From: a candidate division WWE3 bacterium RAAC2_WWE3_1
GTDB taxonomy: Bacteria > Patescibacteriota > WWE3 > UBA101185 > UBA10185
Direction: 5' to 3'
DNA length: 64,000 bases
Assembly (NCBI GenBank): GCA_000503835.1
Contig: CP006914.1
Location: 785,680 to 849,679, forward strand
Shown: positions 1 to 64,000 of the stretch, piece after piece
How the letters are laid out: each line of letters opens with the position of its first letter
How positions within the stretch are numbered: position 1 is the stretch's first letter
Position numbers and translations under genes: made by a program
The notes under the pieces: generated by a model
What the model was told of the DNA's origin: nothing
Databases searched by the model: none
Seen by the model: only the letters and a program-made list of their open reading frames with translations

Positions 1-10
1 TGAGGATTAC

Positions 11-2827
11 ATGTATAGCAACAATAATCCTACTCTCGACGCCCTTCTTACAAATTCTTTGGGGACAAAGACACTTTTGGATTTGGTCCGGCGTTCGGAA
101 GCAAAGTTCGTTCTTATATCAACGATTGACGTTTATCAGGGGAGGATGTCTCAGGACGAACTGGCCAAGTATTTCGGTCTTTCCAAACCGGAAGAAAATA
201 AATTCAGCTTGATAGAAGCAAAAAGATTCGCCGAGGCCGTGGTTTGGGAATATTTCAAAAAATACGATCTCGATGTCCGCATAGTCCGCTTGCCTGAAGT
301 TTACGGTCCGCGCATGAGCCTGGACTCAAGTGGCGTGATGGGTGTTTACATAAGGACTTTGATCGAGAACAGAGACATTGAAGTTCAGAACGACGGCGTG
401 GAAAAGGAATACTACCTTTATGTTTCCGATGCTGTCAGCGGCATCCTGAGGTCGATGTTCAACCGGGAAACAAAAGGAAATATTTATTCACTCGTACCGG
501 AATCAGCTATCACACAACTTGAACTTGCCTATCTTTTAAGAAGTGTGGCTGACGGCAACCTTCAGATTAGTTTTAAACAATCCGGATTTTCTATGCCTTT
601 CAGAGGTCCCGCGCCCGAGACGTTTAACCTAAAAGATTTGTCGTGGAAACCACGTATAAACCTGAAATCCGGAGTTGTGGATACATTGAAGTGGTTTGGA
701 TACGCCGTAAATCAGAACGCCTTTAAACCTACCAAATATGTTGAAGAGAGAGCAATCTCAAGGGGTACACAGACCACCACGGTAAGACCGCCCGAACCTC
801 CGAAGGTAAGTTCGATTTATCCGACAAATAGTGCCGACCTGTACACGAAAATGTATCCGGTCAGGAATATTAAGACCCGCAAGCGTTTTAATCCGGCGTC
901 AATATTCAGCAGGCACAAAAATGATGGTGCAGTTAAAAGCCTAACCCCTTCAAAAAAGCTCCCCGGATTTTTAGGGAACTCAAAATTTTATGTAGCCGTT
1001 GCGCTGATCGTTTCGGCGGTGTTGGTGTTTTTGGTCAATCCTGTTTTTAGTTTTTATTCAAATGCCCGTTCAGGAGCAGAGGCAATGCAAAGAGTCGCGG
1101 CTGCCGGTTCCGCACTTGATGTAGACAGTTTGTCGAAGAATGCTATTCTTGCTTCCGACAAATTCGAGGTTGCAAGAAAAAATCTTTCAAATCTCAAGTG
1201 GGTTTTCTCATTTTCGGGCAGATCCCAGGAATACATAAGTTATTTCCGTATGCTTTCTTCCTTACAAAACTTTTCGGATTCGGTGGAGCATCTTTCAAAA
1301 TCGGCCGAACCTTTGGAGGGAATGTGGGAGGTTCTACGTCCCGATACTAAAGATGTGCTGACACGTGAAACAGTTAACACCGCAAAACTTGAAATAGACT
1401 CGGCACAGAAACTTCTCTATATAGCCCAGGCCGATTTTAACGGGGTGGACAAAGTGCACATCCCCGAAAAATATAGGGGTTACGTATCGGATTACGGAAA
1501 ATATATAAGTACTCTCCAGCAAAATCTTGATCTGACAACTAAAATTATCGGAGAAGCCGCCGCCGTTCTGGGTGTCGACAAGGAAACCACGTATATTGTA
1601 TGGTTTCAAAATTCGAACGAGATAAGACCGACAGGTGGTTTCATAGGTTCATACGGGCTCTTAACTTTTGATAAGGGCAAGCTGAAAGACCTAAAGATTG
1701 ATGACATATACAACCCGGATGGCCAGATTCTGCTGAGGGAGATAAAGACAGTCCCGCCGGAGGTAATTTCCAAGTACCTGACCGAGGATAGACTTTACCT
1801 TAGGAATTCAAACTGGGATCCTGACTTTCCGACGGCAGCCGGCGTATTCAACGATTTGTTTTACAAAATAGACGGTCAGCGCGTTGACGGATATATTGCT
1901 GTAGATCTTAAATTTGTCGAGGGAATATTAAAAGCTACGGGTCCGGTGTTCCTGGCTGCTTACAACGAAGAGATTAACGCTGAAAACCTTTATGAGAGAA
2001 CGCAGTTTCACAGTGACTTCAATTACGTTCCCGGTTCCGATCAAAAAAGGTCTTTTCTAACTGTATTGGGAAGCAAACTGCTCGAAAAAATGTTCTCGCT
2101 CCCAAAAGATAAACTGCCTAATTTACTTGCGGAGACTCAAAGATCTCTCGATGAGAAACATTTGTTAATAAACTTATCGAACGGTGCGTTAAACGATGTA
2201 TTAAGAGAAAAAAATTGGAACGGGCAGGTTGTCCCCGTTGAAACCGATTATCTCTATGTTGTCAATTCCAACCTGGGCGGAACAAAAGCAAACTATTTTG
2301 TGAAGAATAACATCGATTATGAAATAAATTCCATGACACGCGACGGAGTGTTGAGAGCTACATTAAAGCTTACCTACAACCACACAGGAGAATCAATGGC
2401 GTGGCCGGGGGGTCCTTATAAGGATCATGTGAGGGTGTTGACTCAAACGGGATCTAAACTTACGGGGGCTGAGTTTATCGACGCCGCCGGAACCACTCTC
2501 GATGTGTTTAAAGATATAAAAGTAGGGGCTCCGAACGGATACGATGTTTTCAGCTATGATCTGATTGTTAACCCCAAGGAAACCGTTTCCCTGGTTTTAA
2601 AGTATGATCTTTCGGAGAGTCTTAATGTAACTAAAGACATGTCCTCTTACGCCTTGTATGTTCAGAAACAACCCGGAACGGACGCCGACCCGTTCAGTTT
2701 TACTTTCAACGCGCCGTTCGGTACAGAAATCATAAAAGCAAGTAAGGGGCTGGACATTTTGAACAATGGTATAGCAAACACATCGGATCTGCGCAGGGAT
2801 ATAAATTACTTTATAGAACTTCGCTGA
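11..2827 (+). CDS. 5' partial (open to the window edge). A degenerate NAD-dependent epimerase/dehydratase-like (SDR) segment is fused to a TM segment and a DUF4012-like extracytoplasmic domain.
   Basis: N-terminal 230 aa show a UXS/GalE-like pattern (RIVRLPEVYGPRM). The catalytic Tyr of YxxxK appears replaced (LIEAKRFAE). A hydrophobic segment follows (FYVAVALIVSAVLVFLV), then the DUF4012 hallmark IRPTGGFIGSYG. The frame is open back to nt 2. Confidence 0.5.
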   Translation: MYSNNNPTLDALLTNSLGTKTLLDLVRRSEAKFVLISTIDVYQGRMSQDELAKYFGLSKPEENKFSLIEAKRFAEAVVWEYFKKYDLDVRIVRLPEVYGPRMSLDSSGVMGVYIRTLIENRDIEVQNDGVEKEYYLYVSDAVSGILRSMFNRETKGNIYSLVPESAITQLELAYLLRSVADGNLQISFKQSGFSMPFRGPAPETFNLKDLSWKPRINLKSGVVDTLKWFGYAVNQNAFKPTKYVEERAISRGTQTTTVRPPEPPKVSSIYPTNSADLYTKMYPVRNIKTRKRFNPASIFSRHKNDGAVKSLTPSKKLPGFLGNSKFYVAVALIVSAVLVFLVNPVFSFYSNARSGAEAMQRVAAAGSALDVDSLSKNAILASDKFEVARKNLSNLKWVFSFSGRSQEYISYFRMLSSLQNFSDSVEHLSKSAEPLEGMWEVLRPDTKDVLTRETVNTAKLEIDSAQKLLYIAQADFNGVDKVHIPEKYRGYVSDYGKYISTLQQNLDLTTKIIGEAAAVLGVDKETTYIVWFQNSNEIRPTGGFIGSYGLLTFDKGKLKDLKIDDIYNPDGQILLREIKTVPPEVISKYLTEDRLYLRNSNWDPDFPTAAGVFNDLFYKIDGQRVDGYIAVDLKFVEGILKATGPVFLAAYNEEINAENLYERTQFHSDFNYVPGSDQKRSFLTVLGSKLLEKMFSLPKDKLPNLLAETQRSLDEKHLLINLSNGALNDVLREKNWNGQVVPVETDYLYVVNSNLGGTKANYFVKNNIDYEINSMTRDGVLRATLKLTYNHTGESMAWPGGPYKDHVRVLTQTGSKLTGAEFIDAAGTTLDVFKDIKVGAPNGYDVFSYDLIVNPKETVSLVLKYDLSESLNVTKDMSSYALYVQKQPGTDADPFSFTFNAPFGTEIIKASKGLDILNNGIANTSDLRRDINYFIELR

Positions 2828-2841
2828 TATAATAAAAACAA

Positions 2842-4524
2842 ATGCCACTAGCAGACATGCCCCAGTCAAATAAGCAGCACGCTGTTCCCCAGAATGTTAT
2901 GAGCGTGGATTTCAAACTTATCGGCGATCTTACGATGAGACAGTTTGCTTATGTTTTTATTGCCGGAATATTAGCTTATCTCTCGTACGTTTTTTTCATA
3001 GGTATTTTCCGCTGGCCCTTGGTATTTCTGATAGCTTTCGCAGGTGTGGGATTTGCTTTTATCCCGGTTCAGGAAAGGGGAATGGACGAGTGGATAGTTA
3101 ATTTTTTCAAGGCAATGTACATGCCCACCCAGCGTATTTGGAAAAAAGAACCTACTATCCCATCGGCATTTATGTACGACGATCTGGCTACCCTGAAACA
3201 GGAACTTATTACACTGGCACCGACATCCAGCCGAAGAAAGCTCGAAGAATACCTGAGGTACCAAACAGCCGAAGAAGAGGTGGACCCGCTTGATATTCCT
3301 GAAAAGGAATATGCTCAAAAGGTCAGGGATGCCTACCCCGCCTATAAGAAAAAGAGTAGTGCGGGAGCAACGGCTTTCTCACGTTCCTCATACGGGGCGG
3401 CGGCAGTTGGTGTTCAACCCGCATCGATAGCAGTTGTGGAAGCTCCGGCGCCTGCCGTCTTGGATGTGGAAACGGGGCAGGAAGAAGGTATTTTAGTGGA
3501 GACCCGGAAAGCCTCATCTACAACGCCCGAGAAACAAGAACTCAAAGAACAGACAGCAACTGTCCTTCAGAAACGCAAAGACGCCGGACTTTTTCACCTT
3601 TTCAGGGCAAAAGAGGCGCAAAAAGCACGGGAAGAGGCCAGGGGCAAGAGAATGCAGGATGTTACAGCCGTTCCCTTACCTCAGGGTGCACTTTCGGGAA
3701 CGGTCTCTTTAAGTCCTATGACGCCGGATATGCATTCAGGCAGGAGATTTATTAACCTGCTTCCGTCCCAGGGTGAGCTTATCCTGCCCATAAGAGGGGA
3801 GAAGGTGCTGCGCACGTCAGAGGAGATCTCGGTGGAGGAGAGTATAAACGATAAGGCGTTGAAACTTCAGTCTTTATTAAAAAAAATAAAGGACGAAGAG
3901 GGGATTAAGTCTCCGAAACCCGTAGCCGCACCCATTACGGTAGTACAAAAGAAAGAGCAGGAAGCCCAGGAAGTTCATGATGAAGCAAAGGATGTTGTAG
4001 GGAAGCTTAAGACACAAAGTGAAGAGCTTACGGACGAGATAATAAGACTTAGAAAGAATATTCAGACCACTTCTTCCCCGGGTGCCGGTTCTGAAACGCA
4101 GACAAGATTGTTGAAGAACCTGGAAAATAAGCAGCAGACGGTTGAAGAAAATTATCGGGTTCTCAGCCGCGGTATTCAAAGTCTAAAGTCTACTCCGTCC
4201 GGAGATACTGCGGGAAGTTCTACTCTAAACCTGGACAATTATCCGACGGACCACTTGGAGCCCAATACTTTACGCGGTGTGGTCAAAGGTAGTGAGGGAA
4301 AGGTGCTGACTGATGTTCTCCTGATAGTGAAGAACGAAAGAGAGGAGCCGGTACGCGCGTTAAAAACTGACAGCCTCGGCAGGTTTGAATTACTTTCAAA
4401 ACTCAGCAACGGTAAATACTCAATAGAAGTAAAACCCTCGGATGAAATGAAATTGTCCTTTGAGAAAATTTCTGTAGAATTAAAAGGTGAGGTAGTTCCT
4501 CCATTTGTGATATCCGGTAAATAA
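2842..4524 (+). CDS. PrgI/VirB3-like T4SS membrane protein with a long coiled-coil extension and a C-terminal carboxypeptidase-regulatory-like beta-sandwich.
   Basis: N-terminal 100 aa match the PrgI pattern (FKLIGDLTMRQFAYVFIAGILAYL, two TM helices). The middle is Lys/Glu/Gln-rich coiled coil. The C-terminus (LRGVVKGSEGKVLTDVLLIVKN...SLGRFEL) resembles a CarbopepD_reg fold. Confidence 0.5.
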   Translation: MPLADMPQSNKQHAVPQNVMSVDFKLIGDLTMRQFAYVFIAGILAYLSYVFFIGIFRWPLVFLIAFAGVGFAFIPVQERGMDEWIVNFFKAMYMPTQRIWKKEPTIPSAFMYDDLATLKQELITLAPTSSRRKLEEYLRYQTAEEEVDPLDIPEKEYAQKVRDAYPAYKKKSSAGATAFSRSSYGAAAVGVQPASIAVVEAPAPAVLDVETGQEEGILVETRKASSTTPEKQELKEQTATVLQKRKDAGLFHLFRAKEAQKAREEARGKRMQDVTAVPLPQGALSGTVSLSPMTPDMHSGRRFINLLPSQGELILPIRGEKVLRTSEEISVEESINDKALKLQSLLKKIKDEEGIKSPKPVAAPITVVQKKEQEAQEVHDEAKDVVGKLKTQSEELTDEIIRLRKNIQTTSSPGAGSETQTRLLKNLENKQQTVEENYRVLSRGIQSLKSTPSGDTAGSSTLNLDNYPTDHLEPNTLRGVVKGSEGKVLTDVLLIVKNEREEPVRALKTDSLGRFELLSKLSNGKYSIEVKPSDEMKLSFEKISVELKGEVVPPFVISGK

Positions 4525-4526
4525 AT

Positions 4527-5228
4527 ATGCCTGCTCAAACAACACCTACAACTCAAGATCATCTGGACATTTTTGATATAAAAGATAATCTCGTCCTTTT
4601 AAAAAATGGAGCTGTCTGTGCTGTTCTTCAAACGACTGCCGTAAATTTCGACCTGCTGTCCGAAATAGAACAGGATGCCATAATTGCGGCCTTTTCAATG
4701 CTTTTGAACTCTATTACCTTCCCGGTTCAGGTGGTCATAAGATCAAGAAGACTGGATATTACAAAATACATCGAGAAGGTGTACAGGGTAGAGACCCGTC
4801 TTACCGATCCGTTACTTAAGCATCAGGCACAGGCCTACAGAAAATTTGTTCAGGACGTTATAAAGAAAAACGATGTTTTGGACAAACGATTTTATGTTGT
4901 CATTCCTACAAGTGTTGCCGAGCTCACACAGCCCGGTTCCGGTCCTTTCGACTGGATGCTGAAGTTAACCGGACAGCATAACAAGAGGGTGTCTTTTAAC
5001 GTAGACAAAGTCCTTAATGATGGAAGAATAGAGCTAGCGCCGAAAGTCGACCACATTATAAAAGAATTTAACAGGCTTGGTATAAAAACCAAACAACTCA
5101 CGACCCAGGATCTTGTAGAGCTGTATTTTGATATTTATAACCCGACGACGATTCACGGGCAAAGAATACGAACAGGCATAGATGATTACACGACGGCGAT
5201 AGTAAACCCCGCCATCATAGAGGAATAA
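4527..5228 (+). CDS. VirB4 N-terminal-domain-like protein (CagE_TrbE_VirB-like), encoded as a separate ORF.
   Basis: Pattern IFDIKDNLVLLKNGAVCAVLQTTAVNFDLLSEIEQDAIIAAFSMLLNSITFPVQVVIRS resembles the N-terminus of Gram-negative VirB4/TrbE. No TM segment. The stop lies 1 nt before the next start. Confidence 0.35.
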   Translation: MPAQTTPTTQDHLDIFDIKDNLVLLKNGAVCAVLQTTAVNFDLLSEIEQDAIIAAFSMLLNSITFPVQVVIRSRRLDITKYIEKVYRVETRLTDPLLKHQAQAYRKFVQDVIKKNDVLDKRFYVVIPTSVAELTQPGSGPFDWMLKLTGQHNKRVSFNVDKVLNDGRIELAPKVDHIIKEFNRLGIKTKQLTTQDLVELYFDIYNPTTIHGQRIRTGIDDYTTAIVNPAIIEE

Positions 5229-5229
5229 T

Positions 5230-7347
5230 ATGGGACTAAATCTTTTTACAATGTTTTCCGACAAACCAAAACCCAGCAAACAACAGCAGGGGAAACCGGG
5301 TGAAAAAACACCGGCGCAGGTATTGGCTGAGGGAATGTTAAATGTCAGAGATATAATCGCGCCGTCGGCAATAGAGGTAGATTTCACATTTCTCCGCATA
5401 GGGAATGTCTACTTCAGAACAATATTCGTTTCAGGCTATCCGAGATTTGTAGGTGCAAACTGGCTGTCGCCCATCATCAACTTTGAGCATACGCTGGATG
5501 TTTCCATGTTTTATTATCCCGTTAAATCCAAAGTTATTTTGGATGACCTAAGAAGAAAAATTACGGAGCTTGAGGCCACGACGATGACCAACGTGGAAAA
5601 AGGAAAAATCGTAGACCCTGTCGTTTCTGCAGCACTTGAAGATGCAAAGGCTCTTCAGGAGCAACTCGTCAAAGGTGTGGAAAAATACTTTCAGTTTTCC
5701 TTCTACATAACAATTTCGGCTGAAACACTCGAAGAGCTTGAATCGGTAACTTCCAAGTTGGAAAGTACGTTAGGCGCCCTACTTCTTATTTCAAAAGTTG
5801 CGTCACTACAAATGGAAGATGCCTTCCAGTCCGCCATCCCCACCGGTTTGGACAAACTTTTAATAACCAGGAACATGGACACGACAAGTCTTGCAACTAC
5901 TTTTCCTTTCACCTCTTCGGATCTGACAATGGAAGAAGGGATCATGTACGGTATTAACAGGCACAACGGATCGCTGGTAATTTTCGACCGTTTCTCACTT
6001 GAAAATGCTAACTCGGTTGTCTTTGCAAAATCAGGTTCAGGTAAATCTTATTTCGTAAAACTTGAGGCCTTGAGATTGTTGGTGTTCGGTGCGGAAGTTA
6101 TGATTATCGATCCTGAAGAGGAGTATAGAACTCTCTGCGAAGCGGTAGGTGGGAATTATATAGACTTTTCGGCTAACTCTACTCATAAAATAAATCCGTT
6201 CGACCTTTCGGGAGTTGCGGTTGAAGGTGAAAACGAACTCGGCCAAAAATTAATTGGTTTAATCACTTTGCTTAAACTCATGCTTGGTGGCTTAACTGCA
6301 TCTGAAGAAGCAATTTTGGACAGAGCCCTAATTGAAACATACAGAATAAAAGGTATTACAACTGACCCCGATACTCAATCAGGTATAGAACCCCCGGTCA
6401 TGGAAGATCTCTATAAAGTTTTGATGGGGGCTTCCGAACCCGAAGCTAAGGGAATGGCCGAAAGACTTGAAAGATTTATTAAAGGGTCGATGACCGGCAT
6501 TTTCGATTCCCAGTCGAACATTAACCTCGACAGTAGAATGACCGTTTTCTCCACAAAGCATTTGGAGGAAGCATTAAGACCAATCGCTTTCTACTTAATT
6601 CTTGATTTCGTTTGGACCAGAATTAGGCGCGACTTGAAAAAAAGAATACTGATAGTGGAAGAAGCCTGGTACCTGATGCAGAATGAAGACAGCGCGAGGT
6701 TTATTTACGGAATTGCAAAGAGAGCCAGAAAATATTATTTGGGTCTGACGACTATCTCTCAGGATGTCGATGACTTTTTATCTTCGGAATACGGAAAGGC
6801 AATTGTTACAAACTCGTCTATTCAAATTTTGTTGAAACAGCACCCTGCAGGTATAGATAAAGTTGCCGAAACCTTTTATCTGTCGGAAGGTGAGAAAAGA
6901 TTGTTACTTGCTGCCGCAGTTGGAGAAGGTTTGTTCTTTGCCGGCGCCAACCACGTTGCAATAAAAGTCATGGCCTCTGAAGCGGAGCATAAACTTATTA
7001 CAACAAATCCGGAAGAACTGCTGAAGCTGAGGGAACAGGGTTTGATAAAACCGCTGGGTTCTAACGCACCGAAAAATACTGTTGCCATTCCGCCGGTGCA
7101 GAAACCTTACGAACCGATGAGGCAGGAGTCTTCGCAGAATACTCAAACTATTACCGACACGGCAACCACGTTGCAAAATCAGGGAGGGGCGAAACCTGAA
7201 GAGAATAAAACGGAGCAGCCTGCACCTCAGAACGAACCTTCCGCCGACGATATTTTGAGGTCGGTTGAGTCGCTTAATAAAGATCAGGGTACAATTAATC
7301 TTGGAAACACCCCATCACAGCCTGATCCTGCAGCTCCTACAGAATAA
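5230..7347 (+). CDS. virB4: VirB4/TraE/PrgJ-like type IV secretion ATPase.
   Basis: Walker A is AKSGSGKSYF and Walker B is RILIVEEAWYLM. The N-terminal RTIFVSGYPRFVGANWLSPII motif is typical of VirB4-family proteins. Length is 705 aa. Confidence 0.75.
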   Translation: MGLNLFTMFSDKPKPSKQQQGKPGEKTPAQVLAEGMLNVRDIIAPSAIEVDFTFLRIGNVYFRTIFVSGYPRFVGANWLSPIINFEHTLDVSMFYYPVKSKVILDDLRRKITELEATTMTNVEKGKIVDPVVSAALEDAKALQEQLVKGVEKYFQFSFYITISAETLEELESVTSKLESTLGALLLISKVASLQMEDAFQSAIPTGLDKLLITRNMDTTSLATTFPFTSSDLTMEEGIMYGINRHNGSLVIFDRFSLENANSVVFAKSGSGKSYFVKLEALRLLVFGAEVMIIDPEEEYRTLCEAVGGNYIDFSANSTHKINPFDLSGVAVEGENELGQKLIGLITLLKLMLGGLTASEEAILDRALIETYRIKGITTDPDTQSGIEPPVMEDLYKVLMGASEPEAKGMAERLERFIKGSMTGIFDSQSNINLDSRMTVFSTKHLEEALRPIAFYLILDFVWTRIRRDLKKRILIVEEAWYLMQNEDSARFIYGIAKRARKYYLGLTTISQDVDDFLSSEYGKAIVTNSSIQILLKQHPAGIDKVAETFYLSEGEKRLLLAAAVGEGLFFAGANHVAIKVMASEAEHKLITTNPEELLKLREQGLIKPLGSNAPKNTVAIPPVQKPYEPMRQESSQNTQTITDTATTLQNQGGAKPEENKTEQPAPQNEPSADDILRSVESLNKDQGTINLGNTPSQPDPAAPTE

Positions 7348-7375
7348 TTTTCAATTTTACAACTTAGGGATTTAC

Positions 7376-8488
7376 TTAAAGCTGAATCGGCATTATTATA
7401 TGCAAAAAATCTTCGGTAACATCGGTTTTAAAGATACATGCAGTACTGTTGGAACTCGCTTCCATATTTATCTTTTCACCCTTAACATTATTCAAAAAAT
7501 CAAGAAGGTATTTAGAACTAAAAGCTATTTCCAACATTTCCCCTTCTGTTTCGGCAGGAATTTCACTTTCATGAGTTCCGGTCTCGTTATTTAAAGAAGA
7601 GATTTTAATTAATCCTTCCGGATCTACGCGTAATTTAATAGTGTTATTTGTTCCCTCTTTTACAAAAACCGTAGTTAATCTCACTGCTTCCAAAAATTCA
7701 CCGGCGTTAAAAACCGCTTTTACTGGGGCAATTGTCGGTATTATTTTTTTGTAGTCCGGGTATTGTCCGTCAATAATTCTGGTTGCTATGGTTGTGTCTT
7801 CGGAAGAGAAAAGCGCGAGATTTTCATTTTCGCTCAGTATCATTTTCAAAGGTGATGTGGAAGATGCAAATACTTTGCTTACTTCCGCTAATGTTTTCGC
7901 GGGAATCAACGCTGTGAATTTCTTCGCGTCCGATTTTCCAACGGAAATGGATTTTTCGGAAAGTCTGAAACCGTCAGTTGCCGCTAAAACCATTTTGCCT
8001 TTCTCATATGTAATAAAGACACCGGTGAATATCGGTCTACTCTCATCCATAGATGAAGCAAATGTGACCATCGATACTGCCTGGGCAAAAACCGTCGGGT
8101 CAAGTTCCAGAGAAGTTTCGTCCTTTGAAATGCTGGGAAGTTCGGGATAATCTTTGGCGTCGGTTCCGTTTAATTTTGATTTTGTGTTGTCGGATTTTAA
8201 ATGAAGTATGTCGTTGTCCATTTTTATTTCAATAGTGGACGGGTGAAGATTGGCCACCAGTTCTTTTAAGACTTTCGCCGGTACGGTTATAGAACCCTCC
8301 TTATCAATGGAGGCGTTGACGTATGTGGTGATGGCTGTCTCGAGGTTGGTGGCGGCTAGTTTAATACGACCGTTGTCTGTAGAAATCAAAACGTTGGATA
8401 GTATAGGCAAAGAGCCTTTTGCAGGAACAGCCCTGGTTATTATTTGAAGACCTTTATTCAAATTTTCCTGGAGGCAAGAGAATTTCAT
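7376..8488 (-). CDS. dnaN: DNA polymerase III beta sliding clamp.
   Basis: MKFSCLQENLNKGLQIITRAV...ILSNVLI, 370 aa, canonical DnaN N-terminus. Confidence 0.9.
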   Translation of the reverse strand: MKFSCLQENLNKGLQIITRAVPAKGSLPILSNVLISTDNGRIKLAATNLETAITTYVNASIDKEGSITVPAKVLKELVANLHPSTIEIKMDNDILHLKSDNTKSKLNGTDAKDYPELPSISKDETSLELDPTVFAQAVSMVTFASSMDESRPIFTGVFITYEKGKMVLAATDGFRLSEKSISVGKSDAKKFTALIPAKTLAEVSKVFASSTSPLKMILSENENLALFSSEDTTIATRIIDGQYPDYKKIIPTIAPVKAVFNAGEFLEAVRLTTVFVKEGTNNTIKLRVDPEGLIKISSLNNETGTHESEIPAETEGEMLEIAFSSKYLLDFLNNVKGEKINMEASSNSTACIFKTDVTEDFLHIIMPIQL

Positions 8489-8490
8489 TT

Positions 8491-8943
8491 TTATCTTTTG
8501 GGTTTCAATGTAACCCTTCGGTCACGTCCTTCTCCGACGCTTTCCGAAACGACGTCATCGTATTCGGCAACAAACATGTGGATTTGTCTTCTTTCCCACG
8601 GGTCCATGGGAGGAAGTTCGACGTCCTTTTGAAAAAAGCGGACTCTGTCGATGTAGCTTTTAGCCATGTTTTGAATCTTTTCAGCGCGTTGGTCTTTGTA
8701 TCCGTTTATATCTATTAACACCGTGACCTGTTCTCCGGCTTGTCTCAAAACAGTCAAATGTAGAATGCTTTGCAAAGCATCCAAAGATTGGCCCTGATGT
8801 CCGATTAGGAAATTCAGGTTATTGCCCTGGATTTTTACTTCAAAGACCCCGTCGTCCTTGCCATTAATTTCATAGTTAGGATTTATTTTCATAAATCCGA
8901 AAATGTTGTCTAAAGTATTTTTTATTACTTCTATAATGTTCAT
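8491..8943 (-). CDS. jag: Jag/KhpB-like RNA-binding protein (KH + R3H), short form.
   Basis: C-terminal R3H motif (RRQIHMFVAEYDDVVSESVGEG). Sits immediately downstream of yidC. Confidence 0.75.
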   Translation of the reverse strand: MNIIEVIKNTLDNIFGFMKINPNYEINGKDDGVFEVKIQGNNLNFLIGHQGQSLDALQSILHLTVLRQAGEQVTVLIDINGYKDQRAEKIQNMAKSYIDRVRFFQKDVELPPMDPWERRQIHMFVAEYDDVVSESVGEGRDRRVTLKPKR

Positions 8944-9728
8944 TTTTTTGCTCCTTTAGCTAAGGCCAATTTCTTGACCCAGGGCTCCAGGCCGCCCCAT
9001 CCACTGGTAAAGTACGTCTGGGCAATCTGGAATAGGGTCGAGACAATTATGTATATCATAACACCTGAGGGCAAGGTCAGACCGAAAACAAAAAACATGA
9101 GGGGCATGACGTACAAGTTTTGTTTTTGCATTGATTGCATCATGTCGTCGGTCTTATCCGGAGTTTTCTTAACGATCTTATCGTTTATTTTGGAGAAGGG
9201 CATCATCATTTTGGTTGCTAAAAACTGGAAGACCACCGCCAATATAGTGATGATGAATATCGGATCCGGTTTTGACAGGTCGAGATAGAGGAATTTGGTG
9301 TTTATGGTTTCATCGGCCTTAAATTGAAATTGCTGAAAATATATATTTTTGTTTAAGTCGTTCAGACTTGTGCCGTTAGTCATCGTTATCACCGATCTGT
9401 AGACGGCAATCATGAAGATAAGTGTGACTATTGTTGTAAGACACCCTGACGCCGGGTTGATCCCGTGCTTTTTCATAAGTTCCATTTGCATAGCAGCCAT
9501 CTTTTTCTTGTCGTAACCATATTTTTCTTTTATTTTTTGGATTTCCGGTTGAATATCACGCTGTTTCTGGCTCATCTTAATAGATGGAAGGGTAACGGGT
9601 ATCATCACGGCCTTAATTATTAGGGTAAAAAGTATAATCGCGGTTCCCAGGCTACCTACAAATGAGTAAATAACAATTAAAATGTTAAATATCGGATTTA
9701 AAATTATATTTTGCCAGATTTCCGCCAT
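8940..9728 (-). CDS. yidC: Membrane protein insertase YidC/Oxa1 (short form).
   Basis: NPIFNILIVIY...AIILFTLIIKAVMIPVTLPSIKMSQKQRDIQPEIQKIKEKY is the conserved YidC core. Confidence 0.85.
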   Translation of the reverse strand: MAEIWQNIILNPIFNILIVIYSFVGSLGTAIILFTLIIKAVMIPVTLPSIKMSQKQRDIQPEIQKIKEKYGYDKKKMAAMQMELMKKHGINPASGCLTTIVTLIFMIAVYRSVITMTNGTSLNDLNKNIYFQQFQFKADETINTKFLYLDLSKPDPIFIITILAVVFQFLATKMMMPFSKINDKIVKKTPDKTDDMMQSMQKQNLYVMPLMFFVFGLTLPSGVMIYIIVSTLFQIAQTYFTSGWGGLEPWVKKLALAKGAKK

Positions 9729-9734
9729 AATCGT

Positions 9735-9950
9735 TTATTTTACAGGATCGTAACCTCCTTTGGAAAACGGATTACATCTTACCAGTCTTTTTACTCCCAG
9801 GATAGTGCCTTTTAAGGCGCCGTACTTTTCCACAGCTTCGTAGGTGTAATCGGCGCAGCTGGGTGTGAATCTACAGGTATTTATACCGAAATTGCCGGGA
9901 CTAAGCGTTTTTTTGTATATTTTTATTAAAGTCAGTATCAATTTCTTCAT
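9735..9950 (-). CDS. yidD: Membrane protein insertion efficiency factor YidD.
   Basis: [33 protein letters not shown] is the YidD signature. Confidence 0.8.
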
Positions 9951-10239
9951 ATGTTTTTCCCGCCGAAGAATGTTTGGGATATATGGAAATCCAGCGGTCT
10001 GCGGGTATCAAAGCCAGGTTTTTCCTTACGGTTTCGCGGAAAAGCCTTTTTATCCTGTTTCTGTCTGTGGCGTTCTTGCTGAATCTGGTGGATACAACAA
10101 AGCCTATTTTCGGCTGTCCTGTGTAGTTTTCGGGTTTTAGGATGTATAAGATGAAGTTGTCGCCCTCGATTTTTTGACCGTATTTCTTGGTTATCTTGTA
10201 TTCGAAGGGTGTGGAGAGACGGTTTTCTTTTTTCAGCAT
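9901..10239 (-). CDS. rnpA: RNase P protein component.
   Basis: [31 protein letters not shown]...NRIKRLFRE is the RnpA pattern. Overlaps the yidD start. Confidence 0.8.
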
Positions 10240-10245
10240 TTAGGA

Positions 10246-10404
10246 TTACTTGCCGTTATACGCTACCGCAAGCCTTTTTCGACCCCTAAGTCTTCTTCTT
10301 TTTAGGACGTTGTTGCCGTTCTTGGTAGAAGTTCTGTTTCTAAAGCCGTGTTTGCGGACTCTTTTAACTTTTTTTGGCTGCCACGTTCGTTTTGTTTTAG
10401 GCAT
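10246..10404 (-). CDS. rpmH: 50S ribosomal protein L34.
   Basis: Hand translation of the reverse strand gives [52 protein letters not shown] (52 aa). It is not in the ORF track because it is under 60 aa. Confidence 0.85.
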
Positions 10405-10485
10405 ATTAATGACCTCGAGAGGGATTATAACTGGATGTTGGCGTTATTTCAAGAAGGTATTCTATTGGATAAATAGACCGATTTT

Positions 10486-10851
10486 TTGTATAGTCTACCA
10501 ATGAACCATATAAAACCCGAGATAACATATGAAGACTTCTCGAAACTTGATATACACGCCGGAACCGTCCTGTCGGCCGAAAGAGTAGAGGGGTCCGAAA
10601 AGCTTATAAAACTACAGGTAGATTTCGGCCCGGAACTCGGTCAAAAACAGATCCTGACCGGATTATTAAAATGGTACAAACCCGAAAGTTTTGTGGGGAT
10701 GCAAACAACCTTTATTGTCAATCTTCCTCCCCGAAAAATGATGGGGCTTATGTCGGAAGGAATGATTCTTGCTCTCGGACTATCCGACGAAGAAAAACCA
10801 ACCCTTCTAAAACCCAAAAGAAAGGTTAAAAACGGAGAAGGCGTACGCTAA
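10486..10851 (+). CDS. tRNA-binding domain protein (CsaA/Myf-like).
   Basis: DFSKLDIHAGTVLSAERVEGSEKLIKLQVDFG is an OB-fold tRNA-binding motif. Confidence 0.65.
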   Translation: MYSLPMNHIKPEITYEDFSKLDIHAGTVLSAERVEGSEKLIKLQVDFGPELGQKQILTGLLKWYKPESFVGMQTTFIVNLPPRKMMGLMSEGMILALGLSDEEKPTLLKPKRKVKNGEGVR

Positions 10852-12054
10852 GTGAGATCCAAAACATACTACATAAAAACATTCGGATGTTACTCTAACA
10901 CGGCCGATTCAGGCACGATGGCCGGAATGCTGGAAGTCCTGGGTTACGAAGCTCTTTCCGTTCCTGAATTTAAAACCGAAAAAGAAACTCTCCAATTTGT
11001 TATGAAGGACGCCGACCTTTTAATCGTAAACTCCTGCTCTGTCCGCCAGAAAAGCGAAGACAAGGTTTACGGCATAGGTAAGGTGGTCAAGGAAATAAAA
11101 GTTCTCACCGGCCACAAGCCGTTTATCATCCTAGCCGGATGCATTGTGGGGAGTGTTACGGGGGAGAGACAGAGATACGATTTTGCTACGTTAAAAAAGA
11201 AAACTCCCTGGGCGGATCTTTACATGAATCCCTCACAAATACATGAATTGCCCTTACTACTTAAAAAAGAAGGATTGTTAGGTGAATGGGCAGCAGGAAA
11301 TAAAGTAATAGAGGGCGCGCAGGACACAGCTAACCACGCTTTTATTAATATTTCACAGGGTTGCGACAATTTTTGTGCGTTCTGTGTTGTTCCCTACGCG
11401 CGGGGAAGGGAAGTGTCCCGCAGTAAAGAGGATATTCTCAAGGATATCGGGCGTTTGGTTAAAAAGGGTGTAACGGAAATAACTTTAAGCGCCCAGAACG
11501 TAAATTCCTGGGGTTTATCGGTTAAAGAAAAGTTTCAAATTAGAACAGGCAGCAACCAGAAACTGCCGTTTGCCTCGCTGTTAAGGGAAATTCACGACAT
11601 TCCGGAGATTAAAAAGATAAGTTTTTTGTCATCAAATCCTTTTGATTTTACAAACGATCTTGTTGAGGCGGTATCTTTGCCCAAAATCGACAATTACATC
11701 CACATAGCGGTACAGTCTGGAAATAACGACGTTCTCCACAGGATGAACCGCCGGCACACCATCGAGGATTTCACCGCCCTAATAAATAAATTAAATAAAG
11801 TCAAAAAAGATATTGAGATCGGAACTGATCTCATTGTTGGGTTTCCGGGCGAAACACGTGAACAATTTATGGACACCGTCGAACTGGTTAAAAAATCAAA
11901 TTTTTCAGTGGCTTTCATAGCTATGTACTCTCCGCGTAAAGGAACGGTTTCGGAAACGACATTCGAAGACGATGTTCCTTCCGTCGAGAAAAAATACAGA
12001 CACGATTTTCTTACCAAGACATGGAAAGCTTCGAAGAAGAAAGAACGTCTATGA
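10852..12054 (+). CDS. miaB: Radical-SAM tRNA methylthiotransferase (MiaB family).
   Basis: N-terminal MTTase domain and a CDNFCAFCVVPYARG radical-SAM cysteine triad. Followed by miaA. GTG start. Confidence 0.7.
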   Translation: MRSKTYYIKTFGCYSNTADSGTMAGMLEVLGYEALSVPEFKTEKETLQFVMKDADLLIVNSCSVRQKSEDKVYGIGKVVKEIKVLTGHKPFIILAGCIVGSVTGERQRYDFATLKKKTPWADLYMNPSQIHELPLLLKKEGLLGEWAAGNKVIEGAQDTANHAFINISQGCDNFCAFCVVPYARGREVSRSKEDILKDIGRLVKKGVTEITLSAQNVNSWGLSVKEKFQIRTGSNQKLPFASLLREIHDIPEIKKISFLSSNPFDFTNDLVEAVSLPKIDNYIHIAVQSGNNDVLHRMNRRHTIEDFTALINKLNKVKKDIEIGTDLIVGFPGETREQFMDTVELVKKSNFSVAFIAMYSPRKGTVSETTFEDDVPSVEKKYRHDFLTKTWKASKKKERL

Positions 12055-12986
12055 AAGTTTTCGTAATAGTAGGTCCAACATCAACCGGCAAAACTTCTCT
12101 ATCCGTTGAATTATGTAAAAAGCTGGGTGGGGAAATAATCTCGGCCGATTCCAGGCAGATTTATAAATACATGGATGTAGGGACAGGCAAACTTCCTATC
12201 GGTAGTTCTGTAAATATTAAAAAGGGGGACGAATTCTGGGAGCTGGACGGGATCAAGGTTTGGGGTTACGACCTGGTAGTTCCCGACCAATACTTTTCAA
12301 GCTATGACTTTGCAAAGTATGCACCGGAGAAGACCGAAGAGATTTTTTCCGGAGGCAAAAACGTGTTTCTTGTTGGCGGCACCGGGTACTACGTGGACAC
12401 GGTGACCGGGAAATTGGTATTAAATAACAATATTGAACCTGATTTTGCCTTACGTACCGAACTTGAAAAAAAGCCTCTCCCGGAATTGCAGACCCTTCTC
12501 ACGTCGTTAAATCTAGAGGCCTTCCAAAAAATAGATAAGAAAAATCCGGTGAGATTAATCCGTGCTATTGAAAAAGAAAAAGGGAAGAAAAAAAATCTTA
12601 CTCCCCTACCCCACCCCGACGCTGAATTTATTTATATCGGACTTTCTGGTCCCCGCGAATTTTTATATTTCAGAGCGGATAAATGGGTCGAAGAAATTTG
12701 GAAAAATAAACAAGTTATTTCGGAAACAGAAAAATTACTGTCTATGAATTTCGGTTCCTTCCCACCTCTCCGCGGACTTGTATATAAAACTGCGGTGTCC
12801 TTTATAAATAAGGAAATTACGGAGGCCGCGGCAATTCAAAGGATAAAATTTGATATTCACGCGTATATAAGGCGACAGCAAACTTGGTTCAAACGTAACC
12901 CGGATATTAAATGGTTTGATGTTTCTGTCGATTCATATACGGAAAACGTGTATAGTTTTATTAAGGAGAACTTAAAAAATGGATAA
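12051..12986 (+). CDS. miaA: tRNA dimethylallyltransferase.
   Basis: MKVFVIVGPTSTGKTSLSVELCKKLGGEIISADSRQIY P-loop. The ORF track starts at 12021; the internal Met at 12051 is the likelier start. Confidence 0.8.
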   Translation: MKVFVIVGPTSTGKTSLSVELCKKLGGEIISADSRQIYKYMDVGTGKLPIGSSVNIKKGDEFWELDGIKVWGYDLVVPDQYFSSYDFAKYAPEKTEEIFSGGKNVFLVGGTGYYVDTVTGKLVLNNNIEPDFALRTELEKKPLPELQTLLTSLNLEAFQKIDKKNPVRLIRAIEKEKGKKKNLTPLPHPDAEFIYIGLSGPREFLYFRADKWVEEIWKNKQVISETEKLLSMNFGSFPPLRGLVYKTAVSFINKEITEAAAIQRIKFDIHAYIRRQQTWFKRNPDIKWFDVSVDSYTENVYSFIKENLKNG

Positions 12987-13968
12987 ACAGGTCGTTATTT
13001 CTTTTAAAACTATTTTATTAACCTTTGCGGTTGTATTGGCAGGTTACGTAATTTATAGACTGGGTTCTGTTATAGGCATCTTCGCCATCGCCACTCTTTT
13101 AGTTATCGCCATGGAGTCGGTGATAAATTATTTTATGAGACTCACGGTCTTTAATAAGCCTTTGAAAAAAGGGGTTGCTGTTTTGATTTCGTATGGGTTG
13201 TTACTACTGGTAATGATTGTAGTAGGGACAGTGGGACTGCCTCCGGTTATTGCCCAGTTCCAGAAAATGATTGTGGGAATTTCGCAGATTGCTCAGGGGC
13301 TCAATCTGGGCGATGATTTCAGCATTCAGCTAAAAGACTTTTTACCCCAGGCCGCCAACGTTTCATCCGAGCTTTTGTCTGTGACCATTTCTGTATTTTC
13401 AAATGCAACTACGATATTCAGCATATTTGTGATTGCAATCTATATGTCTTTAGACTGGAAGAATCTTAAGAAACGCTTCCTATCTCTTTTCCCCGAGCGT
13501 TTAGAAGATGAGGCCGAAGATACTTTTTTGGAAGTAGAAAGAAATGTCGGCCAGTGGTTAAAAGGCCAGCTTCTTTTGATGCTGGTCATCGGCGTGGCAA
13601 GTTTTATCGGTTTATTGTTGCTCGATATTAGGTATCCTTTGGCTTTGGCTATGGTCGCCGGTCTATTGGAAATAGTTCCGATGATAGGACCTGTACTTTC
13701 TGCCGTGGTAGCGGCGATTATTGGATTCTCCGATACCCCCGTAAAAGGTGTGGGAGTCATCGCTTTATTTATAATCATTCAACAGTTGGAAAATAATTTG
13801 CTCGTCCCGAAGATTATGCAGAAAGTGTCGGGGTTCAGCCCTTTGATTATTTTGTTGGCTTTACTTATTGGATCTGAATTTTTCGGTGTGGTAGGAGCAA
13901 TTGTTGCGGTACCGACGACGATGATAATTTCAATAATTCTAAAGAGAGTTTTGGGGCGGTCGGATTAA
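12979..13968 (+). CDS. AI-2E family (PerM/UPF0118) transporter.
   Basis: Eight predicted TM segments; topology and length typical of AI-2E permeases. Confidence 0.65.
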   Translation: MDKQVVISFKTILLTFAVVLAGYVIYRLGSVIGIFAIATLLVIAMESVINYFMRLTVFNKPLKKGVAVLISYGLLLLVMIVVGTVGLPPVIAQFQKMIVGISQIAQGLNLGDDFSIQLKDFLPQAANVSSELLSVTISVFSNATTIFSIFVIAIYMSLDWKNLKKRFLSLFPERLEDEAEDTFLEVERNVGQWLKGQLLLMLVIGVASFIGLLLLDIRYPLALAMVAGLLEIVPMIGPVLSAVVAAIIGFSDTPVKGVGVIALFIIIQQLENNLLVPKIMQKVSGFSPLIILLALLIGSEFFGVVGAIVAVPTTMIISIILKRVLGRSD

Positions 13969-14006
13969 GTCCAGTTAAGTCAGCCAAGCTTTTCAATGGA
14001 TTTTTA

Positions 14007-14774
14007 TCAAAGCTTGTAATTATTGCTAACCAGGGCATCGATAGATTCAAGCAAAAGTTTAAAGTCCTTCATATAATCTACCTCAGAAATTTGGACGGGA
14101 TTTTCCAATAAATAGCAGGTGCCGCCCTCTTTTATAAACTCTTTTGGATAAAACTCAATTTTATTTTTAAACAAGTCCTTTTTTATAGTATCTTCGTAGA
14201 ATTTAAAATCAATGATATACGGCATTTGTGTTATATATTCGTTTTCAGTCGCCCTAAAATCTCTTGGTTCTGCAGCAGCAATGTTATTAAAATCTATGAC
14301 TTTATTGCTTTCAACTTTCCCTATCGAAACACAGGATTCATATCTGTATCTATACCCGGATAAAACAATTGAATTATCTGTGTACGTGTCGCCCATTCTT
14401 TTAAGAAATGAAGATGACTGAGGTGAGTGTCCGCATAGCAAATAGAAAGGCTCCGAGCCAAAATGATCCTTAACTAAATCCAAGGCACCCCTAAAACCCA
14501 ATCCCAACTCTTTTGGAAATTGAACCCATCTGATATTTGAATTGGACTCTTTTAGGTATCTTAATCGAGTTATCTTTTCTTTTGATAAGGTATCTTCGAT
14601 ATCTTTATTTGGAAGAAAAACCACTAAGTCCTTTATACCAGCAAGATTAACGGAATCTAAAACGTATTCTAAAAGTAGCCTGTCCTTGTACAAAATGTGA
14701 GATTTTGTACCCATCCCCAATCTGGTTCCACTACTTCCCGCCATAATCAAGGCTTTATTAACCTTACTAGACAT
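14007..14774 (-). CDS. Sugar-phosphate nucleotidyltransferase family protein.
   Basis: N-terminal MAGSSGTRLG matches the G-x-G-x-R-L NTP-transferase motif. Confidence 0.5.
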   Translation of the reverse strand: MSSKVNKALIMAGSSGTRLGMGTKSHILYKDRLLLEYVLDSVNLAGIKDLVVFLPNKDIEDTLSKEKITRLRYLKESNSNIRWVQFPKELGLGFRGALDLVKDHFGSEPFYLLCGHSPQSSSFLKRMGDTYTDNSIVLSGYRYRYESCVSIGKVESNKVIDFNNIAAAEPRDFRATENEYITQMPYIIDFKFYEDTIKKDLFKNKIEFYPKEFIKEGGTCYLLENPVQISEVDYMKDFKLLLESIDALVSNNYKL

Positions 14775-14958
14775 AAGGGTATATTATCACGGCCATTCGG
14801 CTGCTATAAGTTCAAATAGCGTACAATACTGCTAGCCAAAGTATCAAATCCCCACCTCTTCTTTAAACTATCGGTTCCAAAGTAGTACAATAACGCGTAT
14901 AAATAATATCTTAACGTACGCTTTCTGTAACAATAAAAAAAGAAATATCTCCAACGAG

Positions 14959-15417
14959 GTGATGATAAATCTTAAGTGTACTGATTTCCTTTCAGTTGAG
15001 TGCTCAACAAATGCGATCGGTTTAATGAATACTAATAAACTTCTGTCACTTATAAAGGAGTCTAATTATAAATACATCATTGGTTTGGGAATTTATGCTA
15101 GTAAAAATAATGTAATAAAAATCGAAAAAAAGGCGACGAATCACTTCAGAAATGAGAAAGCTATAAAGAAGGCACCTAACTATTATGATATTGGTGAGTT
15201 TATCAAAATTGAAGATATGGACACTAATTTTGTTATTAGTGACAAGATGGGAAACTCTTGGTGCAATATGACTGCTTTTGTTATAAGGGACTGTCTAAAC
15301 AGAAATAACATCTCCGCACTAAATGGGTTTATACATATTCCAAACGAACCTGAAAATCTACCTGTATATCAGAGTGTAATTCAAAACGTTTTAAATAGTA
15401 TAAAAAGTTCCAACTAG
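14959..15417 (+). CDS. Pyroglutamyl-peptidase I (C15)-like, N-terminally truncated.
   Basis: GLGIYASKNNVIKIEKKATN, WCNMTAFVI (like GTFVCNH) and NGFIHIPN (like GGFIHIPY). Only 152 aa. Lies in an AT-rich islet. Confidence 0.4.
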   Translation: MMINLKCTDFLSVECSTNAIGLMNTNKLLSLIKESNYKYIIGLGIYASKNNVIKIEKKATNHFRNEKAIKKAPNYYDIGEFIKIEDMDTNFVISDKMGNSWCNMTAFVIRDCLNRNNISALNGFIHIPNEPENLPVYQSVIQNVLNSIKSSN

Positions 15418-15447
15418 TTTCCAACTGCCAGGCTCAAGACAAATACA

Positions 15448-15779
15448 AATACGGGAAGCGAATAAGCCAGATTCTGTTCGCCCTTGCGGGTTGCGAACCA
15501 TCTATCTACGCCCCATCTTCGTGCCTCGCCGAGCAGGCTGATAACGGCACATTCGTGGGTTGCTGAGGGGTGGGATTGCCCGTTTCACCCTGTTTCATGG
15601 CAAAGCTTTAGAAACAGGCTCGTCTCTGTTGCTCTCGGAGCGCGTCCTCGCCCTCCGTCCTTTCGCCCTTTCGGGCTAAGACACCAGAACTTGCGTTTCG
15701 GAGATTGCCCTCCGTCCCCCTGCTCTGTACAGTCTGGACTTTCCTGGCCTTAAAAGGCCCGGTTCGCCTGCTTCCCGTG
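15448..15779 (-). ncRNA. rnpB: RNase P RNA (bacterial type A-like, compact).
   Basis: The reverse complement contains GGAAAGUCC (P4 5' strand), AGCAACAGAGA, GGGUGAAACGGG, and a 3' UAGAUAGAUGG...ACAGAAUCUGGCUUAUUCGCUUCCCGU. P1 pairs ACGGGAAGC (5') with GCUUCCCGU (3'). The ORF 15484..15753 is antisense to it. Confidence 0.8.
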
Positions 15780-15784
15780 GCCGT

Positions 15785-15812
15785 ATTCTACCACCTTTTC
15801 TTTTATCGGTAA
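15785..15812 (-). promoter_or_regulatory. Candidate sigma70-like promoter for rnpB.
   Basis: On the minus strand: TTACCG, 16 nt, TAGAAT, ending about 6 nt before the predicted RNA 5' end. Confidence 0.35.
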
Positions 15813-15915
15813 TGTTTTCAGCGTATGAAAAATGTATTAACCGGCCAACTTTTCCGTATGCGAAATCTATCTACTAAGGGTATGGTGCGAGGAGGTAACA
15901 TTCTCCGTACACGGA

Positions 15916-16056
15916 GTTGTTACCGATGAGCAGCACGCCCACTCTGTGATGAGATAACCTTTTGTACCAGATAAAGGTGTTGCGAACAGACAACTTCTGA
16001 GTATTCGAAGCTGTTGTCCTGTGAGCAACACGCCCGACCTATGATATCATTACTCC
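15916..16056 (+). repeat. Hairpin plus duplicated ~47-nt element upstream of mltG.
   Basis: Hairpin GGTAACATTCTCCGT/ACGGAGTTGTTACC. It is followed by GGAGTTGTTACCGATGAGCAGCACGCCCACTCTGTGATGAGATAACC and a second copy GAAGCTGTTGTCCTGTGAGCAACACGCCCGACCTATGATATCATTAC. Confidence 0.3.
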
Positions 16057-17127
16057 ATGACCGAGCCACTTGATCCAAATAAATATCATGTATTAACACC
16101 GGTGGCTAAAAAGAGGATTGTGTTCGCCGGATTATTCTTCGCACTTATCGTTTTGCCCTTTCTTTTAAGAGCCTACTACCGGGTTGCCTTAAACAGGCCC
16201 TCCCAGTCCGGAAAAGAGGTAAGTGTGGAAATTATGAAGGGGGACGGAGTTGCCGATATTGCCCGGGATCTTTTAGAAAAAGGAGTGATAAATTCGGATT
16301 TTCTTTTTAACATCTACGTTTACACAGGCAAGTTCGGAAACAGGATACAGGCGGGGACATATAAAATACCTGCTGGGTCTAATTTGAAACAAGTCGTTGA
16401 AATCATTCAGCACGGAACTAACGATGTTCAACTCACTTTTCTCGAGGGATGGAGATCCGAGGAATTCGCGCGTCTTGCGTCAAACAATCTGGATAATATA
16501 GATTTCCAGGAATTTATAAGTCTGGCAAAAGACAAAGAAGGATTTCTTTTCCCTGATACATATTCTATAAATAAAGATATACAGGAAGAGGAGCTCCTGA
16601 ATATTTTTACTTCTACTTTTACCGAAAAGACAAAAGACATTTTGACCGAAGACAAACTGACAAAAGCAGGTTTGACGCGGGAGCAGGTGATTATTTTTGC
16701 CTCAATTCTGGAACGCGAAATTCATACAGAAGAAGATAGACCGATTGTAGCCGGAATTATTATTAAAAGATGGAGGGAAGACATGAAGCTGGATGTGGAC
16801 GCTACTACACAGTACGTTGCCGCGTGGCAGGATATTTGCGGCGCCCCGGAAAGATGCATTCCTCCGCTTGAGGACGTGGAAAATTTTGACTGGTGGCCTG
16901 CAATCCTTACGCAGGACGATCTTGAGTTGGACAGCCCTTACAACACCAGAAAAAACCTCGGATTACCCCCGTTGCCCATTTCCAATCCGGGCTTAAGTGC
17001 AATGGATGCGGTATTGAATGCTAAGGAAAGTCCCTATTATTTTTATCTTACGGATAAGGAAGGCGCCGTTTATTACGCAGTAACCTTGGATCAACACAAT
17101 GCCAACGCTGTGAAATATCTTCAGTAA
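16057..17127 (+). CDS. mltG: Endolytic murein transglycosylase MltG (YceG-like).
   Basis: N-terminal TM; YceG core SNLKQVVEII...PYNTRKNLGLPPLPISNPG. Confidence 0.8.
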   Translation: MTEPLDPNKYHVLTPVAKKRIVFAGLFFALIVLPFLLRAYYRVALNRPSQSGKEVSVEIMKGDGVADIARDLLEKGVINSDFLFNIYVYTGKFGNRIQAGTYKIPAGSNLKQVVEIIQHGTNDVQLTFLEGWRSEEFARLASNNLDNIDFQEFISLAKDKEGFLFPDTYSINKDIQEEELLNIFTSTFTEKTKDILTEDKLTKAGLTREQVIIFASILEREIHTEEDRPIVAGIIIKRWREDMKLDVDATTQYVAAWQDICGAPERCIPPLEDVENFDWWPAILTQDDLELDSPYNTRKNLGLPPLPISNPGLSAMDAVLNAKESPYYFYLTDKEGAVYYAVTLDQHNANAVKYLQ

Positions 17128-17531
17128 TTTTGCGGAGAGTTGTTAAGGGCATTCTCTATCATTCTTCTTGTAACACAAAAACCCAGATCCCTGATTATCT
17201 TTTCGTTGATGAAAATCGGGATGTTGAACATTTTGCAGACCTTGAACGCCACCATCGGCGGTATATTAATATCAGTAAATTTTCTTCCCTGCTTTAAAGT
17301 TAAATATGAGTAGAAAGTGTTGTCCTGAAATTTATATATTTTTGAGGAAACAATCTCTGCTTTTAATGTAGTGAGGATGTGACGGAAAATAGTATAAAGA
17401 TCGGGGTAGACAACATCTGACCTATCCCTAAGTTCCATCGGGATAAGAACTTTCGGATTTTTGCACAAAAAATAAGCAGTCTTCTTGGCGTCCCCGGGTA
17501 TAGTAGTGATATACTTTGCTTCCTTATACAT
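17121..17531 (-). CDS. Hypothetical protein, possibly DUF151/bifunctional-nuclease-like.
   Basis: Weak pattern resemblance only. Confidence 0.25.
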   Translation of the reverse strand: MYKEAKYITTIPGDAKKTAYFLCKNPKVLIPMELRDRSDVVYPDLYTIFRHILTTLKAEIVSSKIYKFQDNTFYSYLTLKQGRKFTDINIPPMVAFKVCKMFNIPIFINEKIIRDLGFCVTRRMIENALNNSPQNY

Positions 17532-17572
17532 TTTCCCGATGTTAGAATATAGCTGTATAATTTACTTATTGT

Positions 17573-17998
17573 ATGCAACTGCTCAAAGATATTTACAATA
17601 ACGCCGAAGCCCTGAAAGGGCGCAGGCTCATAACCGCGACCGTTGCCCTTTCAATAGTTTTCCTGGGAATCGGCATTTTCATAGGTTATCTTAACAACCT
17701 CATATTAAAAAAAGGTGAAATATCAATGGATACGGTACTTCCTCCCCCTGTGGCAGACACTACAATCGTGCTTGAGGGCCGCGTAGTCTATACCAACCCG
17801 GAATACTACCCCGGTGATGAGATATCATTTGTTTTGACAGATGCCTCCGGTAAGGAAGTTTCTTTACTCAGGGCCGATGACGACAAACTGGCTTTAGCCG
17901 AGGGGTTAAATGTTAAAGTGCGGGGCGATGAGATGAGGACCAAGTCAGGAACCAAGTATTTAATGGTCAGGGAGGTTATTATTAATGCCGCAAATTGA
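17573..17998 (+). CDS. Hypothetical membrane-anchored protein.
   Basis: Single N-terminal TM (ITATVALSIVFLGIGIFIGYL). Overlaps the ftsE start. Confidence 0.3.
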   Translation: MQLLKDIYNNAEALKGRRLITATVALSIVFLGIGIFIGYLNNLILKKGEISMDTVLPPPVADTTIVLEGRVVYTNPEYYPGDEISFVLTDASGKEVSLLRADDDKLALAEGLNVKVRGDEMRTKSGTKYLMVREVIINAAN

Positions 17999-18671
17999 AT
18001 TTATCAACGTTTCCAAAGAATATGATCCCGGCAAAAAAGTGCTGGATGATGTGACGTTCAAAGTTGAACCAGGTGAGTTTATGTTCGTAGTCGGGCCTTC
18101 GGGTGCAGGTAAGTCGACGATTATTAAATTGCTGACCAAAGAAGAAATGCCCGAAGTCGGAGACATCCTGTTTAACGGTGAGAGTATTTTGAATATTTTA
18201 AAGGAGTCCGTACCCGATCTGAGAAGAAAGATTGGCGTTGTTTTTCAGGACTTCAGGCTTCTGGACTCAAAAACTGTTTTTGACAATGTCGCAGTGGCCC
18301 TGGAAGTTGCCGACTCAAATTTAGACGAGATCAGAAGCATCGTACCCAATGTTCTGAACATGGTCGGATTAACAGACAAAATGTTCAAGTATCCCAGACA
18401 GCTTTCGGGAGGAGAAAAACAAAAAGTCGCTATTGCCCGCGCATTAGCCCACGAGCCCGACGTCATATTAGCCGACGAGCCTACAGGGATGATAGATCCT
18501 GATTCTGTGGATGATGTGCTCGAGGTTCTCGAAAAAATAAACTCCTTGGGTACCACGATCTTAATGGCCACGCACGACCAGGAGATTGTGAACGCGATGA
18601 AAAAGAGGGTGCTCCGTATCGAAAGAGGTCAGGTAATTTCGGATAAGAAGGGGGGAAAATATCGTGGCTAA
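17985..18671 (+). CDS. ftsE: Cell division ATP-binding protein FtsE.
   Basis: Walker A is GPSGAGKST; LSGGEKQKVAIARAL signature; 228 aa. Confidence 0.85.
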   Translation: MPQIEFINVSKEYDPGKKVLDDVTFKVEPGEFMFVVGPSGAGKSTIIKLLTKEEMPEVGDILFNGESILNILKESVPDLRRKIGVVFQDFRLLDSKTVFDNVAVALEVADSNLDEIRSIVPNVLNMVGLTDKMFKYPRQLSGGEKQKVAIARALAHEPDVILADEPTGMIDPDSVDDVLEVLEKINSLGTTILMATHDQEIVNAMKKRVLRIERGQVISDKKGGKYRG

Positions 18672-19551
18672 AAGTTGGTCAATTTTCATGTCGAATATAA
18701 AGAAGGAGAAGTTGCTGAGCGTTTCAAATATCCTGATAATGACCGTTACTTTCGTTCTGCTCGGGCTTCTTATAAATATTGTAGTATTCTCACAGACTGC
18801 GTTAAGGTATCTGGAGGATCAAGCCCAGGTTACGGTTTTTTTCAAAGATGATTTCGGTGAAGACAAAATTGCCGTTTTAAAAGACAATCTGGCAAAAGAT
18901 AAAAGAGTATCCGAAATGGTGTATGTTTCAAAAGAAGACGCGCTGCGAATTTTCAGGGAAATAAATAAGGATGAACCTGTGTTGCTCGAGTCGGTCTCGG
19001 CTAGCATACTTCCTGCGAGTTTGGAAGTCCGCGCTGGAAATATTTCCAACCTAAAACCTTTAGCCGAAGAACTGAAGCTTTTGGATGGTGTGGAAGAAGT
19101 TAGATATTTTGAAGACGTGGTGTCCCGTTTCAAATTTTGGAGCACGGTAGTTTATATCGTTGGCACACTTTTGGTTCTGATATTTTTCGTGATCTCCTAT
19201 TCCGTAGTCATTGCTGCTCTGAGAACAACCATAAATTCTAAAGGCGTAGAGTTTGAAATCATGAAAGTAGTGGGAGCGTCTGATGACTACGTTAAATCAC
19301 CTCTTATACATCAGGGCGTGTTTTTCGGATTGTTCTCATCTTTTATAGCCTCCGTGATAATGATTTTGCTTGGGGTTGGAATTACGCTTGCCAATGTATT
19401 TCCCAAGGGATTGGGCCTTGGTTTTTTACCGGGTGTTTTTATGGCGCCGTGGGTTTTCTCAATAATTCTCACCTTCATCTTGCTTCTTTCAGGTTTCCTC
19501 CTGGGTTACCTCGGAAGCTCGGCGGCTATCAAAAAATATCTGAATTATTAA
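18664..19551 (+). CDS. ftsX: Cell division permease FtsX.
   Basis: Four TM topology with a large first periplasmic loop; immediately after ftsE. Confidence 0.8.
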   Translation: MAKSWSIFMSNIKKEKLLSVSNILIMTVTFVLLGLLINIVVFSQTALRYLEDQAQVTVFFKDDFGEDKIAVLKDNLAKDKRVSEMVYVSKEDALRIFREINKDEPVLLESVSASILPASLEVRAGNISNLKPLAEELKLLDGVEEVRYFEDVVSRFKFWSTVVYIVGTLLVLIFFVISYSVVIAALRTTINSKGVEFEIMKVVGASDDYVKSPLIHQGVFFGLFSSFIASVIMILLGVGITLANVFPKGLGLGFLPGVFMAPWVFSIILTFILLLSGFLLGYLGSSAAIKKYLNY

Positions 19552-19555
19552 AGTT

Positions 19556-20800
19556 ATGCTAAGTAAAAAAACGTTGTTATGGGTTTTACCCTTAATATTT
19601 TTTCTGATTCCTTTGATGACTGTTTTGGGTCAGACGACAGCAAATCCAGATGATGTTGAAGAATTGGAAGAAAAAATTGAAAAATATGAGGTGAAGATAA
19701 ACGAACTTCAAGGCAGAGCAAACACTTTAGCGAATGAAATAGAATACATGAACAGCCAGATCGGTCTTACAGAGCTTAAAATCCAAAACTCCGTTGCAAA
19801 GATAGCCAAGACTGAAAAAGAGATCCAAAAACTAGCAGGGGACATCGAAGATTTGAAAGCACGTATAGTAAAGCTGGAAAAGTCCATCGATTACCAAAAA
19901 GATGTATTGTCGGCAAGGATACGGGAACGGTATAAATCGCGGGATGAAAACGCCATGGTTGTGCTCTTTGGTTCGATAACGCTCGAAACCATGGTTCAAA
20001 AAGTAGAATATCTCAAAGCAATGGAAAGGTACGACAACAAACTTCTGGTAGAAATGGGAGACACAAAGACCAGGTACGACATGCAGAAAAATCTGTTCGA
20101 GCAGAAAAAAGAGGAGGAGGAAAAGCTAAAGTCCCAGCTGTTGAATGAAAAAGCTGCGCTGGATGTTTATAAAGGACAGTTGGACGCTCAGAAAGAGGAA
20201 AAAAAACAATTATTGGAGTCTACCCAGAACGACGAAAGTAAATACCAGCAACTCCTAAGGGAAGCTCAACGTGAGTTGGAGCAGATACTTGGGGCTGTCG
20301 GAGTGTTAATTAATACTGAATCAAGAGAAGTAGAAAAGGGAGAATTGATAGGAATACAAGGCAACACCGGACGTTCGTCGGGAGAACACCTACATTTTGG
20401 AGTTTATAGGTATTCGTCGTTGTCAGAGATAAACGGATGGAATTGGTATTACAGCAATACTGTCGACCCTCTCAAGAAATTGGAATCAAAAACTGTCACC
20501 TGGTATGACTGCGGTGTGTCAACTAAAACAGTGGGAAAAGGTGATTGGGATTGGCCAATAGCTGGTTCTGTAAAAGTTACAAATAGTTACGGCGACAATT
20601 GCTATAAATATACAGATAATGGGGGGAAAATGCATCCTGCCCTAGACTTAGTTGGGGCGCCAAGTTCTCCAATATACGCGGTTGATGACGGTGATGCCTA
20701 TTTCTGTAAAAATTGTCTCGGTGATGGTGCTAACGGAGTTTTCATTTTCCATGACGATGATTATATGACCGTGTACTGGCACTTACAGAACTACAAGTAA
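19556..20800 (+). CDS. EnvC/PcsB-like coiled-coil protein with an M23 (LytM) domain whose segments are in permuted order.
   Basis: Signal/TM, then a long coiled coil, then GNTGRSSGEHLHFGVY (the C-terminal M23 motif). About 75 aa later comes WPIAG...MHPALDLVGAPSSPIYAVDDGDAYF...VFIFHDDDYMTVYWHL (the N-terminal M23 motifs), after which the protein ends. Confidence 0.6.
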   Translation: MLSKKTLLWVLPLIFFLIPLMTVLGQTTANPDDVEELEEKIEKYEVKINELQGRANTLANEIEYMNSQIGLTELKIQNSVAKIAKTEKEIQKLAGDIEDLKARIVKLEKSIDYQKDVLSARIRERYKSRDENAMVVLFGSITLETMVQKVEYLKAMERYDNKLLVEMGDTKTRYDMQKNLFEQKKEEEEKLKSQLLNEKAALDVYKGQLDAQKEEKKQLLESTQNDESKYQQLLREAQRELEQILGAVGVLINTESREVEKGELIGIQGNTGRSSGEHLHFGVYRYSSLSEINGWNWYYSNTVDPLKKLESKTVTWYDCGVSTKTVGKGDWDWPIAGSVKVTNSYGDNCYKYTDNGGKMHPALDLVGAPSSPIYAVDDGDAYFCKNCLGDGANGVFIFHDDDYMTVYWHLQNYK

Positions 20801-20865
20801 AGTGAGTTTATCAGACTAGTATCTATTCTGTTTAGAAAACGTTATCACATTTTTTATTCCTCCTC

Positions 20866-21432
20866 GTGCATATTATCCGTGTGAAGATTTTGATGCTTAT
20901 CTTTGTGTTATTTGTATTAATTAATGGAACTGGAGCCACTTCGGTGTACTCCGGACGTTGTGTGTATCCGGGCGGCATTTTTAAACTCAATCTTTCCGGT
21001 GACGATAACTACCGCGCGGCCGTTAGTAACGAACACTCAATACTTGAGTTTTATGATGTTGTAGAAGAAAGCGCTGAAAAGCTTGAGCCCGGTTTTGCCG
21101 GAAGGTTTCAGTTATCGAAACTCAACTATGTGAAAGTGAATTCTGTAAGTGGCCCCTATTTTAAGCTGGGGTTCGATATTTATGATGGGACAGGAAATTT
21201 AGTTTCTACTATAGACTCCGGGGGAATTTGTAATCTTGCTTGGTTCCGGGAAAAACACGGGGGTTTCGGACGCCATTTACGTGAAAAACCCCCGCCCGAA
21301 ATTTACGGAACCGTAGTATCTGCCAAATCCGGGGAAAAGGGAAAAAATATGAAGGCAGCAGTATTTTGCCTGGTTTGTTTCACACTGGGCGGGTTTATGG
21401 GTTTCAGGACGCCAAAAATGATAGAATACTGA
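20866..21432 (+). CDS. Hypothetical secreted/membrane protein.
   Basis: N-terminal signal-like segment and a C-terminal TM. Confidence 0.3.
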   Translation: MHIIRVKILMLIFVLFVLINGTGATSVYSGRCVYPGGIFKLNLSGDDNYRAAVSNEHSILEFYDVVEESAEKLEPGFAGRFQLSKLNYVKVNSVSGPYFKLGFDIYDGTGNLVSTIDSGGICNLAWFREKHGGFGRHLREKPPPEIYGTVVSAKSGEKGKNMKAAVFCLVCFTLGGFMGFRTPKMIEY

Positions 21433-21433
21433 G

Positions 21434-21817
21434 GTGTCAAAAACCCTGAAAAGCTACAAAAGATGGCTTCCGGCTATTATAGTAATGGCCGTAATAACCC
21501 TTTTGTCGTCCATCAAAGGGCCATATATCGACGCTGTAGGTTTGGGTAAAGAAAGTTACCACATAAACGGACACTTTTTCTTTTTTGTCGCCCTTTGTAT
21601 TTCTTACTACTACGCTACAAAAAAAGTGGCGTTATCGGTTGTACTTACTATGATATTCGGAATATTCGACGAGCTGCACCAGCTTTTTACCCCATTTAGG
21701 AACGCAAGCTTTTTTGATATTCAGGTAGATAGTTTGGGAGCGTTGATCGGAGGCGCATTCTCATGGAAATTGTGGCCGCTAATACGAAACAAACTCGAAA
21801 ATTTGCAGAAGAAATAG
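21434..21817 (+). CDS. VanZ-like family membrane protein.
   Basis: FGIFDELHQLFTPFRNASFFDIQVDSLGALIGG is the VanZ motif. Confidence 0.6.
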   Translation: MSKTLKSYKRWLPAIIVMAVITLLSSIKGPYIDAVGLGKESYHINGHFFFFVALCISYYYATKKVALSVVLTMIFGIFDELHQLFTPFRNASFFDIQVDSLGALIGGAFSWKLWPLIRNKLENLQKK

Positions 21818-22200
21818 CTGCAAAATTAAAGCCCGGAAATATTGTGGCGTTGTATGGAGATCTCGGCGCGGGTAAAACAACTTTCGTCTCGATGGTCACT
21901 AAAGCGTTGGGATTTAGCGACAGAGTTCAAAGCCCGACCTTTGTTGTTTCAAGAATATATAGCGGGGGCAATTCAACTTCTGAAATAAAATATATTCATC
22001 ATCTTGATCTTTACAGAATGCAGGATTCCACCGACATTAAAGATTTGGGAATAGACGACTATCTGAGCCAACCCGATTCCGTAGTCTTTATTGAGTGGCC
22101 GGAAGTAGCCGAGAAGTATTTACCGGAAAAAACAATCAGAATCTTCTTTGAAATCCTATCTGAAAACGAAAGGAAAATACATGTTCAAAATTTACATTGA
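21763..22200 (+). CDS. tsaE: tRNA t6A biosynthesis ATPase TsaE.
   Basis: LYGDLGAGKTTFV P-loop; SPTF and HLDLYR motifs. Confidence 0.75.
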   Translation: MEIVAANTKQTRKFAEEIAAKLKPGNIVALYGDLGAGKTTFVSMVTKALGFSDRVQSPTFVVSRIYSGGNSTSEIKYIHHLDLYRMQDSTDIKDLGIDDYLSQPDSVVFIEWPEVAEKYLPEKTIRIFFEILSENERKIHVQNLH

Positions 22201-22561
22201 TACGAGATTAAGAAAACAAACTACGGTGTCCCTTTTTGAAAAAACCTTTTTATTCTGGTTTAAAAAAGACAGTCTGGTCGTTGAGGCCGATCCCGCCGAC
22301 GCACTCTCGGAAATTTTGAGAAAAAACAACCTCGGGTTAGACCAGATTTCCTCATTTAAGGCTTACCCGGGTCCCGGTTCTTATACCGGTTTGAAAATGG
22401 GTCACGCTGCCGTAAATGCTTTAAACTGGGTTCTCAAAGGTACCCCGGCAGTTAAATTGCCCCTGCCTAAATATGGCTCGGAGCCTAACATTACGCCCCC
22501 GAAAGGCTCAAATGAGTTGCCTCCGGCATCCTCTTTTGCTCGTCCCCAGGTTACAAAATAG
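22181..22561 (+). CDS. tsaB: TsaB (YeaZ)-like protein, short N-domain-only form.
   Basis: MFKIYIDTRLRKQTTVSLF and the GPGSYTGLKMG motif. The ORF track starts at 22148; the internal Met at 22181 is the likelier start. Confidence 0.5.
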   Translation: MFKIYIDTRLRKQTTVSLFEKTFLFWFKKDSLVVEADPADALSEILRKNNLGLDQISSFKAYPGPGSYTGLKMGHAAVNALNWVLKGTPAVKLPLPKYGSEPNITPPKGSNELPPASSFARPQVTK

Positions 22562-22568
22562 AGTATAA

Positions 22569-23534
22569 TTGTCCAATATGAAAATTGTCGTAACAGGAGC
22601 TGCAGGCTTTATAGGGTCGCATCTTTCCGAGAGATTAAAAAGTTTGGGTCACGACGTTATCGGGATAGACAGTTTTAATACTTATTACAACCCCGAGCTT
22701 AAAAAATTGAACGCCAAGGATCTTGAGGAAAAAGGAATTTCTATTGAAAAAAGAGATTTGGTGACCGACGATGTTAGCGATGTTATACAGGGAGCCGATG
22801 CCATTTTTCATCTTGCTGCGCAGCCGGGAATATCATCCACAACCCCATTCGAACATTATTTAAACAACAACTTCATTGCTACTAATAACCTGGTAGAGGC
22901 TGCAAGGTCCGCAGGGACAAAGAAATTTATAAACATAGCTACTTCCTCGATATACGGCGCGCACGCGACTGAGGACGAAACTACAGCCCCAAAACCTACA
23001 TCTAATTACGGTGTCACCAAACTTGCTGCAGAACAGCTCGTTCTCTCCTACTTTAGAGATAAGGGGTTTCCTGCTGCATCAGCAAGACTTTTCTCCGTTT
23101 ACGGCGAAAGAGAAAGACCTGAAAAGCTATATCCTAAATTGATAGACGCGATTCTTAACGACAAGCCATTCCCTCTTTTTGAAGGGAGCCAGGAGCATCT
23201 CCGCAGCTACACTTATGTCGGTGATATTATCGACGGGCTCGTACTCATTCTTGATAATTTCGAGAAAAGTGCGGGAGAGATATTTAACCTGGGCACCGAT
23301 CAGGCTATTACAACCGGAGAGGGTATAAAGATTGTAGAAGATGTTCTTGGAAAGAAAGCCGTTTTGGATATTAAGCCAAAAAGACCGGGGGATCAAAAGG
23401 AAACCCACGCCTGTATTGATAAAGCGAGGCGTATATTAGGTTATAATCCGGTTACGACCCCTCAGGTCGGGCTCAAAAAAGAGGTGGATTGGTTTAAGGA
23501 GAAAATATGGAAAAAAATCGACTTATATCTCTAG
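22569..23534 (+). CDS. NAD-dependent epimerase/dehydratase (GalE/WcaG-like).
   Basis: VTGAAGFIGSHL Rossmann motif; YGVTK (YxxxK) present. Confidence 0.8.
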   Translation: MSNMKIVVTGAAGFIGSHLSERLKSLGHDVIGIDSFNTYYNPELKKLNAKDLEEKGISIEKRDLVTDDVSDVIQGADAIFHLAAQPGISSTTPFEHYLNNNFIATNNLVEAARSAGTKKFINIATSSIYGAHATEDETTAPKPTSNYGVTKLAAEQLVLSYFRDKGFPAASARLFSVYGERERPEKLYPKLIDAILNDKPFPLFEGSQEHLRSYTYVGDIIDGLVLILDNFEKSAGEIFNLGTDQAITTGEGIKIVEDVLGKKAVLDIKPKRPGDQKETHACIDKARRILGYNPVTTPQVGLKKEVDWFKEKIWKKIDLYL

Positions 23535-24490
23535 TTATTCCCTGCTACAACGAAGAAAAAAATATAAATAGGACAATTGAAGGTTTGCTGGAACTTGAAA
23601 AGCAGTCGGGCGAAACCTTCGAAATAATTGCCGTCAACGACGGAAGTAAAGACGGAACATGGGGTGTAATCAAAGATTATTCCGAAAAATACCACAATGT
23701 TATCGGTGTTAATTTAATGGCAAATTTCGGACAAAGCGCCGCTTATATGGCCGGATTTGATATTTCAACAGGAGACTACGTGATAACGGTGTCAGCGGAT
23801 ATGGAAATTTCATTGGAAAATATTTCTAAAGTTATCCGGTATCTGGACGAAGGTTACGATTTCGTAAATACGCATCGCGTGGGAAGATGGGGCGACGAGA
23901 AAGCCGGGCGTCAGGCTAAGAGCGGTTTGGCTAATAAAATAATCGCAAAAATATCCGGAGTGACTATGCAGGACAGGGGCTCGGGTATGAAAGGATTCAG
24001 ACGTGTTTTGGTAGAAAACCTACGTTTATACGGAGAAATGCACCGTTTTATCCCCGACTACGTAAAAGTATACGGAGCCAAAATGACCGAATTTGAAGTC
24101 GGGTTCAAAGACCGTGAGTACGGCGAGTCTTACTATAAAGGGCACAAAAGGACTATTAAAGTTTTGCTAGACTTGGTCACTTTATTCTTTATGCTCTATT
24201 TCTCTACAAAACCCTTTAAGGCTATGCCCGGCAGACTGTTCGGTTTTGCGGGGGCACTGATAGCCGGTCTCGGGGGTCTGGGAGCATTTTATCTTTTAAT
24301 ACTGAAATTAATGGGGGAGAGCATCGGAAATAGACCTTTGCTTACCCTGTCGGTCTTATTGATAATAGTAGGTGTTCAGTCGATGATGACAGGTATGATG
24401 GGGGAGCTGAGCATGAGAACCTACTTCGAATCTTCGGGAAGAAAGACCTATATTGTTCGTCAAGTCGCCAAAAAAGGCGGGCAAAACTAG
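23507..24490 (+). CDS. GT2 polyprenyl-phosphate glycosyltransferase (GtrB/ArnC/DPM1-like).
   Basis: LVIPCYNEEKNI...IIAVNDGSKDGT; two C-terminal TM helices. Confidence 0.75.
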   Translation: MEKNRLISLVIPCYNEEKNINRTIEGLLELEKQSGETFEIIAVNDGSKDGTWGVIKDYSEKYHNVIGVNLMANFGQSAAYMAGFDISTGDYVITVSADMEISLENISKVIRYLDEGYDFVNTHRVGRWGDEKAGRQAKSGLANKIIAKISGVTMQDRGSGMKGFRRVLVENLRLYGEMHRFIPDYVKVYGAKMTEFEVGFKDREYGESYYKGHKRTIKVLLDLVTLFFMLYFSTKPFKAMPGRLFGFAGALIAGLGGLGAFYLLILKLMGESIGNRPLLTLSVLLIIVGVQSMMTGMMGELSMRTYFESSGRKTYIVRQVAKKGGQN

Positions 24491-24577
24491 GTCATTCCCG
24501 GTTGTGTTTTAAAGGTTGCAAGCCTTGTGTTCCTTATGTAGCATTGACAGATACAAATTTGTTTTTAGGAGGTATTT

Positions 24578-25321
24578 ATGGAAAAGTCTAAAAGTTCAAA
24601 CATCGTTCAATTAGTACTCATTGCGGCGTTAGTCGGGGCGGCTTTTTATATCGGCGGGCTGTCATCAAAAGTGGGAAAGTTGGAAGAAGCTAGTAAGAAT
24701 AATGCCGGGACGCCTTCTAAAGCTACCGGTGAGGATGCGGCTGCCTTTAATGCTGTGGAACTGGCTTCCACCCTTGGTTTGGACTCGGGAGCTTTCAAGA
24801 CCTGCGTCGACAACCGTGAAACGAAAGCAAGGGTCGAGGAGGAAGAAAAAGGCGGACAGAAAGCCGGTGTATCCGGAACTCCCGGTATATTCATGTTCGA
24901 TACCCAGACAGGAAATTCCGCAGTCATTCCCGGAGCAGTAGATTCCACCACGATGCAGCTTTTTCTTGATAACCTGATTGCGGGGAAAAGCACAACATTA
25001 GGTACTCAGGAGTTCAAACTTGAAAAAGTCGCGAACTTAGTAGCTTTGAATGATGCAGACTACGTTAGAGGAGATAAATCGGCACGTGTGTTGTTGTTCG
25101 AGTATTCCGACTACGACTGTCCTTTCTGCAAAAGGGTTCACCCTACATTAAAAACTCTTCTGGAAAATAACGCAGACAAGGTCGCCTGGATCTACAGGCA
25201 GTTCCCGCTGGATCAGTTGCATCCTACAGCCAGAGCCAAATCCGAGGCCGCGCTTTGCGCAGGAAAGCTCGGTGGAAATGATGTCTTTTGGGCATTTTCC
25301 GACGCACTGGCCACTAAATAA
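24578..25321 (+). CDS. Membrane-anchored DsbA-like thiol:disulfide oxidoreductase whose domain segments are in permuted order.
   Basis: TM, then LGLDSGAFKTCVDN...GVSGTPGIFMF (the C-terminal half of DsbA), then VLLFEYSDYDCPFCKRVHP...AALCAGKLGGNDVFWAFSDAL (the CxxC N-terminal half), after which the protein ends. Confidence 0.6.
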   Translation: MEKSKSSNIVQLVLIAALVGAAFYIGGLSSKVGKLEEASKNNAGTPSKATGEDAAAFNAVELASTLGLDSGAFKTCVDNRETKARVEEEEKGGQKAGVSGTPGIFMFDTQTGNSAVIPGAVDSTTMQLFLDNLIAGKSTTLGTQEFKLEKVANLVALNDADYVRGDKSARVLLFEYSDYDCPFCKRVHPTLKTLLENNADKVAWIYRQFPLDQLHPTARAKSEAALCAGKLGGNDVFWAFSDALATK

Positions 25322-25349
25322 GTGGGGGTAAGAGTCCCCGCTCGTTAAT

Positions 25350-25787
25350 ATGAACAGATCAAGATTATTATTTACTGCAAAATTATTGGCCTCAATAGGA
25401 ATAGGATTGGCCTTGTACTTGTTCGTAAACTACCTGACACAGCCCGCATACAGGCTGTGTACGATAAGTGCCAAAGTCAACTGCGATGCCGTTATTAGCG
25501 GAGAAGTATCCCAAACTTTGGGCATTCCTACGGCTTTATATGGCCTTGTCGGTTACACGGTGATTTTGGTAGCTGCTTTTCTTGGTAAAAAGAAACTTAT
25601 GTTGGGAACTGCTATCTTCGGCGCCCTTTTTTGTATTCGCTTAATTTATATTGAAATCTTCCGAATAGGTGTGATTTGTCCGGTATGTATTTTGTGCTTC
25701 ATAGACATGGTATCTTTACTTACCGTGTCGTATCTTCTGGTCAAGAAGAAAGGTTCCGTTACCCCACCCGTGGAAAACGTGCAGTAA
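25350..25787 (+). CDS. Vitamin K epoxide reductase (VKOR) family protein.
   Basis: Loop Cys pair CTISAKVNCDA and a CPVC redox motif in the last TM; 4-TM topology. Confidence 0.65.
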   Translation: MNRSRLLFTAKLLASIGIGLALYLFVNYLTQPAYRLCTISAKVNCDAVISGEVSQTLGIPTALYGLVGYTVILVAAFLGKKKLMLGTAIFGALFCIRLIYIEIFRIGVICPVCILCFIDMVSLLTVSYLLVKKKGSVTPPVENVQ

Positions 25788-25799
25788 TACCCACCCAGT

Positions 25800-27413
25800 T
25801 TGTATAATAGAGTCATGTTCGGAAACTATCCTGTAAATGATGATTGGGTTTTCTTTTGGCAGGTAAAAGCATTTGCGTCAGGAATCTTTAAAATAAACGC
25901 CGAACTCGATCCGTCATTTGTCGCGCAGGGTTTTTTGGGATTGCTTTGGTCAAAAATATTCGGTTTGGATTATATTTCACTTCAGGTTTTGACTTTTCTA
26001 ATTTCATTAGGAACCGCCTTTTTCGTTTATAGAATTTTATTATTATTGGGTTCACGAAAAATCTATGCGATTGCCGGGGCGCTTACCCTGCTTTTTAATC
26101 CTCTGTTTTTTGTTTCTTCTTTCACTTTTATGACAGACAACTACCTTCTGTTTTTTCTGTCCGCTTCAACCTACTTTTTTGTCCGTTACTTCACAGTGCC
26201 TTCATACAGGAATTTAATAACGGGTTCTTTTTTCGGTATGCTGGCGTCTGCGACCCGCCAGAACGGTATTCTTATTTTTATACCCGCACTTCTGTTGTGC
26301 GCCCTTCCGTTCAATAAAGAAAAATTCAAGAAATTAATAGTGCCTGTGTTTTTCTTTTTCCTTTCCATAGCAATAGCATTATTTTGGCCAAGGTTCGGGG
26401 AGAACAAAAGATTTTTAGAAGTTGCTGATATTGCCGGGCGTCTGCAAAGCCTACTTTATGCTCCCCAATATCTGCTAATATTTTTATCTCCGGTTTTGTT
26501 AGGAATAAGAGGGCAGTTGAAAGGTCTGTGGAGAAAAGTTACCGCCATGCTAATGGCTATTCTCGTTGCCTACTTGCTTTTCACAACAGACCTTTTTCCG
26601 ATGGGCAATGTGGTCTACATCGAAGAACTTTACGCAAAGTCCGACTTCAGATCTAATTTTAGTCTCTTTGATAACATCTTTTTTAAAACGTTTCTCTCCG
26701 TTGTATGGGGTTTTGGTCTTTCCAAGATATTGTTCTATGTGATACCGAAAATTAAAAATATTGCGAAACGCGTCGGTTTGCATAAACAGGAAATATTTCT
26801 GCTACTCTCAGCCGCTTTAAATTATGCGGTCTTATTATTTTCCTCGGACATGTACGATCGCTATCTTCTCCCGGTCTTCTTATTTTTACTGTTATTTTTA
26901 TTCGGGCGGTTGGGCGCGGGTTATTCTCTGGATAAAGTCTCTGTATATTTATCAATCGCTCTTTTCGCGTTTATATCAATTGCTCTTCAGTGGGATTTTT
27001 CGGCGAAGAATAGTTTAATGTGGGAACAGTTAGGGGAACTTAGACAAAAGACGGGGTTGAGTACACAAATAGATCTTAACGACACTTACATAAATCATAT
27101 TACCGTGAGAGAGTCCGGGGATTTTACAGGTTTGGAGCCAAGGCGCGGAAGTTTTGACTCCCTCTGTTTTATTCAGGATTATACGTTGGACAGCACCTAC
27201 CCGTTTTCAAAAAAGGTGGAGAGTCTGGGGCGCGTTCTTTCTTCAAAAACGCTGGAAAACCCCAAACCTGCCGGGGTAAGAAAAAAGACACGCCCACGGG
27301 TCAAAAACAATCTGGACAGTTTGATTATTAACGAAGAATACCCATCCATACTTTATGGTTCGGTTGGGAAAAAGGCGTTTGTCGGAAGTTTTTGCGTGGC
27401 GAAAGACGACTAA
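25800..27413 (+). CDS. GT-C fold membrane glycosyltransferase (ArnT/PMT-like, GT39/GT83-like).
   Basis: About 11 TM segments; an acidic NDDW motif near the N-terminus; a C-terminal soluble domain. Confidence 0.5.
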   Translation: MYNRVMFGNYPVNDDWVFFWQVKAFASGIFKINAELDPSFVAQGFLGLLWSKIFGLDYISLQVLTFLISLGTAFFVYRILLLLGSRKIYAIAGALTLLFNPLFFVSSFTFMTDNYLLFFLSASTYFFVRYFTVPSYRNLITGSFFGMLASATRQNGILIFIPALLLCALPFNKEKFKKLIVPVFFFFLSIAIALFWPRFGENKRFLEVADIAGRLQSLLYAPQYLLIFLSPVLLGIRGQLKGLWRKVTAMLMAILVAYLLFTTDLFPMGNVVYIEELYAKSDFRSNFSLFDNIFFKTFLSVVWGFGLSKILFYVIPKIKNIAKRVGLHKQEIFLLLSAALNYAVLLFSSDMYDRYLLPVFLFLLLFLFGRLGAGYSLDKVSVYLSIALFAFISIALQWDFSAKNSLMWEQLGELRQKTGLSTQIDLNDTYINHITVRESGDFTGLEPRRGSFDSLCFIQDYTLDSTYPFSKKVESLGRVLSSKTLENPKPAGVRKKTRPRVKNNLDSLIINEEYPSILYGSVGKKAFVGSFCVAKDD

Positions 27414-27425
27414 AATGTCCGGTGT

Positions 27426-28019
27426 CTATCGGAACTCCAGAGTGTAATTATTGCAGTTGTTGCTGGAAGAGTCTTCGAGGGCCAAAAACCTTTCAGGACC
27501 GAGATCTCCGTGGGTTTCGGGGACGTAGTAAAAGCATTTTACCTGGTCGTACGTATCATTTTCCGGAGTTACTTTTATGAGCTTTGCAGTACCTTCGCCG
27601 CTTCCTGCACCAAACTGATCAACCAGCAATAAATATAAACCGTCCCCAACCCATAATTTATACGGATTGTTTTTCGCCTGATCAGGCTCGCTTATAATCT
27701 TTATGTATTCCTGCCATTCGGTAGCGCCGGCAGTTCTTCGTACAACCCCGGCATAACCGGTCGAGTTTCTTATGGGGGCATTCATGCTTGAGCGCCAGAC
27801 CTCGGCATAGTTGTACCCACTATAAGTATATGTGTCTCTTAATTGTTCAGAGGAATAGAGGTTGTTTATTGCCGGATAATTAACACTTTCATTTTTACCC
27901 TGTTCTATTCCTAGCAAAAAACCAAAATAGAACCAAAAGAATGGGAGTGTAACGAATAATAGTAAGGCGAGAATTTTCGAAAACTTTGTTACAGTTGTTA
28001 ATGACGTGGGGAGTTTCAC
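27426..28019 (-). CDS. Hypothetical membrane-anchored secreted protein.
   Basis: N-terminal TM only. Confidence 0.3.
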   Translation of the reverse strand: MKLPTSLTTVTKFSKILALLLFVTLPFFWFYFGFLLGIEQGKNESVNYPAINNLYSSEQLRDTYTYSGYNYAEVWRSSMNAPIRNSTGYAGVVRRTAGATEWQEYIKIISEPDQAKNNPYKLWVGDGLYLLLVDQFGAGSGEGTAKLIKVTPENDTYDQVKCFYYVPETHGDLGPERFLALEDSSSNNCNNYTLEFR

Positions 28020-28044
28020 CGATTAATTATACATCTGTTTGAAT

Positions 28045-28072
28045 TTGCATCTGCGGGTAAAGTGGGTAGAAT
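28045..28072 (+). promoter_or_regulatory. Candidate promoter for the LRR gene (near-leaderless).
   Basis: TTGCAT, 16 nt, TAGAAT; the ATG at 28079 lies 7 nt after the -10. Confidence 0.3.
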
Positions 28073-28078
28073 GCGTTT

Positions 28079-28672
28079 ATGAAGAAAACCCTGCCGTTAA
28101 TTATTATAGGTCTTGCCATCCTCGTGGGTCTATATCTCGCATTTCCCCGTACGGTAGATATAACAACGCAGGATATCGGAAGCGGTGTGCAGAAAACAGT
28201 GGAAATAGTAAAGGAGGAAGCAGATCTTAACATCGGAAATAAAGTAGATCTGACAAATAGAGGTTTAACCGCCGTTCCGAAAAGCGTGCTCGACAATTCG
28301 GGTATCATCGAACTCGATCTTTCAGGCAACCCTATTAGTTCAATGCCTTCCCAGGTACAAAACTGGAAAAATCTTAAGGTTTTTAAGGCCGAGAACAATA
28401 TCATGAAGTCTTTACCCGCGGAAATAAGACTTTGGTCGAAAATTGAATCGATAGATGTCAGCGGAAACGGTATGACGGACCTTCCGGCCGAAATTGGTCA
28501 GCTTAGGAATTTAAAAGTTCTGGATCTTTCGAACAACGACATAGACGAATTCCCTAACGAACTGTTAAACCTTACGCAGCTTGAAACACTGGATCTGAGG
28601 GGCAATCCGGTTAAGAGCGATCATCTTGAGAGGATAAAAGGTAAACTGACTGATACGGAAATTTTGTTTTAG
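28079..28672 (+). CDS. Leucine-rich repeat protein (secreted or membrane-anchored).
   Basis: N-terminal TM, then about six LRRs (LxLSxNxIxxxP). Confidence 0.7.
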   Translation: MKKTLPLIIIGLAILVGLYLAFPRTVDITTQDIGSGVQKTVEIVKEEADLNIGNKVDLTNRGLTAVPKSVLDNSGIIELDLSGNPISSMPSQVQNWKNLKVFKAENNIMKSLPAEIRLWSKIESIDVSGNGMTDLPAEIGQLRNLKVLDLSNNDIDEFPNELLNLTQLETLDLRGNPVKSDHLERIKGKLTDTEILF

Positions 28673-28709
28673 GTTTTTTGGTCGACCTTGTAACAGACAA
28701 CGTCTGCAG

Positions 28710-29348
28710 TTATTTTAGATTAATTTCCCGAACAAGTTTGTAGCCGGTTTCTTCCCCTCTTACTACTTGTATATTATTTATCATGAATGCCTTTGTCTTT
28801 GTATGTTCCAATAATTCCAGTCTTATCTTCTCCAGCCGGCTGTTGTTGTTCTTAACAAACCCTAAAGTTATATGCGGAAAATATTGGTTTATTACGAAAG
28901 GATTTCCATAAATTTTTAGCATTTCTTTCTGTTCTATATTATATTTTCTCCGGGGTTTCAGGTAATCTTTGCACACGCAGTTACCTTTATATTTTGATAC
29001 TTTTTCGACTATAGAACGATGAAGAGTTTTTAGCTCCGGGGTAGCTTCCAATTTCAGGTAAAATAATCCGAAGGGAAAGTACTCCAGTTTAGAAATTACG
29101 GTCTTTATACCGGACCGGTCTTTGAGTAAATCTTCAAGCTCCGAAATCACTTGAGGGATATTTTCTGTCGGAACATCCAGGTCATACATATTTAGATGGG
29201 GTCTGTTCGTGTCGGAAAATACAGATACCCCGTTATATTTAGAATTCAATATTTCGTTTATTATCGTGATTTCTTTAAAAAGTTCAGACTCTTTCCAAAC
29301 ATCACTTCCGATTCCTAACCATTCGCATTTAACGTTACTATTATTCAT
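28710..29348 (-). CDS. 2H phosphoesterase (LigT / 2'-5' RNA ligase-like) family protein.
   Basis: HITLGF and HLNMYDL H-x-T/S-x motifs. The ORF-track start at 29477 overlaps a tRNA; the internal Met (MNNSNV) is the likelier start. Confidence 0.45.
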   Translation of the reverse strand: MNNSNVKCEWLGIGSDVWKESELFKEITIINEILNSKYNGVSVFSDTNRPHLNMYDLDVPTENIPQVISELEDLLKDRSGIKTVISKLEYFPFGLFYLKLEATPELKTLHRSIVEKVSKYKGNCVCKDYLKPRRKYNIEQKEMLKIYGNPFVINQYFPHITLGFVKNNNSRLEKIRLELLEHTKTKAFMINNIQVVRGEETGYKLVREINLK

Positions 29349-29385
29349 TTGCTTGTATTTTGTCTTAATAACTGATGTTCTTTTC

Positions 29386-29462
29386 TGGTCGGGGTGACAG
29401 GACTCGAACCTGCGGCCTTTCGCACCCCATGCGAACGCGCTAGCCAACTGCGCCACACCCCG
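29386..29462 (-). tRNA. tRNA-Pro (anticodon GGG).
   Basis: The reverse complement CGGGGUGUGGCGCAGUUGGCUAGCGCGUUCGCAUGGGGUGCGAAAGGCCGCAGGUUCGAGUCCUGUCACCCCGACCA folds as a cloverleaf. Acceptor is 7 bp, T-loop TTCGAGT, U33, anticodon GGG, G37, encoded CCA. Confidence 0.85.
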
Positions 29463-29556
29463 ACGCCTACGAGTCAAAATTTACCATTATTCCGGTCAAA
29501 AATCCAACATTTAAGGTTGGAAAAGGATTTAGAAAAAGAAAAAGCGGCAAAATTTT

Positions 29557-30097
29557 TTAAGTTTTGCCGCTAAGCTTTTTGCCGAAACGATTTTTTAATT
29601 CTTTGAACTTTTCGGCTTTTTTGTCCGTACCGGGAGTATTGATTGGTTTCCTTTTCGGTTTCGCTAATTGGGTTTTGGAAAAGAAACCCCAATTTAAGAT
29701 AACTCCCTCTTTGCTTAACTCGCCCAAGAGCCGGGTTGGGTTCTTACTCGACTTAAAGGCGTACTGGAGATTGGTCAGGTTCGTTGAGCGGGTTGGTGCA
29801 GCTCCCCAAAGCTCAATCCTTTTGTAGGTGCTTTGGACCTCGCTTTTTGTGCCCTGACCTGTCAGTTCTACCCAGAACTCGTACACGGTATTTCCGTCCT
29901 TTCTGCCCGCCGTAAAAAAGCAGCGAACGCGGTATTTGATGCAGTGCATCCATGACGTCCGGCTGTCGATCCGACTTAATGACCACGCGGCCATTATCTT
30001 CAACGGTAACTACTGCGAACTTATCCACGGAAAGAACAAAACGTGCAAAGTTCTCAGCAGCCTTGCCGTGCATAGGCGGCCCATTCATAACAATCAT
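29557..30097 (-). CDS. Hypothetical Lys-rich protein; apparent frameshift in an A6/T6 tract (29895-29900).
   Basis: Two overlapping minus-strand ORFs (29813..30097 and 29557..30003) join at the homopolymer and give one plausible protein of about 180 aa. Confidence 0.35.
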
Positions 30098-30166
30098 TTT
30101 TTCTCCTTTCTTTTGTTTTTTGATTTCTGAACACGAATGTTACACGATAAAAGGGGAAAAGGAAAA

Positions 30167-30859
30167 TCAAAGAGGTTTAATTAGTTTTATTTTGTATATT
30201 TGGCGTACCTTGCCAAAAGCCAGTTTTTTTGCCCAGCTTGAGCCTATATCCGTAAGTTTCTCTTTAGGAAAAAGCTCCATCTTATCCAATTTCATTGTTC
30301 CCGGCAGTGTTATAAATGCCCGTACGACGACATTTTCAATATATTCCCGGGAAAGCTCCGGAAGTTCCAGCCTGTCCGATTCGGATGGCTCCAGCTCAGG
30401 CGAATACCCAAGTATTAACTCTAATTCACCGGATGCCTTTAACAACGCTGTAATCTTGTTAACAGCCTCTTTAGTCGGATTCACTACCTGACCCAAAAGC
30501 GACCCCCAGGGAAGAATAATGCTCACTTTATCAGCAATTTCCGTCATGGTTACCGGTAAGTTTTCCAGGGAGGACACCAAAAAGAGGACGTTACCGAGCT
30601 TTTTTCGCACAGATTTGACCGAATACTCCTTCAACTGCTTTTCTACCGGATCAACCCCAATATACAGTGTGTCCGGATCATGCAGAGCTGATTCATACAC
30701 AAATCTTCCGTCTCCGGTGCCGAAGTCGAGGTGAACAAATGAGTATTTAACGGCCATTTCTCTCAGGTCTTCTACCGAAATATCAATTGTCTTATTACCT
30801 TTTACCGACTTCATGCGGTAATGATAGAATAAGGCCGTGCATAAAGCAAAAGACAACAT
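30167..30859 (-). CDS. Kam-family (KamB/NpmA-like) 16S rRNA (adenine1408-N1)-methyltransferase-like protein.
   Basis: VHLDFGTGDGRF...YIGVDPV; PWGSLL and SSWAKKLAFG resemble the NpmA/KamB motifs PWGTLL and SLWAKRLAFG. Confidence 0.6.
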   Translation of the reverse strand: MLSFALCTALFYHYRMKSVKGNKTIDISVEDLREMAVKYSFVHLDFGTGDGRFVYESALHDPDTLYIGVDPVEKQLKEYSVKSVRKKLGNVLFLVSSLENLPVTMTEIADKVSIILPWGSLLGQVVNPTKEAVNKITALLKASGELELILGYSPELEPSESDRLELPELSREYIENVVVRAFITLPGTMKLDKMELFPKEKLTDIGSSWAKKLAFGKVRQIYKIKLIKPL

Positions 30860-31646
30860 TTTAGCCGTCTGGCAGCCTGTCGGAGTGTCGACAAACCGCC
30901 TCTCCCAAATAGTGGGTGAGCGGTATGGTGCGCTTTCAAGTCATACGGGTACTCTGGATCCGATGGCGGAAGGTGTAGTAATAATTTTATTGAAGGACAC
31001 CCGTCTTAAGAAATATGAATTTGCTCACTGGCACAAAACCTATGAGTTTCAAATTATTTTTGGCATGTCTACGGATTCTTATGACGCGATGGGTTTCACT
31101 ACAGGAAAAAATAACCACGTTCCTTCTAAAAGGGAAATTGAAAATATACTGCCCAGCTTTGTCGGCTCATACTCTCAAAATGTTCCCATGTATTCCGCGG
31201 TAAAAGTAAAAGGGAAAAAACTTTTTGAAATAGCACATGCCGGCGAGACTCTGGAAAGCACACCTTTGAAAAAAGGGGAGATTTTCAACCTGAATTTAAA
31301 AAAATACAGCGAGGCGTCCCTTAATGAATGTATTAAAAACATCATAAGAAGATTGAACTCGGTCAAAGGAGACTTCAGGCAGGAGCCCATTCTTTCACAA
31401 TGGAAAAAGTTTGCGGACACCGACCGTAAAGTTATCAAAGCCAAATTCGAGGTAGAGATGTCGAAAGGCTTGTATGTACGTTCTTTATCTCAGGATATTT
31501 GTAACAAATTAGGCTGTTTGGGATTTACTTACACAATAGTCAGAACGAAAAACGGCAGTTACGGAAAAAAGGAAGCGGTAACAGTAGAGAAGTTATTTGG
31601 CTCCCGGCGCGATTTCGACAACTTTGTTTCGGGAGTTAAATCCTGA
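30837..31646 (+). CDS. truB: tRNA pseudouridine55 synthase.
   Basis: HTGTLDPMAEGVVII catalytic Asp motif. Confidence 0.8.
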   Translation: MHKAKDNILAVWQPVGVSTNRLSQIVGERYGALSSHTGTLDPMAEGVVIILLKDTRLKKYEFAHWHKTYEFQIIFGMSTDSYDAMGFTTGKNNHVPSKREIENILPSFVGSYSQNVPMYSAVKVKGKKLFEIAHAGETLESTPLKKGEIFNLNLKKYSEASLNECIKNIIRRLNSVKGDFRQEPILSQWKKFADTDRKVIKAKFEVEMSKGLYVRSLSQDICNKLGCLGFTYTIVRTKNGSYGKKEAVTVEKLFGSRRDFDNFVSGVKS

Positions 31647-31820
31647 CACGATGCTGATCCTGCTTTTCGCAATGCCAAAATAATCGGATAAAGTATCGAT
31701 TAGCTCGTTGTTAGCCTCATTTTCTTTTGCAACGGCTTTTACCGAAATCCTGAAGATTCCGTTAGATTGTTCAATTTTCGGTTCTTTTGCTCCAGGCTTT
31801 AAAAGTACATGGATTCTCAT
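31593..31820 (-). CDS. DUF167 (YggU/UPF0235) family protein.
   Basis: 75 aa with an ISVKAVAKENEAN...IAKSRISIVSG pattern. Confidence 0.6.
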   Translation of the reverse strand: MRIHVLLKPGAKEPKIEQSNGIFRISVKAVAKENEANNELIDTLSDYFGIAKSRISIVSGFNSRNKVVEIAPGAK

Positions 31821-31875
31821 ACGTCTATATATGATAATATATTTTGGCGTTCTTTTTAATTACCGGGAGGAATTT

Positions 31876-32238
31876 ATGAATTTAGATATAGTTACAAAAA
31901 GACTTAAAATTATTTCGGATTTGCAGGAAGAGTTAAATGGCGTAAGAGCTGCCTATCAGGAGTCACTCGAAAACGACCCTGCTTACCAGGAATTGCAGGA
32001 AGAGGCGTCCAAATTTAGGGAAAGTTCCAAAGATAAAAAAATTCAGGTAGCTTCCAGCCAGACAATGAAAGCTATGGCCGATCAGATGAAAGAGCTCAAG
32101 ACCGAGATTACAGAGAATAAGGACATTCTGGGTCAGGAGCTGGCTGACTACTACAAAGAGAGCGGCTCGATGGAAATTACTGATGAAGATGGGAACGTTA
32201 AAAGGATAGTGTTCTCAGTAAAACTTATAAACGGGTAA
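31876..32238 (+). CDS. Hypothetical coiled-coil protein.
   Basis: GGAGG RBS 7 nt upstream of the ATG at 31876. The ORF-track start at 31708 overlaps the gene on the opposite strand. Confidence 0.4.
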   Translation: MNLDIVTKRLKIISDLQEELNGVRAAYQESLENDPAYQELQEEASKFRESSKDKKIQVASSQTMKAMADQMKELKTEITENKDILGQELADYYKESGSMEITDEDGNVKRIVFSVKLING

Positions 32239-32253
32239 TGGCTACAAAAAAAG

Positions 32254-32286
32254 AAGAGACAGGTTTTTTATACGCTGTCTCTTTTT
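32254..32286 (+). terminator. Rho-independent terminator.
   Basis: AAGAGACAG, loop, CTGTCTCTT, then TTTTT. Confidence 0.45.
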
Positions 32287-32318
32287 AGTACTCTCTGCTT
32301 CACGAATTTATGTCTTCT

Positions 32319-32771
32319 TTAGTGGGCATTGTTCCTTCTGTAATCCCACACAAGAGCGGCGCATAAGAAACAAAAACGGGAAATCCGCATGCCGTATTCG
32401 GTCTTATCTGCCCGATTTGTTGTAAATTTATCAGCGCCCCCTGCCCGGAAGTTGTCACTCAACTTCCTGTAAATTTTATCCGCGCTGTCAGTCCCGTTAC
32501 AAGCGTTGTAGGCCAGCGAGAATAAACTGCAGGCATCTTCCGAATCTTCAAGAAGAGCCATTTTTCCTGCAGTCATGATTTGCCGCCTGGTTTCGGCTAC
32601 GGCTTCGTTATTTGCTTCCAGAAGGTTCTTAACTGCTTCTTCTGAAATAGCCCGCACACTTTCCCGCAAAATCGTGTGGATTTTCGTAACTGTTTCCTGG
32701 GGAACGTCGTGGAACAGGCCCCAGATATAAGTACCTTTTGCCAATTCGACAAAAAATTCATGTGAACGCAT
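32319..32771 (-). CDS. Hypothetical protein.
   Basis: ORF only. Confidence 0.3.
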   Translation of the reverse strand: MRSHEFFVELAKGTYIWGLFHDVPQETVTKIHTILRESVRAISEEAVKNLLEANNEAVAETRRQIMTAGKMALLEDSEDACSLFSLAYNACNGTDSADKIYRKLSDNFRAGGADKFTTNRADKTEYGMRISRFCFLCAALVWDYRRNNAH

Positions 32772-32989
32772 TGTTTTAGCTCCCTTTCTAGTGGACTATT
32801 TCGCATCATTGTAACATCAGACAATAACATAGTCAACCTATAGCGTTAGAGTGCACGCGCAAAACCTATTGCCAAACCGCCCTTTTATGAGAGAATATCA
32901 ATGTTATGAGCATTAGAAAAAAGAAAAAAGACGCACAAAAGAATAAAATGATCAGAAAGCACAGAAAGAAGTTCCGAAGGGTCAGCTAG

Positions 32990-33766
32990 TCACTTTTTTG
33001 TTGTATTTCCACCAAATCTTCTATCCCTGGTATTGTAATCCTCTATAGCTTTCACTAACTCTTTTTCATCGAAATCAGGCATATGTACGTCGGCGAAGTA
33101 TATTTCGCTGTAAGCTGTTTGCCACGGTAAAAACCCGCTTAACCGTCTTTCCCCCGAGGTTCTTATCAAAAGGTCGGGGTATGGGTAAAGTTGTTCTTTG
33201 GTGTCAAAATAGTTCTTGAGCGCATATAAAGGATACTTTTTTGCGTATTTACCTGTGACGTTTCTGAGTTCTTCTGCTTTAACCCCGCCACTTTTTACAT
33301 CTTTCAATACTTTTTCGATAACCCTGAGAATTTCATCCTGACCGCCGTAGTCGATAGCCATGTTCAGGTCGTAGTTAGAGTAGTTCTTGGTCTCTTCTTC
33401 AGCCTGAATAAGTCCCTTTCTCAACGACTCGGGTATTCTGTCTTTTCTTCCCAGGTGGTAGATTCTCACTCCATATTTATGGGCGTCCTTCATATTATCT
33501 AAAATATAGCTCTCGAAGATTTTCATTAAGTAAGACACCTCTTCGTCAGAGCGGTTCCAGTTCTCGGTAGAAAATCCCCAGAAGGTCAGTGTGTGTACGC
33601 CGAGTTCCCTGGATTTGTGCATGATGTTCTTAACGGCTTCAAAACCTCTTCTATGGCCTTCAAACGCGGGCAACCCGTGCTCTTTCGCCCATCTGCGGTT
33701 TCCATCCGGGATTATTGCTATGTGGTTGGGAATATTAAGTTGTTGGACGGTTTCCCCTTTTTCCAT
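32990..33766 (-). CDS. uppS: Undecaprenyl diphosphate synthase.
   Basis: HIAIIPDGNRRWA and FSTENWNR motifs. Confidence 0.85.
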   Translation of the reverse strand: MEKGETVQQLNIPNHIAIIPDGNRRWAKEHGLPAFEGHRRGFEAVKNIMHKSRELGVHTLTFWGFSTENWNRSDEEVSYLMKIFESYILDNMKDAHKYGVRIYHLGRKDRIPESLRKGLIQAEEETKNYSNYDLNMAIDYGGQDEILRVIEKVLKDVKSGGVKAEELRNVTGKYAKKYPLYALKNYFDTKEQLYPYPDLLIRTSGERRLSGFLPWQTAYSEIYFADVHMPDFDEKELVKAIEDYNTRDRRFGGNTTKK

Positions 33767-33801
33767 ACTTGTTCAGAATTTGCCGTAACCCGTCCATTTT
33801 A

Positions 33802-34284
33802 CTATAACAGCGATTGTATGTCCCGAAGGACCTCTTTCGCGTGCTCTGCCGGTTTTACGTTTTCGTAAATTTTGGCAATTTTGCCACGGGGATCGATTAG
33901 GAAGGATGTGCGGCGGATTCCCATGAAAGTTTTTCCCATGAAACTTTTCATGCCCCAGACCCCGTACGCTTCCACAACCTTTTTTTCTGTATCCGAAAGG
34001 ATTGTAAAGGGTAAAGAATGTTTACCACCGAACTTTTTGTGACTTTCCACTGAATCTGTGCTAATTCCTACTACCCCGATTCCGGCTTTCTTGAACTCCC
34101 CCCAGTTATCTCTTATTTCGCATGCCTCCGTGGTACATCCGGGTGTGTTGTCCTTCGGGTAAAAGTATATAAGCAGCCACTTGTCTGAGAATTCCTTTAA
34201 CGTTCTGACATTGCTGTTTTGGTCGGGCAGTGAGAACTGTGCCGCAACGTCCCCCACATTTAATTTTTTATTTTCCTTGTTCAT
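33802..34284 (-). CDS. bcp: Peroxiredoxin Bcp (thiol peroxidase).
   Basis: FYPKDNTPGCTTEAC peroxidatic Cys motif. Confidence 0.8.
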   Translation of the reverse strand: MNKENKKLNVGDVAAQFSLPDQNSNVRTLKEFSDKWLLIYFYPKDNTPGCTTEACEIRDNWGEFKKAGIGVVGISTDSVESHKKFGGKHSLPFTILSDTEKKVVEAYGVWGMKSFMGKTFMGIRRTSFLIDPRGKIAKIYENVKPAEHAKEVLRDIQSLL

Positions 34285-34306
34285 TTTTTATGGGTAGCGA
34301 AAAATT

Positions 34307-34681
34307 TTACAGGTTAAGGTCGTCCAGATTGGTTTCGATAATGAGCTGATCCATTTCTTCAATATTGACACTATCAATCTCTTCAATCTGCTCTTCCGAG
34401 GTCTTTTCTTTTTCCGTCACCGGTTGTTCTTTCTTTACTTCTTCCGTAATCGGTTCTCTCTGTAATTGTTCCGCGGGTGTTTTGCCCTTGACCATCGTCT
34501 GGTAGACGAATAATCCTATGGCCGCTAATATCACTAAAAACCCGACTACCAGGAAGACCTTCAGACCTTTTCCGGCACCGTATTTGTTTAGCTCGTCTTC
34601 TACAGGCTTAGGTGTGTTCCAGTCGGGCATCGGTTCTGCCTGAGGTTGTTGTTCTATTGGTGTGTTAATTTGTTCATCCAT
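34307..34681 (-). CDS. Hypothetical acidic single-TM protein.
   Basis: ORF only. Confidence 0.3.
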   Translation of the reverse strand: MDEQINTPIEQQPQAEPMPDWNTPKPVEDELNKYGAGKGLKVFLVVGFLVILAAIGLFVYQTMVKGKTPAEQLQREPITEEVKKEQPVTEKEKTSEEQIEEIDSVNIEEMDQLIIETNLDDLNL

Positions 34682-34701
34682 ATTTTTTCTCCTTATTAAA
34701 A

Positions 34702-35364
34702 TTAATCCTGTTCCTCTTCTGTATCCGTAGCTTCATTTTCCGGTTTTTCGTTCTGTTCCCGGTTAAGTTTCTCTTCTTTTATTTGTTCTCTCATAGCTGC
34801 AATATGGGGTTTTACCTCTGTAAGATAGAAGTCTTTAATTTCCTGTATAACTTCTCTGGTTGCTGCAAGTTCTTCTCTGGCGGTCTTTAGTGCCTGTGTG
34901 AAGTTAATGTCGGAATCCTCGCAGGAAGCTGATTTTAATTCTTCAAGTTTGGCAAGATAATCGGAATAATTGGCTTTTAGTTTTTCGGAAAGCTCGTCCA
35001 GCTTAGTCATGTCTGTTTCCAAGGCGGTAATATTTTCTCCGGTGTACCCGTCTTCTTTTAGTCTGTTCACGAGATTTTCAAGTTTGTTTCCAAGGCCCAG
35101 GTATATTCCCTGATGTCTTTTTTCCAAATTTTTGTAGCGTGCAATCTTGTCCGCAATCCTTTGTGTCACGAGCTCGCATCTTCTTTCCTGGTTTTCAGCC
35201 TTTGTTAGCTGAACCCGCGGGGCGTCCAACTTGGGAAGGCTTTCATTCTGAAGATTTTTTCCCTCGCCGGCCGGAAGTACATTTTGAGTGGCGGAGGTGT
35301 ATACAAGAGGGGAGATAAACAACAAAGAAACAACAGCAAGTTTAGTGAGAGTGTTAGTTTTCAT
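34702..35364 (-). CDS. Hypothetical secreted coiled-coil protein.
   Basis: Signal peptide, then heptad-rich sequence. Confidence 0.3.
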   Translation of the reverse strand: MKTNTLTKLAVVSLLFISPLVYTSATQNVLPAGEGKNLQNESLPKLDAPRVQLTKAENQERRCELVTQRIADKIARYKNLEKRHQGIYLGLGNKLENLVNRLKEDGYTGENITALETDMTKLDELSEKLKANYSDYLAKLEELKSASCEDSDINFTQALKTAREELAATREVIQEIKDFYLTEVKPHIAAMREQIKEEKLNREQNEKPENEATDTEEEQD

Positions 35365-35371
35365 AGCGTTA

Positions 35372-35956
35372 TTATACGAATTGTTTGGTTAGTTTGGCAA
35401 ATTCGGCGGCGGTCATAAATTCGGGAGTTGGGTGGTCAATATAGTTAGGATTAGGTTCTATATCCGCTGTTCCGTCCTTTTTCACCAGGTAGAAAGCCAT
35501 TCCGTGCAGTTCTTCAATCTCTTCGTAGTCGGCGGGGGTATGACCGTGTGTCCAGTTGTCCATGGTAATTAGGGGGTCGTCGCCTACGTTGCTTAAACAA
35601 TGTCCCCACTCCTGTGTTATTACGAGCTCATCTCCGGGCAGAATGCTCACAATGACAAATCTGTCTACTTTATTAGGTGTCCACGAACCGCCCTCGAAAT
35701 GTTTTTCCTGCAAAAGAAGTATCCCTTTACCGCTCACTACGCGGTACGTTTCTTCATGGGGGTCGTTGTGATAGTGGCCGAACGTCTTTATAAATTCCTG
35801 TCCGTAAGTTCCGGGTGTAAGAACGGTCATGTTTTCCCAGCGGTTGTTCCGGGTTACACCGGAGAAAACCCAGTAAGCAAAATCCGGTCCTTTTTCTTCG
35901 GGACTTAACAGAACCGGAGACAGCTCTTCTTTTGTCCTTACTGTTTTAATTTGCAC
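35372..35956 (-). CDS. Cupin-type glucose-6-phosphate isomerase (archaeal-type cPGI)-like.
   Basis: TPGTYGQEFIKTFGHYH...EETYRVVSG resembles the cPGI TxGxxGxEFxKTxGHxH metal motif. Confidence 0.55.
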   Translation of the reverse strand: MQIKTVRTKEELSPVLLSPEEKGPDFAYWVFSGVTRNNRWENMTVLTPGTYGQEFIKTFGHYHNDPHEETYRVVSGKGILLLQEKHFEGGSWTPNKVDRFVIVSILPGDELVITQEWGHCLSNVGDDPLITMDNWTHGHTPADYEEIEELHGMAFYLVKKDGTADIEPNPNYIDHPTPEFMTAAEFAKLTKQFV

Positions 35957-35965
35957 GGGCAGCAG

Positions 35966-36679
35966 TTAGTAATTTATCAGAACGTTAACATTTCCGGTCG
36001 TTTTTAGTTCTGCAATGTAGTTGTAATATTCCTGGCTCATTTTAGTCTGTTTGAGGCTTTCCCTGACCAGCGAGCGTCCCTGCTCATCATCGGTAATTTC
36101 AGGAAAGTTTTCCTTATTTTCTTCGATGTATTGTGTTACCTCTTCCTCTGATACCGTAACTTTGTCCTGCATTAATTTCTCTATGAGGGCGATATGTCTC
36201 ACCTGATCTCTAAAATCAGTTTCGGTCATTCCGTTCTGTTCAAGGAACTGTTCCATTGTTTGTCCGCCCTGCACAATACCGTCCTGTATAGTTGCTATTT
36301 TGATATTAATTTCATCTTCGGAGACAACTATGTTTTTTGCGGCGGCCTCATTTTGTACGAGCCTTTTTTCTATCATATTGTTCAAGGCCTGTTCTCCAAG
36401 CTGAGCCTCAAGTACTTTTACAATTTCCCATCTGTATATGGGTTTGCCTTGAACTGTCGCAGCTATAAATAGGGACTTATTGTTATACAAAAGGGCGCCG
36501 AGGGCGAGAACCACAAGAGCGAGCACAAGTGCCCTGTTCTTTTTGAGCTCTCTTCCTATAAAACCTGCGGCCTCCTTGAATTTAACCGGCTCTAACTTTT
36601 TCAACTTAATCTCTATATTCTCCGACTTTTCCGGAACTTTTTCCTCTTCGATATTATGTGTTTTTTCTTTTTTATCCAT
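35966..36679 (-). CDS. SurA-N/PrsA-like periplasmic chaperone domain protein (no PPIase domain).
   Basis: Single TM plus a SurA N-terminal-like helical domain. The start is taken at the internal Met (MDKKEK). Confidence 0.4.
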   Translation of the reverse strand: MDKKEKTHNIEEEKVPEKSENIEIKLKKLEPVKFKEAAGFIGRELKKNRALVLALVVLALGALLYNNKSLFIAATVQGKPIYRWEIVKVLEAQLGEQALNNMIEKRLVQNEAAAKNIVVSEDEINIKIATIQDGIVQGGQTMEQFLEQNGMTETDFRDQVRHIALIEKLMQDKVTVSEEEVTQYIEENKENFPEITDDEQGRSLVRESLKQTKMSQEYYNYIAELKTTGNVNVLINY

Positions 36680-36714
36680 TGCGAAAGTATAGCACAAAAA
36701 TATGCGTTTATAGT

Positions 36715-37173
36715 TTAATTTAATACTACTATGCTTAGATTCAGAATAGCGGCAAAACCGACCCATATTATATAGGGAATAAATAAACGGGCTGCCACTT
36801 TAGACATTTTTCTAAAGCTCAGGGCGGTCAGGATAATTACCGTTTCAAGTACGACAATCTCAGCTAAAGCTATACCCGGTTCTCTCATTCCAAAGAAGAT
36901 CACAGACCAGAGAGCATTCAGGCTCAACTGTATAGCATAAAGTATTATCGCCTTTGTTTTGTCTTGTTGCGGGGAATCTTTTTTCCAGACCAGATAAAGG
37001 GCAATTGCCATAAGAATATATAAAAGGCTCCACACCGGGGCAAATATCCATTCGGGAGGACTAAAAAAGGGTTTGTTTAGGCTCGCGTACCAGGTGCTGA
37101 TGTTCGGTGTTGTGAAATAGGATCCGAGAGCCGCGGCCGCGAAAGTTACGATTAAGGATATTATTAGTTTCAT
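36715..37173 (-). CDS. tspO: TspO/MBR tryptophan-rich sensory protein.
   Basis: WYASLNKPFFSPPEWIFAPVWSLLY; 5-TM topology. Confidence 0.7.
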   Translation of the reverse strand: MKLIISLIVTFAAAALGSYFTTPNISTWYASLNKPFFSPPEWIFAPVWSLLYILMAIALYLVWKKDSPQQDKTKAIILYAIQLSLNALWSVIFFGMREPGIALAEIVVLETVIILTALSFRKMSKVAARLFIPYIIWVGFAAILNLSIVVLN

Positions 37174-37264
37174 TTATCGGTTGGACTGCGCGTCCGTTAA
37201 AAATAATTAACCTGTATTTATTATACATTTTTGAAGCACACCCATCCGTTATATAATCGACAGG

Positions 37265-37999
37265 ATGAGATTTATAAAATTCGTATTTCCTGCCGGTCTT
37301 GTTCTTCTCTATTTGTATCTATCATACGCCGGGTTTTATAACAATATGAAAGAAAAGAATTTACAAAGTGTGTTCAAAGGAAATTTAATGATATTCGATA
37401 ATCCCGACGCCGGTGGTTCGGTTAAGTACGTAGCTTTGGGGGACAGTCTGAGTGCCGGTGTCGGCAGTGAAAGCATGGAAGAAACTATTGTGTATCTTTT
37501 CGCGTCCGAACTTTCCAAAACATACGGAAAAGTGAACGCGGTCAACCTGGCTTTACCCGGCGGTACCACGGAGGATGTGATAAATGACCAACTGCCCTTC
37601 ACCATAAGTGAAAAACCTGATTATGTCACACTTTTGATCGGGGTAAATGACATTCATAACAAAAGAACCGAAAAGGATTTTAGAGAAAATTATTCGTTAA
37701 TCTTAAATGAGCTGGTATCAAAAACGGAAGCAAAGATCGTAGTCATAAATCTGCCTTACTTAGGAGCAGATAAAGCTATCCTTCCGCCTTACAGCTGGAT
37801 ACTAAACTCAAGGACACAAAAATTTAATAAGGTAATTTCCGAACTGGTGACCGGAAACGAAAGCCGTATCAGACTTGTAGATCTGTACGGCAAAACGTAT
37901 AAAATCTCTAAACAGGTCCCCGGATACTATTCTTCTGATTTGTTTCATCCGTCAGGTAAAGCGTATTTACTCTGGAGTCAATTTATAAATGAGAATTAA
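37265..37999 (+). CDS. SGNH/GDSL hydrolase.
   Basis: VALGDSLSAGVG block I. Confidence 0.7.
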   Translation: MRFIKFVFPAGLVLLYLYLSYAGFYNNMKEKNLQSVFKGNLMIFDNPDAGGSVKYVALGDSLSAGVGSESMEETIVYLFASELSKTYGKVNAVNLALPGGTTEDVINDQLPFTISEKPDYVTLLIGVNDIHNKRTEKDFRENYSLILNELVSKTEAKIVVINLPYLGADKAILPPYSWILNSRTQKFNKVISELVTGNESRIRLVDLYGKTYKISKQVPGYYSSDLFHPSGKAYLLWSQFINEN

Positions 38000-39086
38000 C
38001 ATCCCGGATCCGGTTTTTCAAACGACCCTATTTATTATAATTTTTGCCTTTTTTGTTGTGCTGTCCATAAGAAAGGACGCGAAACCACATGAATTGGATC
38101 ATGGTCACACCGATGAATTGAAAGGGCTGGCCATATTAATGGTGTTTTTTTCGCATATCGGATACTTTCTTTCCACGGACGACAGATTCTTATTTCCCCT
38201 ATCAATAGCGGCCGGTGTGGGAGTTAACATCTTTCTATTTTCGTCGGGGTTTGGGCTCACAAGCTCGGAGCTAAAAGTTAAAAAAACGTGGAAAGAATTT
38301 TATATGAAACGGTTGAAGACCATTTTCATTCCTATGTGGGTTGCGTTGCTTATCATCTTGGCCGCAGACTATTTTTTGCTTGGAAAGACTTACGAAATGC
38401 CGGTTATTATTAAGAGTTTCTTAGGATATTTTCCGGTTGCCGACATTTTCACTTCGATGAATTCCGCATTGTGGTATTTCACGTTCATTCTTTTTTACTA
38501 TCTTATGTTTCCAATCGTATTCCGTAGAAGTCAGCCATTGTTTTCGGCCTTAGTTATGCTTCTGCTGGGATATTTGGTGACCCAACTTGCTTTACCGGTA
38601 ACTAAGGATTTGTTAAAGCTTTATAAACTTCACATACTGTTATTTCCGCTGGGAATGGCTTTTGCCCGGTTAAACACGAAGAAGCCGGGGGTATGGTTTC
38701 AGGAATTTTTATTAAAAATGTTTCACAAACCTTTGTCGGCGTGGGTTGTCCGTTATCTTATCGTGGCCGGATTACTTTTTGTGTTTGGTTACACAGCGGT
38801 ACATTCGGGTGTGGGAAAGGGGATTATGGCGGAACAGCTGTCGAGTATCGTAACCATGCTGGTACTGATAGCCGCGTTTTTATTAAAGGACGTTCACTCT
38901 GAAGTGTTGACCATTCTGGGTAAATATTCTTACGAGATTTATTTACTGCACTGGCCGATTATGTACAGACACGATTTTATTTATAAATATGTTCCGGCTT
39001 CTTTTGGAACCTTACTTTACTTATTGTTATTTGTAGGAACCGGGTTTGTTTTGAACAGACTCACGCGGCGGATATTGGTCAAGTAA
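37989..39086 (+). CDS. Acyltransferase family 3 membrane protein (OatA-like).
   Basis: LKGLAILMVFFSHIGYF; about 10 TM segments. Confidence 0.7.
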   Translation: MRINIPDPVFQTTLFIIIFAFFVVLSIRKDAKPHELDHGHTDELKGLAILMVFFSHIGYFLSTDDRFLFPLSIAAGVGVNIFLFSSGFGLTSSELKVKKTWKEFYMKRLKTIFIPMWVALLIILAADYFLLGKTYEMPVIIKSFLGYFPVADIFTSMNSALWYFTFILFYYLMFPIVFRRSQPLFSALVMLLLGYLVTQLALPVTKDLLKLYKLHILLFPLGMAFARLNTKKPGVWFQEFLLKMFHKPLSAWVVRYLIVAGLLFVFGYTAVHSGVGKGIMAEQLSSIVTMLVLIAAFLLKDVHSEVLTILGKYSYEIYLLHWPIMYRHDFIYKYVPASFGTLLYLLLFVGTGFVLNRLTRRILVK

Positions 39087-39131
39087 GATTTATTGGACAT
39101 GACAAAATTCCTTATCCGGAACCTGCGGATA

Positions 39132-39320
39132 GCATCACAACACCTACCTTGATAGTTTGGGCACCGGCGATAAAGTGTTACCTCTGAGTATGAGAAAAGA
39201 GCTGAGCAAAAAAATAAAAGGCTGGCAATTCCTTGAAATTCCCGGAGGTCGCAATGCCCGCCAAGAATCATTGAAAGATTTTAACGCTTTGGTGATGGAG
39301 TTTATAAACCGCGACTAAGG
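39132..39320 (+). pseudogene. Remnant of the C-terminus of an alpha/beta-hydrolase gene.
   Basis: Translates to ...DSLGTGDKVLPLSMRKELSKKIKGWQFLEIPGGRNARQESLKDFNALVMEF, the typical C-terminal strand, helix and His region of an alpha/beta hydrolase. There is no upstream body. Coordinates are approximate. Confidence 0.35.
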
Positions 39321-39347
39321 AGCTGTGTTTCCAAACTCAGGTCCTTT

Positions 39348-40139
39348 TTAATTTATGCCGGTCAATTTAAGACTTTCGCCCGTGTCCGGTTTTGTTTCCA
39401 GAACCATTGCACCTACTTCCGAGCAGTAGTGTTTGAATTCTTTTGCGTCGGGTTCAAGGGGAGTCCAGTCATACATTTTTACGCAATCTTTGTAGGAACC
39501 GAGTGCAATCTGGATCGGTTCACCGACAGTGGAAACGTCCCTCATGTCCTCTGCCTTACCTTTGTAATATTCCTGTCTGTACGAATCCCCTACTACATGA
39601 GCAGCTTTTATCCAAATACCCGGTTGAGCCCCGTCAACTCCTGCAAGCCATGCCCCCTCGTGATCCAGCAGCCGGCCGTCCTCATAATTATTAACATCCT
39701 CGCCGAAATACCAGACGTTGCCGTAAATATCCTGAGCTAAATAATCTTTGGTCTCTTCCACAAGTTCGTCGTCGAGCCAAACTTTGTCTAGGTAAACCAA
39801 TGTTTTTACCCCCAATATTTCTTTTATGTCTCCGGAAATTGTTATTTCGACCCTCTCGAGGCCGTCCTCCGTATCCCCCTCGTATATCAGTTTTCTGCCA
39901 ACAGGAAGACTAAAATATTTATTATTAATATTTGTACTTGTTAAGAATAGGGAGGGATCGACATTTGCCGGGTCTACCTGTTTTGCACTTTGCTTTTCTG
40001 TTATTTTGTCGGAGACAGTTCGTGTGTCAGAAATTTCCACAGCGTCATTTTGGCTTTTAGCGTTTTTATTTAAATAAATTATGGATAGAACGAAAATTGC
40101 CAATACAGCTGTCAAAATCACCAGAAATCTGGTTCTCAT
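39348..40139 (-). CDS. Hypothetical secreted protein.
   Basis: N-terminal TM; no recognised motif. Confidence 0.3.
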   Translation of the reverse strand: MRTRFLVILTAVLAIFVLSIIYLNKNAKSQNDAVEISDTRTVSDKITEKQSAKQVDPANVDPSLFLTSTNINNKYFSLPVGRKLIYEGDTEDGLERVEITISGDIKEILGVKTLVYLDKVWLDDELVEETKDYLAQDIYGNVWYFGEDVNNYEDGRLLDHEGAWLAGVDGAQPGIWIKAAHVVGDSYRQEYYKGKAEDMRDVSTVGEPIQIALGSYKDCVKMYDWTPLEPDAKEFKHYCSEVGAMVLETKPDTGESLKLTGIN

Positions 40140-40192
40140 ATATAGACAATTATATATATAATGCTCGGATTGTCAATGTTGTGGGGTGTTAG

Positions 40193-40738
40193 ATGCGATA
40201 TAATATTTCGGATATGAGAAACACCGAGACAATAGAGAATCTACCTCAACTTTTTAATGATCCTGTGGAGTATCTGACCTGTTTTAGGGACAGTGCTTCG
40301 TACAGAAATAGTTATGCGAAGTTTTATGAAGGGAAAGAATTTTCACAGGAGGTGTCTGAAATTGACAAAAGGGATGTATTCGAAGGCGATGAGACTTGCA
40401 GAAAATCGCTGATAGAGTTTGCCAGGACACAGGACATGATATTGATGTATACCCCCGAGTATTACGGTGAGAGTTTTAAAGACAACATAAAAGATTATTT
40501 TTCACTTATAAAAGACTTTGCCAAGGGCAGGGTTTCGGGCGGGGAGGGTGTAGCGGCTTATGACCGGCTTCGCGGTTCTTATCACGACGCGGCCGCGCAG
40601 GAGTTGTCTGATTCCATGGGCATATCTCATAGGCTGGCTCGGGGGTTAATACAGGTAATGACGATTCATGAGGGGTTGGATACCTTCGATTCTGCCGGTC
40701 AGGACGAACGACGCAGAATGATGTCCATGCTTAGGTAA
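40193..40738 (+). CDS. Hypothetical protein.
   Basis: ORF only. Confidence 0.3.
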   Translation: MRYNISDMRNTETIENLPQLFNDPVEYLTCFRDSASYRNSYAKFYEGKEFSQEVSEIDKRDVFEGDETCRKSLIEFARTQDMILMYTPEYYGESFKDNIKDYFSLIKDFAKGRVSGGEGVAAYDRLRGSYHDAAAQELSDSMGISHRLARGLIQVMTIHEGLDTFDSAGQDERRRMMSMLR

Positions 40739-40850
40739 CAGCCTGATACTAATAGCTTGTTTGTACTAACAAGGTGGGTTTATCTAACGGTTTCTGTTTC
40801 CTCTGTATCTGACTGTTTTTATACTTATTTACATAAAGTAAAATAAGGGT

Positions 40851-41315
40851 ATGGATCACGTCGCAATACTACGCAAAGCAAAAATTACCAAAGGAGATAA
40901 CTTGCTGGGAGACATACTAGCCGGCACAAAAACAATTGAGTCAAGATGGTATGTTAATAAAATTAGTCCCTGGAACAAAATTAAAATAAATGATTTTGTT
41001 TACTTTAAAGAGTCGGGGTCTCCGGTTACCGCAGTTGCAAGAGTTTCAAAGGTAATACAATACGAGAACTTAGATAAAGATACCGTTAACCGGATTATCA
41101 AAGATTATGGTAAACAAATTGCACCTAACGCGTCCGAAAGCGAACTTCAATCTTGGGCCGCGAAAGAAATTAACAAAAGATATTGCATACTAATATTTCT
41201 AACCGGCGTTAAGAATGTTCCGGCGTTTGGCATAACCAAAAAGGGATACGGCATTTCATCCGCATGGCTATGTGTAGGGAATATTGAGAAGGTCAGATTG
41301 GCTTCCCACGACTAG
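40851..41315 (+). CDS. ASCH (PUA-like) domain protein.
   Basis: ILAGTKTIESRWY ASCH-like motif. Confidence 0.5.
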   Translation: MDHVAILRKAKITKGDNLLGDILAGTKTIESRWYVNKISPWNKIKINDFVYFKESGSPVTAVARVSKVIQYENLDKDTVNRIIKDYGKQIAPNASESELQSWAAKEINKRYCILIFLTGVKNVPAFGITKKGYGISSAWLCVGNIEKVRLASHD

Positions 41316-42301
41316 AGCTTGTAGTCAAGTCTTACGGGCAGTTCGTGTTTAGTGTGATTTTCACGATAATCGCTAATAAGCTTGTTGTATATCGGGGACA
41401 GTTCGGTTAACCTTTTCACACTTTTACCGACCAGTACTTTCGGATTTACTATTCTTATTTTCTTTGGAAATATGACGTCAGGATTTTTTCTGTCCTCGTA
41501 CACAATCATATGGTTATTATATTTTGCCAGCCATTTCTGTATTCGTTTGTTTTTTGAACGTTTAAGTTTATCTGTTAATTCAATATCGTCACTAAACCAG
41601 TCCTTTTCTTTCAACACTCTATTTCTGACTGCGTACTTAACTAAATTTCCGAAATCGTTATTGAAATGTGCTTCCGCAGGTGATCCATAATACATAAGAT
41701 TTAAGAGATAGAAGTTAAATGAGTATATAAATGCCGCTTCGGTGTCTGAAAATACAAATTCATTATTGTGCACTTTCAAACTTTTCAGAACCCGATCAAC
41801 TTGTTGTCTCGAGAGAATTTGTAAATGCAGACCATCCCTGAGAGCATAGTCTATTCTGTCAGCACAAATATCCGGCAGGTCATTTTCCAGTAAAGAATAC
41901 TTTTTATCATGCAAAAGCCGATCCGGGTCATATCCCAGTTTGATAAGTAATTTTGAAAGACCCGAGGATTCAATAAATTTATGTTGTTGTAACTCATGAA
42001 ATTCAGTACCGGTGTATTTTTCTTGAAATGCGTAAGTAGACACGTGCGATAAAGCCGTATGTGAAACGTCGTGGATCAGTCCGGCAACCTGTTCTTCTTT
42101 TGATGCCCCAAAGTTCTTTAAAAGTAAATAAACACCGATACTATGGTCATAGCGTGTTGCGTTTCTCTTTAGTTCAAAAAGGTACCCATATGTGGATATC
42201 CAGATATTTTTTATTCTCTGCAAGGCCGGATGTTTGATTATTTTGGTGATATCTTTGTCCTGAAGATTTGTATTTCCCCATACCGCATCATATATTTTCA
42301 T
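41312..42301 (-). CDS. HD-domain phosphohydrolase with a dNTP-triphosphohydrolase-like motif.
   Basis: RYDHSIGVY...GLIHDVSHTALSH and ADRIDYALRD. Confidence 0.6.
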   Translation of the reverse strand: MKIYDAVWGNTNLQDKDITKIIKHPALQRIKNIWISTYGYLFELKRNATRYDHSIGVYLLLKNFGASKEEQVAGLIHDVSHTALSHVSTYAFQEKYTGTEFHELQQHKFIESSGLSKLLIKLGYDPDRLLHDKKYSLLENDLPDICADRIDYALRDGLHLQILSRQQVDRVLKSLKVHNNEFVFSDTEAAFIYSFNFYLLNLMYYGSPAEAHFNNDFGNLVKYAVRNRVLKEKDWFSDDIELTDKLKRSKNKRIQKWLAKYNNHMIVYEDRKNPDVIFPKKIRIVNPKVLVGKSVKRLTELSPIYNKLISDYRENHTKHELPVRLDYKL

Positions 42302-42393
42302 GCGCTGATTGTACCAAAAGTGTCCTATCCTGTAAGCGGTCTCTCCGGGTTATGTGAATTGGCCGTTGTATTTAGCCGGGACTTTTGTAGAAA

Positions 42394-42834
42394 GTGCGTG
42401 TGGGGTATTATAGTAAACATATGCGAATAGGAGTTGTTGGTAGTATGCAATATACAGAAAGAATGCTGGAACTTAGAGATGAGTTAAGAAATCTGGGGCA
42501 TGAGGCCTATATAACAACACTATCACAACCTTTTGTTGGTAAAACTGATGAGGAAAAGGAAGTTATAAAGCTCCACCAGAAAAATAATATGGACGCAATC
42601 AGGGAGTTCTGGAACTTAATGCAGGGTGGGGATGCAATTTTAGTAGCTAACTACGATAAAAATGGAATAGAAAACTATATAGGCGGGAATACTCTTATGG
42701 AGATTGGCTTTGCCCATGTATTGAATCAGAAAGTTTACTTATTAAACCCGGTTCCGGAAATTAAGTTTTACAAGACAGAAATTGAAGCGGTAAAACCGGT
42801 TATTCTGCACGGTGATTTAACTTTAATCCGGTAA
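42394..42834 (+). CDS. Nucleoside 2-deoxyribosyltransferase-like (SLOG-fold) protein.
   Basis: MRIGVVGSM...DAILVANYD...GGNTLMEIGFAHVLNQKVY. Confidence 0.45.
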   Translation: MRVGYYSKHMRIGVVGSMQYTERMLELRDELRNLGHEAYITTLSQPFVGKTDEEKEVIKLHQKNNMDAIREFWNLMQGGDAILVANYDKNGIENYIGGNTLMEIGFAHVLNQKVYLLNPVPEIKFYKTEIEAVKPVILHGDLTLIR

Positions 42835-43058
42835 ATTATTGGCTAGGCACGTCGGTCAGGAACTATTTTACAATAAATTTAATTATCGAAAAGTTGACTA
42901 CATACTTCTTCTGTATGTGTTAGATTACAATTAAGGAATGCCTCGTAGTGGTGTTAAATAGATTTGTCTAGAAGTAAAAACTAAATTATCACATACAGTA
43001 GCGTGAGAGAAAGGTCCTGTTGTCGGAGGGAGGCGCGGGAGTTAGTTATTAATAAAAT

Positions 43059-43086
43059 AAAAGGCACATTTTGTGGTGTGCCTTTT
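43059..43086 (-). terminator. Rho-independent terminator for the gene at 43110-43508.
   Basis: AAAAGGCACA, 8-nt loop, TGTGCCTTTT. On the minus strand it is followed by TTTTATTTTATT. Confidence 0.5.
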
Positions 43087-43109
43087 GGTGTAATACCCAA
43101 AATTCAATA

Positions 43110-43508
43110 CTACGTTGCTGTGAATACAATGTTTCCGACTGTTGCTTCAATCTTCAGCTTACTGAAGCCTCGTTCAAGAAAGATCAGCACCCTATTTTTA
43201 ACAACACCGGCAACGGTCTCAGGGGTGGCTCCAACGTAGTACCGTACCTTGTCACCTTCAAGCCGGATAAATGCGCATCTGTTATCTCCTTCAATTACCA
43301 GACGGGCTAATCCGCACTCTTTTTCCAACACAAAAATACTTATATCGTAGTATTTCCGTGGGTCACACCCCACTTTTTTAAGAAATACTGATATTGCATT
43401 TTTGTTGTCTGGGTTGGGTTGAACTATTACCGCTTCTAACTCTTTGTCACCTTTCCCAGCTTCGATATCAACATCAAAAATAGATTTGATTTTCTTAGTC
43501 TCTCCCAC
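43110..43508 (-). CDS. Hypothetical protein.
   Basis: ORF with a terminator just downstream. Confidence 0.3.
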   Translation of the reverse strand: MGETKKIKSIFDVDIEAGKGDKELEAVIVQPNPDNKNAISVFLKKVGCDPRKYYDISIFVLEKECGLARLVIEGDNRCAFIRLEGDKVRYYVGATPETVAGVVKNRVLIFLERGFSKLKIEATVGNIVFTAT

Positions 43509-43699
43509 AGCATTCTCCTTTTCTTATTATTTATGCGGATAGTACTACAAGGCAGGTAGAATGTAAAATTTAGTATGATTATTTAGTTGTTACGACAACA
43601 AAAACTCTTTTTTGGCTGAGTACTAGGGTTTAGAACCAACATATTATTCTCACTATAACAAAAATACCCGGTCTTATTGTGTAGTGCTAGAATAACTTT

Positions 43700-44515
43700 A
43701 TGTATACTCCTGAGGATCGTGAAAATGTACTAAATAAACTATCCATTTTATTTCCTCAAGTACCGAATGTTGAAGGTGTCATTTTAGTAGGATCTGGTGC
43801 AAAAGGATTCTTTGATGAGTACTCGGACGTTGATTTGTCTGTGGTTGTAGAGCCTGCCGAGGAAACAAACAAAACATGGAGCCAAATAAATAATGTCATA
43901 AAAAATAATTTTGATGTATTTCATTATTCTCTAACTCAGTACGGGGATAACAACTACTTAACATTGTTTATACTCACAAATTATTTGCAGATTGATGTGG
44001 GAGTCATAGCACTGGATAACCTTATAGCTAAAAGACCGTTGTGGAATATCTTATATGATAAGAACAGCAGAGTTCTTGAGAAAATGAAAGCTACAGAAAA
44101 GCTTAAACAACAGAAACCTATTTCAGATGTGTCAAATGAAACAACCGAAAACTTACATTATCATACCCAAAACGCTGCGTTTGCCATTAAAAGAAATCGT
44201 GTATTTAGAGCAGCGAAAGAAATAGAGGAAATCAGAGAACTTACGATAAAACTTTTTGGTATTTATAACAATCTTGAGACTAAACATCATAGAGAAGTTG
44301 ATGACTTTGATGACTCGTTTAAGAAAAAATTAATTGCTGCTGTACCAGAGAAATTAACTATCGATATGTTAAGCCAATCTTTAGTAAAAAATATCGATAT
44401 GTATTTTGAGGTGATCAAAATGGTTTCGGACACCGATGGTTGGAATAAGGACGAAATGTTTATAAAGAAATTTATTAATGAAGTACTGTTATTAAACCCC
44501 GAATTTAGGTTATAA
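43700..44515 (+). CDS. Pol-beta-superfamily nucleotidyltransferase with a C-terminal helical domain.
   Basis: GSGAKGFFDEYSDVDLSVVV is the G-S...D-x-D NTase motif. Confidence 0.5.
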   Translation: MYTPEDRENVLNKLSILFPQVPNVEGVILVGSGAKGFFDEYSDVDLSVVVEPAEETNKTWSQINNVIKNNFDVFHYSLTQYGDNNYLTLFILTNYLQIDVGVIALDNLIAKRPLWNILYDKNSRVLEKMKATEKLKQQKPISDVSNETTENLHYHTQNAAFAIKRNRVFRAAKEIEEIRELTIKLFGIYNNLETKHHREVDDFDDSFKKKLIAAVPEKLTIDMLSQSLVKNIDMYFEVIKMVSDTDGWNKDEMFIKKFINEVLLLNPEFRL

Positions 44516-44773
44516 AATTTTTAGCGTTCGTCAAACAGAGTTGGTAGTTCGGATACTTATTTCCAGAAGTTAGCTTTAGCAGGAAATTAAAAAGTATTTA
44601 ACACTTCGTTGTCACTTGCGTGTCGATGTTGGCTGGCGAACTTGACCGTAGGTGGAACCAAATCCTCCCTAGTTTACTCAAGACCTACGAAAAGCTCAAG
44701 AACCTTGGGTTTACCTACGAAAACGGCACTGTCTCTATAAAACCCCTGAAATTTAATTGGAAAGGAGAGGTTT

Positions 44774-45271
44774 ATGAATGACCTTATAGTTTCTTGTGCC
44801 AAAAAATGGCTCCACCTATCACCGGATCTGGTCCAATCCCGGCTATATAACGAGGCGGATTTCTACAAACAGTTCATAGCGGATCTGAAGCGCTGTAAGC
44901 GGGAAGTCATTATCGAAAGCCCGTTCATATCCTCCAACAGGATGTATTCGCTCATACGGCCATTCGAAGACCTGATTAACCGGAAAATCAAGGCCTATGT
45001 CATTACCCGCCATCCGGATGAACATGATTTGACCATGAAGCAGCAAGCTGAAGAGGCAATCAGGCGTTTTGAGACTATCGGCGTACAAGTACTGCTCACC
45101 CTCGATTACCACCACCGGAAATTAGCCATTTTAGACAGATCGATCTTATGGGAAGGAAGTCTAAACATCCTTTCCCAAACGTGCAGCCGGGAAATCATGC
45201 GACGCATCAGCAGCACAAGCTTATCTGAAGAAATGTTTGACTATCTCAAATTAGAGAGGTTTATCTATTAG
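44774..45271 (+). CDS. Phospholipase D-like (single HKD) nuclease-family protein.
   Basis: HHRKLAILDRSILWEGSLNI is an H-x-K-x4-D motif. Confidence 0.6.
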   Translation: MNDLIVSCAKKWLHLSPDLVQSRLYNEADFYKQFIADLKRCKREVIIESPFISSNRMYSLIRPFEDLINRKIKAYVITRHPDEHDLTMKQQAEEAIRRFETIGVQVLLTLDYHHRKLAILDRSILWEGSLNILSQTCSREIMRRISSTSLSEEMFDYLKLERFIY

Positions 45272-45298
45272 TATAGATTTTGAGGTATAATTATCTCT

Positions 45299-45520
45299 AT
45301 GAGTACAAAAACCAAAAAATATCAGATCAACGAAAAAGATATCGACACTGTCTTAAATATCCTTAAGCGTACAGATCCGAAGCATGCCACACCAGAAATG
45401 GCTATCGATATCCTCGAGCATTTGCAAGCTACTTTTCATACCATGAGACATTATGATCCTGAAACTTTAGTTAAACTCTATGAAGAGCTAAAAAAGCAAA
45501 AGCAATTGAGTAGAAATTAA
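45299..45520 (+). CDS. Small hypothetical protein (73 aa), translationally coupled to the M23 gene.
   Basis: TAATG overlap with the next gene. Confidence 0.35.
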   Translation: MSTKTKKYQINEKDIDTVLNILKRTDPKHATPEMAIDILEHLQATFHTMRHYDPETLVKLYEELKKQKQLSRN

Positions 45521-46119
45521 TGGAATACAAGACCAAAACAAATTTAATTCTTCCGTTTCATGATAAATTAATGGTAAGTAATGGTGGTAGGTCCGCCGAA
45601 ACTAACAATCATTTCCGACCTGCAGGCTCGGGACCTCAGAACCAACTTTATGCCTACGACTTTCGCTCAGAAACGACTGGCAAGGAGACAAAACTTGAAG
45701 ATTTTACTGTATTTGGGATAGATGTTATCGCACCAGGAGAAGGTGAAGTTATACAAGTTGTGAATGGATCATTTGATTGCGAACCAGGACAATTTGATCG
45801 GAGTATAGGCGTAGGTAATATGGTTATCATTGACCATATGAACGGAGAATATAGCTTGTTGTGCCATTTTAAGCATGATTCTATCGTTGTAAAAGTAGGC
45901 GATATTGTAAAACAGGGGCAGAAACTTGGCCGGTGTGGAAACACCGGAAATACCAACCAGCCACATATACATTTCAATCTTCAAGACGGAGTGATGAGCT
46001 ATAGCGCGAGGGCATTGCCAGCTCAATTTGCCAAAATTTTAGTTAATGATGTGGAAAGAACTAATTACGAGCCTGTTCGATTCGAAAAGGTCACCAATAT
46101 TAAGCAAACAACACCTTAA
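45520..46119 (+). CDS. M23 family metallopeptidase (canonical motif order), with no signal peptide.
   Basis: VIIDHMNGEYSLLCHF...GNTGNTNQPHIHF. Confidence 0.7.
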   Translation: MEYKTKTNLILPFHDKLMVSNGGRSAETNNHFRPAGSGPQNQLYAYDFRSETTGKETKLEDFTVFGIDVIAPGEGEVIQVVNGSFDCEPGQFDRSIGVGNMVIIDHMNGEYSLLCHFKHDSIVVKVGDIVKQGQKLGRCGNTGNTNQPHIHFNLQDGVMSYSARALPAQFAKILVNDVERTNYEPVRFEKVTNIKQTTP

Positions 46120-46340
46120 AACGTCAGTACTTCCGATGATTTCACCTTGAGAGCAGTAAGGATTTTCTTCAAAGTCACTACAGTTGGAATCGCTTCACCT
46201 CGCTCAACCCTGGCGTAATAGTTACTATTCAAACCAGCCTTATCCGCGACATCCACCTGTTTCATGCCCTTCTTAAGCCTGATTTTCCGGAGTTTTGAGG
46301 CAATTTCTTGAACTGACTTGTTATCTTGATCAGAGCGCAT
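46116..46340 (-). CDS. XRE-family HTH transcriptional regulator.
   Basis: LRKIRLKKGMKQVDVADKAGLNSNYYARVERGEAIPTVVTLKKI. Confidence 0.75.
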   Translation of the reverse strand: MRSDQDNKSVQEIASKLRKIRLKKGMKQVDVADKAGLNSNYYARVERGEAIPTVVTLKKILTALKVKSSEVLTF

Positions 46341-46344
46341 ATAA

Positions 46345-46359
46345 GGTTAGTATACTACC
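46345..46359. promoter_or_regulatory. Near-palindromic operator candidate 5 nt upstream of the XRE start.
   Basis: GGTTAGTATACTACC; the core AGTATACT is perfectly palindromic. Confidence 0.3.
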
Positions 46360-46543
46360 AGATTGATTTATTTGATCATATTATTGTTCCTGAAATTGTT
46401 TTGCAGAAAACGTGGTCTCTGCGGTGCCATGTTTTGTAAAGCAGGCCAATATGAGTCAAAAAGCCGAAAACTGATTTGGCTGGAGCATTAATAAAAGTTT
46501 CTTCTTTTAGTGTATACATATTCTTATTTTCTCTTATCGGACA

Positions 46544-48763
46544 TTACTTTTGAATAGGTTCCGCGTTATTATCCGACGTTGCCTGTGGCTTGGGGATCTT
46601 TTTTAATGTTCTGGTATAAATCACCACTTTGGCATCCTTCATAAGTTTCGATGAAAGTTGCTGGGAAAGCTCGCTGTGTTTTTCTGCGGTTAACCGTTCG
46701 CGGATATATTCCTTTGATTGCTCAAACGTAAGCTGTTCAGGTTCCGAACGATCCAGAACTTCGACGATGTAGATATAACCATTCGCTTCAAACGGTGGGC
46801 CGATTTCTCCTTTGGGAATAGCCTGGACCTGCTCATGGTACTGATGCTTGACAATTTCTCCCATAAGATCCATTTCCTCTTCCACCCATTCGGCAACTTC
46901 GCCTCCTTTATCTTTTGTGGCTTCATCTTCCGAATATTGTTTGGCAACAGAAGCAAAATCTTCTCCTTTTTTCAGAGGTCCGGGGACGAGCTTTTTGTAC
47001 GCTTCGTTAGCTTTGTCGAAGGCCTTTTTGTGTTCATCGTCGGTTGCGTTATCGGAACTACCCGCACGAATGACGATCTGACGAACCTTTGACTTGGCAG
47101 GTTTTATAAATTGCGGTTTGTTGCGGTTGTAGTACTCCTGGATATCTTTGTCCTCAACTTTGATTTTCTCATCTACCTCCTCCTGTTCAAGCATCTGAGC
47201 CAGGACTTTCAGGCGCATCTCATCTTTGCGCTCCTTTGTTTCAGTTTGGGATACCTGGCTTAGACTGTCTTCGTATAAAAGCAAACGCTCGATAATTTTC
47301 TCAACCAATGCCTGCTTACCTTCAGTACCGGCGTATGAAGATAGAAACGAAAGCGGCAGTTCCTGATATTCTTCCCAGAATTCACCCAACGTAAACCGTT
47401 TGCCGTTGACGGTAAAGAGTGTCCTGTCGGCATTGTCGGTATAATATTTCTTTTCCGTCTCGGTCAGGACCGCCGTCTGCACCTGTGAGCGGATTTCCTC
47501 AAAGCTCTGCTGCCGTTCCGGCTGTTTGGAACTAAGTTTGGCAATGACAAATGAATCTTTGTCAACAATAACATCGCTTATCTGCTGCGGATCTAGCCGG
47601 AAAATCGCTTCTTCATAACCAGGATCGTTTTCTCCTTTGATCCTTGTTTCTCCGGTCTGGGGAAGCGGAGAGCCGGTTATTTCCTGATACACCTGGCCAA
47701 AATCGCTTCCGGAACGGATTTTCGATAAAGTCTGTTCGGCTTTTTCTTTAGCCTTCTTTTCATCAGCGCCTTTCGGAATACGGATTTCAAATACAACGGC
47801 CTGGGCTTTGACCAGATATTTATCCTTATTGGCATCATAGTAGTTACGCAGTTCCCAGTCGGCAGGTTCAGGAATGACCAACACCGCCGGATCACGGGTA
47901 ATTGAGGCTTTATTTTTCAGACCGGTAATGTAGTTTTGGACAAACTGATCTTCTTTTTCACTCTGAAGTTTCGTTTTTATTTCTTCACGGACATCGGTCA
48001 GCGTTTTATCTCCGAAATCCTTTCTGTTGGCGTCATAGTAGGCACCGATGTCTCCCTCGGTTACCCCGAGTTGCCCTTTATGCATTTGGGCATGAAGCTC
48101 ATCCAGGTTTATTTCCTCGGTAATATGCTTCATCACATGGGAAAATTCTTTATCCTGATCGGGTTTGCGGGTAGCCTGCCAGCGTTTGACGATTTCATCG
48201 GTGATCATTTCCTGAACGATCAATGCATACCCTTGGGGAGACTTAAGCTGCATTTGCGTCGCCTTGTCCTCAACGAGAGACGCCAGATGCTTTTCAACAT
48301 CCTCAATCGTGATTCTGCCGCCGTCATATGCCGCGACGACATTAGGGGCTGGTGGCCAGGGGGCAAAAATGTCTTCACGAAATCTAAATATAAGAAATGC
48401 TGCAACTATAATTACGCCCAAAACAATCTTCTTCTTTTTTGATAAGTGAATTTTGGGGAGGGGTAATCGTGATGGCTTACTCTCCGGTGACTGCTCTTCG
48501 GCCTTAATAGACTCTATCGTTTGTACCGGGGGAATTTCCTGAGGTGGAATTTCTTTCGGAACCTCAGCACCTTTTTTATCAGGTTTCTTTTTCTCGTGTT
48601 GAATCCGCACCGGTTTTTCAGGCAGAGGTTTCTGTTTTTGGCTGCCTCCGGAAAAACCCAATGATTGTCTGATGTCAGCAAACACCTGACCCCAGTCCTC
48701 ACCGGATTTGTCTTTAGCGGCCACCTTCGGTTTGTGGTGGGAAGACATTGACTTTTGTTTCAT
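46544..48763 (-). CDS. PpiD/SurA-like membrane-anchored peptidyl-prolyl isomerase (parvulin domains), with a Lys/Pro-rich N-terminus.
   Basis: Single TM (IVLGVIIVAAFLIF). The PpiC-type block GEDFASVAKQYSEDEATKDKGGEVAEW...GEIGPPFEANGYIYIVEV. Confidence 0.6.
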   Translation of the reverse strand: MKQKSMSSHHKPKVAAKDKSGEDWGQVFADIRQSLGFSGGSQKQKPLPEKPVRIQHEKKKPDKKGAEVPKEIPPQEIPPVQTIESIKAEEQSPESKPSRLPLPKIHLSKKKKIVLGVIIVAAFLIFRFREDIFAPWPPAPNVVAAYDGGRITIEDVEKHLASLVEDKATQMQLKSPQGYALIVQEMITDEIVKRWQATRKPDQDKEFSHVMKHITEEINLDELHAQMHKGQLGVTEGDIGAYYDANRKDFGDKTLTDVREEIKTKLQSEKEDQFVQNYITGLKNKASITRDPAVLVIPEPADWELRNYYDANKDKYLVKAQAVVFEIRIPKGADEKKAKEKAEQTLSKIRSGSDFGQVYQEITGSPLPQTGETRIKGENDPGYEEAIFRLDPQQISDVIVDKDSFVIAKLSSKQPERQQSFEEIRSQVQTAVLTETEKKYYTDNADRTLFTVNGKRFTLGEFWEEYQELPLSFLSSYAGTEGKQALVEKIIERLLLYEDSLSQVSQTETKERKDEMRLKVLAQMLEQEEVDEKIKVEDKDIQEYYNRNKPQFIKPAKSKVRQIVIRAGSSDNATDDEHKKAFDKANEAYKKLVPGPLKKGEDFASVAKQYSEDEATKDKGGEVAEWVEEEMDLMGEIVKHQYHEQVQAIPKGEIGPPFEANGYIYIVEVLDRSEPEQLTFEQSKEYIRERLTAEKHSELSQQLSSKLMKDAKVVIYTRTLKKIPKPQATSDNNAEPIQK

Positions 48764-49847
48764 TTCCTTCCAGTAATTTTAGATTAACCCGTTCTCCCGG
48801 CTTAACGATATAGGTAGCGATTCTGGGAAATATTTTTTCCATCCGCTCCAGATACAGCCGGAAACGGGTTACCTGCTCTCCGTAAATACTACTGTTGGTT
48901 CTGTATTGGGTCAAAATTTCATTGAATGCCACCGCTGATCCGCTTGCTTCATTGATCTGCGCAGTCGCCGAACTGCTGGCTTCGGTGATCAATTTTTGGG
49001 CCTGTCCACGGGCCTCAGGAATGACGCTATTTTTATACCCTTCGGCTTCATTGACGGTTTTGCTTTTATCCTCTCTGGCGCTTGAGACGTCACGGAAGGC
49101 ATCGGCTACTTCATCGGGGGGATAAGCCTTTTGAAAGTTGACACTGACAACTGCCAGTCCGCTATTATATGAATCCAGAAGTGTTTGTGTTTCTTTCTGT
49201 AGCCGGTTCAAAACACTCTGACGTTCTGAGGTAAGAATATTATCTACTGCAGTTTCAGCGCTGATCTTTGTTACTGCAGCCCGCACGGCATCACGGACTG
49301 TCTGATACGGAGCATAGTCAATGTTAAAAAGGTAAGCGGCTGGTTCCCTGACCTGATATTGAACAATTACTTCATAATCAATAATATTGGTGTCACCGCT
49401 TAACACCTGCAACTTCCCGGGTTGTTCCATATGTTTGGGGTGCTCCGGTTCCGGACTAAGGAGACCGACACTTTCCCGTCTGACTTCGGAAACACTTACA
49501 ATGGTTTCTTTGTCAACCGGCCACGGCAGCCGATAATGCAGACCCTCCGATACTTTGGGACTGACTACTTTGCCGAAACGGGTAACTACCGCAGCTTCTC
49601 CGGGTTTAACGATATAAATACCTGAGAGAAAATAAATAACCACAATAATTTTGACAATATTCCCGGAAATATAGCGGGCATTAACGTGGGCAAAGGCCTG
49701 TTTGATGTCAGTCAGGGATGATGATCCGTCGGCTGACCGGATTTTGGCCGTGACCGACTGAATCAACCGCACCAGCATACCTATAACCGTGAGTATGCGT
49801 TTGGTAATCTGTGCTAACAGCTGTTTTATGTTGTTTGTTTGTTCCAT
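48714..49847 (-). CDS. hflK: SPFH/band-7 protein HflK.
   Basis: IVKPGEAAVVTRFGKV...LSGDTNIIDYEVIVQYQV...PDEVADAFRDVSSAREDK. Confidence 0.8.
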   Translation of the reverse strand: MEQTNNIKQLLAQITKRILTVIGMLVRLIQSVTAKIRSADGSSSLTDIKQAFAHVNARYISGNIVKIIVVIYFLSGIYIVKPGEAAVVTRFGKVVSPKVSEGLHYRLPWPVDKETIVSVSEVRRESVGLLSPEPEHPKHMEQPGKLQVLSGDTNIIDYEVIVQYQVREPAAYLFNIDYAPYQTVRDAVRAAVTKISAETAVDNILTSERQSVLNRLQKETQTLLDSYNSGLAVVSVNFQKAYPPDEVADAFRDVSSAREDKSKTVNEAEGYKNSVIPEARGQAQKLITEASSSATAQINEASGSAVAFNEILTQYRTNSSIYGEQVTRFRLYLERMEKIFPRIATYIVKPGERVNLKLLEGNETKVNVFPPQTEGGR

Positions 49848-49911
49848 ATAAAGATACCGACACTTCTTTTACTTATCTTCTTCACGATTTCAGCACTTCA
49901 TCTGAATCCGT

Positions 49912-50844
49912 TTACGGATTGAGATATTTTAAGAGTTCTGAATCGGAAGGAAGAATAAGCGTTGTGCCCTGATTTATGACCTTGTCGTATGATTCAAGCG
50001 TACGCAGAAACTGGTAAAACGCCGGATCCTTGCCGAAGGCCTGAGCATAGATACGGATTGCCTGGGCTTCACCCTCTCCCTTAATCTTGTTTGATTCCTC
50101 CTGAGCTTTGGATAAAAGAGTGATTTTCTCAGCGTCAGCTTCGGCTCTGATCTTTGTTGCTTCTTCTGTCCCTTCAGAGCGCAACTGCCTGGCTATCTGC
50201 TGACGTTCTGCGCGCATGCGCTGAAATACACTTTGTCTATTGGACTCGGGGAAATTAAGCTGTTTGAGCCGCACATCGGCAACTTTAAAGCCGTAGGATC
50301 GTGTCCGTTCGTCTGTTTGCTTGGTAAGGCCCGCAAGCATTTCATCCAGCTTCATCTGGCTTTGGTCGGTAGTGACCAAATTGGTCAACTCATACTGTGA
50401 CAGCGCCACTCCGAGTTCGGACGTAAGAATATCCGATAGCCGTGAGGACGCTCCCTGGGCATCTCTGACACTTTTGAAAAATTGCACTGGGTCATCTATC
50501 TGCCAGGTAGCGTATGCTTCTACCAATACGTTCTTCTTGTCTTTGGTCAGGAACTCGGTTTGGGTGACGTTATGCACCTGAACGCGCTTATCCAGGCGAA
50601 TTAGATTTTGCAAAGGATCGGGAAGTTTGACATACAACCCCGGCTCTTTAATCGCCCGGACCGGACTGCCGAACTGAGAGACGATGGCATACTGCGTGGC
50701 GTCTACCTGAAAAGCGACTAACGTCGAGAGAATCAATAGGATTCCGACTCCTAAACCAACTAACACTTTCGGCTGACGCAGCGTCTGCCAACTGATTCTG
50801 TTTCTTGCCTGGTCTACAAACGATGATTGTGTTCTGTTTCTCAT
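49912..50844 (-). CDS. hflC: SPFH/band-7 protein HflC.
   Basis: VDATQYAIVSQFGSPV...LTKDKKNVLVEAYATWQI...ADVRLKQLNFPESNRQSVFQRMRAER. Confidence 0.8.
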   Translation of the reverse strand: MRNRTQSSFVDQARNRISWQTLRQPKVLVGLGVGILLILSTLVAFQVDATQYAIVSQFGSPVRAIKEPGLYVKLPDPLQNLIRLDKRVQVHNVTQTEFLTKDKKNVLVEAYATWQIDDPVQFFKSVRDAQGASSRLSDILTSELGVALSQYELTNLVTTDQSQMKLDEMLAGLTKQTDERTRSYGFKVADVRLKQLNFPESNRQSVFQRMRAERQQIARQLRSEGTEEATKIRAEADAEKITLLSKAQEESNKIKGEGEAQAIRIYAQAFGKDPAFYQFLRTLESYDKVINQGTTLILPSDSELLKYLNP

Positions 50845-50856
50845 AAATTCACCTCC

Positions 50857-52377
50857 TTACGGTTGAGCAGGTTTTCCATTAGTAATCCACAAATCAGTGG
50901 AATTGGTTTCCACCCGTGGATCGAGAATGTATTTTTTAATGTTTGGTAACACTTTCTCTAAAGACTCTAAATACAGTCTGGTACGGGTTACCTGAGGTGC
51001 ATTCTGATATGCCGCGAGTTTTTTGTTAAAGCGCTCTGATTCGCCGGTTGCCAAAGCGATCTTGCTGGCTTTTTCAGCTTCTGCTGCTGTTACCTGTTTG
51101 GTAGCTTCTCCGCGGGCAACAGCCACTGTCTCGTTTTTATACGCCAGGGCTTCATTCATGTAAGTATTCTTGTCTTCTCTGGCGCTGGCCACATCCAAGA
51201 ATGCGTCTGCGACTTCGTTGGGTGGAGTAACAGAAAGAAGCTGTATATTGGCAACTTTTATGCCAGTGTTATGTTCTTCAAGCAAGCTCTGAGTCTTTAT
51301 TGAAGTATCGGCGAGAATGGCACTTCGACTGGCCGTCAATAAATCATCGACACCCTTCTGAGCAACAGCAGCCCGGAATGCGGTTTCTGTTTCCTTAGCA
51401 AGTAAGTTTTCAGGATTTTGAGTGCTAAAAATATAGTTAGCTGGATTAGTGATCGTATACTGCACCGTTAATTTTGTATTAATGAGGTTGGTGTCTCCCG
51501 TAAGCACCAATGAAGCTTCAGTTTCGACTTGGCGAACTTGGTCAACATTCACTCGTGATATGGAATCGACAAGAGGCACACGAATATGAATTCCTGAGCC
51601 AAAAGTGCCGGCCACTTTTCCAAATCTCTGTACTACAGCCTGTTCGCCCATAGGAACGGTATAAACGCCGGAAAGCAGGATGAAAATAAGAGCAATGCCT
51701 CCGAGGTATGCAAGCATCCGCTTATTGTGCAAAAAGGCTAGGTGATGGTGTCCCTCAATATGATTGGGTAATGCCTGTTTGGTCCGCAGGGCATGAACGG
51801 CTGACTCGGCAATTTCCCAGCCGGAGGTAACGATCAGAACAATCACAAATATCGCGGCCAATTTATCCAAAGCCGGAAACCCAACAGCGGCGGCGATCAG
51901 ACCTACGACGACAAGCATTGAAGCATAAAGGTCCATCCGCGAGTGGTACCCGCTGGCAATCAGAGAAAGGGAGTCAGTTGCCCGACCAACGAATTCTTTA
52001 TAGCGTGCAGTGAAGTAGGTAATGGCAATTGTTAAAAATGCACCGATTGTCACGGGCCAGATATTTCGTAGATCGGGTGTTTCCGAAGCACCGGTTACTT
52101 CCCTGAAAATATCCAGCGCGGAGAAAAACATCAGACCTGAGACGATCAGGGCAACGATATTCTCGATTGTTCCTGCCTGCAACCGCCGTCTGGCTTCCCA
52201 GGCCGCAGATAAAAGCCCTAAAAGTACAAAGACAGAAACAAATACATCCCCGACAGAATGCCAGGCACTGGCTTTAAGGGATAAACTACCCGATGAGGAG
52301 GCAAGGAAGAACTTGAGAAGAACCAGAATAACGTTTGCAACAATGGTGACGACAATAGTTTTTTCTTTCCGGTTCAT
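50857..52377 (-). CDS. Fusion protein: an N-terminal cation-diffusion-facilitator (CDF)-like 6-TM domain and a C-terminal HflK-like SPFH domain.
   Basis: GSLSLKASAWHSVGDVF and ASGYHSRMDLYAS carry HxxxD motifs as in CDF TM2 and TM5. The C-terminal half (YTVPMGEQAVVQRFGKV...PPNEVADAFLDVASAREDK) is paralogous to the adjacent HflK. Confidence 0.55.
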   Translation of the reverse strand: MNRKEKTIVVTIVANVILVLLKFFLASSSGSLSLKASAWHSVGDVFVSVFVLLGLLSAAWEARRRLQAGTIENIVALIVSGLMFFSALDIFREVTGASETPDLRNIWPVTIGAFLTIAITYFTARYKEFVGRATDSLSLIASGYHSRMDLYASMLVVVGLIAAAVGFPALDKLAAIFVIVLIVTSGWEIAESAVHALRTKQALPNHIEGHHHLAFLHNKRMLAYLGGIALIFILLSGVYTVPMGEQAVVQRFGKVAGTFGSGIHIRVPLVDSISRVNVDQVRQVETEASLVLTGDTNLINTKLTVQYTITNPANYIFSTQNPENLLAKETETAFRAAVAQKGVDDLLTASRSAILADTSIKTQSLLEEHNTGIKVANIQLLSVTPPNEVADAFLDVASAREDKNTYMNEALAYKNETVAVARGEATKQVTAAEAEKASKIALATGESERFNKKLAAYQNAPQVTRTRLYLESLEKVLPNIKKYILDPRVETNSTDLWITNGKPAQP

Positions 52378-52473
52378 AGCTAGGTAATATGAATTCTCTG
52401 GGCAGCATCAATAACTTATTATTTTACTACAAATTGTAGGAGAATTGTGTCATAATTTCAAGAGGGTAGATAT

Positions 52474-53241
52474 ATGAATATTTTTAGCGCGATTTTGCTT
52501 GGACTTATTGAAGGAGTTACAGAATTTTTACCGATTTCATCAACCGGTCACATGATTCTAGTCTCCGATATTCTTAAGCTGCCTAATACTGATTTTCTGA
52601 AATCATTTGAGATAGCAATTCAAGTGGGAGCAATCTTTGCAATTATTGTCATGTACACACCAAGGTTCTTAAAGAATATTAGGGTATATCAGCTTCTTCT
52701 CTTCGCATTTCTGCCAGCAACAATAATTGGGTTCCTATTCTATGACTTTATTAAAACATATTTATTTAATCCAGCAATCGTTTCAGCAACACTAATAACA
52801 GGTGGAGTATTTCTTGTTTATTTTGATCGCAAGATAAAGAACCACTCAGAAAAGATTGAAAAGCTTGAGGAAATCTCCAGTAAAGATGCTTTTATTATTG
52901 GACTTTCACAAACTTTAGCCATGATCCCTGGAGTGTCGAGGGCGGCTGCAACTATCACGGGTGGAGTACTTCGAGGTTTATCCAAAAAACAAGCCATGGA
53001 ATTTTCGTTTCTTCTAGCAGTTCCAACAATGCTTGCAGCTACCGGATATGATTTGATAAAGACCTCGTCTAACTACTCAACATATGAATTTGGATTATTA
53101 GGGATGGGAAGTATTGTTTCGTTTGTATCAGCTTGGATAGCAGTTAGGCTCTTTATCAAAATCATAGACAAACATGGCTTAGCTTTTTTTGGTTATTACA
53201 GAATAATTTTAGGCGTGGTGTACTTGTTGTATTTTCAGTAG
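52474..53241 (+). CDS. uppP: Undecaprenyl-diphosphatase.
   Basis: LGLIEGVTEFLPISSTGHMIL. Confidence 0.85.
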   Translation: MNIFSAILLGLIEGVTEFLPISSTGHMILVSDILKLPNTDFLKSFEIAIQVGAIFAIIVMYTPRFLKNIRVYQLLLFAFLPATIIGFLFYDFIKTYLFNPAIVSATLITGGVFLVYFDRKIKNHSEKIEKLEEISSKDAFIIGLSQTLAMIPGVSRAAATITGGVLRGLSKKQAMEFSFLLAVPTMLAATGYDLIKTSSNYSTYEFGLLGMGSIVSFVSAWIAVRLFIKIIDKHGLAFFGYYRIILGVVYLLYFQ

Positions 53242-53498
53242 AAATATTTACTTCAATTGCTTAGCACTCTCTTCGGTCTTTGTTCAATTGGTTCACCTGA
53301 CGGTAAATCTACTTCTAAGGGGTTTACAGCTTCACCGTTTTTTAACATAGCGTATTGAAGATGAGCACCTATTAAGCCGACATATTCAATTTTCTAGTTT
53401 TGTTTGACTTCTGAATACGCTTTTGTCCCTTCGGGGTAAAAAAAAGTCCAAAGATAAAATTCAAGCCTTTGAATTCAAGGGGTTAACGTATCAGCAGT

Positions 53499-54431
53499 TT
53501 ACCAAAACCTAAAACCCTTAAGTATCCGTTCATAGACCCGATAGGGTTTGGGTCCAACTAAACCTTTGCCATTAACAAATACCAATGGGGTACCGTAGAT
53601 ATTAGTTTTCTCCAGTTCGATCCGTTGCGCGACGACGGCCGCCTGGGTTTGGGGAGACTGGCTGCAGGAATTGATTGCCGACACGTCATATCCCAGATTT
53701 CCAAGAATATTTTCTACAAATTCCTTTTTGGCAATATCTTCCTTGGAGCTGGCAAAGAGTTTATCGTTTAACCGCCAGTATTTATTTTGGTCCTGGTTAT
53801 ACGCGCAGTAGCCGATAGGCAGAAGGTAAAGCATTTCTTCTTTGATGGGGTAATGGGCAAAGGTATAGTTGACCTGATTTTCTGAAATAAGTTTTTGGAT
53901 CAGCGGGTATGCTTTTCTGGTATAGTCGCAGCTATAACAACCAATGAATACCACCGAATCCTTGACTCCTTTATCAACGGTGGGGAAAAGACTTAAATCA
54001 ACGCTAGTAAGAGTAACCTTACTTTCATCTCCCGCTCCGTCTACACAACTGCCGCCGGTTTGGGAAACTTTATTATTCTCGCCTTTCGGATCCAGGGCAC
54101 AGAAGCCGGTTTTATTCAGACCATTGCAGCTGCCGTACATGTAATAGTTATAGAGTCCCTTGCCTGTCCAGAAAATGCTGGCGACTGTGGTGATAAATAA
54201 TATCCACGAAAGCAACTCAAAATGTCTGTTGACTATCCTGGCTGCAATAGCAGAACGGGAAAGCAGTGTTCCTACCAGCTGTGCCTTCATCTTTTCTTTA
54301 AACCCGGTAGTGCAGGGGCGAAGTGTAATCCGCCTAAAAACGCAGTCAAATGCCTCTTTAGCCAACCATCGGTGAGAGGCGCTAAATATACTGATAATTG
54401 ATAAAGCGATAAACGCTAAAATACAAAACAT
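53499..54431 (-). CDS. Membrane-anchored thioredoxin-fold (DsbA-like) protein.
   Basis: Two N-terminal TM segments plus a Cys-rich loop; CYSC redox motif; C-terminal YGTPLVFVNG. Confidence 0.45.
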   Translation of the reverse strand: MFCILAFIALSIISIFSASHRWLAKEAFDCVFRRITLRPCTTGFKEKMKAQLVGTLLSRSAIAARIVNRHFELLSWILFITTVASIFWTGKGLYNYYMYGSCNGLNKTGFCALDPKGENNKVSQTGGSCVDGAGDESKVTLTSVDLSLFPTVDKGVKDSVVFIGCYSCDYTRKAYPLIQKLISENQVNYTFAHYPIKEEMLYLLPIGYCAYNQDQNKYWRLNDKLFASSKEDIAKKEFVENILGNLGYDVSAINSCSQSPQTQAAVVAQRIELEKTNIYGTPLVFVNGKGLVGPKPYRVYERILKGFRFW

Positions 54432-54435
54432 AGGT

Positions 54436-55632
54436 TTAGAGAATACTTAATACCTTGTGTAATTCCTTAACAAAAAGTTCAGCTTCTTCAAGCGTGTTAT
54501 AAAAATAAACGGATGCCCGTACCGAGCCGGGAATCTTTCTGTCAGCAAACCACGAATGGACACAGTGTTGACCCGAGCGCACCATGATTTTTGTGGAGGC
54601 ATCAAGCATCAGGGCGATCTGGTGATGGTCTTTGCCGGAAATATAGAAGGAAATAATGCCGCTTCTTTCTTTCGGATCAGAAGGGCCAAGAATAACCAGA
54701 TTAGGGATTTTCTGCAGTTCCTCAGTTATGTAGCTATTCAGTGCATATTCCTGTTTCTGAATTTGGGCAAAACCAATCCTTTCAAGATACGAAACTGCTT
54801 CTCCCAAACCTATGATACCCGCATAATCCTGAAGACCCGCCTCAAACTTTTCCGGCGGGGGGAGAAATTCACAGGAATCATAGGTTGATGAAGAAACAGT
54901 ATCACCTCCGACTAAAAATGGTGAAAGTTTTTCCAGAAGTTCATATTTACCATAGAGGACACCCGTTCCGGACGGACCCAGCATCTTATGACCGGAAAAA
55001 GCCAGAAAATCAACATCCAGTTTCCTGACATCAATTACCTGATGCGGTATCGCCTGAGCTGCATCAAGTAACACGACCGCTCCGTCTTGATGTGCCAGTT
55101 TAATAATCTCGGCAGCGGGAATCGTCACACCGTCCAGGTTGGATGTCATGCCCAAGCTCACCAGTTTTACGCCGCTTTCTAGCGCCTGTTTGTAGGCATC
55201 CATGTCAAACGTATTATCGTCCCTCGACCGCACAATCCGGTGAATAATTCCGGATTTCCTATGCAATATTTGCCAGGGAATAAGGTTTGAGTTATGTTCT
55301 TTATCTGAAGTAAGAACTACGTCACCTTCCTTGAGATTTAAAGTATTTGCTACGAGATTAATTCCTTCGGTGGTATTTCTGGTAAAAACGATTTCTTCTT
55401 TCCGTTTGGCGTGCAGGAATTTGGCAATCCGCGTCCGGGCCTCGTCACACTTTTGGGTAACCTTAGCAGCCAGATGGTGGTTGCTTCTTCCGGCACAGGC
55501 AGAATACTCCTGATAATATTCGGTTACTGCGTTTATCACCGATTGAGGGCGCAAGCTCTGACAGGCATTGTCAAAATAAATGCCGTTTTCTGAAAGCACC
55601 GGAAAATCATGTCTGATTTTTGTTATATCCAT
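54436..55632 (-). CDS. Class V aminotransferase-fold cysteine desulfurase (SufS/NifS-like).
   Basis: FLAFSGHKMLGPSGTGVLYG PLP-Lys motif; C-terminal catalytic Cys region. Confidence 0.8.
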   Translation of the reverse strand: MDITKIRHDFPVLSENGIYFDNACQSLRPQSVINAVTEYYQEYSACAGRSNHHLAAKVTQKCDEARTRIAKFLHAKRKEEIVFTRNTTEGINLVANTLNLKEGDVVLTSDKEHNSNLIPWQILHRKSGIIHRIVRSRDDNTFDMDAYKQALESGVKLVSLGMTSNLDGVTIPAAEIIKLAHQDGAVVLLDAAQAIPHQVIDVRKLDVDFLAFSGHKMLGPSGTGVLYGKYELLEKLSPFLVGGDTVSSSTYDSCEFLPPPEKFEAGLQDYAGIIGLGEAVSYLERIGFAQIQKQEYALNSYITEELQKIPNLVILGPSDPKERSGIISFYISGKDHHQIALMLDASTKIMVRSGQHCVHSWFADRKIPGSVRASVYFYNTLEEAELFVKELHKVLSIL

Positions 55633-55634
55633 AT

Positions 55635-57539
55635 TCAGTTCTTTCGGGTATCGAAATTAAATAACCTTAGACTGTTGGCCACCACCAGAACAGTCACCCC
55701 AACATCAGCAAAAATGGCTAAGGCTAAACTACTCTTTCCTACCAAAGCTAGTGCCAGGAAAATAGCTTTAACCGCAATTGCCGCACCGGTATTAATGCGG
55801 ATCGTACTACCCGATATTCTGCCTAATTTTACCAAGAAAGGAATGAGTCCGAGGTTATTGTTCATCAGGGCAATATCGGCATTCTCGACAGCAACTTCAG
55901 AACCGATCGCTCCCATGGCAATGCCAACCGAGGCAGTTGAAAGGGACGGGGCATCATTAACCCCATCACCGACCATGGCCACATCTTTATGTTTATTCAC
56001 TAAGTTTTTTAATTGAATGACTTTCTCATCCGGCAAGAGCTTGGCGTGGACTTCATCAATACCGACTTCCTTGGCAACGTAGCCGGCAGCTGACGGGTTG
56101 TCTCCGGTAAGGATGGCCGTTTTGACTTTTAATTTATGCAGTTCTCTGACAGCTGTAGAACTTTCCGGTCGTATCTCATCAACAATTCCTAAAATGCCTT
56201 TGAGTTTTTTGTCATCGCTTATGATAATGGCGGTTTTCCCTTCTTTTTCAAACCGTTCCACAATATCTACAGCCCGCTGATCTACCTTGTGCTCCTCCAT
56301 CACAAACTGCAGCGTGCCTATACAGTGGTGCTTATCAACACAGACCAGACATTCACCGGAAATACCTTTGCCTAAGATTGCCTTAAAGTTGGCATACTCG
56401 TGGACTTTGATATCGGGAAAACTTTTTGAACTTTCGACAATGCTTTTGGCAATCGGGTGTTCGGAGAAAGCTTCAGCTCCGGCCACACAGGCCAGAAGTT
56501 CACCTTTGGAGTACCCGTTTAAGGGAATGACGTCAGAGACTGCCGGCTCGCCTTTGGTGAGCGTTCTGGTTTTGTCAAAAGCAACAGCCTTAATTCTGCC
56601 CATCTCTTCCAAAAACTGGCCGCCTTTAATGAGGATCCCGCGTTTAGTGGCGTTGCCAATGGCGGAAAAGATTGTGATAGGGGTGGAGATAACCAATGCA
56701 CAGGGACAAGCGATTAAAAGAATCGTCAGGCTCTGGGCAAACCACGGAGTAAACGGTTGGGAAAGGAATACTACGGGGATAACCGTCAGTAAAGCCGCTA
56801 CAACCAAAACTCCCGGCGTATAGTAGGAAGCGAATTTTTCTATAAACTTAGCGGCCTGAGACTTCCGTTCTGCCGCCTGAAAGGTCAGATCCACGATTTT
56901 AGCCAGGGTAGTGTCTTTGGAAGTTTTGGTAACCTTAATTTCCAGATACCCCTGGCTGTTTAGCGTTCCGGCAAAAACCAGTTCCCCCATATATTTGTTT
57001 TTCGGCAACGGTTCTCCGGTGATGCTGCTTTCATCAACCAGCGACTCACCTTTTACCACCACCCCGTCCAGGGGAATATAATCCCCGGGTTTGACGACTA
57101 CGATATCGTTGACTGATATTTTCTCTATCGGCGTTTTGGTATCCTGCCCTTTAAGTAACGCAGTTTTAGGAGCTTTTTCAACTAGTTCCTCCAGAGCATT
57201 CTGGCTTCTCTCAATACCAAACTCTTCCATGGCCTCACTGACGGCAAACAGGACGATAATAATAACGGCTTCTTCCAGCTCGCCCAGATAGACGGCCCCA
57301 AAGGTAGCCACGGTCATGAGCAGATTGATATTGGAAAACCTGAGTCTGACCAGGCTTTGCAGGCCACCGATAATGACATCACGGCCGAAAAAGAAAATGA
57401 TAGCCGCAAACAACGGATACTCGACAAATTTAGGCAGATGAACCGAAAAAAGTGACAGGATTTCAAGAGGAATAATGAGAAGGAGAGTGGCTGCTAGCCG
57501 CTTAAACTTGGTTTCTTTGAAAATCTCTGAAATAAGCAT
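55635..57539 (-). CDS. P1B-type heavy-metal-translocating ATPase (CPC type) with no N-terminal HMA domain.
   Basis: ACPCALVISTP, DKTRTLT, GDGVNDAP and TGES-like motifs. Confidence 0.8.
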   Translation of the reverse strand: MLISEIFKETKFKRLAATLLLIIPLEILSLFSVHLPKFVEYPLFAAIIFFFGRDVIIGGLQSLVRLRFSNINLLMTVATFGAVYLGELEEAVIIIVLFAVSEAMEEFGIERSQNALEELVEKAPKTALLKGQDTKTPIEKISVNDIVVVKPGDYIPLDGVVVKGESLVDESSITGEPLPKNKYMGELVFAGTLNSQGYLEIKVTKTSKDTTLAKIVDLTFQAAERKSQAAKFIEKFASYYTPGVLVVAALLTVIPVVFLSQPFTPWFAQSLTILLIACPCALVISTPITIFSAIGNATKRGILIKGGQFLEEMGRIKAVAFDKTRTLTKGEPAVSDVIPLNGYSKGELLACVAGAEAFSEHPIAKSIVESSKSFPDIKVHEYANFKAILGKGISGECLVCVDKHHCIGTLQFVMEEHKVDQRAVDIVERFEKEGKTAIIISDDKKLKGILGIVDEIRPESSTAVRELHKLKVKTAILTGDNPSAAGYVAKEVGIDEVHAKLLPDEKVIQLKNLVNKHKDVAMVGDGVNDAPSLSTASVGIAMGAIGSEVAVENADIALMNNNLGLIPFLVKLGRISGSTIRINTGAAIAVKAIFLALALVGKSSLALAIFADVGVTVLVVANSLRLFNFDTRKN

Positions 57540-57580
57540 AGTTTTATTGTACCGCGAATTGGTTTCATAGGTCTAAACGT

Positions 57581-58066
57581 TTATTCTTGTTTAAGATCGC
57601 CGATAAAGAAACCTTTTAATAACTCATTAGCTTGGGCGGGATGTGGCCCTTTATTGTTGGTGGGGCGTTCGTTAAACAACGTCGAGGCATCTTTCCCGCA
57701 ACCTCGCACTATTGCCTTACCACCCGGATGTTTTGGGATGAACTCAGTCACGTTATACACTTTCCCTTCGATAGCCATCCAACAGTCTTTTTCTGAATTG
57801 TGCGTGACAACTTCAGCCAAGCTATATGTTTTCGCTTCTGTCGAAGGAGTGTCGGAAACCTGCGATTCTCCTGGAGAAGCTGCAGTAGGTGAATTCCGTA
57901 GGGAACTACCTTCAGGCTGCGGGAGAGATTTGGATGACTTATTGGAAAACAATAAAAACCCTCCGCCCAGAAGCAAAACACCGACCACTACGACACCAAT
58001 TATCATAGGACTCGTCGATTGTTTCGGTTGTTTATTTTGATTAACATTTTCGTCCATAAGTTCCAC
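57581..58066 (-). CDS. Membrane-anchored cytochrome b5-like heme-binding domain protein.
   Basis: Single TM, a Ser/Pro-rich linker, then EVVTHNSEKDCWMAIEGKVYNVTEFIPKHPGG (the b5 HPGG motif). Confidence 0.55.
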   Translation of the reverse strand: MELMDENVNQNKQPKQSTSPMIIGVVVVGVLLLGGGFLLFSNKSSKSLPQPEGSSLRNSPTAASPGESQVSDTPSTEAKTYSLAEVVTHNSEKDCWMAIEGKVYNVTEFIPKHPGGKAIVRGCGKDASTLFNERPTNNKGPHPAQANELLKGFFIGDLKQE

Positions 58067-58072
58067 CTCCTC

Positions 58073-58945
58073 CTATAAAATCTCTTTCGGTGCCGAAATA
58101 ACAGATGAGATGCTGTATTCATTGACAATAAATTGCTCACCATCGGAAGCACGTTTCACCATGTAATCGGATGCACCCTTGTAAAACTCGAGGGTTTCCA
58201 TCTTACCGTCGTATTCAACTGTAAAAACCAGACTGGTCTGTTTCGGATAAGTACTTTTACCTGTAACATCATAAAGAGATTGCGCGGTCAGGCTATTAAT
58301 TTGAGAAAGAATGGGGTCCATTTTATCTTTTCCGATTTCTTCATTTTTAGAGCCGCCTTTCCATTTATCTCCTTCTTTAGTGAGTATGGTTATCGAATTT
58401 CCTTCTCTGAAAGTAATTTTCGTGGCTTTGGTCTGATCAAAGGCAAGAATAGTTTTGTCATACCACTCGGAAGCAATTGAAGTAACTGATGGATTATTTT
58501 TAAGAAGGTAAACGGCAGGATCGCTATCGAACCGGGTATAAACCCCTGAAGCTGCGGATTTCCCGGTAAGCAAAGTGAGTTTGTTATCAAGCTTTATTTT
58601 AGTGGCCAAGTCGTCGGTCAGTTCTAATTCTTTGTGACGTTTGTCTGTCTGAGCAATCAGCTCAGGGGAAGTTGTGGGAAGCAGGGATGAGAGAAGACTG
58701 TTGATTTTAGCGGTATCCGCCTTTTTACCGTTTACTTTCCAGACGTCTCCCTCTTTCTTCAGTTGCACGGATCCGGAGGAATTACTGATTTCAATTGCAG
58801 AAACGGTCTGGGCGCTGATGTCTTTTGTTTTTTGGACATAGGCTGAGGTAGGTTGTGATAAAGAAGGCGCATACTGCTTAAAGACCAAAAGGCCTATCAA
58901 AACAATAAAAACTGCCAGTAGTAATTTTATATTTTTATTTGACAT
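58073..58945 (-). CDS. DUF4340-like accessory protein of a GldG-type ABC system.
   Basis: N-terminal TM; position immediately downstream of the GldF/G-like gene. Confidence 0.4.
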   Translation of the reverse strand: MSNKNIKLLLAVFIVLIGLLVFKQYAPSLSQPTSAYVQKTKDISAQTVSAIEISNSSGSVQLKKEGDVWKVNGKKADTAKINSLLSSLLPTTSPELIAQTDKRHKELELTDDLATKIKLDNKLTLLTGKSAASGVYTRFDSDPAVYLLKNNPSVTSIASEWYDKTILAFDQTKATKITFREGNSITILTKEGDKWKGGSKNEEIGKDKMDPILSQINSLTAQSLYDVTGKSTYPKQTSLVFTVEYDGKMETLEFYKGASDYMVKRASDGEQFIVNEYSISSVISAPKEIL

Positions 58946-61118
58946 AGGTTCTTTGCGTGAGTAATTTTCTGCGCCTCAGGTAATAAACGGCAAACCCGAT
59001 GACTACCACCGGAGGAATGAGTAAGTTTCCGTACTGGACAAACAAAATATCCGTAGGCGACTTAAACTCAAAGACTGCACGTCCGGAAGATTTACTCGGT
59101 ATTGCCGCCAGATCCTTGTCAGTAGCTAAATAATCGATGGTGTTTGACAGGAAGGCTACATTGTCGCGGTTATTCCCCAGGAACTGATCGTCAGCCAGAG
59201 TGTTTGAGCCTATCACAACCAGACGGGTGTCTCCTTTTTCTGCAAGTGCGGCAAGAGTCACTTCCTTAGCATTCGGCCGCAGGCTTCCCACTGCCTGCGG
59301 GGAAATATTGAAACTCCCTTCTGTTTTTCCCGCATTCGGACCGGTCGTAAGAAGCTTCTTCTGGGTTACTCCGTCTTTTGTCTCAAGCGTGACAGAGCTT
59401 GGCCAGCCTAAACTGATACTCTTAACCGTTGCCAGAGGTGAGAAATTGGTATCTGCCGGAAGAGCCCGCAACCAGTACGGGTACTGAGCCAGATAGCGCT
59501 GTCCACCCTGTCCTCCAAAAGCCAAGGTCTCTGAAAGCTGCAAATCATAAACCAGATCGGTATTCACGGTTATACCATAGTCTTTAAGTACCCCTAACAT
59601 CGGCGAAGTACTGACCTGGGCCGAAAGGGTCTGCTGGCTGACATTCACACCGCTGATCATCACCAGAGCTTTTCCGCCGCTACCGAGATACTCCTTAAGG
59701 GTGGCGGAAGCTGTACTTTGGTTTTGACTGCTACCGTCATCTATCACCAACAAAGCCGATAGATCTTTGACAGCTGACGCATCACCTTCAGAAATAGTCT
59801 TTACCTGGTATTGAGTAGAAAGGAACTCATTAAGCACTTGGTTTTGCGAGTATCCGCCTTGCATGATACCAATTGTTTGCTCCTTTTCGTTTGTTAGCTT
59901 TCTGATCCTGCGGGTTAACTGATATTCAAGATCCGAAGAATCCGACACAAAAGGAATGCTTTCGGTTTTGTCCCCGTAACGCACGGCAATTCCCAGAACC
60001 CCCGCCTGAACTTCGAATTTGCCTGATCCGACACTATTAAACTGTATCTCTCTGATTCCTGCCTGCTGGGCTTCTGAAGCTGCCTGGGGATTATCGGGAT
60101 AAACCACCTGGGTTTTTACATTACGGCTCAATTTCTCATAATCCTTGAGAAGATCAGTAATGTCGCGGGCGACCAGCTGGATCTGAGCGGGTAACTCACG
60201 GGATTGGTAAACCGTAATAGTGACTATGTCCGGCAGGTTCCTGATTGTCTGCTTGGTGCCTATCGACAAAGTGAAAAGTCTGGCCTGAGTAATATCCAGA
60301 CGGATCGGATATGATGACAACAAAATATTAGAGACAATACCGATGCCTGCGATAAGTCCGAATGCAAAATTCAGTTTTCTCTTTTCAGCGGGATTTTCAA
60401 CTGTCTTTCTTTCCGAAAGTTTAGTAACGGCAGCAGCCAGAAATAATCCGGTGATGGTGAGGAAGTAAAAGACATCACGGATGTCTAAAAGTCCCCGGGC
60501 AATGTTTTCTCCATGGGTTAATACTGACAACTCCGCCGCAATTCTGCTGAACGGAAAAGGCAGCATCTGGGTGACAAAGTCCAGTCCGATAATAATGAGT
60601 ACAAACCCGGTTGCAGCAGAAAGAAGAAAGCTGCTGATGGCGTTTTTAACGTAAGCAGAGGCAGCAATGCCGATGGATAAAAATGTAGCTCCGATAAAAA
60701 GCGCCCCGATATACTGTCCGGCAATCTGCCCAATATCAGGTCGGGAGTATGCAACCAGGGTCAGAGGTAAACCCATCGTTGTCAGTAGTATGATGACATA
60801 AAAAGAAAGCGCGCCGAAGAATTTCCCCAGGACAATTTCCAGTTCCGAGATCGGGTGGGCAAACAAAAGCTCCAGCGTCTCGGAGCGGTGCTCATCCGTC
60901 AGAAGTTTCATTGAGAGGGCCGGAGCTAAAAGCAGTAAAAACCAGGGCAAAAGTTCAAAGTAGGGCCGCAGACTTGCCTCGCCTCCGACTAAGGCGGTAC
61001 GGGTATAAATAAATATCGAAAGCAGCAAAAACGGTACGATCACCGTGTACGCCAAAGCGCTGTTGATGTAACCGAGAAATTCTTTTTTGGCAATTCTTTT
61101 AATCAGATTTAGTTTCAT
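58935..61118 (-). CDS. Fused ABC-2 permease (GldF-like) and GldG-like domain protein.
   Basis: N-terminal 6-TM ABC-2 domain, a large GldG-like extracytoplasmic region, and a C-terminal TM. Confidence 0.6.
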   Translation of the reverse strand: MKLNLIKRIAKKEFLGYINSALAYTVIVPFLLLSIFIYTRTALVGGEASLRPYFELLPWFLLLLAPALSMKLLTDEHRSETLELLFAHPISELEIVLGKFFGALSFYVIILLTTMGLPLTLVAYSRPDIGQIAGQYIGALFIGATFLSIGIAASAYVKNAISSFLLSAATGFVLIIIGLDFVTQMLPFPFSRIAAELSVLTHGENIARGLLDIRDVFYFLTITGLFLAAAVTKLSERKTVENPAEKRKLNFAFGLIAGIGIVSNILLSSYPIRLDITQARLFTLSIGTKQTIRNLPDIVTITVYQSRELPAQIQLVARDITDLLKDYEKLSRNVKTQVVYPDNPQAASEAQQAGIREIQFNSVGSGKFEVQAGVLGIAVRYGDKTESIPFVSDSSDLEYQLTRRIRKLTNEKEQTIGIMQGGYSQNQVLNEFLSTQYQVKTISEGDASAVKDLSALLVIDDGSSQNQSTASATLKEYLGSGGKALVMISGVNVSQQTLSAQVSTSPMLGVLKDYGITVNTDLVYDLQLSETLAFGGQGGQRYLAQYPYWLRALPADTNFSPLATVKSISLGWPSSVTLETKDGVTQKKLLTTGPNAGKTEGSFNISPQAVGSLRPNAKEVTLAALAEKGDTRLVVIGSNTLADDQFLGNNRDNVAFLSNTIDYLATDKDLAAIPSKSSGRAVFEFKSPTDILFVQYGNLLIPPVVVIGFAVYYLRRRKLLTQRTYVK

Positions 61119-61122
61119 AACT

Positions 61123-62031
61123 TTAATTACTGGTTAACTGGCTAAAGACATCTTCAATAGCCCGCTCTTTGGCCACGAGGGTCAAAAGCGTCCATTTATT
61201 TTTAACGGCCAATTTATAAAGCTTTTCCCGGATGTCCAGCTTCTTTTCAATTTCGACCACGAAATAATCCTTTTTGATTTCATGAACATCAATAACTCCG
61301 TCAACCTTTTTTAGAGTCGATAAAACATGGTTTCCCTTAACTTCTATTTCAACGGTTTGAGATGAGCTGCCCAGGCGGCGCAAATTATCCGGTGTTTCAT
61401 CAGCAACAATAGCGCCTTTATGGATAATAACCATCCGGTTTACGATTTTAGCCAGCTCACTTAAAACATGGGAAGAAATAATAACGGTGCGTTCTTTTCC
61501 TAAATCCCGAATGAGTGCGGCTATATCCTGGCGCTGATTGGGATCCAGCCCTTCGGTAGGTTCATCCAAAATCAGAATATCGGGTTTCGTCAGAATTGCC
61601 TGAGAAAGCCCGACCCGTTGGCGGTATCCTTTGGAAAGCTCAGAGATCGGACGGTAATACACCTCTGAAATTCCGCAGCGGTCAACCACAAAATCAATTG
61701 CTTCCTGCCGTTCACTTTTAGGAATCTCCTTCATGTCCGACCAAAATGATAGGTATTCCTCTACTGTCAGTTCTTCGTACAGCGGATTATTTTCAGGCAA
61801 AAAACCGATCCGTTTTTTGACAATACCGTCTGTTTCGATATTTGTCTCATCAATAACGACAGTACCCTTTGACGGAGGCAGTACTCCGGCAATCATCCGT
61901 AAGGTGGTTGTTTTGCCTGCGCCATTCGGGCCAAGAAGTCCGATGATTTCTCCCTGGTTAATTTTTAGATTGACATCGCTGACGACAAACTGTCTGTCAA
62001 ACCGTTTTGATAATTTTGTCAATGTAATCAT
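61123..62031 (-). CDS. ABC transporter ATP-binding protein (GldA-like).
   Basis: GLLGPNGAGKTT, LSKGYRQRVGLS, ILILDEPT. Confidence 0.8.
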   Translation of the reverse strand: MITLTKLSKRFDRQFVVSDVNLKINQGEIIGLLGPNGAGKTTTLRMIAGVLPPSKGTVVIDETNIETDGIVKKRIGFLPENNPLYEELTVEEYLSFWSDMKEIPKSERQEAIDFVVDRCGISEVYYRPISELSKGYRQRVGLSQAILTKPDILILDEPTEGLDPNQRQDIAALIRDLGKERTVIISSHVLSELAKIVNRMVIIHKGAIVADETPDNLRRLGSSSQTVEIEVKGNHVLSTLKKVDGVIDVHEIKKDYFVVEIEKKLDIREKLYKLAVKNKWTLLTLVAKERAIEDVFSQLTSN

Positions 62032-62037
62032 ATGTTT

Positions 62038-63165
62038 TTAATCACAATCTGTTCCTAATCCTCCGACACAATTTTCAGTCGGCGGTTTGCCCCGCTCAGG
62101 GCATTTTTCAGAGTAAATACATGCTCTGTCTGTGACTTCTGACAACTGTTTGTCAGAGACTTCAACAGTCGTAGTACTAAAACTCATAACAATTCTGTCC
62201 AGGTCCTTAAACTCATACCCTCTCCAATTACCGGTTTGTTTTTTTCCGTTTACGTACCAGCTCACCCCGGATGGCAGGTTTGCCTTCCAGGAGTCAATAA
62301 GCTGACCCAGGGTAACGCCGGTTTTATGTTTATGGATTACTTCTTCAGTATCTTTATGCGAGTGAATATCGGGGTCTTTTTCAAAATATTCCGGACGATC
62401 CTGAAGCAGCACCTTTTTCCCATTCACATATAAAGCAAGGTCTGCGTGTTCATGAACTTTTTCACCCGTTGATTGACCGGAGGGTTTTGGAGCTTTAAGA
62501 ATAGCCGCATTGATAAAGGTTTTGAAATCCTCCGGAGTTTTGGGATTGGGAATTTTGTCGCCATTGAGAAAAAAGGACGGTGTACCGGAAACGCCCAGTC
62601 TGGTACCCGAGTTTTTATCCCGTTCAACCCTGTCTTTTACTTCTTTTGAGGCCACATCCTTTTTAAATTGATCCATATTAAGCCCAAGTTGTCTTGCATA
62701 TTCTTCGAAAATCTTTGGGTCAGCGGCTGGTTTTTCGCCCCATTTTTTTTGTTCTTCAAATAACTTGTCATGCATCTCCCAGTACTTGCCCTGTCTGGCA
62801 GCGGCCTCAACAGCAAGGGCAGCCGGCAGACCATTTTTGTGTCCGGGGAGCGGGAAATAGCGATTGACAAAACGAACCTCGGTTTTGAATTCTTCTGCCA
62901 GTTGTTTTACCAGGGGATAATATGCACCGCAGGCTTCGCATTCAAAATCCAGATATTCAACCAGGGTTACTGAAGCTTCTTTGTTCCCTTTAATATAGTC
63001 ATCTGACACTACTTCAAGTAATTTTTTCTGTTCATCGGAAACGGGTGTGGAATTATTCGTGGTGGAGGATGATGAAGAGCCCATTTTGCTGGCGAAAAAT
63101 ACACCGCCCACCAAAACGACAACCGTAACGATCATTATTCCTAATACAAATTTGTCCTTAAACAT
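62038..63165 (-). CDS. DsbA-family thioredoxin-fold protein with a C-terminal Cys/His-rich extension.
   Basis: TM; a CEAC redox motif in canonical position; GVSGTPSFFLNG; extra C-terminal domain of about 150 aa. Confidence 0.6.
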   Translation of the reverse strand: MFKDKFVLGIMIVTVVVLVGGVFFASKMGSSSSSTTNNSTPVSDEQKKLLEVVSDDYIKGNKEASVTLVEYLDFECEACGAYYPLVKQLAEEFKTEVRFVNRYFPLPGHKNGLPAALAVEAAARQGKYWEMHDKLFEEQKKWGEKPAADPKIFEEYARQLGLNMDQFKKDVASKEVKDRVERDKNSGTRLGVSGTPSFFLNGDKIPNPKTPEDFKTFINAAILKAPKPSGQSTGEKVHEHADLALYVNGKKVLLQDRPEYFEKDPDIHSHKDTEEVIHKHKTGVTLGQLIDSWKANLPSGVSWYVNGKKQTGNWRGYEFKDLDRIVMSFSTTTVEVSDKQLSEVTDRACIYSEKCPERGKPPTENCVGGLGTDCD

Positions 63166-63211
63166 ATTTTGTTATTTTACTATGTTTTGTAGTAATTTTT
63201 AAACCCTTTAT

Positions 63212-63430
63212 TTATGAGGCGACTTTCACCTCATATTCCAGTGACTTTATAACTTCAATAATCTTTCCCAGGTTAACCACATTCGGATCGAAAGTGACAA
63301 CCGTTTTTTGCTTAGCGTAATTTGTGCTGGCTTCCCTGACACCCTTTAAGTCCTCCAGCTCAAAGTCAATATTCATGGCACAACTGGTGCAATGCATGCC
63401 GACAATTTTTAATGTTACCGTTTTCATCAT
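63212..63430 (-). CDS. copZ: Copper chaperone CopZ (HMA domain).
   Basis: LKIVGMHCTSCAMNI (MxCxxC). Confidence 0.75.
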   Translation of the reverse strand: MMKTVTLKIVGMHCTSCAMNIDFELEDLKGVREASTNYAKQKTVVTFDPNVVNLGKIIEVIKSLEYEVKVAS

Positions 63431-63435
63431 TTTTA

Positions 63436-63963
63436 TCAGATTACGTTAATGTTTCCTTTAAACATGCCCATACTGCACATAAAAGCAAGCGGACCGGGAG
63501 TTGTGGGAGCGGTAAATTCAATTGTGTCAGACTGGCCGATCGGCACAACTCTTTGCAGTCCCAGTTTAGGAATCGTAAGCGACTGAGCACAGCCGCCGCC
63601 ACCCTGGTTGACAACCGTAAACTTTACCTTTGAGCCGGCCTTGATATTTACAATTCCCGGATCCGTACTGTAACCGTTTCTGGTAATAAAAATTGTCGCT
63701 TCCTTAACCGCCATGGTGGTAGCACCGGCCACTCTTCCTTCATCACAGAAACTGATGGTGCAGTTAATGCCCGTTAAAATGCCGTCCAGGGTGAAACTGC
63801 TACCGCTAAGTGCTAATGCCCCATTAAAATTGTAAACGGCGACCAGAATAATTGCTCCGGCCGCAATCCGATTAAACGTTCCGCTTAAAGAACCGCCAAG
63901 TTTTCGGGCAGCGTAACCAAGCAGGAAGAATAAAGGAGACGTACCCAGCATAAAGACAAACAT
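63436..63963 (-). CDS. Membrane-anchored cupredoxin-like protein; the 5' end may lie beyond the ORF-track start.
   Basis: GSKVKFTVVNQGGGGCAQ...FMCSMGMFKG resembles a cupredoxin with Cys in place of the first His. Confidence 0.35.
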   Translation of the reverse strand: MFVFMLGTSPLFFLLGYAARKLGGSLSGTFNRIAAGAIILVAVYNFNGALALSGSSFTLDGILTGINCTISFCDEGRVAGATTMAVKEATIFITRNGYSTDPGIVNIKAGSKVKFTVVNQGGGGCAQSLTIPKLGLQRVVPIGQSDTIEFTAPTTPGPLAFMCSMGMFKGNINVI

Positions 63964-64000
63964 GGTTGTGGCTCCGGCAAGCGCGGATCCGGTTGAGATG

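What the first reader, a model, noticed from the sequence alone, without database searches (positions are those of the whole stretch)
24578..25321. DsbA-like protein with its thioredoxin and helical segments in permuted order.
The C-terminal half of a DsbA domain (the LGLD helix and the cis-Pro GTPxxF strand) precedes the CPFC-containing N-terminal half, and the protein terminates after the helical insert. A canonical-order DsbA paralog (62038-63165) exists in the same window, which argues against a reading artefact. The gene is adjacent to VKOR, its likely reoxidant.
Basis: seen in the sequence. Interest (0 to 1): 0.6.

Follow-up and report, generated by a model that had tools for sequence, protein, structure and literature searches.

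The report
Natural circularly permuted DsbA oxidoreductase
This gene encodes a membrane-anchored disulfide-bond enzyme (DsbA) whose two halves are in swapped order yet are predicted to fold into the normal DsbA shape; the arrangement is conserved across many ultra-small (CPR) bacteria and I found no description of it in the papers searched.

Summary
ORF 24578..25321 (247 aa) has an N-terminal membrane anchor. The C-terminal part of a DsbA domain follows (last helices of the insert, Thr-cisPro loop, beta4, beta5, alpha7). A 23-residue linker then leads into the N-terminal part (beta1, CPFC helix, beta3, first two insert helices).

- **Pfam:** gives a split, order-swapped hit. Swapping the two segments back by hand restores one collinear hit.
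- **AlphaFold2:** models residues 57-247 as one compact domain (pLDDT about 97). Its element order is an exact cyclic shift of a canonical relative modelled as a control.
- **Break point:** it lies in the helical-insert loop that was cut in the engineered, crystallised E. coli permutant cpDsbA_Q100T99 (1UN2). That entry is the best end-to-end PDB match.
- **Conservation:** all catalytic residues are kept, plus a Cys pair (C76, C227) matching the structural disulfide of PaDsbA2. That disulfide would bridge the new terminal segments.
- **Distribution:** 78 distinct sequences have this order, and 33 of 80 species-level loci, mostly Patescibacteria. Tandem multi-DsbA proteins are common, which fits a duplication-then-truncation origin.
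- **VKOR:** it is adjacent here, in close relatives (L003, L083) and in the more distant L018, but not family-wide.

Verdict: a new variant of a known kind, of moderate interest.

The parts
24567..24572 (+). Ribosome-binding site AGGAGG, 5 nt upstream of the ATG at 24578
   Evidence: Read directly from the sequence.
24578..25321 (+). Whole gene: circularly permuted, membrane-anchored DsbA-class thiol:disulfide oxidoreductase (247 aa plus stop)
   Evidence: ORF; order-swapped Pfam hit; 100% identical protein P0001 on 53 contigs; AF2 model.
24602..24661 (+). N-terminal membrane anchor (residues 9-28, IVQLVLIAALVGAAFYIGGL) after a positively charged MEKSKSS start; probably an uncleaved signal anchor
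   Evidence: Hydrophobic stretch in the sequence; AF2 helix 8-41. The anchor and juxtamembrane motif are homologous to those of canonical WWE3 DsbAs P0034 and P0037 (E 1.5e-9 and 8.8e-9).
24662..24745 (+). Tether (residues 29-56): helix extension followed by a low-confidence, probably flexible stretch
   Evidence: AF2 pLDDT below 50 for residues 41-53; variable length in alignment A1.
24746..24988 (+). Segment equal to the C-terminal part of a canonical DsbA (residues 57-137): insert helices 59-65 and 70-78 (C76), helix 83-95, Thr101-Pro102 loop, strands 103-108 and 114-117, final helix 123-135
   Evidence: DSBA profile 125-187/191; PaDsbA2 150-214; AF2 elements match canonical control elements H177 to H257.
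24803..24805 (+). Cys76, invariant; aligns with PaDsbA2 Cys157 (structural disulfide partner)
   Evidence: Invariant in A1; alignment to 4n30; the PaDsbA2 C111-C157 disulfide is described in PMC3870256.
24878..24883 (+). Thr101-Pro102, the cis-Pro loop motif with the Thr typical of the four-Cys alpha-DsbA class
   Evidence: Invariant in A1; aligns with the PaDsbA2 T183-P loop.
24989..25057 (+). Linker (residues 138-160) joining the old C-terminus (alpha7) to the old N-terminus (beta1); predicted short beta-hairpin 139-146
   Evidence: AF2; the length of this region varies among family members.
25058..25318 (+). Segment equal to the N-terminal part of a canonical DsbA (residues 161-247): beta1, strand 171-177, CPFC helix 182-197, strand 202-208, insert helices 218-232 (C227) and 234-246
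   Evidence: Thioredoxin_4 profile 3-87/165; PaDsbA2 48-128; AF2.
25118..25129 (+). Catalytic Cys181-Pro-Phe-Cys184
   Evidence: Codons TGT CCT TTC TGC read. C181, P182 and C184 are invariant in A1. All 78 permuted sequences keep a CxxC motif: 63 CPFC, 11 CPYC, 3 CSFC, 1 CSYC.
25256..25258 (+). Cys227, invariant; aligns with PaDsbA2 Cys111
25350..25787 (+). VKOR homologue (145 aa, four-TM core) 28 nt downstream; loop Cys37/Cys45 and Cys110-Pro-Val-Cys113; inferred re-oxidant
   Evidence: PF07884 E 5.7e-21; NCBIfam VKOR, below the curated cut-off; all four Cys conserved in the L003 and L018 VKORs.
22569..24490 (+). Upstream same-strand genes: NAD-dependent sugar epimerase (22569..23534) and GT2 glycosyltransferase (23507..24490); conserved synteny with the permuted DsbA
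   Evidence: Pfam; same order in L002, L083 and L084, while the P0060 contig has GT2 but no epimerase.
25800..27413 (+). Downstream PMT/ArnT-like membrane glycosyltransferase, 12 nt after VKOR
   Evidence: PF02366 and PF13231; also follows VKOR in L083.

Best explanation
The gene encodes a natural circular permutant of a four-cysteine (alpha-DsbA / PaDsbA2 / MtbDsbA-like) disulfide oxidoreductase.

**What the evidence shows.** An N-terminal anchor helix holds the protein in the membrane. The chain then runs through what is normally the second half of DsbA: the last insert helices, the Thr-cisPro loop, beta4, beta5 and alpha7. A 23-residue linker follows. The chain then runs through what is normally the first half: beta1, the CPFC helix, beta3 and the first two insert helices. 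The two segments are predicted to assemble within one chain into a single normal DsbA domain. The break lies in the insert loop called L2 (H3-H4) in MtbDsbA. All catalytic and structural residues are conserved across the family.

**What is inferred.**
- The anchor places the domain outside the cytoplasm.
- C76 and C227 form the structural disulfide known from PaDsbA2. Here it would covalently tie the new N-terminal and C-terminal segments together.
- The CPFC disulfide is passed to cysteines of exported proteins.
- The reduced enzyme is re-oxidised by the VKOR encoded 28 nt downstream, through its loop cysteines C37/C45 and then C110-x-x-C113.

**Likely origin (inferred).** A tandem duplication of the catalytic domain behind the original anchor (anchor-N-C-N-C), followed by loss of the first N part and the last C part.
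For: **Swapped order**
- Pfam gives the split, order-swapped hit, and PDB sequence alignment shows the same swap.
- Swapping the segments back by hand (residues 148-247 followed by 54-147) gives one collinear Thioredoxin_4 hit, positions 3-150 of 165, at 75 bits against 63 bits for the native order.
- The same construct gives one 164-residue alignment to PaDsbA2 residues 48-214, at E 2.3e-19 against 3.3e-16.

**One compact fold**
- The AF2 model has pLDDT of about 97 for residues 57-247.
- Its secondary-structure order is an exact cyclic shift of the canonical WWE3 DsbA P0037 modelled as a control. The break sits at the control's loop 169-176.
- Foldseek aligns canonical DsbAs to only about 90 columns of the permuted model (4n30: TM 0.47). 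The engineered permutant 1UN2 aligns over 204 columns (TM 0.52, rank 4).
- The canonical control aligns to 4n30 over 183 columns with TM 0.82.
- hhalign places the junction on E. coli DsbA loop K98-A105, which contains the T99/Q100 cut of 1UN2.

**Real and under selection**
- The identical protein occurs on 53 contigs.
- 24 aligned members, down to 33% identity, keep C76, T101-P102, C181, P182, C184 and C227 invariant.
- 78 distinct C-N sequences all retain a CxxC motif, and 56 end within one residue of the same position.
- 33 of 80 species-level loci are C-N.

**Cysteine mapping**
- C227 aligns with PaDsbA2 C111 and C76 with C157. That disulfide and its effect on redox potential are described in PMC3870256.

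**VKOR**
- It is adjacent here, in L003 and L018 and in L083. The four cysteines are conserved in the window, L003 and L018 copies.
- MtbDsbA next to VKOR is a documented precedent (PMC3792642).

**Origin**
- The anchor is homologous to that of canonical WWE3 DsbAs.
- 92 of 256 retrieved relatives are tandem (N-C) arrays of 2 to 6 domains.
- After de-permutation, permuted and canonical members are up to 63% identical.
Against: - There is no experimental structure or activity, and the fold rests on AF2.
- I could not read model coordinates, so neither the C76-C227 distance nor a non-sequential superposition on 4N30 was measured.
- The 1UN2 match has a high rmsd (6.5 A) and only 17% identity.
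- VKOR is not adjacent in most family members. The partnership is therefore inferred from this genome and from precedent only.
- The strongly conserved canonical loop motif E[VI]TP[SA]NNGL is lost in 76 of 78 permuted sequences. In MtbDsbA that loop helps shape the surface around the catalytic Cys, so specificity or partner choice may differ.
- No half-finished intermediate (C-N-C or anchor-N-C-N) was found among 256 proteins.
- A quick NJ tree does not resolve whether the rearrangement happened once or several times.
It was checked only by the positions of C30, C33, P151, T99 and Q100.
Confidence: 0.82

Rival explanations
1. The order is an artefact. It could be an assembly chimera, a local rearrangement in one MAG, or a decaying pseudogene assembled from fragments of two DsbA genes.
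For: The window comes from an uncultured CPR genome, and MAG assemblies can be chimeric. One related assembly (L083) shows signs of frameshifts: its TsaE and PMT genes are split and its VKOR reads out of frame over the 3' half.
Against: - The identical protein is found on 53 contigs from NCBI, JGI, ENA and Logan assemblies.
- 78 distinct sequences share the order, across 33 species-level loci.
- Catalytic residues are invariant down to 33% identity.
- The ORF is intact and has a strong ribosome-binding site.
- AF2 is confident across both segments.
Confidence: 0.01
2. The two half-domains do not pair within one chain. Instead they pair between chains (C-part of chain A with N-part of chain B), giving an obligate domain-swapped dimer or chain on the membrane. 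Function could then differ, for example towards isomerase-like activity as in dimeric DsbC or trimeric ScsC.
For: Circular permutants and duplication intermediates are prone to domain swapping (general knowledge). The linker varies in length among members, and short linkers could favour swapping. Related ScsC and DsbC proteins act as oligomers, and they appear among the structural neighbours.
Against: - The AF2 monomer model is compact, with pLDDT about 97 in both segments and in the linker hairpin.
- The query's 23-residue linker is much longer than the roughly five-residue linker I recall was enough in engineered cpDsbA. That figure is from memory of Hennecke et al. 1999. The title of PDB entry 1UN2 states 'preserved global fold'.
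- No oligomerisation domain is present.
Confidence: 0.06
3. The fold is a permuted DsbA, but the protein is not the general VKOR-coupled oxidase. It could be a specialised reductase or isomerase, or a dedicated folding factor for a few envelope or glycosylated proteins, with a different redox partner.
For: - VKOR is absent from the neighbourhood in most family members, whereas the GT2 glycosyltransferase upstream is the more conserved neighbour.
- The L2 loop that shapes the active-site surface in canonical relatives is deleted.
- Two C-N loci have a thioredoxin-reductase-like gene next door.
- Many CPR genomes are reported to lack quinone synthesis (from memory, not tested), which raises the question of what VKOR would reduce.
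Against: - The CPFC dipeptide, the Thr before cis-Pro and the extra disulfide are the features of PaDsbA2, one of the most oxidising DsbAs measured at -67.5 mV.
- In this genome VKOR follows at 28 nt with all four cysteines intact.
- The only other DsbA in the window sits in a DsbD_2/HMA/cupredoxin context that looks more reductive or metal-related.
- There is no DsbD/CcdA-type partner next to the permuted gene.
Confidence: 0.11

Closest known systems
Engineered circular permutant of E. coli DsbA, cpDsbA_Q100T99 (PDB 1UN2; random permutation study of Hennecke, Sebbel and Glockshuber 1999, cited in PMC13552848 and PMC3281007)
   Same: - The new termini are in the same helical-insert loop. hhalign puts the natural junction on E. 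coli K98-A105, which contains T99/Q100.
- The old termini are joined by a linker.
- It is the highest-ranked solved structure that aligns end to end with the model (204 columns, TM 0.52, rank 4).
- The PDB entry title states that the global fold is preserved.
   Different: - 1UN2 is man-made from a soluble two-Cys gamma-proteobacterial DsbA, and is only 17% identical.
- The natural protein belongs to the four-Cys class and is membrane-anchored.
- It has a longer structured linker.
- It has lost about 10-15 loop residues at the break.
Pseudomonas aeruginosa DsbA2 (PDB 4N30) and the alpha-DsbA class (Wolbachia alpha-DsbA1, 3F4R)
   Same: - It is the closest solved sequence relative, at E 2.3e-19 after de-permutation.
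- It has the same CPFC motif and the same Thr before cis-Pro.
- It has the same extra Cys pair (C111-C157, equal to query C227 and C76), which links two insert helices.
- The break falls in or next to PaDsbA2's coil 131-151.
   Different: PaDsbA2 is collinear and has a cleaved signal peptide. It is recycled by DsbB, not VKOR.
Mycobacterium tuberculosis DsbA (Rv2969c) with adjacent VKOR (Rv2968c)
   Same: - It has an N-terminal anchor or signal.
- It has four cysteines, with a structural disulfide (C140-C192) between insert helices H2 and H5.
- It has Thr before cis-Pro.
- The VKOR gene lies next door, and binding of a VKOR loop peptide has been shown (PMC3792642).
   Different: MtbDsbA is collinear, has a CPAC active site and carries an extra C-terminal helix H8. 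Its VKOR is predicted to have five TM helices, against a four-TM core here.
Canonical CPR/WWE3 DsbAs (for example P0034, P0037, P0033)
   Same: - The anchor and juxtamembrane motif are homologous.
- Identity is up to 63% over about 180 columns once the order is corrected.
- The secondary-structure elements are the same.
   Different: They have the normal N-then-C order and keep the E[VI]TP[SA]NNGL loop that is the break site.
Tandem multi-DsbA proteins (for example P0139 at 420 aa, P0122 at 974 aa, P0121 at 1163 aa)
   Same: They contain the contiguous C-part, linker, N-part junction. The query aligns across it in one stretch, for example query 60-244 on P0122 727-891. This is the expected precursor state for permutation by duplication.
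   Different: They keep complete domains at both ends, with 2-6 full copies. Many have cleavable or lipoprotein signals rather than the CPR anchor. Their taxonomy was not determined.
DsbB/VKOR relationship by circular permutation (PMC4555120)
   Same: It is a proposed duplication/deletion permutation within the same disulfide-forming pathway, affecting the membrane partner enzymes.
   Different: It concerns four-helix membrane proteins and a very old, hypothetical event. It does not concern the thioredoxin-fold partner.

Membership tests
DsbA family (Pfam DSBA PF01323 / Thioredoxin_4 PF13462) | Significant match to the family profiles | tested here: met
   Thioredoxin_4 at 63.2 bits (cut-off 23.2) and DSBA at 53.2 bits (cut-off 25.6), each in two stretches.
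DsbA family (Pfam DSBA PF01323 / Thioredoxin_4 PF13462) | CxxC active site at the start of helix alpha1 of a thioredoxin fold | tested here: met
   C181-P-F-C184 at the start of AF2 helix 182-197; invariant in the family.
DsbA family (Pfam DSBA PF01323 / Thioredoxin_4 PF13462) | cis-Pro loop facing the active site | tested here: inconclusive
   The T101-P102 motif is invariant and aligns with the PaDsbA2 T183-P loop. The cis conformation and the geometry could not be read from the model.
DsbA family (Pfam DSBA PF01323 / Thioredoxin_4 PF13462) | Alpha-helical domain inserted in the thioredoxin fold | tested here: met
   All insert helices are present (59-65, 70-78, 83-95, 218-232, 234-246), matching the control's H139-168, H177-186, H191-200 and H204-216. 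The insert is split by the chain termini.
DsbA family (Pfam DSBA PF01323 / Thioredoxin_4 PF13462) | Collinear order: beta1, CxxC helix, beta3, insert, cis-Pro, beta4, beta5, alpha7 | tested here: not met
   The order is cyclically shifted and is collinear only after manual de-permutation. This is why I file it as a variant and not as an ordinary member.
DsbA family (Pfam DSBA PF01323 / Thioredoxin_4 PF13462) | Extracytoplasmic location | tested here: inconclusive
   An N-terminal hydrophobic anchor (residues 9-28) follows a positively charged start. No dedicated topology predictor was available.
DsbA family (Pfam DSBA PF01323 / Thioredoxin_4 PF13462) | Oxidising redox potential and thiol oxidase activity | not testable with these tools
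   This needs biochemistry.
Four-cysteine alpha-DsbA class (PaDsbA2, Wolbachia alpha-DsbA1, MtbDsbA) | Additional conserved Cys pair in the helical domain | tested here: met
   C76 and C227 are invariant and align with PaDsbA2 C157 and C111. The class definition is in PMC3870256. Disulfide formation itself was not tested.
Four-cysteine alpha-DsbA class (PaDsbA2, Wolbachia alpha-DsbA1, MtbDsbA) | Invariant Thr before the cis-Pro | tested here: met
   T101 is invariant in A1. The class feature is stated in PMC3870256.
DsbA-VKOR disulfide-forming pair (M. tuberculosis type) | VKOR homologue with a loop Cys pair and a membrane CxxC, encoded with the DsbA | tested here: met
   VKOR at 25350..25787 (PF07884, E 5.7e-21) has C37, C45 and C110-x-x-C113, lies 28 nt downstream on the same strand, and its cysteines are conserved in L003 and L018. 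Adjacency is not family-wide.
DsbA-VKOR disulfide-forming pair (M. tuberculosis type) | Electron transfer from DsbA to VKOR to quinone | not testable with these tools
   This is inference from gene adjacency and from the precedent in PMC3792642. The quinone source in this organism is unknown.
Circular permutant of a known fold (definition) | Same fold and same elements, old termini joined, new termini elsewhere | tested here: met
   The secondary-structure order is a cyclic shift of the control. De-permuted alignments are collinear. The end-to-end structural match is to the engineered permutant 1UN2. A non-sequential 3D superposition could not be run.

The most novel reading that the evidence does not exclude
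The permutation may be adaptive rather than a neutral reshuffle. It moves both chain ends, and therefore the membrane tether, into the L2 loop that borders the catalytic face. It also deletes the conserved E[VI]TP[SA]NNGL loop. Together these changes could point the active site towards the membrane, where VKOR's loop and nascent Sec substrates emerge. They would also make the CxxC half the last part to leave the translocon. A related possibility is that the same loop was cut more than once independently. The quick tree does not show the permuted proteins as one clade.
Probability: 0.2. Interest if true: 0.7.

Novelty: new variant of a known kind. Interest (0 to 1): 0.55.

Why it matters
- **A natural counterpart to a classic engineering result.** DsbA is a textbook enzyme and a classic subject of engineered circular permutation. 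A widespread natural permutant cut in the same loop as the crystallised engineered one shows that evolution found the solution predicted by protein engineering. It offers a natural system for studying how chain order affects folding during export.
- **Annotation.** Sequential profile and structure searches see these proteins only as half-hits (4 Foldseek hits at E<=0.001 against 207 for the canonical control). They are currently labelled 'hypothetical protein', 'thioredoxin domain' or even 'sodium/proton antiporter'. Surveys of disulfide-forming machinery in CPR bacteria may therefore misjudge them.
- **Evolution.** Abundant tandem multi-DsbA proteins sit alongside the permuted form, giving a worked example of the duplication-then-truncation route.

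Tried and rejected
- **Model coordinates.** They are not readable in the sandbox (listing), so I could not measure the C76-C227 distance or run a permutation-aware superposition.
- **VKOR as a family-wide partner: rejected.** An iterated VKOR HMM finds VKOR near only L003 and L018 among the 35 C-N proteins identified in the fetched loci. Pfam-labelled contexts of P0023, P0041 and P0060 lack it.
- **Other conserved neighbours: none found.** Neighbour clustering showed only lineage-specific synteny: GT2, M29 peptidase, sigma-70, a methyltransferase and a thioredoxin-reductase-like gene.
- **Single origin: unresolved.** An NJ tree on a de-permuted alignment of 187 sequences and 182 columns was inconclusive. 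The best split holds 70 of 75 permuted plus 30 canonical sequences, with 0 of 100 bootstraps monophyletic. Nearest-neighbour identities differ by 0.06 or less. An earlier Biopython NJ run timed out.
- **Half-finished intermediates: none found.** No C-N-C or anchor-N-C-N protein was seen among 256 proteins. An earlier run of that script had a coordinate bug and was discarded.
- **Promoter and terminator scan: uninformative.** Counts equal the shuffled expectation.
- **NCBIfam: no full-length model.** The only hit is a sub-threshold half-hit.
- **Literature: nothing found.** Searches for natural permuted DsbA or CPR Dsb systems returned nothing relevant. Circular permutations elsewhere in the thioredoxin-like fold are acknowledged in general terms.
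Full report
**1. What is at the coordinates**

ORF 24578..25321 (+) encodes 247 aa and is preceded by AGGAGG at 24567-24572. It is followed 28 nt later by a 145-aa VKOR homologue (PF07884, E 5.7e-21). It is preceded by a sugar epimerase and a GT2 glycosyltransferase. A PMT-like glycosyltransferase follows VKOR. All are on the same strand. A 100% identical protein (P0001) is annotated from a candidate division WWE3 bacterium. It occurs on 53 contigs from NCBI, JGI, ENA and Logan, the longest 878 kb.

**2.

- Residues 59-127 match DSBA profile positions 125-187 of 191.
- Residues 159-244 match Thioredoxin_4 positions 3-87 of 165.

phmmer against PDB sequences shows the same swap on P. aeruginosa DsbA2 (4n30). 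Query 163-244 aligns to chain 48-128, and query 69-132 to chain 150-214.

I also swapped the two segments back by hand (residues 148-247 followed by 54-147):
- Pfam then reports a single collinear Thioredoxin_4 stretch, positions 3-150 of 165, at 75 bits against 63 bits.
- PaDsbA2 aligns in one 164-residue stretch, 48-214, at E 2.3e-19 against 3.3e-16.

The paralog at 62038..63165 is collinear.

**3. Structure**

AlphaFold2 was run on an alignment of 24 family members. It gives pLDDT of about 97 for residues 57-247 and pTM 0.75. The element order is:
- anchor helix 8-41
- helices 59-65, 70-78 and 83-95
- strands 103-108 and 114-117
- helix 123-135
- a short hairpin at 139-146
- strand 171-177
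- helix 182-197, which starts with CPFC
- strand 202-208
- helices 218-232 and 234-246

As a control I modelled the canonical WWE3 DsbA P0037 from 30 canonical relatives. Its order is E83-86, E92-98, H103-122, E123-129, H139-168, then loop 169-176, then H177-186, H191-200, H204-216, E224-229, E235-238 and H244-257. The permuted model is an exact cyclic shift of this, with the break at that loop.

| Foldseek against the PDB | Permuted model | Canonical control |
|---|---|---|
| Alignment to 4n30 | 93 columns, TM 0.47, E 1.4e-4 | 183 columns, TM 0.82, rmsd 2.4, E 9.3e-13 |
| Other canonical DsbAs | about 90 columns at 1.4-2.2 A | full-length alignments |
| Hits at E <= 0.001 | 4 | 207 |
| Engineered permutant 1UN2 | rank 4: 204 columns, TM 0.52, rmsd 6.5 | not in the top 50 |

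An hhalign of E. coli DsbA against the de-permuted family profile is collinear over 163 columns. The alignment places the natural junction on the E. coli loop K98-A105, the loop that was cut at T99/Q100 in 1UN2.

**4. Which DsbA class**

The closest solved relative is PaDsbA2. Its paper (PMC3870256) describes:
- a CPFC site (C66, F68, C69)
- Thr183 in the cis-Pro loop
- an extra disulfide C111-C157 linking insert helices 3 and 5, which raises the redox potential from -118 to -67.5 mV
- a coil at 131-151

By the alignments, query C181/C184 equal C66/C69, and C227 equals C111. C76 equals C157, and T101-P102 equals the T183 loop. The junction aligns to about residues 129-146, in or next to that coil.

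In the nomenclature of the M. tuberculosis DsbA paper (PMC3792642), the broken loop is H3-H4, called L2. That paper lists L2 among the loops that shape the surface around the catalytic cysteine. MtbDsbA is also anchored or secreted, has the equivalent C140-C192 disulfide, and is encoded next to VKOR.

If C76-C227 forms here as in the homologues, it would covalently tie the new N-terminal segment to the new C-terminal segment. This is inferred, because I could not read the model's coordinates.

**5. A conserved family, not a one-off**

- In the 5.8-billion-protein search, proteins covering 95-100% of the query extend down to about 36-40% identity. Canonical DsbAs cover only 33-45%.
- In an alignment of 24 members (down to 33% identity), C76, T101, P102, C181, P182, C184 and C227 are invariant.
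- A scan of one genome per species returned 80 loci. Half-domain searches classify 33 as C-then-N and 37 as N-then-C. The C-N loci lie in records labelled WWE3, Peribacteria, Paceibacterota, Nomurabacteria, Colwellbacteria, Kaiserbacteria, Komeilibacteria, Magasanikbacteria and Microgenomates. A few records carry other labels that I did not verify.
- Across everything retrieved there are 78 distinct permuted sequences. All keep a CxxC motif (63 CPFC, 11 CPYC, 3 CSFC, 1 CSYC). Of these, 56 end within one residue of the same C-terminal position. Only 2 retain a remnant of the canonical loop motif TP[SA]NNG, which 32 of 114 canonical relatives have.

**6. Origin**

- The membrane anchor and juxtamembrane motif are homologous to those of canonical WWE3 DsbAs (P0034 E 1.5e-9, P0037 E 8.8e-9; 24 of 114 canonical sequences at E<1e-3). 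The rearrangement was therefore internal to the mature domain.
- After de-permutation, permuted and canonical CPR proteins are up to 63% identical.
- The exhaustive representative search found many long proteins built from tandem DsbA domains. The query aligns in one stretch across a domain junction in them, for example query 60-244 on P0122 727-891.
- Of 256 retrieved proteins, 92 are N-C, 69 are C-N and 92 are clean tandem arrays of two to six domains.
- This is the substrate expected for permutation by duplication followed by loss of the outer half-domains. I found no half-finished intermediate.
- A quick NJ tree does not resolve one origin from several.

**7. Function and partner**

Shown:
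- The fold is predicted with high confidence.
- The catalytic and structural residues are conserved.
- The protein has an anchor.
- An intact VKOR lies immediately downstream. Its loop cysteine pair and its CxxC are conserved in the L003 and L018 VKORs.

Inferred:
- The domain faces outward and donates its CPFC disulfide to exported proteins.
- It is re-oxidised by VKOR, as in mycobacteria.

The VKOR link is lineage-specific:
- VKOR follows the permuted gene here, in L083 (70% identical protein, where VKOR looks frameshifted) and in L003 (54%).
- In L018 a canonical DsbA lies between the two.
- It is absent in L002, L084, the P0060 contig and 33 of the 35 C-N proteins found in the fetched loci.
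- In WWE3-like genomes the more conserved neighbour is the upstream GT2, within a VanZ-TsaE-TsaD-epimerase-GT2-DsbA run (the P0060 contig lacks the epimerase).

The other DsbA in the window has a CEAC site and no extra Cys pair. It sits beside an HMA protein and a DsbD_2-cupredoxin ORF. It looks like a metal-related or reductive-pathway protein. This leaves the permuted protein as the better candidate for the VKOR-coupled oxidase.

**8. Rivals**

- **Assembly artefact.** Excluded by the recurrence and conservation described above.
- **Intermolecular domain swapping.** Not excluded, but disfavoured by the confident monomer model and the 23-residue linker.
- **A role other than general oxidase.** This remains possible. 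The L2 loop is lost and VKOR is usually not adjacent.

**9. Novelty**

Circular permutations are acknowledged within the thioredoxin-like fold in general. DsbA is also a classic engineered-permutation subject. Five full-text searches found no report of a natural circularly permuted DsbA or of Dsb systems in CPR bacteria. No NCBIfam model covers the full length. Public names are 'hypothetical protein', 'thioredoxin domain-containing protein' or 'sodium/proton antiporter'.

I rate it a new variant of a known kind. The chemistry is expected to be ordinary DsbA chemistry. The chain topology and its wide conservation are the new part.

Noticed in passing
window 62038-63963 (- strand): The canonical DsbA paralog has a CEAC site and no extra Cys pair. 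It carries a His- and Cys-rich C-terminal extension of about 150 aa. It sits next to an HMA metal-binding protein (63212..63430) and an ORF combining a DsbD_2 membrane region with a cupredoxin domain (63436..63963, cut by the window end). This looks like a copper or ScsC-like redox cluster.
   Followed up: partly
window 22569-27413 (+ strand): This is a same-strand cluster: sugar epimerase, GT2 glycosyltransferase with C-terminal TM segments, permuted DsbA, VKOR and a PMT/ArnT-like glycosyltransferase. It resembles a secreted-protein maturation unit combining glycosylation with disulfide formation. The upstream run VanZ-TsaE-TsaD-epimerase-GT2-DsbA recurs in L002, L083 and L084, and in the P0060 contig without the epimerase.
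   Followed up: partly
proteins P0121, P0122, P0129, P0137, P0139, P0148, P0211 (no window coordinates): Public data hold many proteins built from 2 to 6 tandem DsbA domains, for example 1163 aa with five or more copies. Of 256 retrieved relatives, 92 are such arrays. Their organisms and function were not examined.
   Followed up: partly
L018:1178-3193: A Komeilibacteria MAG carries a permuted DsbA, a canonical two-Cys DsbA and a VKOR in a row on one strand. This is the same trio of gene types that the window genome has spread over two loci.
   Followed up: partly
L083:427-5996: In assembly GCA_026004595.1 the TsaE and PMT genes are split into two ORFs each. The VKOR after the permuted DsbA loses its CxxC region to an apparent frameshift. 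These are probably assembly errors rather than biology.
   Followed up: no
L005, L010, L016, L040 (whole loci): Some loci with the permuted gene come from records titled Gammaproteobacteria, Pseudomonadales or Woesearchaeota archaeon. These labels look inconsistent with the CPR-type neighbours and were not verified.
   Followed up: no
proteins P0002 and P0005 (no window coordinates): NCBI names two close homologues 'Sodium/proton antiporter'. This is probably a name carried over from NhaA-DsbA fusion proteins and is a misannotation.
   Followed up: no
window 28079-28672 (+ strand): A 197-aa leucine-rich-repeat protein (LRR_4 and LRR_8 hits) lies just downstream of the cluster in this small CPR genome.
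   Followed up: no

Follow-up and report, generated by a model that had tools for sequence, protein, structure and literature searches.

The 7.3-kb block at about 39.1-46.4 kb of the window (the whole stretch of 64,000 nucleotides that was analysed) is an accessory, species-specific patchwork at a recombination hot spot of the candidate division WWE3 bacterium RAAC2_WWE3_1. With a probability of roughly 60%, its 12 genes form a mosaic islet located just downstream of a PpiD-like rotamase gene and not one co-functioning system. The host is a groundwater CPR bacterium whose closed genome of 878,109 bp was described in PMC3812714 and lacks nucleotide biosynthesis (PMC3812714). A sequence-only reading of this DNA had proposed an accessory island, candidate for a role in conflict or defence. 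The accessory character is upheld, as four sister species lack the block at this site and a host gene is cut at its edge, whereas defence stays unproven, the PADLOC check that had been suggested having recognised no defence system.

A site filled differently in sister species

In four sister species (loci L008, L009, L010 and L011), rotamase proteins are 79-93% identical and the synteny of HflK, HflC, CDF and DsbA is kept. None of the island genes was found downstream of this site within 10 kb (L008, L009), 6.4 kb (L011) or 1.7 kb (L010). The synteny comparison that had also been called for thus shows that the block is not conserved with the same neighbours in species keeping the HflK/HflC/rotamase flank. 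The slot holds other cargo or none, namely the core genes HhH-GPD, MscS, L19 and PyrG in L011, BacA in L010, a two-component system and a P-type ATPase (metal-resistance genes) in L009, and a portal-like protein, a DrmE-like protein and an RTasNERD-Hel-type (NERD) helicase in L008. Within the species, an identical layout was observed in 24 of 24 long contigs and the block is fixed among the conspecific contigs read.

Integration hot spots or defence islands with variable cargo between core genes have been described in Enterobacteria and Pseudomonas. The present site resembles them by its fixed slot beside HflKC and the rotamase and by cargo that differs per species, defence-like in L008 and for metal resistance in L009. 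It differs by the lack of integrase, tRNA and flanking repeats, by cargo in which no defence system is recognised and by its CPR host with an 878-kb genome. As the sequence-only reading had stated, no tRNA or integrase was found inside or adjoining the block. Att-like direct repeats were not seen either.

The right junction is exact, the DNA homology of both L008 and L011 ending at window position 46382 (blastn breakpoints). At this edge, the island cuts a 154-aa gene of which two sister species have an intact copy. Its relic (46382-46519, minus strand), defined by three-way alignment, blastn and tblastn, holds codons 1-46, and tblastn gives 89-91% identity to the sister-species gene over residues 1-46 only. 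On the left, a frameshifted C-terminal remnant of about 70 codons of an alpha/beta-hydrolase gene lies at 39100-39318 (plus strand), the catalytic His position being lost. Its 72-aa translation, read in two frames and joined by hand, matched alpha/beta-hydrolases only and at their C-terminal ends in 60 of the 60 matches listed (best E 0.0013), and the 53-aa ORF of this relic taken alone had no Pfam match. Neither edge relic appeared in the sequence-only reading. Since the sister loci end before any Acyl_transf_3, GDSL or TspO homolog, the non-syntenic segment may exceed the block. Rearrangement and not insertion may account for part of this segment, and the left boundary is provisional.

Among 7.3-kb stretches of the window, the block has the lowest GC (0.392 versus 0.425; non-overlapping stretches of this size each at least 0.3985, mean 0.426, sd 0.013). 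The AT dip announced earlier is therefore real, though small, but it does not extend to per-gene GC, GC3 or codon usage, which do not differ significantly between the block and the rest of the window (Mann-Whitney p 0.12, 0.10 and 0.44). Composition is uneven inside the block, with the lowest GC in the nucleotidyltransferase gene (0.328) and the highest GC3 of the window in the PLD gene (0.566). The short intergenic repeats that had been reported dissolve into imperfect two-copy matches of 14-34 nt, mostly within genes and at chance level, and promoter-like and terminator-like counts equal the shuffled expectation. Strand alternation was described correctly, with seven switches over the 12 genes, and since these genes alternate direction with their own spacers, they are not operonic.

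Nucleotide-related genes and near-orphans

All ORFs named by the sequence-only reading are present at their places. Two further ORFs within its coordinates had been missed. The first, i263 (39348-40139, minus strand, 263 aa), has a hydrophobic N-terminal anchor or signal, a perfect TTGACA-16-TATAAT upstream (40176-40149) and no match in Pfam, PADLOC, NCBIfam, PHROGs or PDB. It is frameshifted by a deletion (39471-39626) in the conspecific MAG GCA_003484695.1 and is thus dispensable. The second, i181 (40193-40738, plus strand, 181 aa), has no match in any library searched, nor in PDB. Among the domain calls, those of the nucleotidyltransferase, PLDc_2, Peptidase_M23 and the XRE protein (HTH_3) exceed Pfam cut-offs, while HD falls just under and ASCH is weak.

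The ASCH-like protein (40851-41315, plus strand, 154 aa; Pfam ASCH E 0.028, under cut-off) contains a GTKTIESR motif that agrees with the ASCH signature GxKxxExR. Its gene overlaps that of the HD protein by 4 nt at their 3' ends, and a 58% identical homolog lies 1.5 kb away from an HD homolog in the WWE3 contig L015. The HD-domain phosphohydrolase (41312-42301, minus strand, 329 aa) is of the short SAMHD1-like/COG1078 type. It aligns to the structures 2HEK and 2Q14 (E~1e-6) with the H..HD..DRxDYxxRD residues in place, which bears out the dNTPase-like DRIDYxxRD motif noticed before. The metal-site and DRxDYxxRD motifs are thus shared with SAMHD1-like enzymes, human SAMHD1 included, but the predicted enzyme is shorter (329 aa versus 371-626 for the matched chains), scores under the Pfam HD cut-off (21.7 versus 22 bits) and matches no PADLOC model. 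Its 865 homologs, from 98% down to about 33% identity, are nearly all about 330 aa long, and those at 67-80% identity adjoin RecJ/SecDF/PNP/HIT, TopA/dCMP deaminase/ThyA/DHFR/SHMT or radical-SAM/BipA genes.

Divergent from the HD gene lies that of the NDT-fold protein (42421-42834, plus strand, 137 aa), whose start at 42421 agrees with its family. Its homologs number more than 2500, of which the best 120 are all at least 71% identical and spread over CPR phyla, with NUDIX, Nuc_deoxyrib_tr and Pribosyltran genes among their neighbours. This putative transferase or hydrolase has an identity of only 10-17% to the NDT superfamily (NDT, DNPH1/Rcl, MilB/BcmB, YtoQ) and a Pfam score of 13.9 bits for a cut-off of 28.8, and in structural matches TIR/ThsB folds score almost as high. 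Judging by these homologs, the HD and NDT-fold genes belong to very large, strongly conserved families of Patescibacteria. Elsewhere, their members stand singly in housekeeping or nucleotide-metabolism neighbourhoods, which contradicts for both genes the earlier view that none has an obvious housekeeping role, and they were found together at none of seven other loci examined. That NDT-fold proteins remain 71-85% identical from phylum to phylum, in contexts that vary, could be due to horizontal spread and not to core status.

The 132-aa ORF i132 (43110-43508, minus strand; 43059-43508 with its hairpin) is followed by an intrinsic-terminator-like hairpin with a 10-bp stem and a T-run (43086-43059), as the sequence-only reading had seen. 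Among 1.84 billion representatives it has two real relatives only (58% and 35% identity). A third match, to a 1438-aa protein, was rejected as repeat-inflated.

The pol-beta nucleotidyltransferase (43700-44515, plus strand, 271 aa; Pfam Polbeta 30.6 bits and NTP_transf_2 28.8 bits, above cut-offs) has two distant homologs only (41% and 37% identity), among which and itself GSG...DxD...D is invariant. Both this protein and i132 are, from such searches, apparent near-orphans. The nucleotidyltransferase carries a C-terminal helical domain in an ANT/Lnu-like architecture, and the best Foldseek matches of its AF2 model (pLDDT 73.6, TM 0.4-0.46, moderate quality) were ANT(6)-Ib (1.5e-8), LinB and ANT(4'). 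It shares with these enzymes its size, its pol-beta core and its helical C-domain. In a single case, a homolog (P0141) is encoded immediately after a DrrA-like ABC ATPase and an ABC-2 permease, in a drug-exporter-like (DrrAB-like) operon. However, identity to antibiotic nucleotidyltransferases is 9-13%, TM-scores are 0.25-0.47 on this moderate-quality model and no NCBIfam resistance family is matched. The modelled protein resembles small-molecule nucleotidyltransferases of the antibiotic type more than those of phage defence.

It is unlikely that the block as a whole forms an anti-phage or conflict island, with genes that act by depleting nucleotides or by cutting invading DNA. Such an island would fit the variation between species, the DrmE-like and RTasNERD-Hel-type genes in the same slot of L008 and the high density of defence systems, possibly with undetected ones too, reported for CPR genomes (PMC12259885). 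It fits poorly with HD and NDT-fold genes from very large families that occur singly in housekeeping contexts, with an antibiotic-like nucleotidyltransferase that lacks a HEPN partner, with the alternating, non-operonic genes, and with a scan of viral contigs (IMG/VR) for five genes (PLD, M23, NDT-fold, HD and i73), none of which had a relative there. PADLOC gave no multi-gene match over the block and picked up single domains only (the PLD portion of MkoC, an MNT-like nucleotidyltransferase core and generic HTH control proteins), an absence that is weak evidence because PADLOC-DB, dated 2023, was built mostly from non-CPR genomes.

A right-hand module related to a recombinase-bearing locus

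The right-hand genes were compared with one locus, the 5.3-kb metagenome contig L019, in which homologs of i53, PLD, i73 and XRE are collinear with the block, the DNA being about 75% identical. The homology covers window 44611-46354 only. In L019, a gene encoding a large serine recombinase (Resolvase, Recombinase and Zn_ribbon_recom domains) separates PLD from i73. This contig also has a recombinase fragment and a class-IV aminotransferase gene that is truncated. The origin of the island, which had been called unclear, is thereby partly resolved.

The conserved 53-aa ORF i53 (44620-44781, plus strand), absent from the sequence-only reading, overlaps the PLD start by 8 nt. Its L019 homolog is 79% identical in protein (dN/dS 0.25) and 86% in nucleotides, above its neighbours. 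The single-HKD PLD-family (Nuc-like) nuclease (44774-45271, plus strand, 165 aa; PLDc_2 37 bits) has a motif, HRKLAILD-x6-GSLN, that fits HxKx4Dx6GSxN, and a 76% identical homolog in L019 (pN 0.15 versus pS 0.77). With one such motif in about 165 aa, it resembles Nuc of pKM101, Zucchini/MitoPLD and the catalytic domain of BfiI, and in PADLOC only the PLD domain of Mokosh MkoC was matched (E 3.8e-10). However, a helicase or ATPase partner (present in Mokosh), a signal peptide (present in Nuc) and a DNA-recognition domain (present in BfiI) are all missing, and its companions are instead two small conserved proteins and an XRE regulator.

The small helical protein i73 (45299-45520, plus strand, 73 aa) is 73% identical to its L019 homolog (pN 0.17 versus pS 0.95), which abuts XRE with no M23 gene between. 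In the block, the i73 stop and the M23 start share TAATG, consistent with the translational coupling proposed before. The M23/LytM-domain protein (45520-46119, plus strand, 199 aa; Peptidase_M23 63 bits) has no hydrophobic N-terminus and was thus rightly described as signal-less. Its gene is an exact insertion relative to L019, the homology blocks ending at 45520 and restarting at 46116. The first Zn-ligand His (H210 of LytM 2B44) is replaced by Val64, D68 and PHIHF are retained, and the best PDB match is the LytM domain of DipM.

The XRE-family HTH protein (46116-46340, minus strand, 74 aa; 46116-46381 with its upstream spacer to the right junction; HTH_3 52.9 bits) is 73% identical to its L019 homolog (dN/dS 0.135). 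PADLOC matched it to generic HTH and control-protein models only. Its match to 'Control_protein' (E 6e-11) and its co-inheritance with a nuclease gene recall C-protein-controlled restriction systems and XRE-regulated toxin modules. It differs from them in that the block has no methyltransferase, a toxin-antitoxin relation is only putative and XRE is convergent with the nuclease operon, with inserted genes between.

With pN far below pS in all four genes, i53, PLD, i73 and XRE are, on this comparison, under purifying selection. They are the only part of the block with independent evidence of a mobile, co-inherited unit. It is nonetheless improbable that the entire block represents a decayed prophage or integrative element which lost its integrase, in which XRE would act as repressor, M23 as lysin and PLD as nuclease, the small ORFs being phage genes. 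The recombinase, its fragment and the truncated aminotransferase gene of L019, the host gene truncated by the right edge, the portal-like gene in the same slot of L008 and domain-level matches of M23 to phage endolysin and tail PHROGs all agree with such an origin, but the homology to L019 is limited, HD and NDT-fold are chromosomal singletons elsewhere, composition is heterogeneous and no structural phage genes or att-like repeats were seen. In addition, the five genes scanned had no IMG/VR match and the block DNA matched no phage or plasmid record.

Proposed assembly and roles

It is very improbable that the block simply belongs to ordinary core metabolism, as a cluster for nucleotide salvage in a nucleotide auxotroph and devoid of accessory or conflict character. 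Such a reading agrees with the sizes and nucleotide-metabolism neighbours of the HD and NDT-fold families, the biosynthetic gap of RAAC2, host-like codon usage and fixation in the conspecific contigs read, but not with the absence of the block from its site in four sister species, the host gene truncated at its edge, the near-orphans, the frameshift of i263 in one strain, or the PLD/i73/XRE module travelling elsewhere with a recombinase. For the right half it is already contradicted.

The mosaic islet would have been built up piecemeal, leaving gene relics at its bounds. Four parts can be told apart. The first, i263 and i181, consists of lineage-restricted genes. In another, orphan i132 accompanies the ANT/Lnu-like nucleotidyltransferase, which may nucleotidylylate and thereby inactivate a small-molecule toxin or antibiotic. 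The i53-PLD, i73 and XRE genes would be left over from an element that bears a large serine recombinase elsewhere, the M23/LytM gene having been inserted here; a single-HKD nuclease under an XRE-type regulator could be the addiction or exclusion module of this element. Finally, ASCH, HD and NDT-fold would be enzymes of the nucleotide and nucleoside pool, from families near-ubiquitous in Patescibacteria. They would support scavenging in a host that lacks de novo synthesis of nucleotides. The HD enzyme is predicted to remove phosphate from (d)NTPs or (d)NMPs and the NDT-fold enzyme to cleave off the base or exchange it, while modified nucleosides may be processed by ASCH.

The block and its place beside the rotamase gene

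The genome of RAAC2_WWE3_1, a CPR/Patescibacteria bacterium, was closed from sediment of the Rifle aquifer. Its GC content is 0.43, its genes are separated by 66 bp on average, and no complete pathway for nucleotide biosynthesis could be recognised in it (PMC3812714). The window corresponds to locus tags P147_WWE3C00001G0863 to G0872 of the 878,109-bp genome contig. Between about 39.1 and 46.4 kb lies a block of 12 genes: i263, i181, ASCH, HD, NDT-fold, i132, NTase, i53, PLD, i73, M23 and XRE, the "i" ORFs being named by their length in amino acids. An identical layout was read in all 24 long conspecific contigs, including 3 NCBI MAGs.

The proposal that this block is an accessory island was confirmed by comparison with four relatives, found by a scan of one genome per species, whose rotamase proteins (PpiD-like, encoded beside the right edge of the island together with HflK/HflC) are 79-93% identical. 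In these sister species (rotamase-locus contigs L008, L009, L010 and L011), the block is absent at this site despite a conserved flank, and the order aminotransferase/DsbA/CDF/HflC/HflK/rotamase is common to all four as far as their contigs extend. Neither the island genes nor the left-flank genes were found in the downstream sequence that could be read, which spans 10 kb in each of L008 and L009, 6.4 kb in L011 and 1.7 kb in L010. DNA homology to L008 and L011 stops at one base, window 46382, and both contigs carry an intact 154-aa gene of unassigned family directly after the rotamase gene (L008 12245-12709; L011 2134-2598). The first 46 codons of this gene are still present in the window (46382-46519, minus strand) at 89-91% identity, with unrelated sequence beyond, and its 3' part was not found elsewhere in the window. 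From the common breakpoint and the truncated gene, it follows that the right junction is exact and cuts a host gene. The left edge is read with less certainty because its frames had to be joined by hand. A frameshifted C-terminal remnant of an alpha/beta-hydrolase gene (39100-39318, plus strand) lies there between Acyl_transf_3 and the island; the joined translation matches alpha/beta-hydrolases only, at their C-termini, and the position of the catalytic His is lost. On comparison, it is unrelated to the alpha/beta-hydrolase gene of the conspecific MAG GCA_003484695.1.

The slot is a hot spot whose contents change from one relative to the next. For instance, two small genes are found in L011, followed by the core genes HhH-GPD, MscS, L19, CTP synthase and CBS. 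L009 harbors a two-component system together with an ICMT-family methyltransferase and a heavy-metal P-type ATPase. In L008 the slot (13100-19680) encodes a protein resembling the SU10 portal, a second that is DrmE-like (PADLOC 4.5e-11), and a NERD-helicase aligned over the whole length of the PADLOC RTasNERD-Hel model (E 3e-49); the L008 sequence examined showed no reverse transcriptase. In L010, BacA comes directly after the rotamase gene. In the window itself, a BacA gene of the undecaprenyl-diphosphatase family is located at 52474-53241 (plus strand; GC 0.362, GC3 0.32). L008 and L009 lack it here, their homology jumping over 52466-53469. It is a second insertion of small size and variable presence in this neighbourhood.

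Contig DNAZ01000009.1 of GCA_003484695.1 shows 97% DNA identity to the window from the CDF gene to i263 (52378-39627) and about 100% leftwards from 39470, and its proteins are identical from HflC through most island genes. Past the CDF gene, identity falls to 68-76% and extra PadR, DsrE, DUF302 and alpha/beta-hydrolase genes appear, a pattern that indicates either strain-to-strain recombination or a chimeric assembly. The records of L008, L009 and L011 bear the title "uncultured Gammaproteobacteria bacterium" and one other is titled "Candidatus Amesbacteria", although all of them are clearly close to WWE3 RAAC2; these public MAGs are probably mislabelled or mis-binned. The gammaproteobacterial labels were set aside, the exact proteins being WWE3 and the named HD and NDT-fold homologs Patescibacteria.

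Much of what the sequence-only reading had described at 39348-46340 was found again. Its ORFs are present, NTase, PLDc_2, M23 and XRE domains score over the Pfam cut-offs, the genes alternate in strand, a terminator lies 3' of the 132-aa gene, and the supposed coupling of i73 to M23 corresponds to a TAATG junction. In the same range, it had overlooked the 263-aa and 181-aa ORFs as well as a conserved 53-aa ORF overlapping the PLD start. The AT-rich character that it reported is real but modest: at GC 0.392 the block is the lowest 7.3-kb stretch of the window (others at least 0.3985; mean 0.426, sd 0.013), but per-gene GC, GC3 and codon usage do not differ significantly from the rest of the window (p 0.12, 0.10 and 0.44). 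The dip is due in part to long AT-rich spacers, with a median gap of 104 nt versus 9 nt elsewhere and an intergenic GC of 0.363. Composition is also heterogeneous inside the block, the NTase gene having a GC of 0.328 and PLD a GC3 of 0.566, the window maximum. The short intergenic repeats that had been described were reduced to imperfect two-copy matches by a repeat search of 38500-47000, and their interpretation as att sites or as an intergenic repeat family was dismissed.

Counts of promoter- and terminator-like signals equal the shuffled expectation; only the i132 terminator and the i263 promoter are noteworthy. The latter is a perfect sigma-70 consensus (TTGACA-16 nt-TATAAT, 12/12) at 40149-40176 on the minus strand, directly upstream of the i263 start and facing an opposite-strand 10/12 site for i181. 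Outside the island, GC reaches its minimum in two neighbouring genes at 14007-15417 of the window (0.352 and 0.312), which may be another small foreign patch.

Probable nucleotide enzymes and orphan genes

The HD protein was borderline in Pfam but its motifs are in register with the COG1078 structures 2HEK and 2Q14 (E~1e-6). It contains the H..HD..D metal site and the DRxDYxxRD motif, and matches to SAMHD1 are weak. By motif and similarity it is a SAMHD1-like (COG1078) HD phosphohydrolase with a putative triphosphohydrolase activity on dNTPs; no PADLOC model matched it at E <= 0.1. Its 865 homologs are nearly all of about 330 aa, with identity graded from 98% to about 33%, and those with a name belong to WWE3, Shapirobacteria and Patescibacteria. 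The neighbourhoods of four homologs (67-80% identity) are all different, and in each the gene lies singly among housekeeping genes. These are RecJ/SecDF/PNP/HIT (L013); TopA on one side and CTP_transf_like, dCMP deaminase, HIT, ThyA, DHFR and SHMT on the other (L017); radical-SAM/BipA (L023); and a WWE3 contig (L015) in which an ASCH homolog with 58% identity is found at a distance of 1.5 kb. The ASCH assignment stands in part: a GxKxxExR-type motif, presumably that of ASCH, is present in the sequence, but the Pfam match is weak (E 0.028). No meaningful match was obtained for this protein among PDB sequences.

The NDT-fold gene encodes 137 aa (42421-42834, plus strand), the start at 42421 being implied by the family. 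The protein scores 13.9 bits against Pfam PF05014, under the gathering cut-off of 28.8, and has the NDT fold; no Pfam model exceeds its cut-off, and a PDB sequence search gave no close relative among solved structures. E94 is invariant within the family motif GGNT..E.GFA and may, judging from the GT..E.G motif rather than from a structural superposition, correspond to the catalytic Glu that is the NDT nucleophile. More than 2500 homologs exist, and the best 120 are 71-100% identical and originate from WWE3, Daviesbacteria, Nomurabacteria and others. This cross-phylum identity looks unusually high; it reflects either extreme constraint or frequent transfer, and horizontal spread could account for it. 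In the loci examined, the gene always occurs singly and in variable contexts, such as BrnT/BrnA (L020), NUDIX and HhH-GPD (L021), or a 306-aa Nuc_deoxyrib_tr protein and a phosphoribosyltransferase (L022). Adjacency of HD and NDT-fold was observed in RAAC2 only among these loci.

It had been stated that none of the island genes has an obvious housekeeping role. Given the large family sizes and varied contexts, the HD and NDT-fold genes are not rare accessory genes, and that statement does not hold for them. Their most economical reading would be scavenging or pool control in a nucleotide auxotroph.

On the other side of i132, the NTase has two distant homologs only in 5.8 billion clusters, in which the GSG...DxD...D catalytic residues are invariant. 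Its structural model (pLDDT 73.6) retrieved ANT(6)-Ib (1.5e-8), LinB (3.4e-8) and ANT(4') as top Foldseek matches, with a TM of only 0.3-0.46, and the modelled protein combines a pol-beta core with a helical ANT-type C-domain. One of the homologs overlaps the end of a DrrA-like ATPase/ABC-2 permease pair. No curated resistance family was found for the NTase, as its sole NCBIfam match, MntA, reached 24.8 bits where 60 are required. An MNT-HEPN (type VII) toxin-antitoxin was rejected: MntA falls under its cut-off and the neighbours i132 and i53 match neither HEPN nor any other family. In addition, the NTase is far too long at 271 aa, given that the MntA profile has 106 positions and that MNT chains in the PDB have 108 aa.

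The i132 protein has two real relatives among 1.84 billion representatives; a third match, to four stretches of the 1438-aa protein P0263, was discarded as repeat-inflated, this protein being methyltransferase-like and repeated. Pairing of NTase with i132 was not retained either, no i132-like neighbour being seen in the contigs of the two NTase homologs, one of which is only 1.1 kb long. Finally, i263 and i181 gave no match in Pfam, PADLOC, NCBIfam, PHROGs or PDB sequences, and a deletion has shifted the frame of i263 in one conspecific MAG.

The PLD, i53, i73 and XRE genes and the intervening M23 gene

A single metagenome scan yielded one diverged locus, L019, a 5.3-kb contig with about 75% DNA identity to the right part of the block. 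It is collinear over three stretches, which hold an i53-like ORF with PLD (window 44611-45270), i73 (45279-45520) and XRE (46116-46354). The PLD and i73 genes of L019 are separated by a 61-aa ORF and by the gene of a large serine recombinase of 463 aa, whose domains are Resolvase, Recombinase and Zn_ribbon_recom. At the left end of the contig are a fragment of a recombinase and a class-IV aminotransferase gene that is truncated. The window has only the cargo genes and lacks the recombinase gene. Conversely, M23 is missing from L019, whose i73 and XRE genes overlap at their stops exactly where the window has M23; this gene would therefore be an insertion in the window or a deletion in L019.

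The four shared genes are under purifying selection between the window and L019, with a pN of 0.15 versus a pS of 0.77 for PLD, a pN of 0.17 versus a pS of 0.95 for i73, and a dN/dS of 0.135 for XRE and 0.245 for i53. Since collinearity has outlasted saturated synonymous sites and two indel events, a functional linkage of i53, PLD, i73 and XRE is suggested, as seen in two instances. It is plausible that the PLD module is an exclusion or addiction unit. That it represents an undescribed compact nuclease-based exclusion/addiction module, spread among CPR by large-serine-recombinase elements, is a tentative and rather unlikely proposal.

The i53 region (44611-44781, plus strand; L019 1205-1375) has 86% nucleotide identity and a pS of 0.31, whereas PLD, i73 and XRE are less conserved (69-72% identity, pS 0.65-0.95). 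This hints at an extra constraint, for example a regulatory or RNA element overlapping the small ORF. In L019, three family-less ORFs in one orientation lie upstream of the XRE homolog (3986-5251, minus strand) without Pfam or PADLOC matches. By eye, one contains RHKIIH (Rx4H, HEPN-like) and another D...ECK, reminiscent of PD-(D/E)xK nucleases.

The PLD protein matches PLDc_2 with 37 bits (cut-off 27) and has a complete HxKx4Dx6GSxN motif, as HRKLAILD-RSILWE-GSLN. In contrast to Mokosh, in which an RNA-helicase/ATPase component goes with the PLD nuclease, the block has no helicase, and the match of PLD to MkoC is confined to the C-terminal PLD region, from position 991 to 1119 of the 1136 in the model. 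Its top PDB matches are designer PPR repeats, rejected as repeat-driven noise, followed by MitoPLD at E 0.2.

The M23 domain was detected with 63 bits. The full HxxxD plus HxH Zn-ligand set of the active LytM type is not present in this protein: in the alignment to LytM, Val64 occupies the place of the first Zn-ligand His, while Asp68 and PHIHF are kept. Its best PDB match is the LytM domain of DipM, which is catalytically inactive. Because of this replacement and this best match, peptidase activity is uncertain, and the M23 protein is possibly no peptidase but a non-catalytic LytM-type factor.

Nature of the island and its meaning

The best-supported picture is that of a piecemeal mosaic in a recombination hot spot, several of the inferences on the island drawing on single loci. 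It would be composed of the lineage-restricted unknowns i263 and i181; of a nucleotide/nucleoside enzyme trio from near-universal Patescibacteria families; of the orphan i132 and an ANT-like, presumably small-molecule NTase; and of the cargo of a serine-recombinase element (nuclease, small partners and XRE regulator) with an inserted M23 gene.

The conflict or defence island that had been proposed survives only in weakened form. In its favour, the synteny comparison revealed variable presence at a conserved site, as in defence islands, and the slot accepts defence genes in a sister species. On the contrary, no complete system was found with PADLOC-DB v2 profiles among the 12 proteins; the matches are isolated domains, namely the PLD part of MkoC, the NTase core of PDC-S09 and HTH control proteins, in a database of 2023 with few CPR sequences. 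The weakening comes from this lack of a recognised system and from the fact that the most striking defence-like domains belong to conserved families.

A classical integrase-mediated genomic island was also considered. As the earlier reading had noted, the island has neither tRNA nor integrase: no integrase or recombinase domain was found by Pfam in any window ORF, the large serine recombinase being seen only in L019, and a tRNA and Rfam search gave nothing in or near the block. No tRNA/tmRNA anchor is present, the sole tRNA being tRNA-Pro at 29386-29462, and no significant direct repeats bracket the block. PHROGs and NCBIfam returned generic M23 and MntA-core matches only for the island proteins, IMG/VR contained no relatives of PLD, M23, the NDT-fold alignment, HD or i73, and no phage or plasmid record matched the block in a blastn search with its full sequence. 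A single operon or system is disfavoured because strands alternate and spacers separate the genes.

As a kind, a variable islet in a hot spot is already known and the present one is a new CPR example; the PLD/i53/i73/XRE set may be a new small module, though with a low probability. In tiny CPR genomes every accessory kilobase is informative, and an 878-kb WWE3 genome still maintains a recombination hot spot whose cargo is swapped between species. It provides as leads a PLD-nuclease/XRE module tied to a serine recombinase, an ANT-like NTase in an uncultivated lineage and a 137-aa NDT-fold protein. Moreover, nucleotide-acting domains that are known from defence elsewhere may be core scavenging enzymes in nucleotide auxotrophs, and domain-based calls of "defence islands" in CPR therefore need to be checked by synteny and family distribution.

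Follow-up and report, generated by a model that had tools for sequence, protein, structure and literature searches.

Three open reading frames on the minus strand occupy positions 48714..52377 of the window (the whole 64-kb stretch of DNA that was analysed), and they form one unit with a fourth that overlaps the last of them. Read 5' to 3', the order is gene A (CDF-HflK fusion), gene B (hflC), gene C (hflK2) and gene D (PPIase):

50857..52377, minus strand: gene A, CDF-HflK fusion, 506 aa, stop codon at 50859..50857 (Pfam, NCBIfam, AF2, Foldseek)
49912..50844, minus strand: gene B, hflC, 310 aa (TIGR01932)
48714..49847, minus strand: gene C, unfused second hflK paralog (hflK2), 377 aa (TIGR01933)
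46544..48763, minus strand: gene D, membrane-anchored PPIase with two parvulin domains (PpiD/PrsA-like), 739 aa (Pfam and synteny)
52433..52461, minus strand: candidate sigma-70-like promoter, TTGAAA-17-TACAAT, inside the 96-bp gap that precedes gene A

The first-pass annotation had described a three-gene cluster at 48714-52377 with hflK and then hflC downstream of the fusion. Its coordinates were right and both genes do follow gene A, but hflC (TIGR01932) precedes hflK (TIGR01933), and the PPIase gene at 46544..48763 belongs to the unit as well. Gene B starts 12 nt past gene A and is preceded by a strong ribosome-binding site (AAGGAGG); gene D overlaps hflK2 by 50 nt and is translationally coupled to it. 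The putative promoter agrees with the consensus at 10 of 12 positions; it is considered a candidate only, since sigma-70-like sites were no commoner in the region than in shuffled sequence (consensus scan).

Gene D matches Pfam Rotamase_2, Rotamase_3 and, weakly, SurA_N_3, and contains one hydrophobic segment (residues 107-125). Like PpiD and PrsA, it combines an N-terminal anchor, a SurA-N-like region and parvulin domains; unlike PpiD, it has two parvulin domains and a coupling to hflK2. In Escherichia coli, depletion of YidC induces PpiD together with HflK and HflC (PMC7618853). Assignment of gene D as the PpiD equivalog (NF008054) was rejected (51.7 bits vs a cutoff of 493), only its architecture (anchor, weak SurA_N_3, parvulin domains) being PpiD-like.

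Domains and topology of the fusion protein

Gene A is made up of the following parts:

51781..52377, minus strand: CDF membrane domain, residues 1-199, six TM helices (AF2 helices, YiiP alignment)
52260..52258, 52248..52246, 51945..51943 and 51933..51931, minus strand: transport-site codons H40, D44, H145 and D149, respectively
51724..51780, minus strand: His-rich cytoplasmic linker, residues 200-218 (NHIEGHHHLAFLHN), which replaces the CDF C-terminal domain (AF2, family alignment)
51661..51723, minus strand: seventh TM helix, about residues 219-239, equivalent to the one membrane anchor at the HflK N-terminus (AF2 helix 219-235; hydropathy peak 221-239)
50860..51660, minus strand: extracytoplasmic HflK ectodomain, residues 240-506, with SPFH, a long coiled-coil helix (387-459) and a C-terminal helix

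By profiles, YiiP alignment and fold, the N-terminal domain is a complete CDF membrane domain. Pfam Cation_efflux (PF01545) covers residues 9-197 (profile positions 2-197 of 198, E 1.8e-24, 87.1 bits vs a cutoff of 26.6), and the NCBIfam CDF model TIGR01297 scores 90.0 bits against a cutoff of 82.35. AF2 helices span residues 3-29, 32-61, 68-95, 106-133, 137-164 and 169-199, a fold for which Foldseek retrieved YiiP (8f6k_B, E 8.6e-8, rmsd 3.3 A over 203 columns; 5vrf_A, E 1.2e-6). A CDF-like domain had been proposed from the sequence, and a lack of CDF similarity in profile searches had been named as the outcome that would refute it; profiles, alignment and Foldseek gave the opposite result. 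The two HxxxD motifs, H40-x3-D44 and H145-x3-D149, also lie at the TM2 and TM5 positions originally assigned to them, as in the phmmer alignment to E. coli YiiP/FieF (2qfi) H40/D44 align exactly with D45/D49 (TM2) and H145/D149 with H153/D157 (TM5). The resulting HD-HD quartet is that of Zn-transporting ZnTs, ZnT8 included; the A-site quartet alone does not settle metal selectivity (PMC8341793). The absence of the CDF cytoplasmic domain was confirmed, since ZT_dimer, a typical but not universal CDF feature, gave no Pfam match in gene A even at E<=0.1. MamB and MamM are the top-scoring named CDF subfamily models in NCBIfam; assignment as a magnetosome CDF was rejected, with 86.8 and 53.7 bits far below cutoffs of 350 and magnetosome genes absent.

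In the AF2 model (mean pLDDT 85.5, pTM 0.49) TM6 and the next helix are only about 20 residues apart, and residues 208-216 of this disordered linker have a pLDDT below 50. With this pTM and linker, the model does not fix the placement of the CDF domain relative to a ring. Across the family the segment from the end of TM6 to the start of TM7 is near-constant in length (28-36 aligned residues). In a conservation set of 116 sequences, 42-90% identical to the window protein, His content reaches 10.9% in the linker slice (window residues 199-222) vs 1.0% elsewhere, and an H-x(1-3)-H motif occurs in that slice in 96 of the 116.

Six TM helices had been counted at first; AF2 and hydropathy give seven, the last being the HflK anchor. 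The predicted cytoplasmic loops contain 13 K/R residues vs 1 outside, consistent with the N-terminus inside and SPFH outside. Because of TM7 the SPFH domain is extracytoplasmic, and it is therefore not where a CDF cytoplasmic domain would be. The idea that an HflK-like SPFH domain takes the place of that domain thus stands with regard to the full HflK ectodomain (TIGR01933) but fails with regard to its location, which is outside the cell.

The C-terminal part of gene A is HflK by sequence, fold and phylogeny. Pfam Band_7 covers residues 240-415 and the hflK model TIGR01933 residues 238-487 (237.6 bits vs a cutoff of 159.4); residues 228-486 align with residues 87-344 of E. coli HflK (7vhp) at about 35% identity (phmmer, E 2.9e-50), and Foldseek matched this part to HflK 7vhq_E. 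Gene B scores 210.3 bits on TIGR01932 (cutoff 134.4) and gene C 228.2 bits on TIGR01933 (cutoff 159.4). Gene C shares 40-41% identity with the HflK part of gene A, compared with 48-63% for orthologues in other genomes. The phylogeny of the two HflK paralogs, which the first-pass annotation had proposed as a check, placed A and C with E. coli HflK in 100 of 100 bootstraps (NJ tree); B grouped with E. coli HflC and the HflK2 clade was recovered equally often, and the A, B and C subtrees contain the same groupings of loci. The view that an SPFH cage subunit is joined to a metal-ion transporter-like module is supported.

No ftsH was found in the 64-kb window nor within 8-10 kb of the unit in any related locus (14 kb for the Aquibium plasmid locus), and because of this a link to FtsH is drawn only from homology to E. 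coli HflK/C. That the loci lack ftsH says little about such a link, since E. coli ftsH is likewise not adjacent to hflKC.

Spread of the unit and its neighbourhoods

A homologue search with gene A gave 327 clusters (90% identity) at E<=1e-10. The best 120 of these all contain both the CDF and the HflK domain, so the fusion, which had been suggested as a target for searches in other genomes, is widespread (at least 120 clusters). When the membrane domain alone was the query, 73 of the best 150 matching representatives (50% identity) carried an SPFH domain; the nearest unfused relatives are ordinary HD-HD CDFs. H40, D44 and H145 are invariant in 116 of 116 sequences, the membrane domain having just eight such positions in all, and D149 is D in 104 and D, E or H in 115 of them. 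Among 59 broader fusion representatives, 53 have the HDHD quartet, and the further CDF signature residues E72 and D171 are conserved in the fusion family.

The order fusion, HflC, HflK2, PPIase is kept in all 13 independent PPIase-type loci examined, which span Patescibacteria-like, Chloroflexota, Alphaproteobacteria and Spirochaetota members, gene D always directly following hflK2. A longer fusion subgroup (550-620 aa, locus L012) retains the HflK/HflC/HflK triad and has neither PPIase nor metal genes nearby.

Upstream of the unit in the window lie two context genes:

53499..54431, minus strand: membrane-anchored DsbA-like thioredoxin protein, 310 aa (Thioredoxin_4 and DSBA matches)
55635..57539, minus strand: P1B-type heavy-metal ATPase of the Zn/Cd/Pb class with a CPC motif, 634 aa (TIGR01512)

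The ATPase scores 499 bits on TIGR01512 (cutoff 313.5) and 361 on the Cu-type model TIGR01511, under its cutoff of 397. It is syntenic in two related loci (L001 and L002), in the first of which the DsbA-like gene is directly upstream of gene A. A P1B ATPase is encoded within 10 kb in 10 of the 13 PPIase-type loci, and 7 of the 8 ATPases typed, in addition to that of the window, are ZntA-like. Other neighbours across loci include DsbA/DsbB, SCO, PCuAC, ArsR/MerR/CsoR, canonical CDF, NicO and Nramp proteins. An OmpR-type two-component system adjoins the unit in nine loci; in two of these the best match of the kinase is a heavy-metal sensor kinase model, at a score below the NCBIfam cutoff, and one adjacent system is closer to EnvZ/CpxA. 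Some loci contain copper-type neighbours (PCuAC, SCO, CopC/D, multicopper oxidase); copper is not a typical CDF substrate, and these loci count against a Zn-type reading. The unit is present on a finished conjugative plasmid of the cultured strain Aquibium oceanicum B7, and some loci are found in transposon-rich islands. The first-pass annotation had missed the wide spread, the constant PPIase, the metal-resistance neighbourhoods and the hflC-then-hflK order.

Comparison with known systems and proposed function

As in the E. coli HflK/HflC-FtsH system (7vhp, 7wi3, 9cz2), hflC is adjacent, the N-terminus is inside, and one anchoring helix directly precedes the extracytoplasmic SPFH domain and coiled coil. 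The fusion differs in that the ~80-residue N-terminal cytoplasmic tail of E. coli HflK is replaced by the six-helix CDF domain and the His-rich linker, and the unit in having two HflK paralogs per HflC and a co-encoded PPIase. Unlike the housekeeping locus hfq-hflX-hflKC of E. coli, it is mobile and found in a metal-resistance setting. The membrane domain shares with YiiP/FieF (2qfi, 3h90, 8f6k) the six-helix fold (rmsd 3.0-3.4 A over ~200 columns) and a quartet on TM2 and TM5, but, unlike YiiP and ZnT8, the fusion is devoid of ZT_dimer and its C-terminus is extended by a seventh helix followed by an extracytoplasmic domain. Aligned with Lys77 of YiiP is a Thr; in YiiP that Lys takes part in a charge interlock to the CDF C-terminal domain. 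For CDFs lacking that domain, it has been proposed that metal is chelated instead by cytoplasmic sequence enriched in His, Cys, Asp or Glu (PMC8341793); these CDFs have a metal-rich N-terminal tail and no SPFH domain, whereas the His-rich stretch of the fusion is the TM6-TM7 linker. QmcA-YbbJ (NfeD; 8z5g) and human stomatin-aquaporin-1 (9zd2) likewise pair an SPFH cage with a specific membrane protein, although as separate polypeptides; here the partner is covalently fused, and there is therefore one transporter per fused HflK subunit.

The unit can be read, with a probability of about 0.55, as a mobile module against divalent-metal stress, its HflK/C assembly containing a Zn-type CDF and working with a foldase. 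Gene A encodes in this reading a seven-TM protein whose CDF (SLC30-type) metal/proton antiporter membrane domain has lost the cytoplasmic C-terminal domain and is joined by the His-rich linker to the HflK anchor and the extracytoplasmic SPFH/coiled-coil body. Together with the co-inherited HflC and unfused HflK, it would most likely assemble into a hetero-oligomeric ring or cage of the HflK/C type on the outer side of the membrane, with a built-in CDF transporter at some or all HflK positions. The CDF part is predicted to export most likely Zn2+, possibly Cd2+ or Co2+, in exchange for protons. With the C-terminal domain gone, metal may be gathered by the linker instead, and the subunit association that this domain normally gives may come from the SPFH oligomer. 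Metal efflux would in this way be joined to envelope protein quality control through HflK/C, an FtsH encoded elsewhere and the foldase. It can be speculated further, as a tentative extension, that up to twelve Zn-type CDF domains are held at fixed positions of the HflK/C ring, ring assembly replacing the CDF dimerisation domain, and that efflux, FtsH proteolysis and a dedicated foldase are coupled in one mobile envelope-defence machine. If true, this would be the first case of an SPFH cage subunit and its membrane client in one polypeptide, and a system of defined stoichiometry for studying what SPFH microdomains do to enclosed proteins.

Alternative readings and wider meaning

A different, unlikely role for the CDF domain is that of a regulator, which would bind metal and, by inward/outward switching transmitted via TM7, open or close the HflK/C ring, tuning FtsH access to membrane substrates under metal stress. 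Such a gate would suit a fusion from which the metal-sensing, transport-activating cytoplasmic domain of CDFs is gone and in which only ~20 residues lie between the transporter and the ring-forming helix; an open, nautilus-like form of native HflK/C, in which substrates have an entryway, is known from E. coli (PMC12048511), and metal binding also needs the conserved transport site. Nevertheless, the retention of the whole six-helix domain plus E72 and D171 exceeds what metal binding would require, the nearest proteins without the fusion are ordinary HD-HD CDFs, and ftsH is missing from the window and related loci.

By analogy with ZnT5-7, which load secretory enzymes with Zn, the CDF part might pump Zn2+ under the SPFH dome for the loading of exported proteins folded by the PPIase. 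This is rather improbable: the neighbours are efflux/resistance genes and metal-sensing regulators, not Zn-dependent exoenzymes, and resistance better explains why the unit is found on a plasmid and in transposon-rich islands, even though, judging from the homologous structures 7vhp and 9cz2, the dome surrounds an extracytoplasmic space, the foldase is always co-encoded in the main subgroup and DsbA/DsbB-type oxidoreductases are frequent neighbours.

A stomatin/QmcA-like microdomain that only clusters or stabilises the transporter, with no protease involved, would agree with the lack of ftsH at every locus and with the protease-free SPFH cages with partners among the fold matches (9zd2, 8z5g). 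The probability of this scaffold is low as well, considering that A, B and C all score above HflK or HflC equivalog cutoffs and group with E. coli HflK and HflC in 100 of 100 bootstraps, and that the E. coli ftsH gene also lies apart from hflKC. That the membrane domain is a relic, or the fusion an assembly or gene-calling error, has nothing but the unusual architecture in its favour and is already contradicted by the conservation data, namely the same uninterrupted ORF in at least 120 clusters, in independent assemblies and on a finished plasmid of a cultured strain, with invariant transport-site residues and a model pLDDT of 85.5.

Cryo-EM structures have recently been solved for HflK/C, stomatin, flotillin, prohibitin and erlin cages, and the question they leave is what SPFH cages do to membrane proteins that they enclose or adjoin. 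That a cage subunit covalently fused to a transporter is widespread and strongly conserved is a direct evolutionary hint that SPFH rings organise transporters, and the module is a tractable system because it is carried on a conjugative plasmid in cultured A. oceanicum B7. With respect to metal biology, the sequences point to a CDF that would operate in a new oligomeric context and has dispensed with its regulatory C-terminal domain, and a previously unrecognised four-gene unit is added to Zn/Cd resistance islands. Full-text literature searches found no published description of the CDF-HflK fusion or of the four-gene unit, in line with the original remark that such a fusion is not described for HflKC-FtsH. 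Databases name the fusion proteins plain "HflK", and the transporter half is for this reason invisible to annotation-based surveys.

Domain composition of the fusion protein and gene order

The region 48714..52377 contains three contiguous ORFs on the minus strand, which the first-pass annotation had described as a CDF-like membrane domain fused to an HflK paralog and followed by hflK and hflC. Based on NCBIfam matches, the order of the two downstream genes has to be corrected: hflC comes directly after the fusion gene and hflK last, overlapped by a fourth gene.

52377..50857, minus strand: gene A, CDF-HflK fusion protein, 506 aa
50844..49912, minus strand: gene B, HflC (TIGR01932, 210 bits)
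49847..48714, minus strand: gene C, second, unfused HflK (HflK2; 228 bits)
48763..46544, minus strand: gene D, double-parvulin PPIase, 739 aa, overlapping gene C by 50 nt

The gaps between genes A and B and between B and C are 12 and 64 nt, respectively. Besides two parvulin PPIase regions, the gene D product contains a single hydrophobic anchor and a stretch that weakly resembles SurA-N; it does not belong to the PpiD equivalog of NCBIfam. In a promoter scan, predicted sites were no commoner than in shuffled sequence, and the one located in the gap upstream of gene A is only a candidate.

Residues 9-197 of the fusion protein match Pfam Cation_efflux over almost the complete profile (positions 2-197 of 198; E 1.8e-24; 87 bits vs a cutoff of 26.6), confirming the proposed CDF similarity of the N-terminal domain, and residues 240-415 match Band_7/SPFH. 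In NCBIfam the N-terminal part belongs to the CDF superfamily (TIGR01297, 90.0 vs a cutoff of 82.35) and the C-terminal part to the HflK equivalog (TIGR01933, 237.6 vs a cutoff of 159.4). The best-scoring named CDF models were those of MamB/MamM, yet the scores were far below cutoff and this membership was rejected. No ZT_dimer, the cytoplasmic C-terminal domain of CDFs, was detected with Pfam and the protein has no room for one, in agreement with the absence of this domain proposed previously.

An AlphaFold2 model built with 116 homologues as input (mean pLDDT 85.5) contains six long helices (residues 3-29, 32-61, 68-95, 106-133, 137-164 and 169-199), a disordered segment (200-218), a seventh helix (219-235), and a β-rich SPFH domain with a coiled-coil helix of ~70 residues (387-459). 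The six-TM topology anticipated from the sequence thus holds for the CDF part, with the seventh helix to be added. In Foldseek searches against PDB, the N-terminal part retrieved the CDF YiiP (8f6k_B, E 8.6e-8, rmsd 3.3 Å over 203 columns; also 5vrf_A) and the C-terminal part E. coli HflK (7vhq_E, E 5e-21, 35% identity). At the sequence level, residues 228-486 align with residues 87-344 of E. coli HflK (E 2.9e-50); the full-length protein retrieved only SPFH proteins from PDB by single-sequence phmmer, while the membrane domain searched alone reached E. coli YiiP/FieF (2qfi, E 3e-4). In the YiiP alignment H40/D44 correspond to D45/D49 and H145/D149 to H153/D157, which form transport site A with two ligands in TM2 and two in TM5, so that the two HxxxD motifs do occupy the CDF positions assigned to them.

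The C-terminus of CDFs is normally cytoplasmic and the HflK ectodomain lies outside the membrane. Both topologies are reconciled because of the seventh helix, which corresponds to HflK's own anchor. A protein with the N-terminus inside, seven TM helices and the SPFH domain outside fits the Lys/Arg bias, with 13 of these residues in the predicted cytoplasmic loops vs 1 in the outside loops. The component families are known, each part being placed by its profile match except for the absent CDF C-terminal domain and the PpiD equivalog, and the identity of the parts, taken alone, is very probably correct.

Conservation and phylogeny of the four-gene unit

A search of 5.8 billion proteins produced 327 clusters at E<=1e-10, and all of the best 120 of these contain both Pfam domains, with a length of ~500-560 aa; a protein 87% identical to that of gene A derives from a Microgenomates MAG. 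The membrane domain alone gave 428 matches at the same threshold among 1.84 billion 50%-identity representatives, with an SPFH domain C-terminal to it in 73 of the best 150. Its closest non-SPFH relatives bear other C-terminal additions, Rhodanese without ZT_dimer in protein P0124 and ZT_dimer plus a Nitro_FeMo-Co domain in P0154 and P0171; members of this CDF clade apparently tend to exchange their C-terminal domains.

When 116 full-length members (42-90% identity to the window protein) were aligned, no more than eight membrane-domain positions proved invariant, among them H40, D44 and H145; the position of D149 is occupied by Asp (104 sequences), Glu (7) or His (4). The HDHD quartet is also kept in 53 of 59 more divergent fusion representatives. 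The linker region between TM6 and TM7 aligns as a segment of 28-36 residues of near-constant length, and a narrower slice of it contains 10.9% His vs 1.0% in the remaining protein; 96 of the 116 sequences have an H-x(1-3)-H motif there. A complete HD-HD CDF membrane domain, covalently linked to HflK, is under strong purifying selection. Neither a relic anchor nor an assembly artefact would present such a conserved site and linker pattern, and both explanations are effectively excluded; a gene-fusion artefact is also contradicted by the recurrence of the fusion in many independent assemblies and in a finished plasmid.

In five of five loci from a genome scan, whose fusion proteins are 48-93% identical to that of the window, all four genes lie on the same strand in the order fusion, HflC, HflK2, PPIase, and this order was also found in seven further metagenome/MAG loci and one plasmid locus. 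In one of these, a metagenome contig (L016:1791-7130), hflK2 and the PPIase gene are broken into several short ORFs, which could represent assembly-error frameshifts or decay of the unit.

The two HflK paralogs of one genome are 33-41% identical, vs 44-93% (fusion) and 48-94% (HflK2) for orthologues between genomes. In a neighbour-joining tree of SPFH cores (100 bootstraps) that included E. coli HflK and HflC, the A and C proteins grouped with E. coli HflK (100/100) and the B proteins with E. coli HflC (100/100), the HflK2 proteins of the PPIase-linked operons formed a clade (100/100), and the same locus groupings were recovered in the A, B and C subtrees. Based on these identities and matching subtrees, A, B and C have travelled together since an old duplication; the fusion is co-inherited with HflC, the second HflK and the foldase.

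A subgroup of longer proteins (550-620 aa, e.g., P0129) also combines CDF and HflK and is followed by HflC and HflK, with neither PPIase nor metal genes nearby. One such locus was included in the tree:

L012:7256-11094: 581-aa CDF-HflK with its own HflC and HflK partners

Here both HflK paralogs pair with each other, suggesting that an independent duplication or gene conversion may have occurred.

Metal-resistance context and mobility of the unit

Genes for metal homeostasis and envelope redox functions predominate around the PPIase-type unit, including P1B ATPases, canonical CDFs, NicO, Nramp and ZIP transporters, ArsR/MerR/CsoR regulators, PCuAC, SCO1, multicopper oxidase, cupredoxins, DsbB/DsbA pairs and DUF305, and integrases and transposases are common as well. 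In 10 of 13 independent loci, a P1B ATPase gene is located no more than 10 kb from the unit. The ZntA-like Zn/Cd/Pb class scores best for seven of the eight typed ATPases, the other being CopA-like, and for that of the window itself (57539..55635).

In nine loci the unit adjoins genes for a HAMP-HisKA kinase and a regulator of the OmpR family; no two-component system was found in the 64-kb window. The best NCBIfam model for the kinase was a heavy-metal sensor kinase in two loci, below cutoff. Membership in heavy-metal two-component families was rejected, as the adjacent kinases and regulators did not reach the NCBIfam cutoffs and one of the pairs was more EnvZ/OmpR- or EnvZ/CpxA-like; these systems are only described here as heavy-metal-like or envelope-stress-like.

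In the cultured bacterium Aquibium oceanicum B7 the unit is carried on a 166-kb conjugative plasmid (NZ_CP018172.1), in the order two-component system, unit, ZntA-like ATPase, PCuAC, SCO, DsbB and a thioredoxin protein, with CopC and CopD nearby; the annotation of the fusion (WP_072608301.1) reads simply “FtsH protease activity modulator HflK.” Other named carriers are found in Alphaproteobacteria (Tianweitania, with the protein WP_209336517.1 in T. sediminis, Anderseniella and Oceanicaulis, besides Aquibium), Chloroflexota (Kouleothrix, Caldilineaceae), Spirochaetota, Omnitrophota and Patescibacteria-labelled MAGs. Groupings in the tree do not follow these taxon labels, which fits horizontal spread. 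The unit is mobile and associated with a Zn/Cd-type resistance context.

A full-text literature search, with most subscription journals outside its reach, did not retrieve any account of CDF-SPFH or CDF-HflK fusions, nor is one mentioned in a 2026 survey of Pseudomonas SPFH proteins, consistent with the earlier statement that such a fusion is not described for HflKC-FtsH complexes. The apparently undescribed feature is the combination of an SPFH cage subunit bearing a fused transporter, a triad of two HflK and one HflC, a dedicated foldase, and joint mobility as one unit beside metal-resistance genes.

Possible function and gene content of the window

CDFs function as metal/proton antiporters, and their transport site is site A. 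HflK and HflC alternate in a ring or nautilus-like cage, the TM helices of which fence the membrane patch that holds FtsH (PMC12048511). It can be hypothesized that the three SPFH proteins form an HflK/HflC-type ring with CDF domains attached at HflK positions, that this ring would take over from the missing CDF dimerisation domain, that the His-rich linker may supply the transporter with Zn2+ (perhaps Cd2+ or Co2+), and that the unit would couple metal export to the quality control of envelope proteins under metal stress. This reading is slightly favoured, with a probability of about 0.55. Alternatively, the fusion may act as a metal-gated regulator of the cage or form part of a metallation compartment. 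The assembly may also act as a protease-independent scaffold; tblastn with E. coli FtsH as query detected no ftsH in the 64-kb window or any related locus examined.

In the window the unit comes after a Zn/Cd-type ATPase, a SufS-like gene and a DsbA-like gene, all on the same strand, and this metal/unit block has a GC content of 44-49% vs 38.5% in the flank at 40-46.5 kb.

52474..53241, plus strand: uppP/bacA (undecaprenyl-diphosphatase) ORF, 36% GC, between the dsbA-like and fusion genes
54436..55632, minus strand: SufS-family cysteine desulfurase, between the Zn/Cd ATPase and DsbA-like genes
57581..58066, minus strand: cytochrome b5-like heme-binding protein
63436..63963, minus strand: cupredoxin-like protein with a DsbD_2-like N-terminal fragment

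The 1004 bp bearing uppP (52466..53469) are absent from the related locus L001, where the flanking DNA is ~87% identical and the flanks abut within 12 bp; this stretch has the appearance of an insertion into an ancestral cluster whose genes all lay on one strand. The SufS-family gene is syntenic in L001, L002 and L004, and its product reached 384 bits with the model for encapsulin-cargo cysteine desulfurases, which is below cutoff. The DsbA-like protein (53499..54431, minus strand, 310 aa) has a thioredoxin fold only over residues 165-305. Its N-terminal ~160 residues contain hydrophobic segments and C30, C40, C102 and C111 with no Pfam match, a sequence pattern that may represent a fused DsbB/VKOR-like reoxidation module. 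An ABC/GldG-like transporter and a further DsbA-like gene (62038..63165) lie between the cytochrome b5-like and cupredoxin-like genes, and based on the gene content of 57581..63963 the redox/metal flavour reaches the end of the window.

At the opposite end, 11..7347 (plus strand) encodes a type IV secretion-like set with a DUF4012 protein, a PrgI-family protein and a TraG/VirB4-like P-loop ATPase, a combination common in Patescibacteria. It is followed by dnaN and a short YidC (262 aa) at 7376..9728 (minus strand), with miaB, miaA, an AI-2E transporter and yceG nearby; dnaN, YidC, miaB, miaA and yceG mark the region as chromosomal, from a bacterium that looks Patescibacteria/Microgenomates-like, monoderm-type and small in genome.
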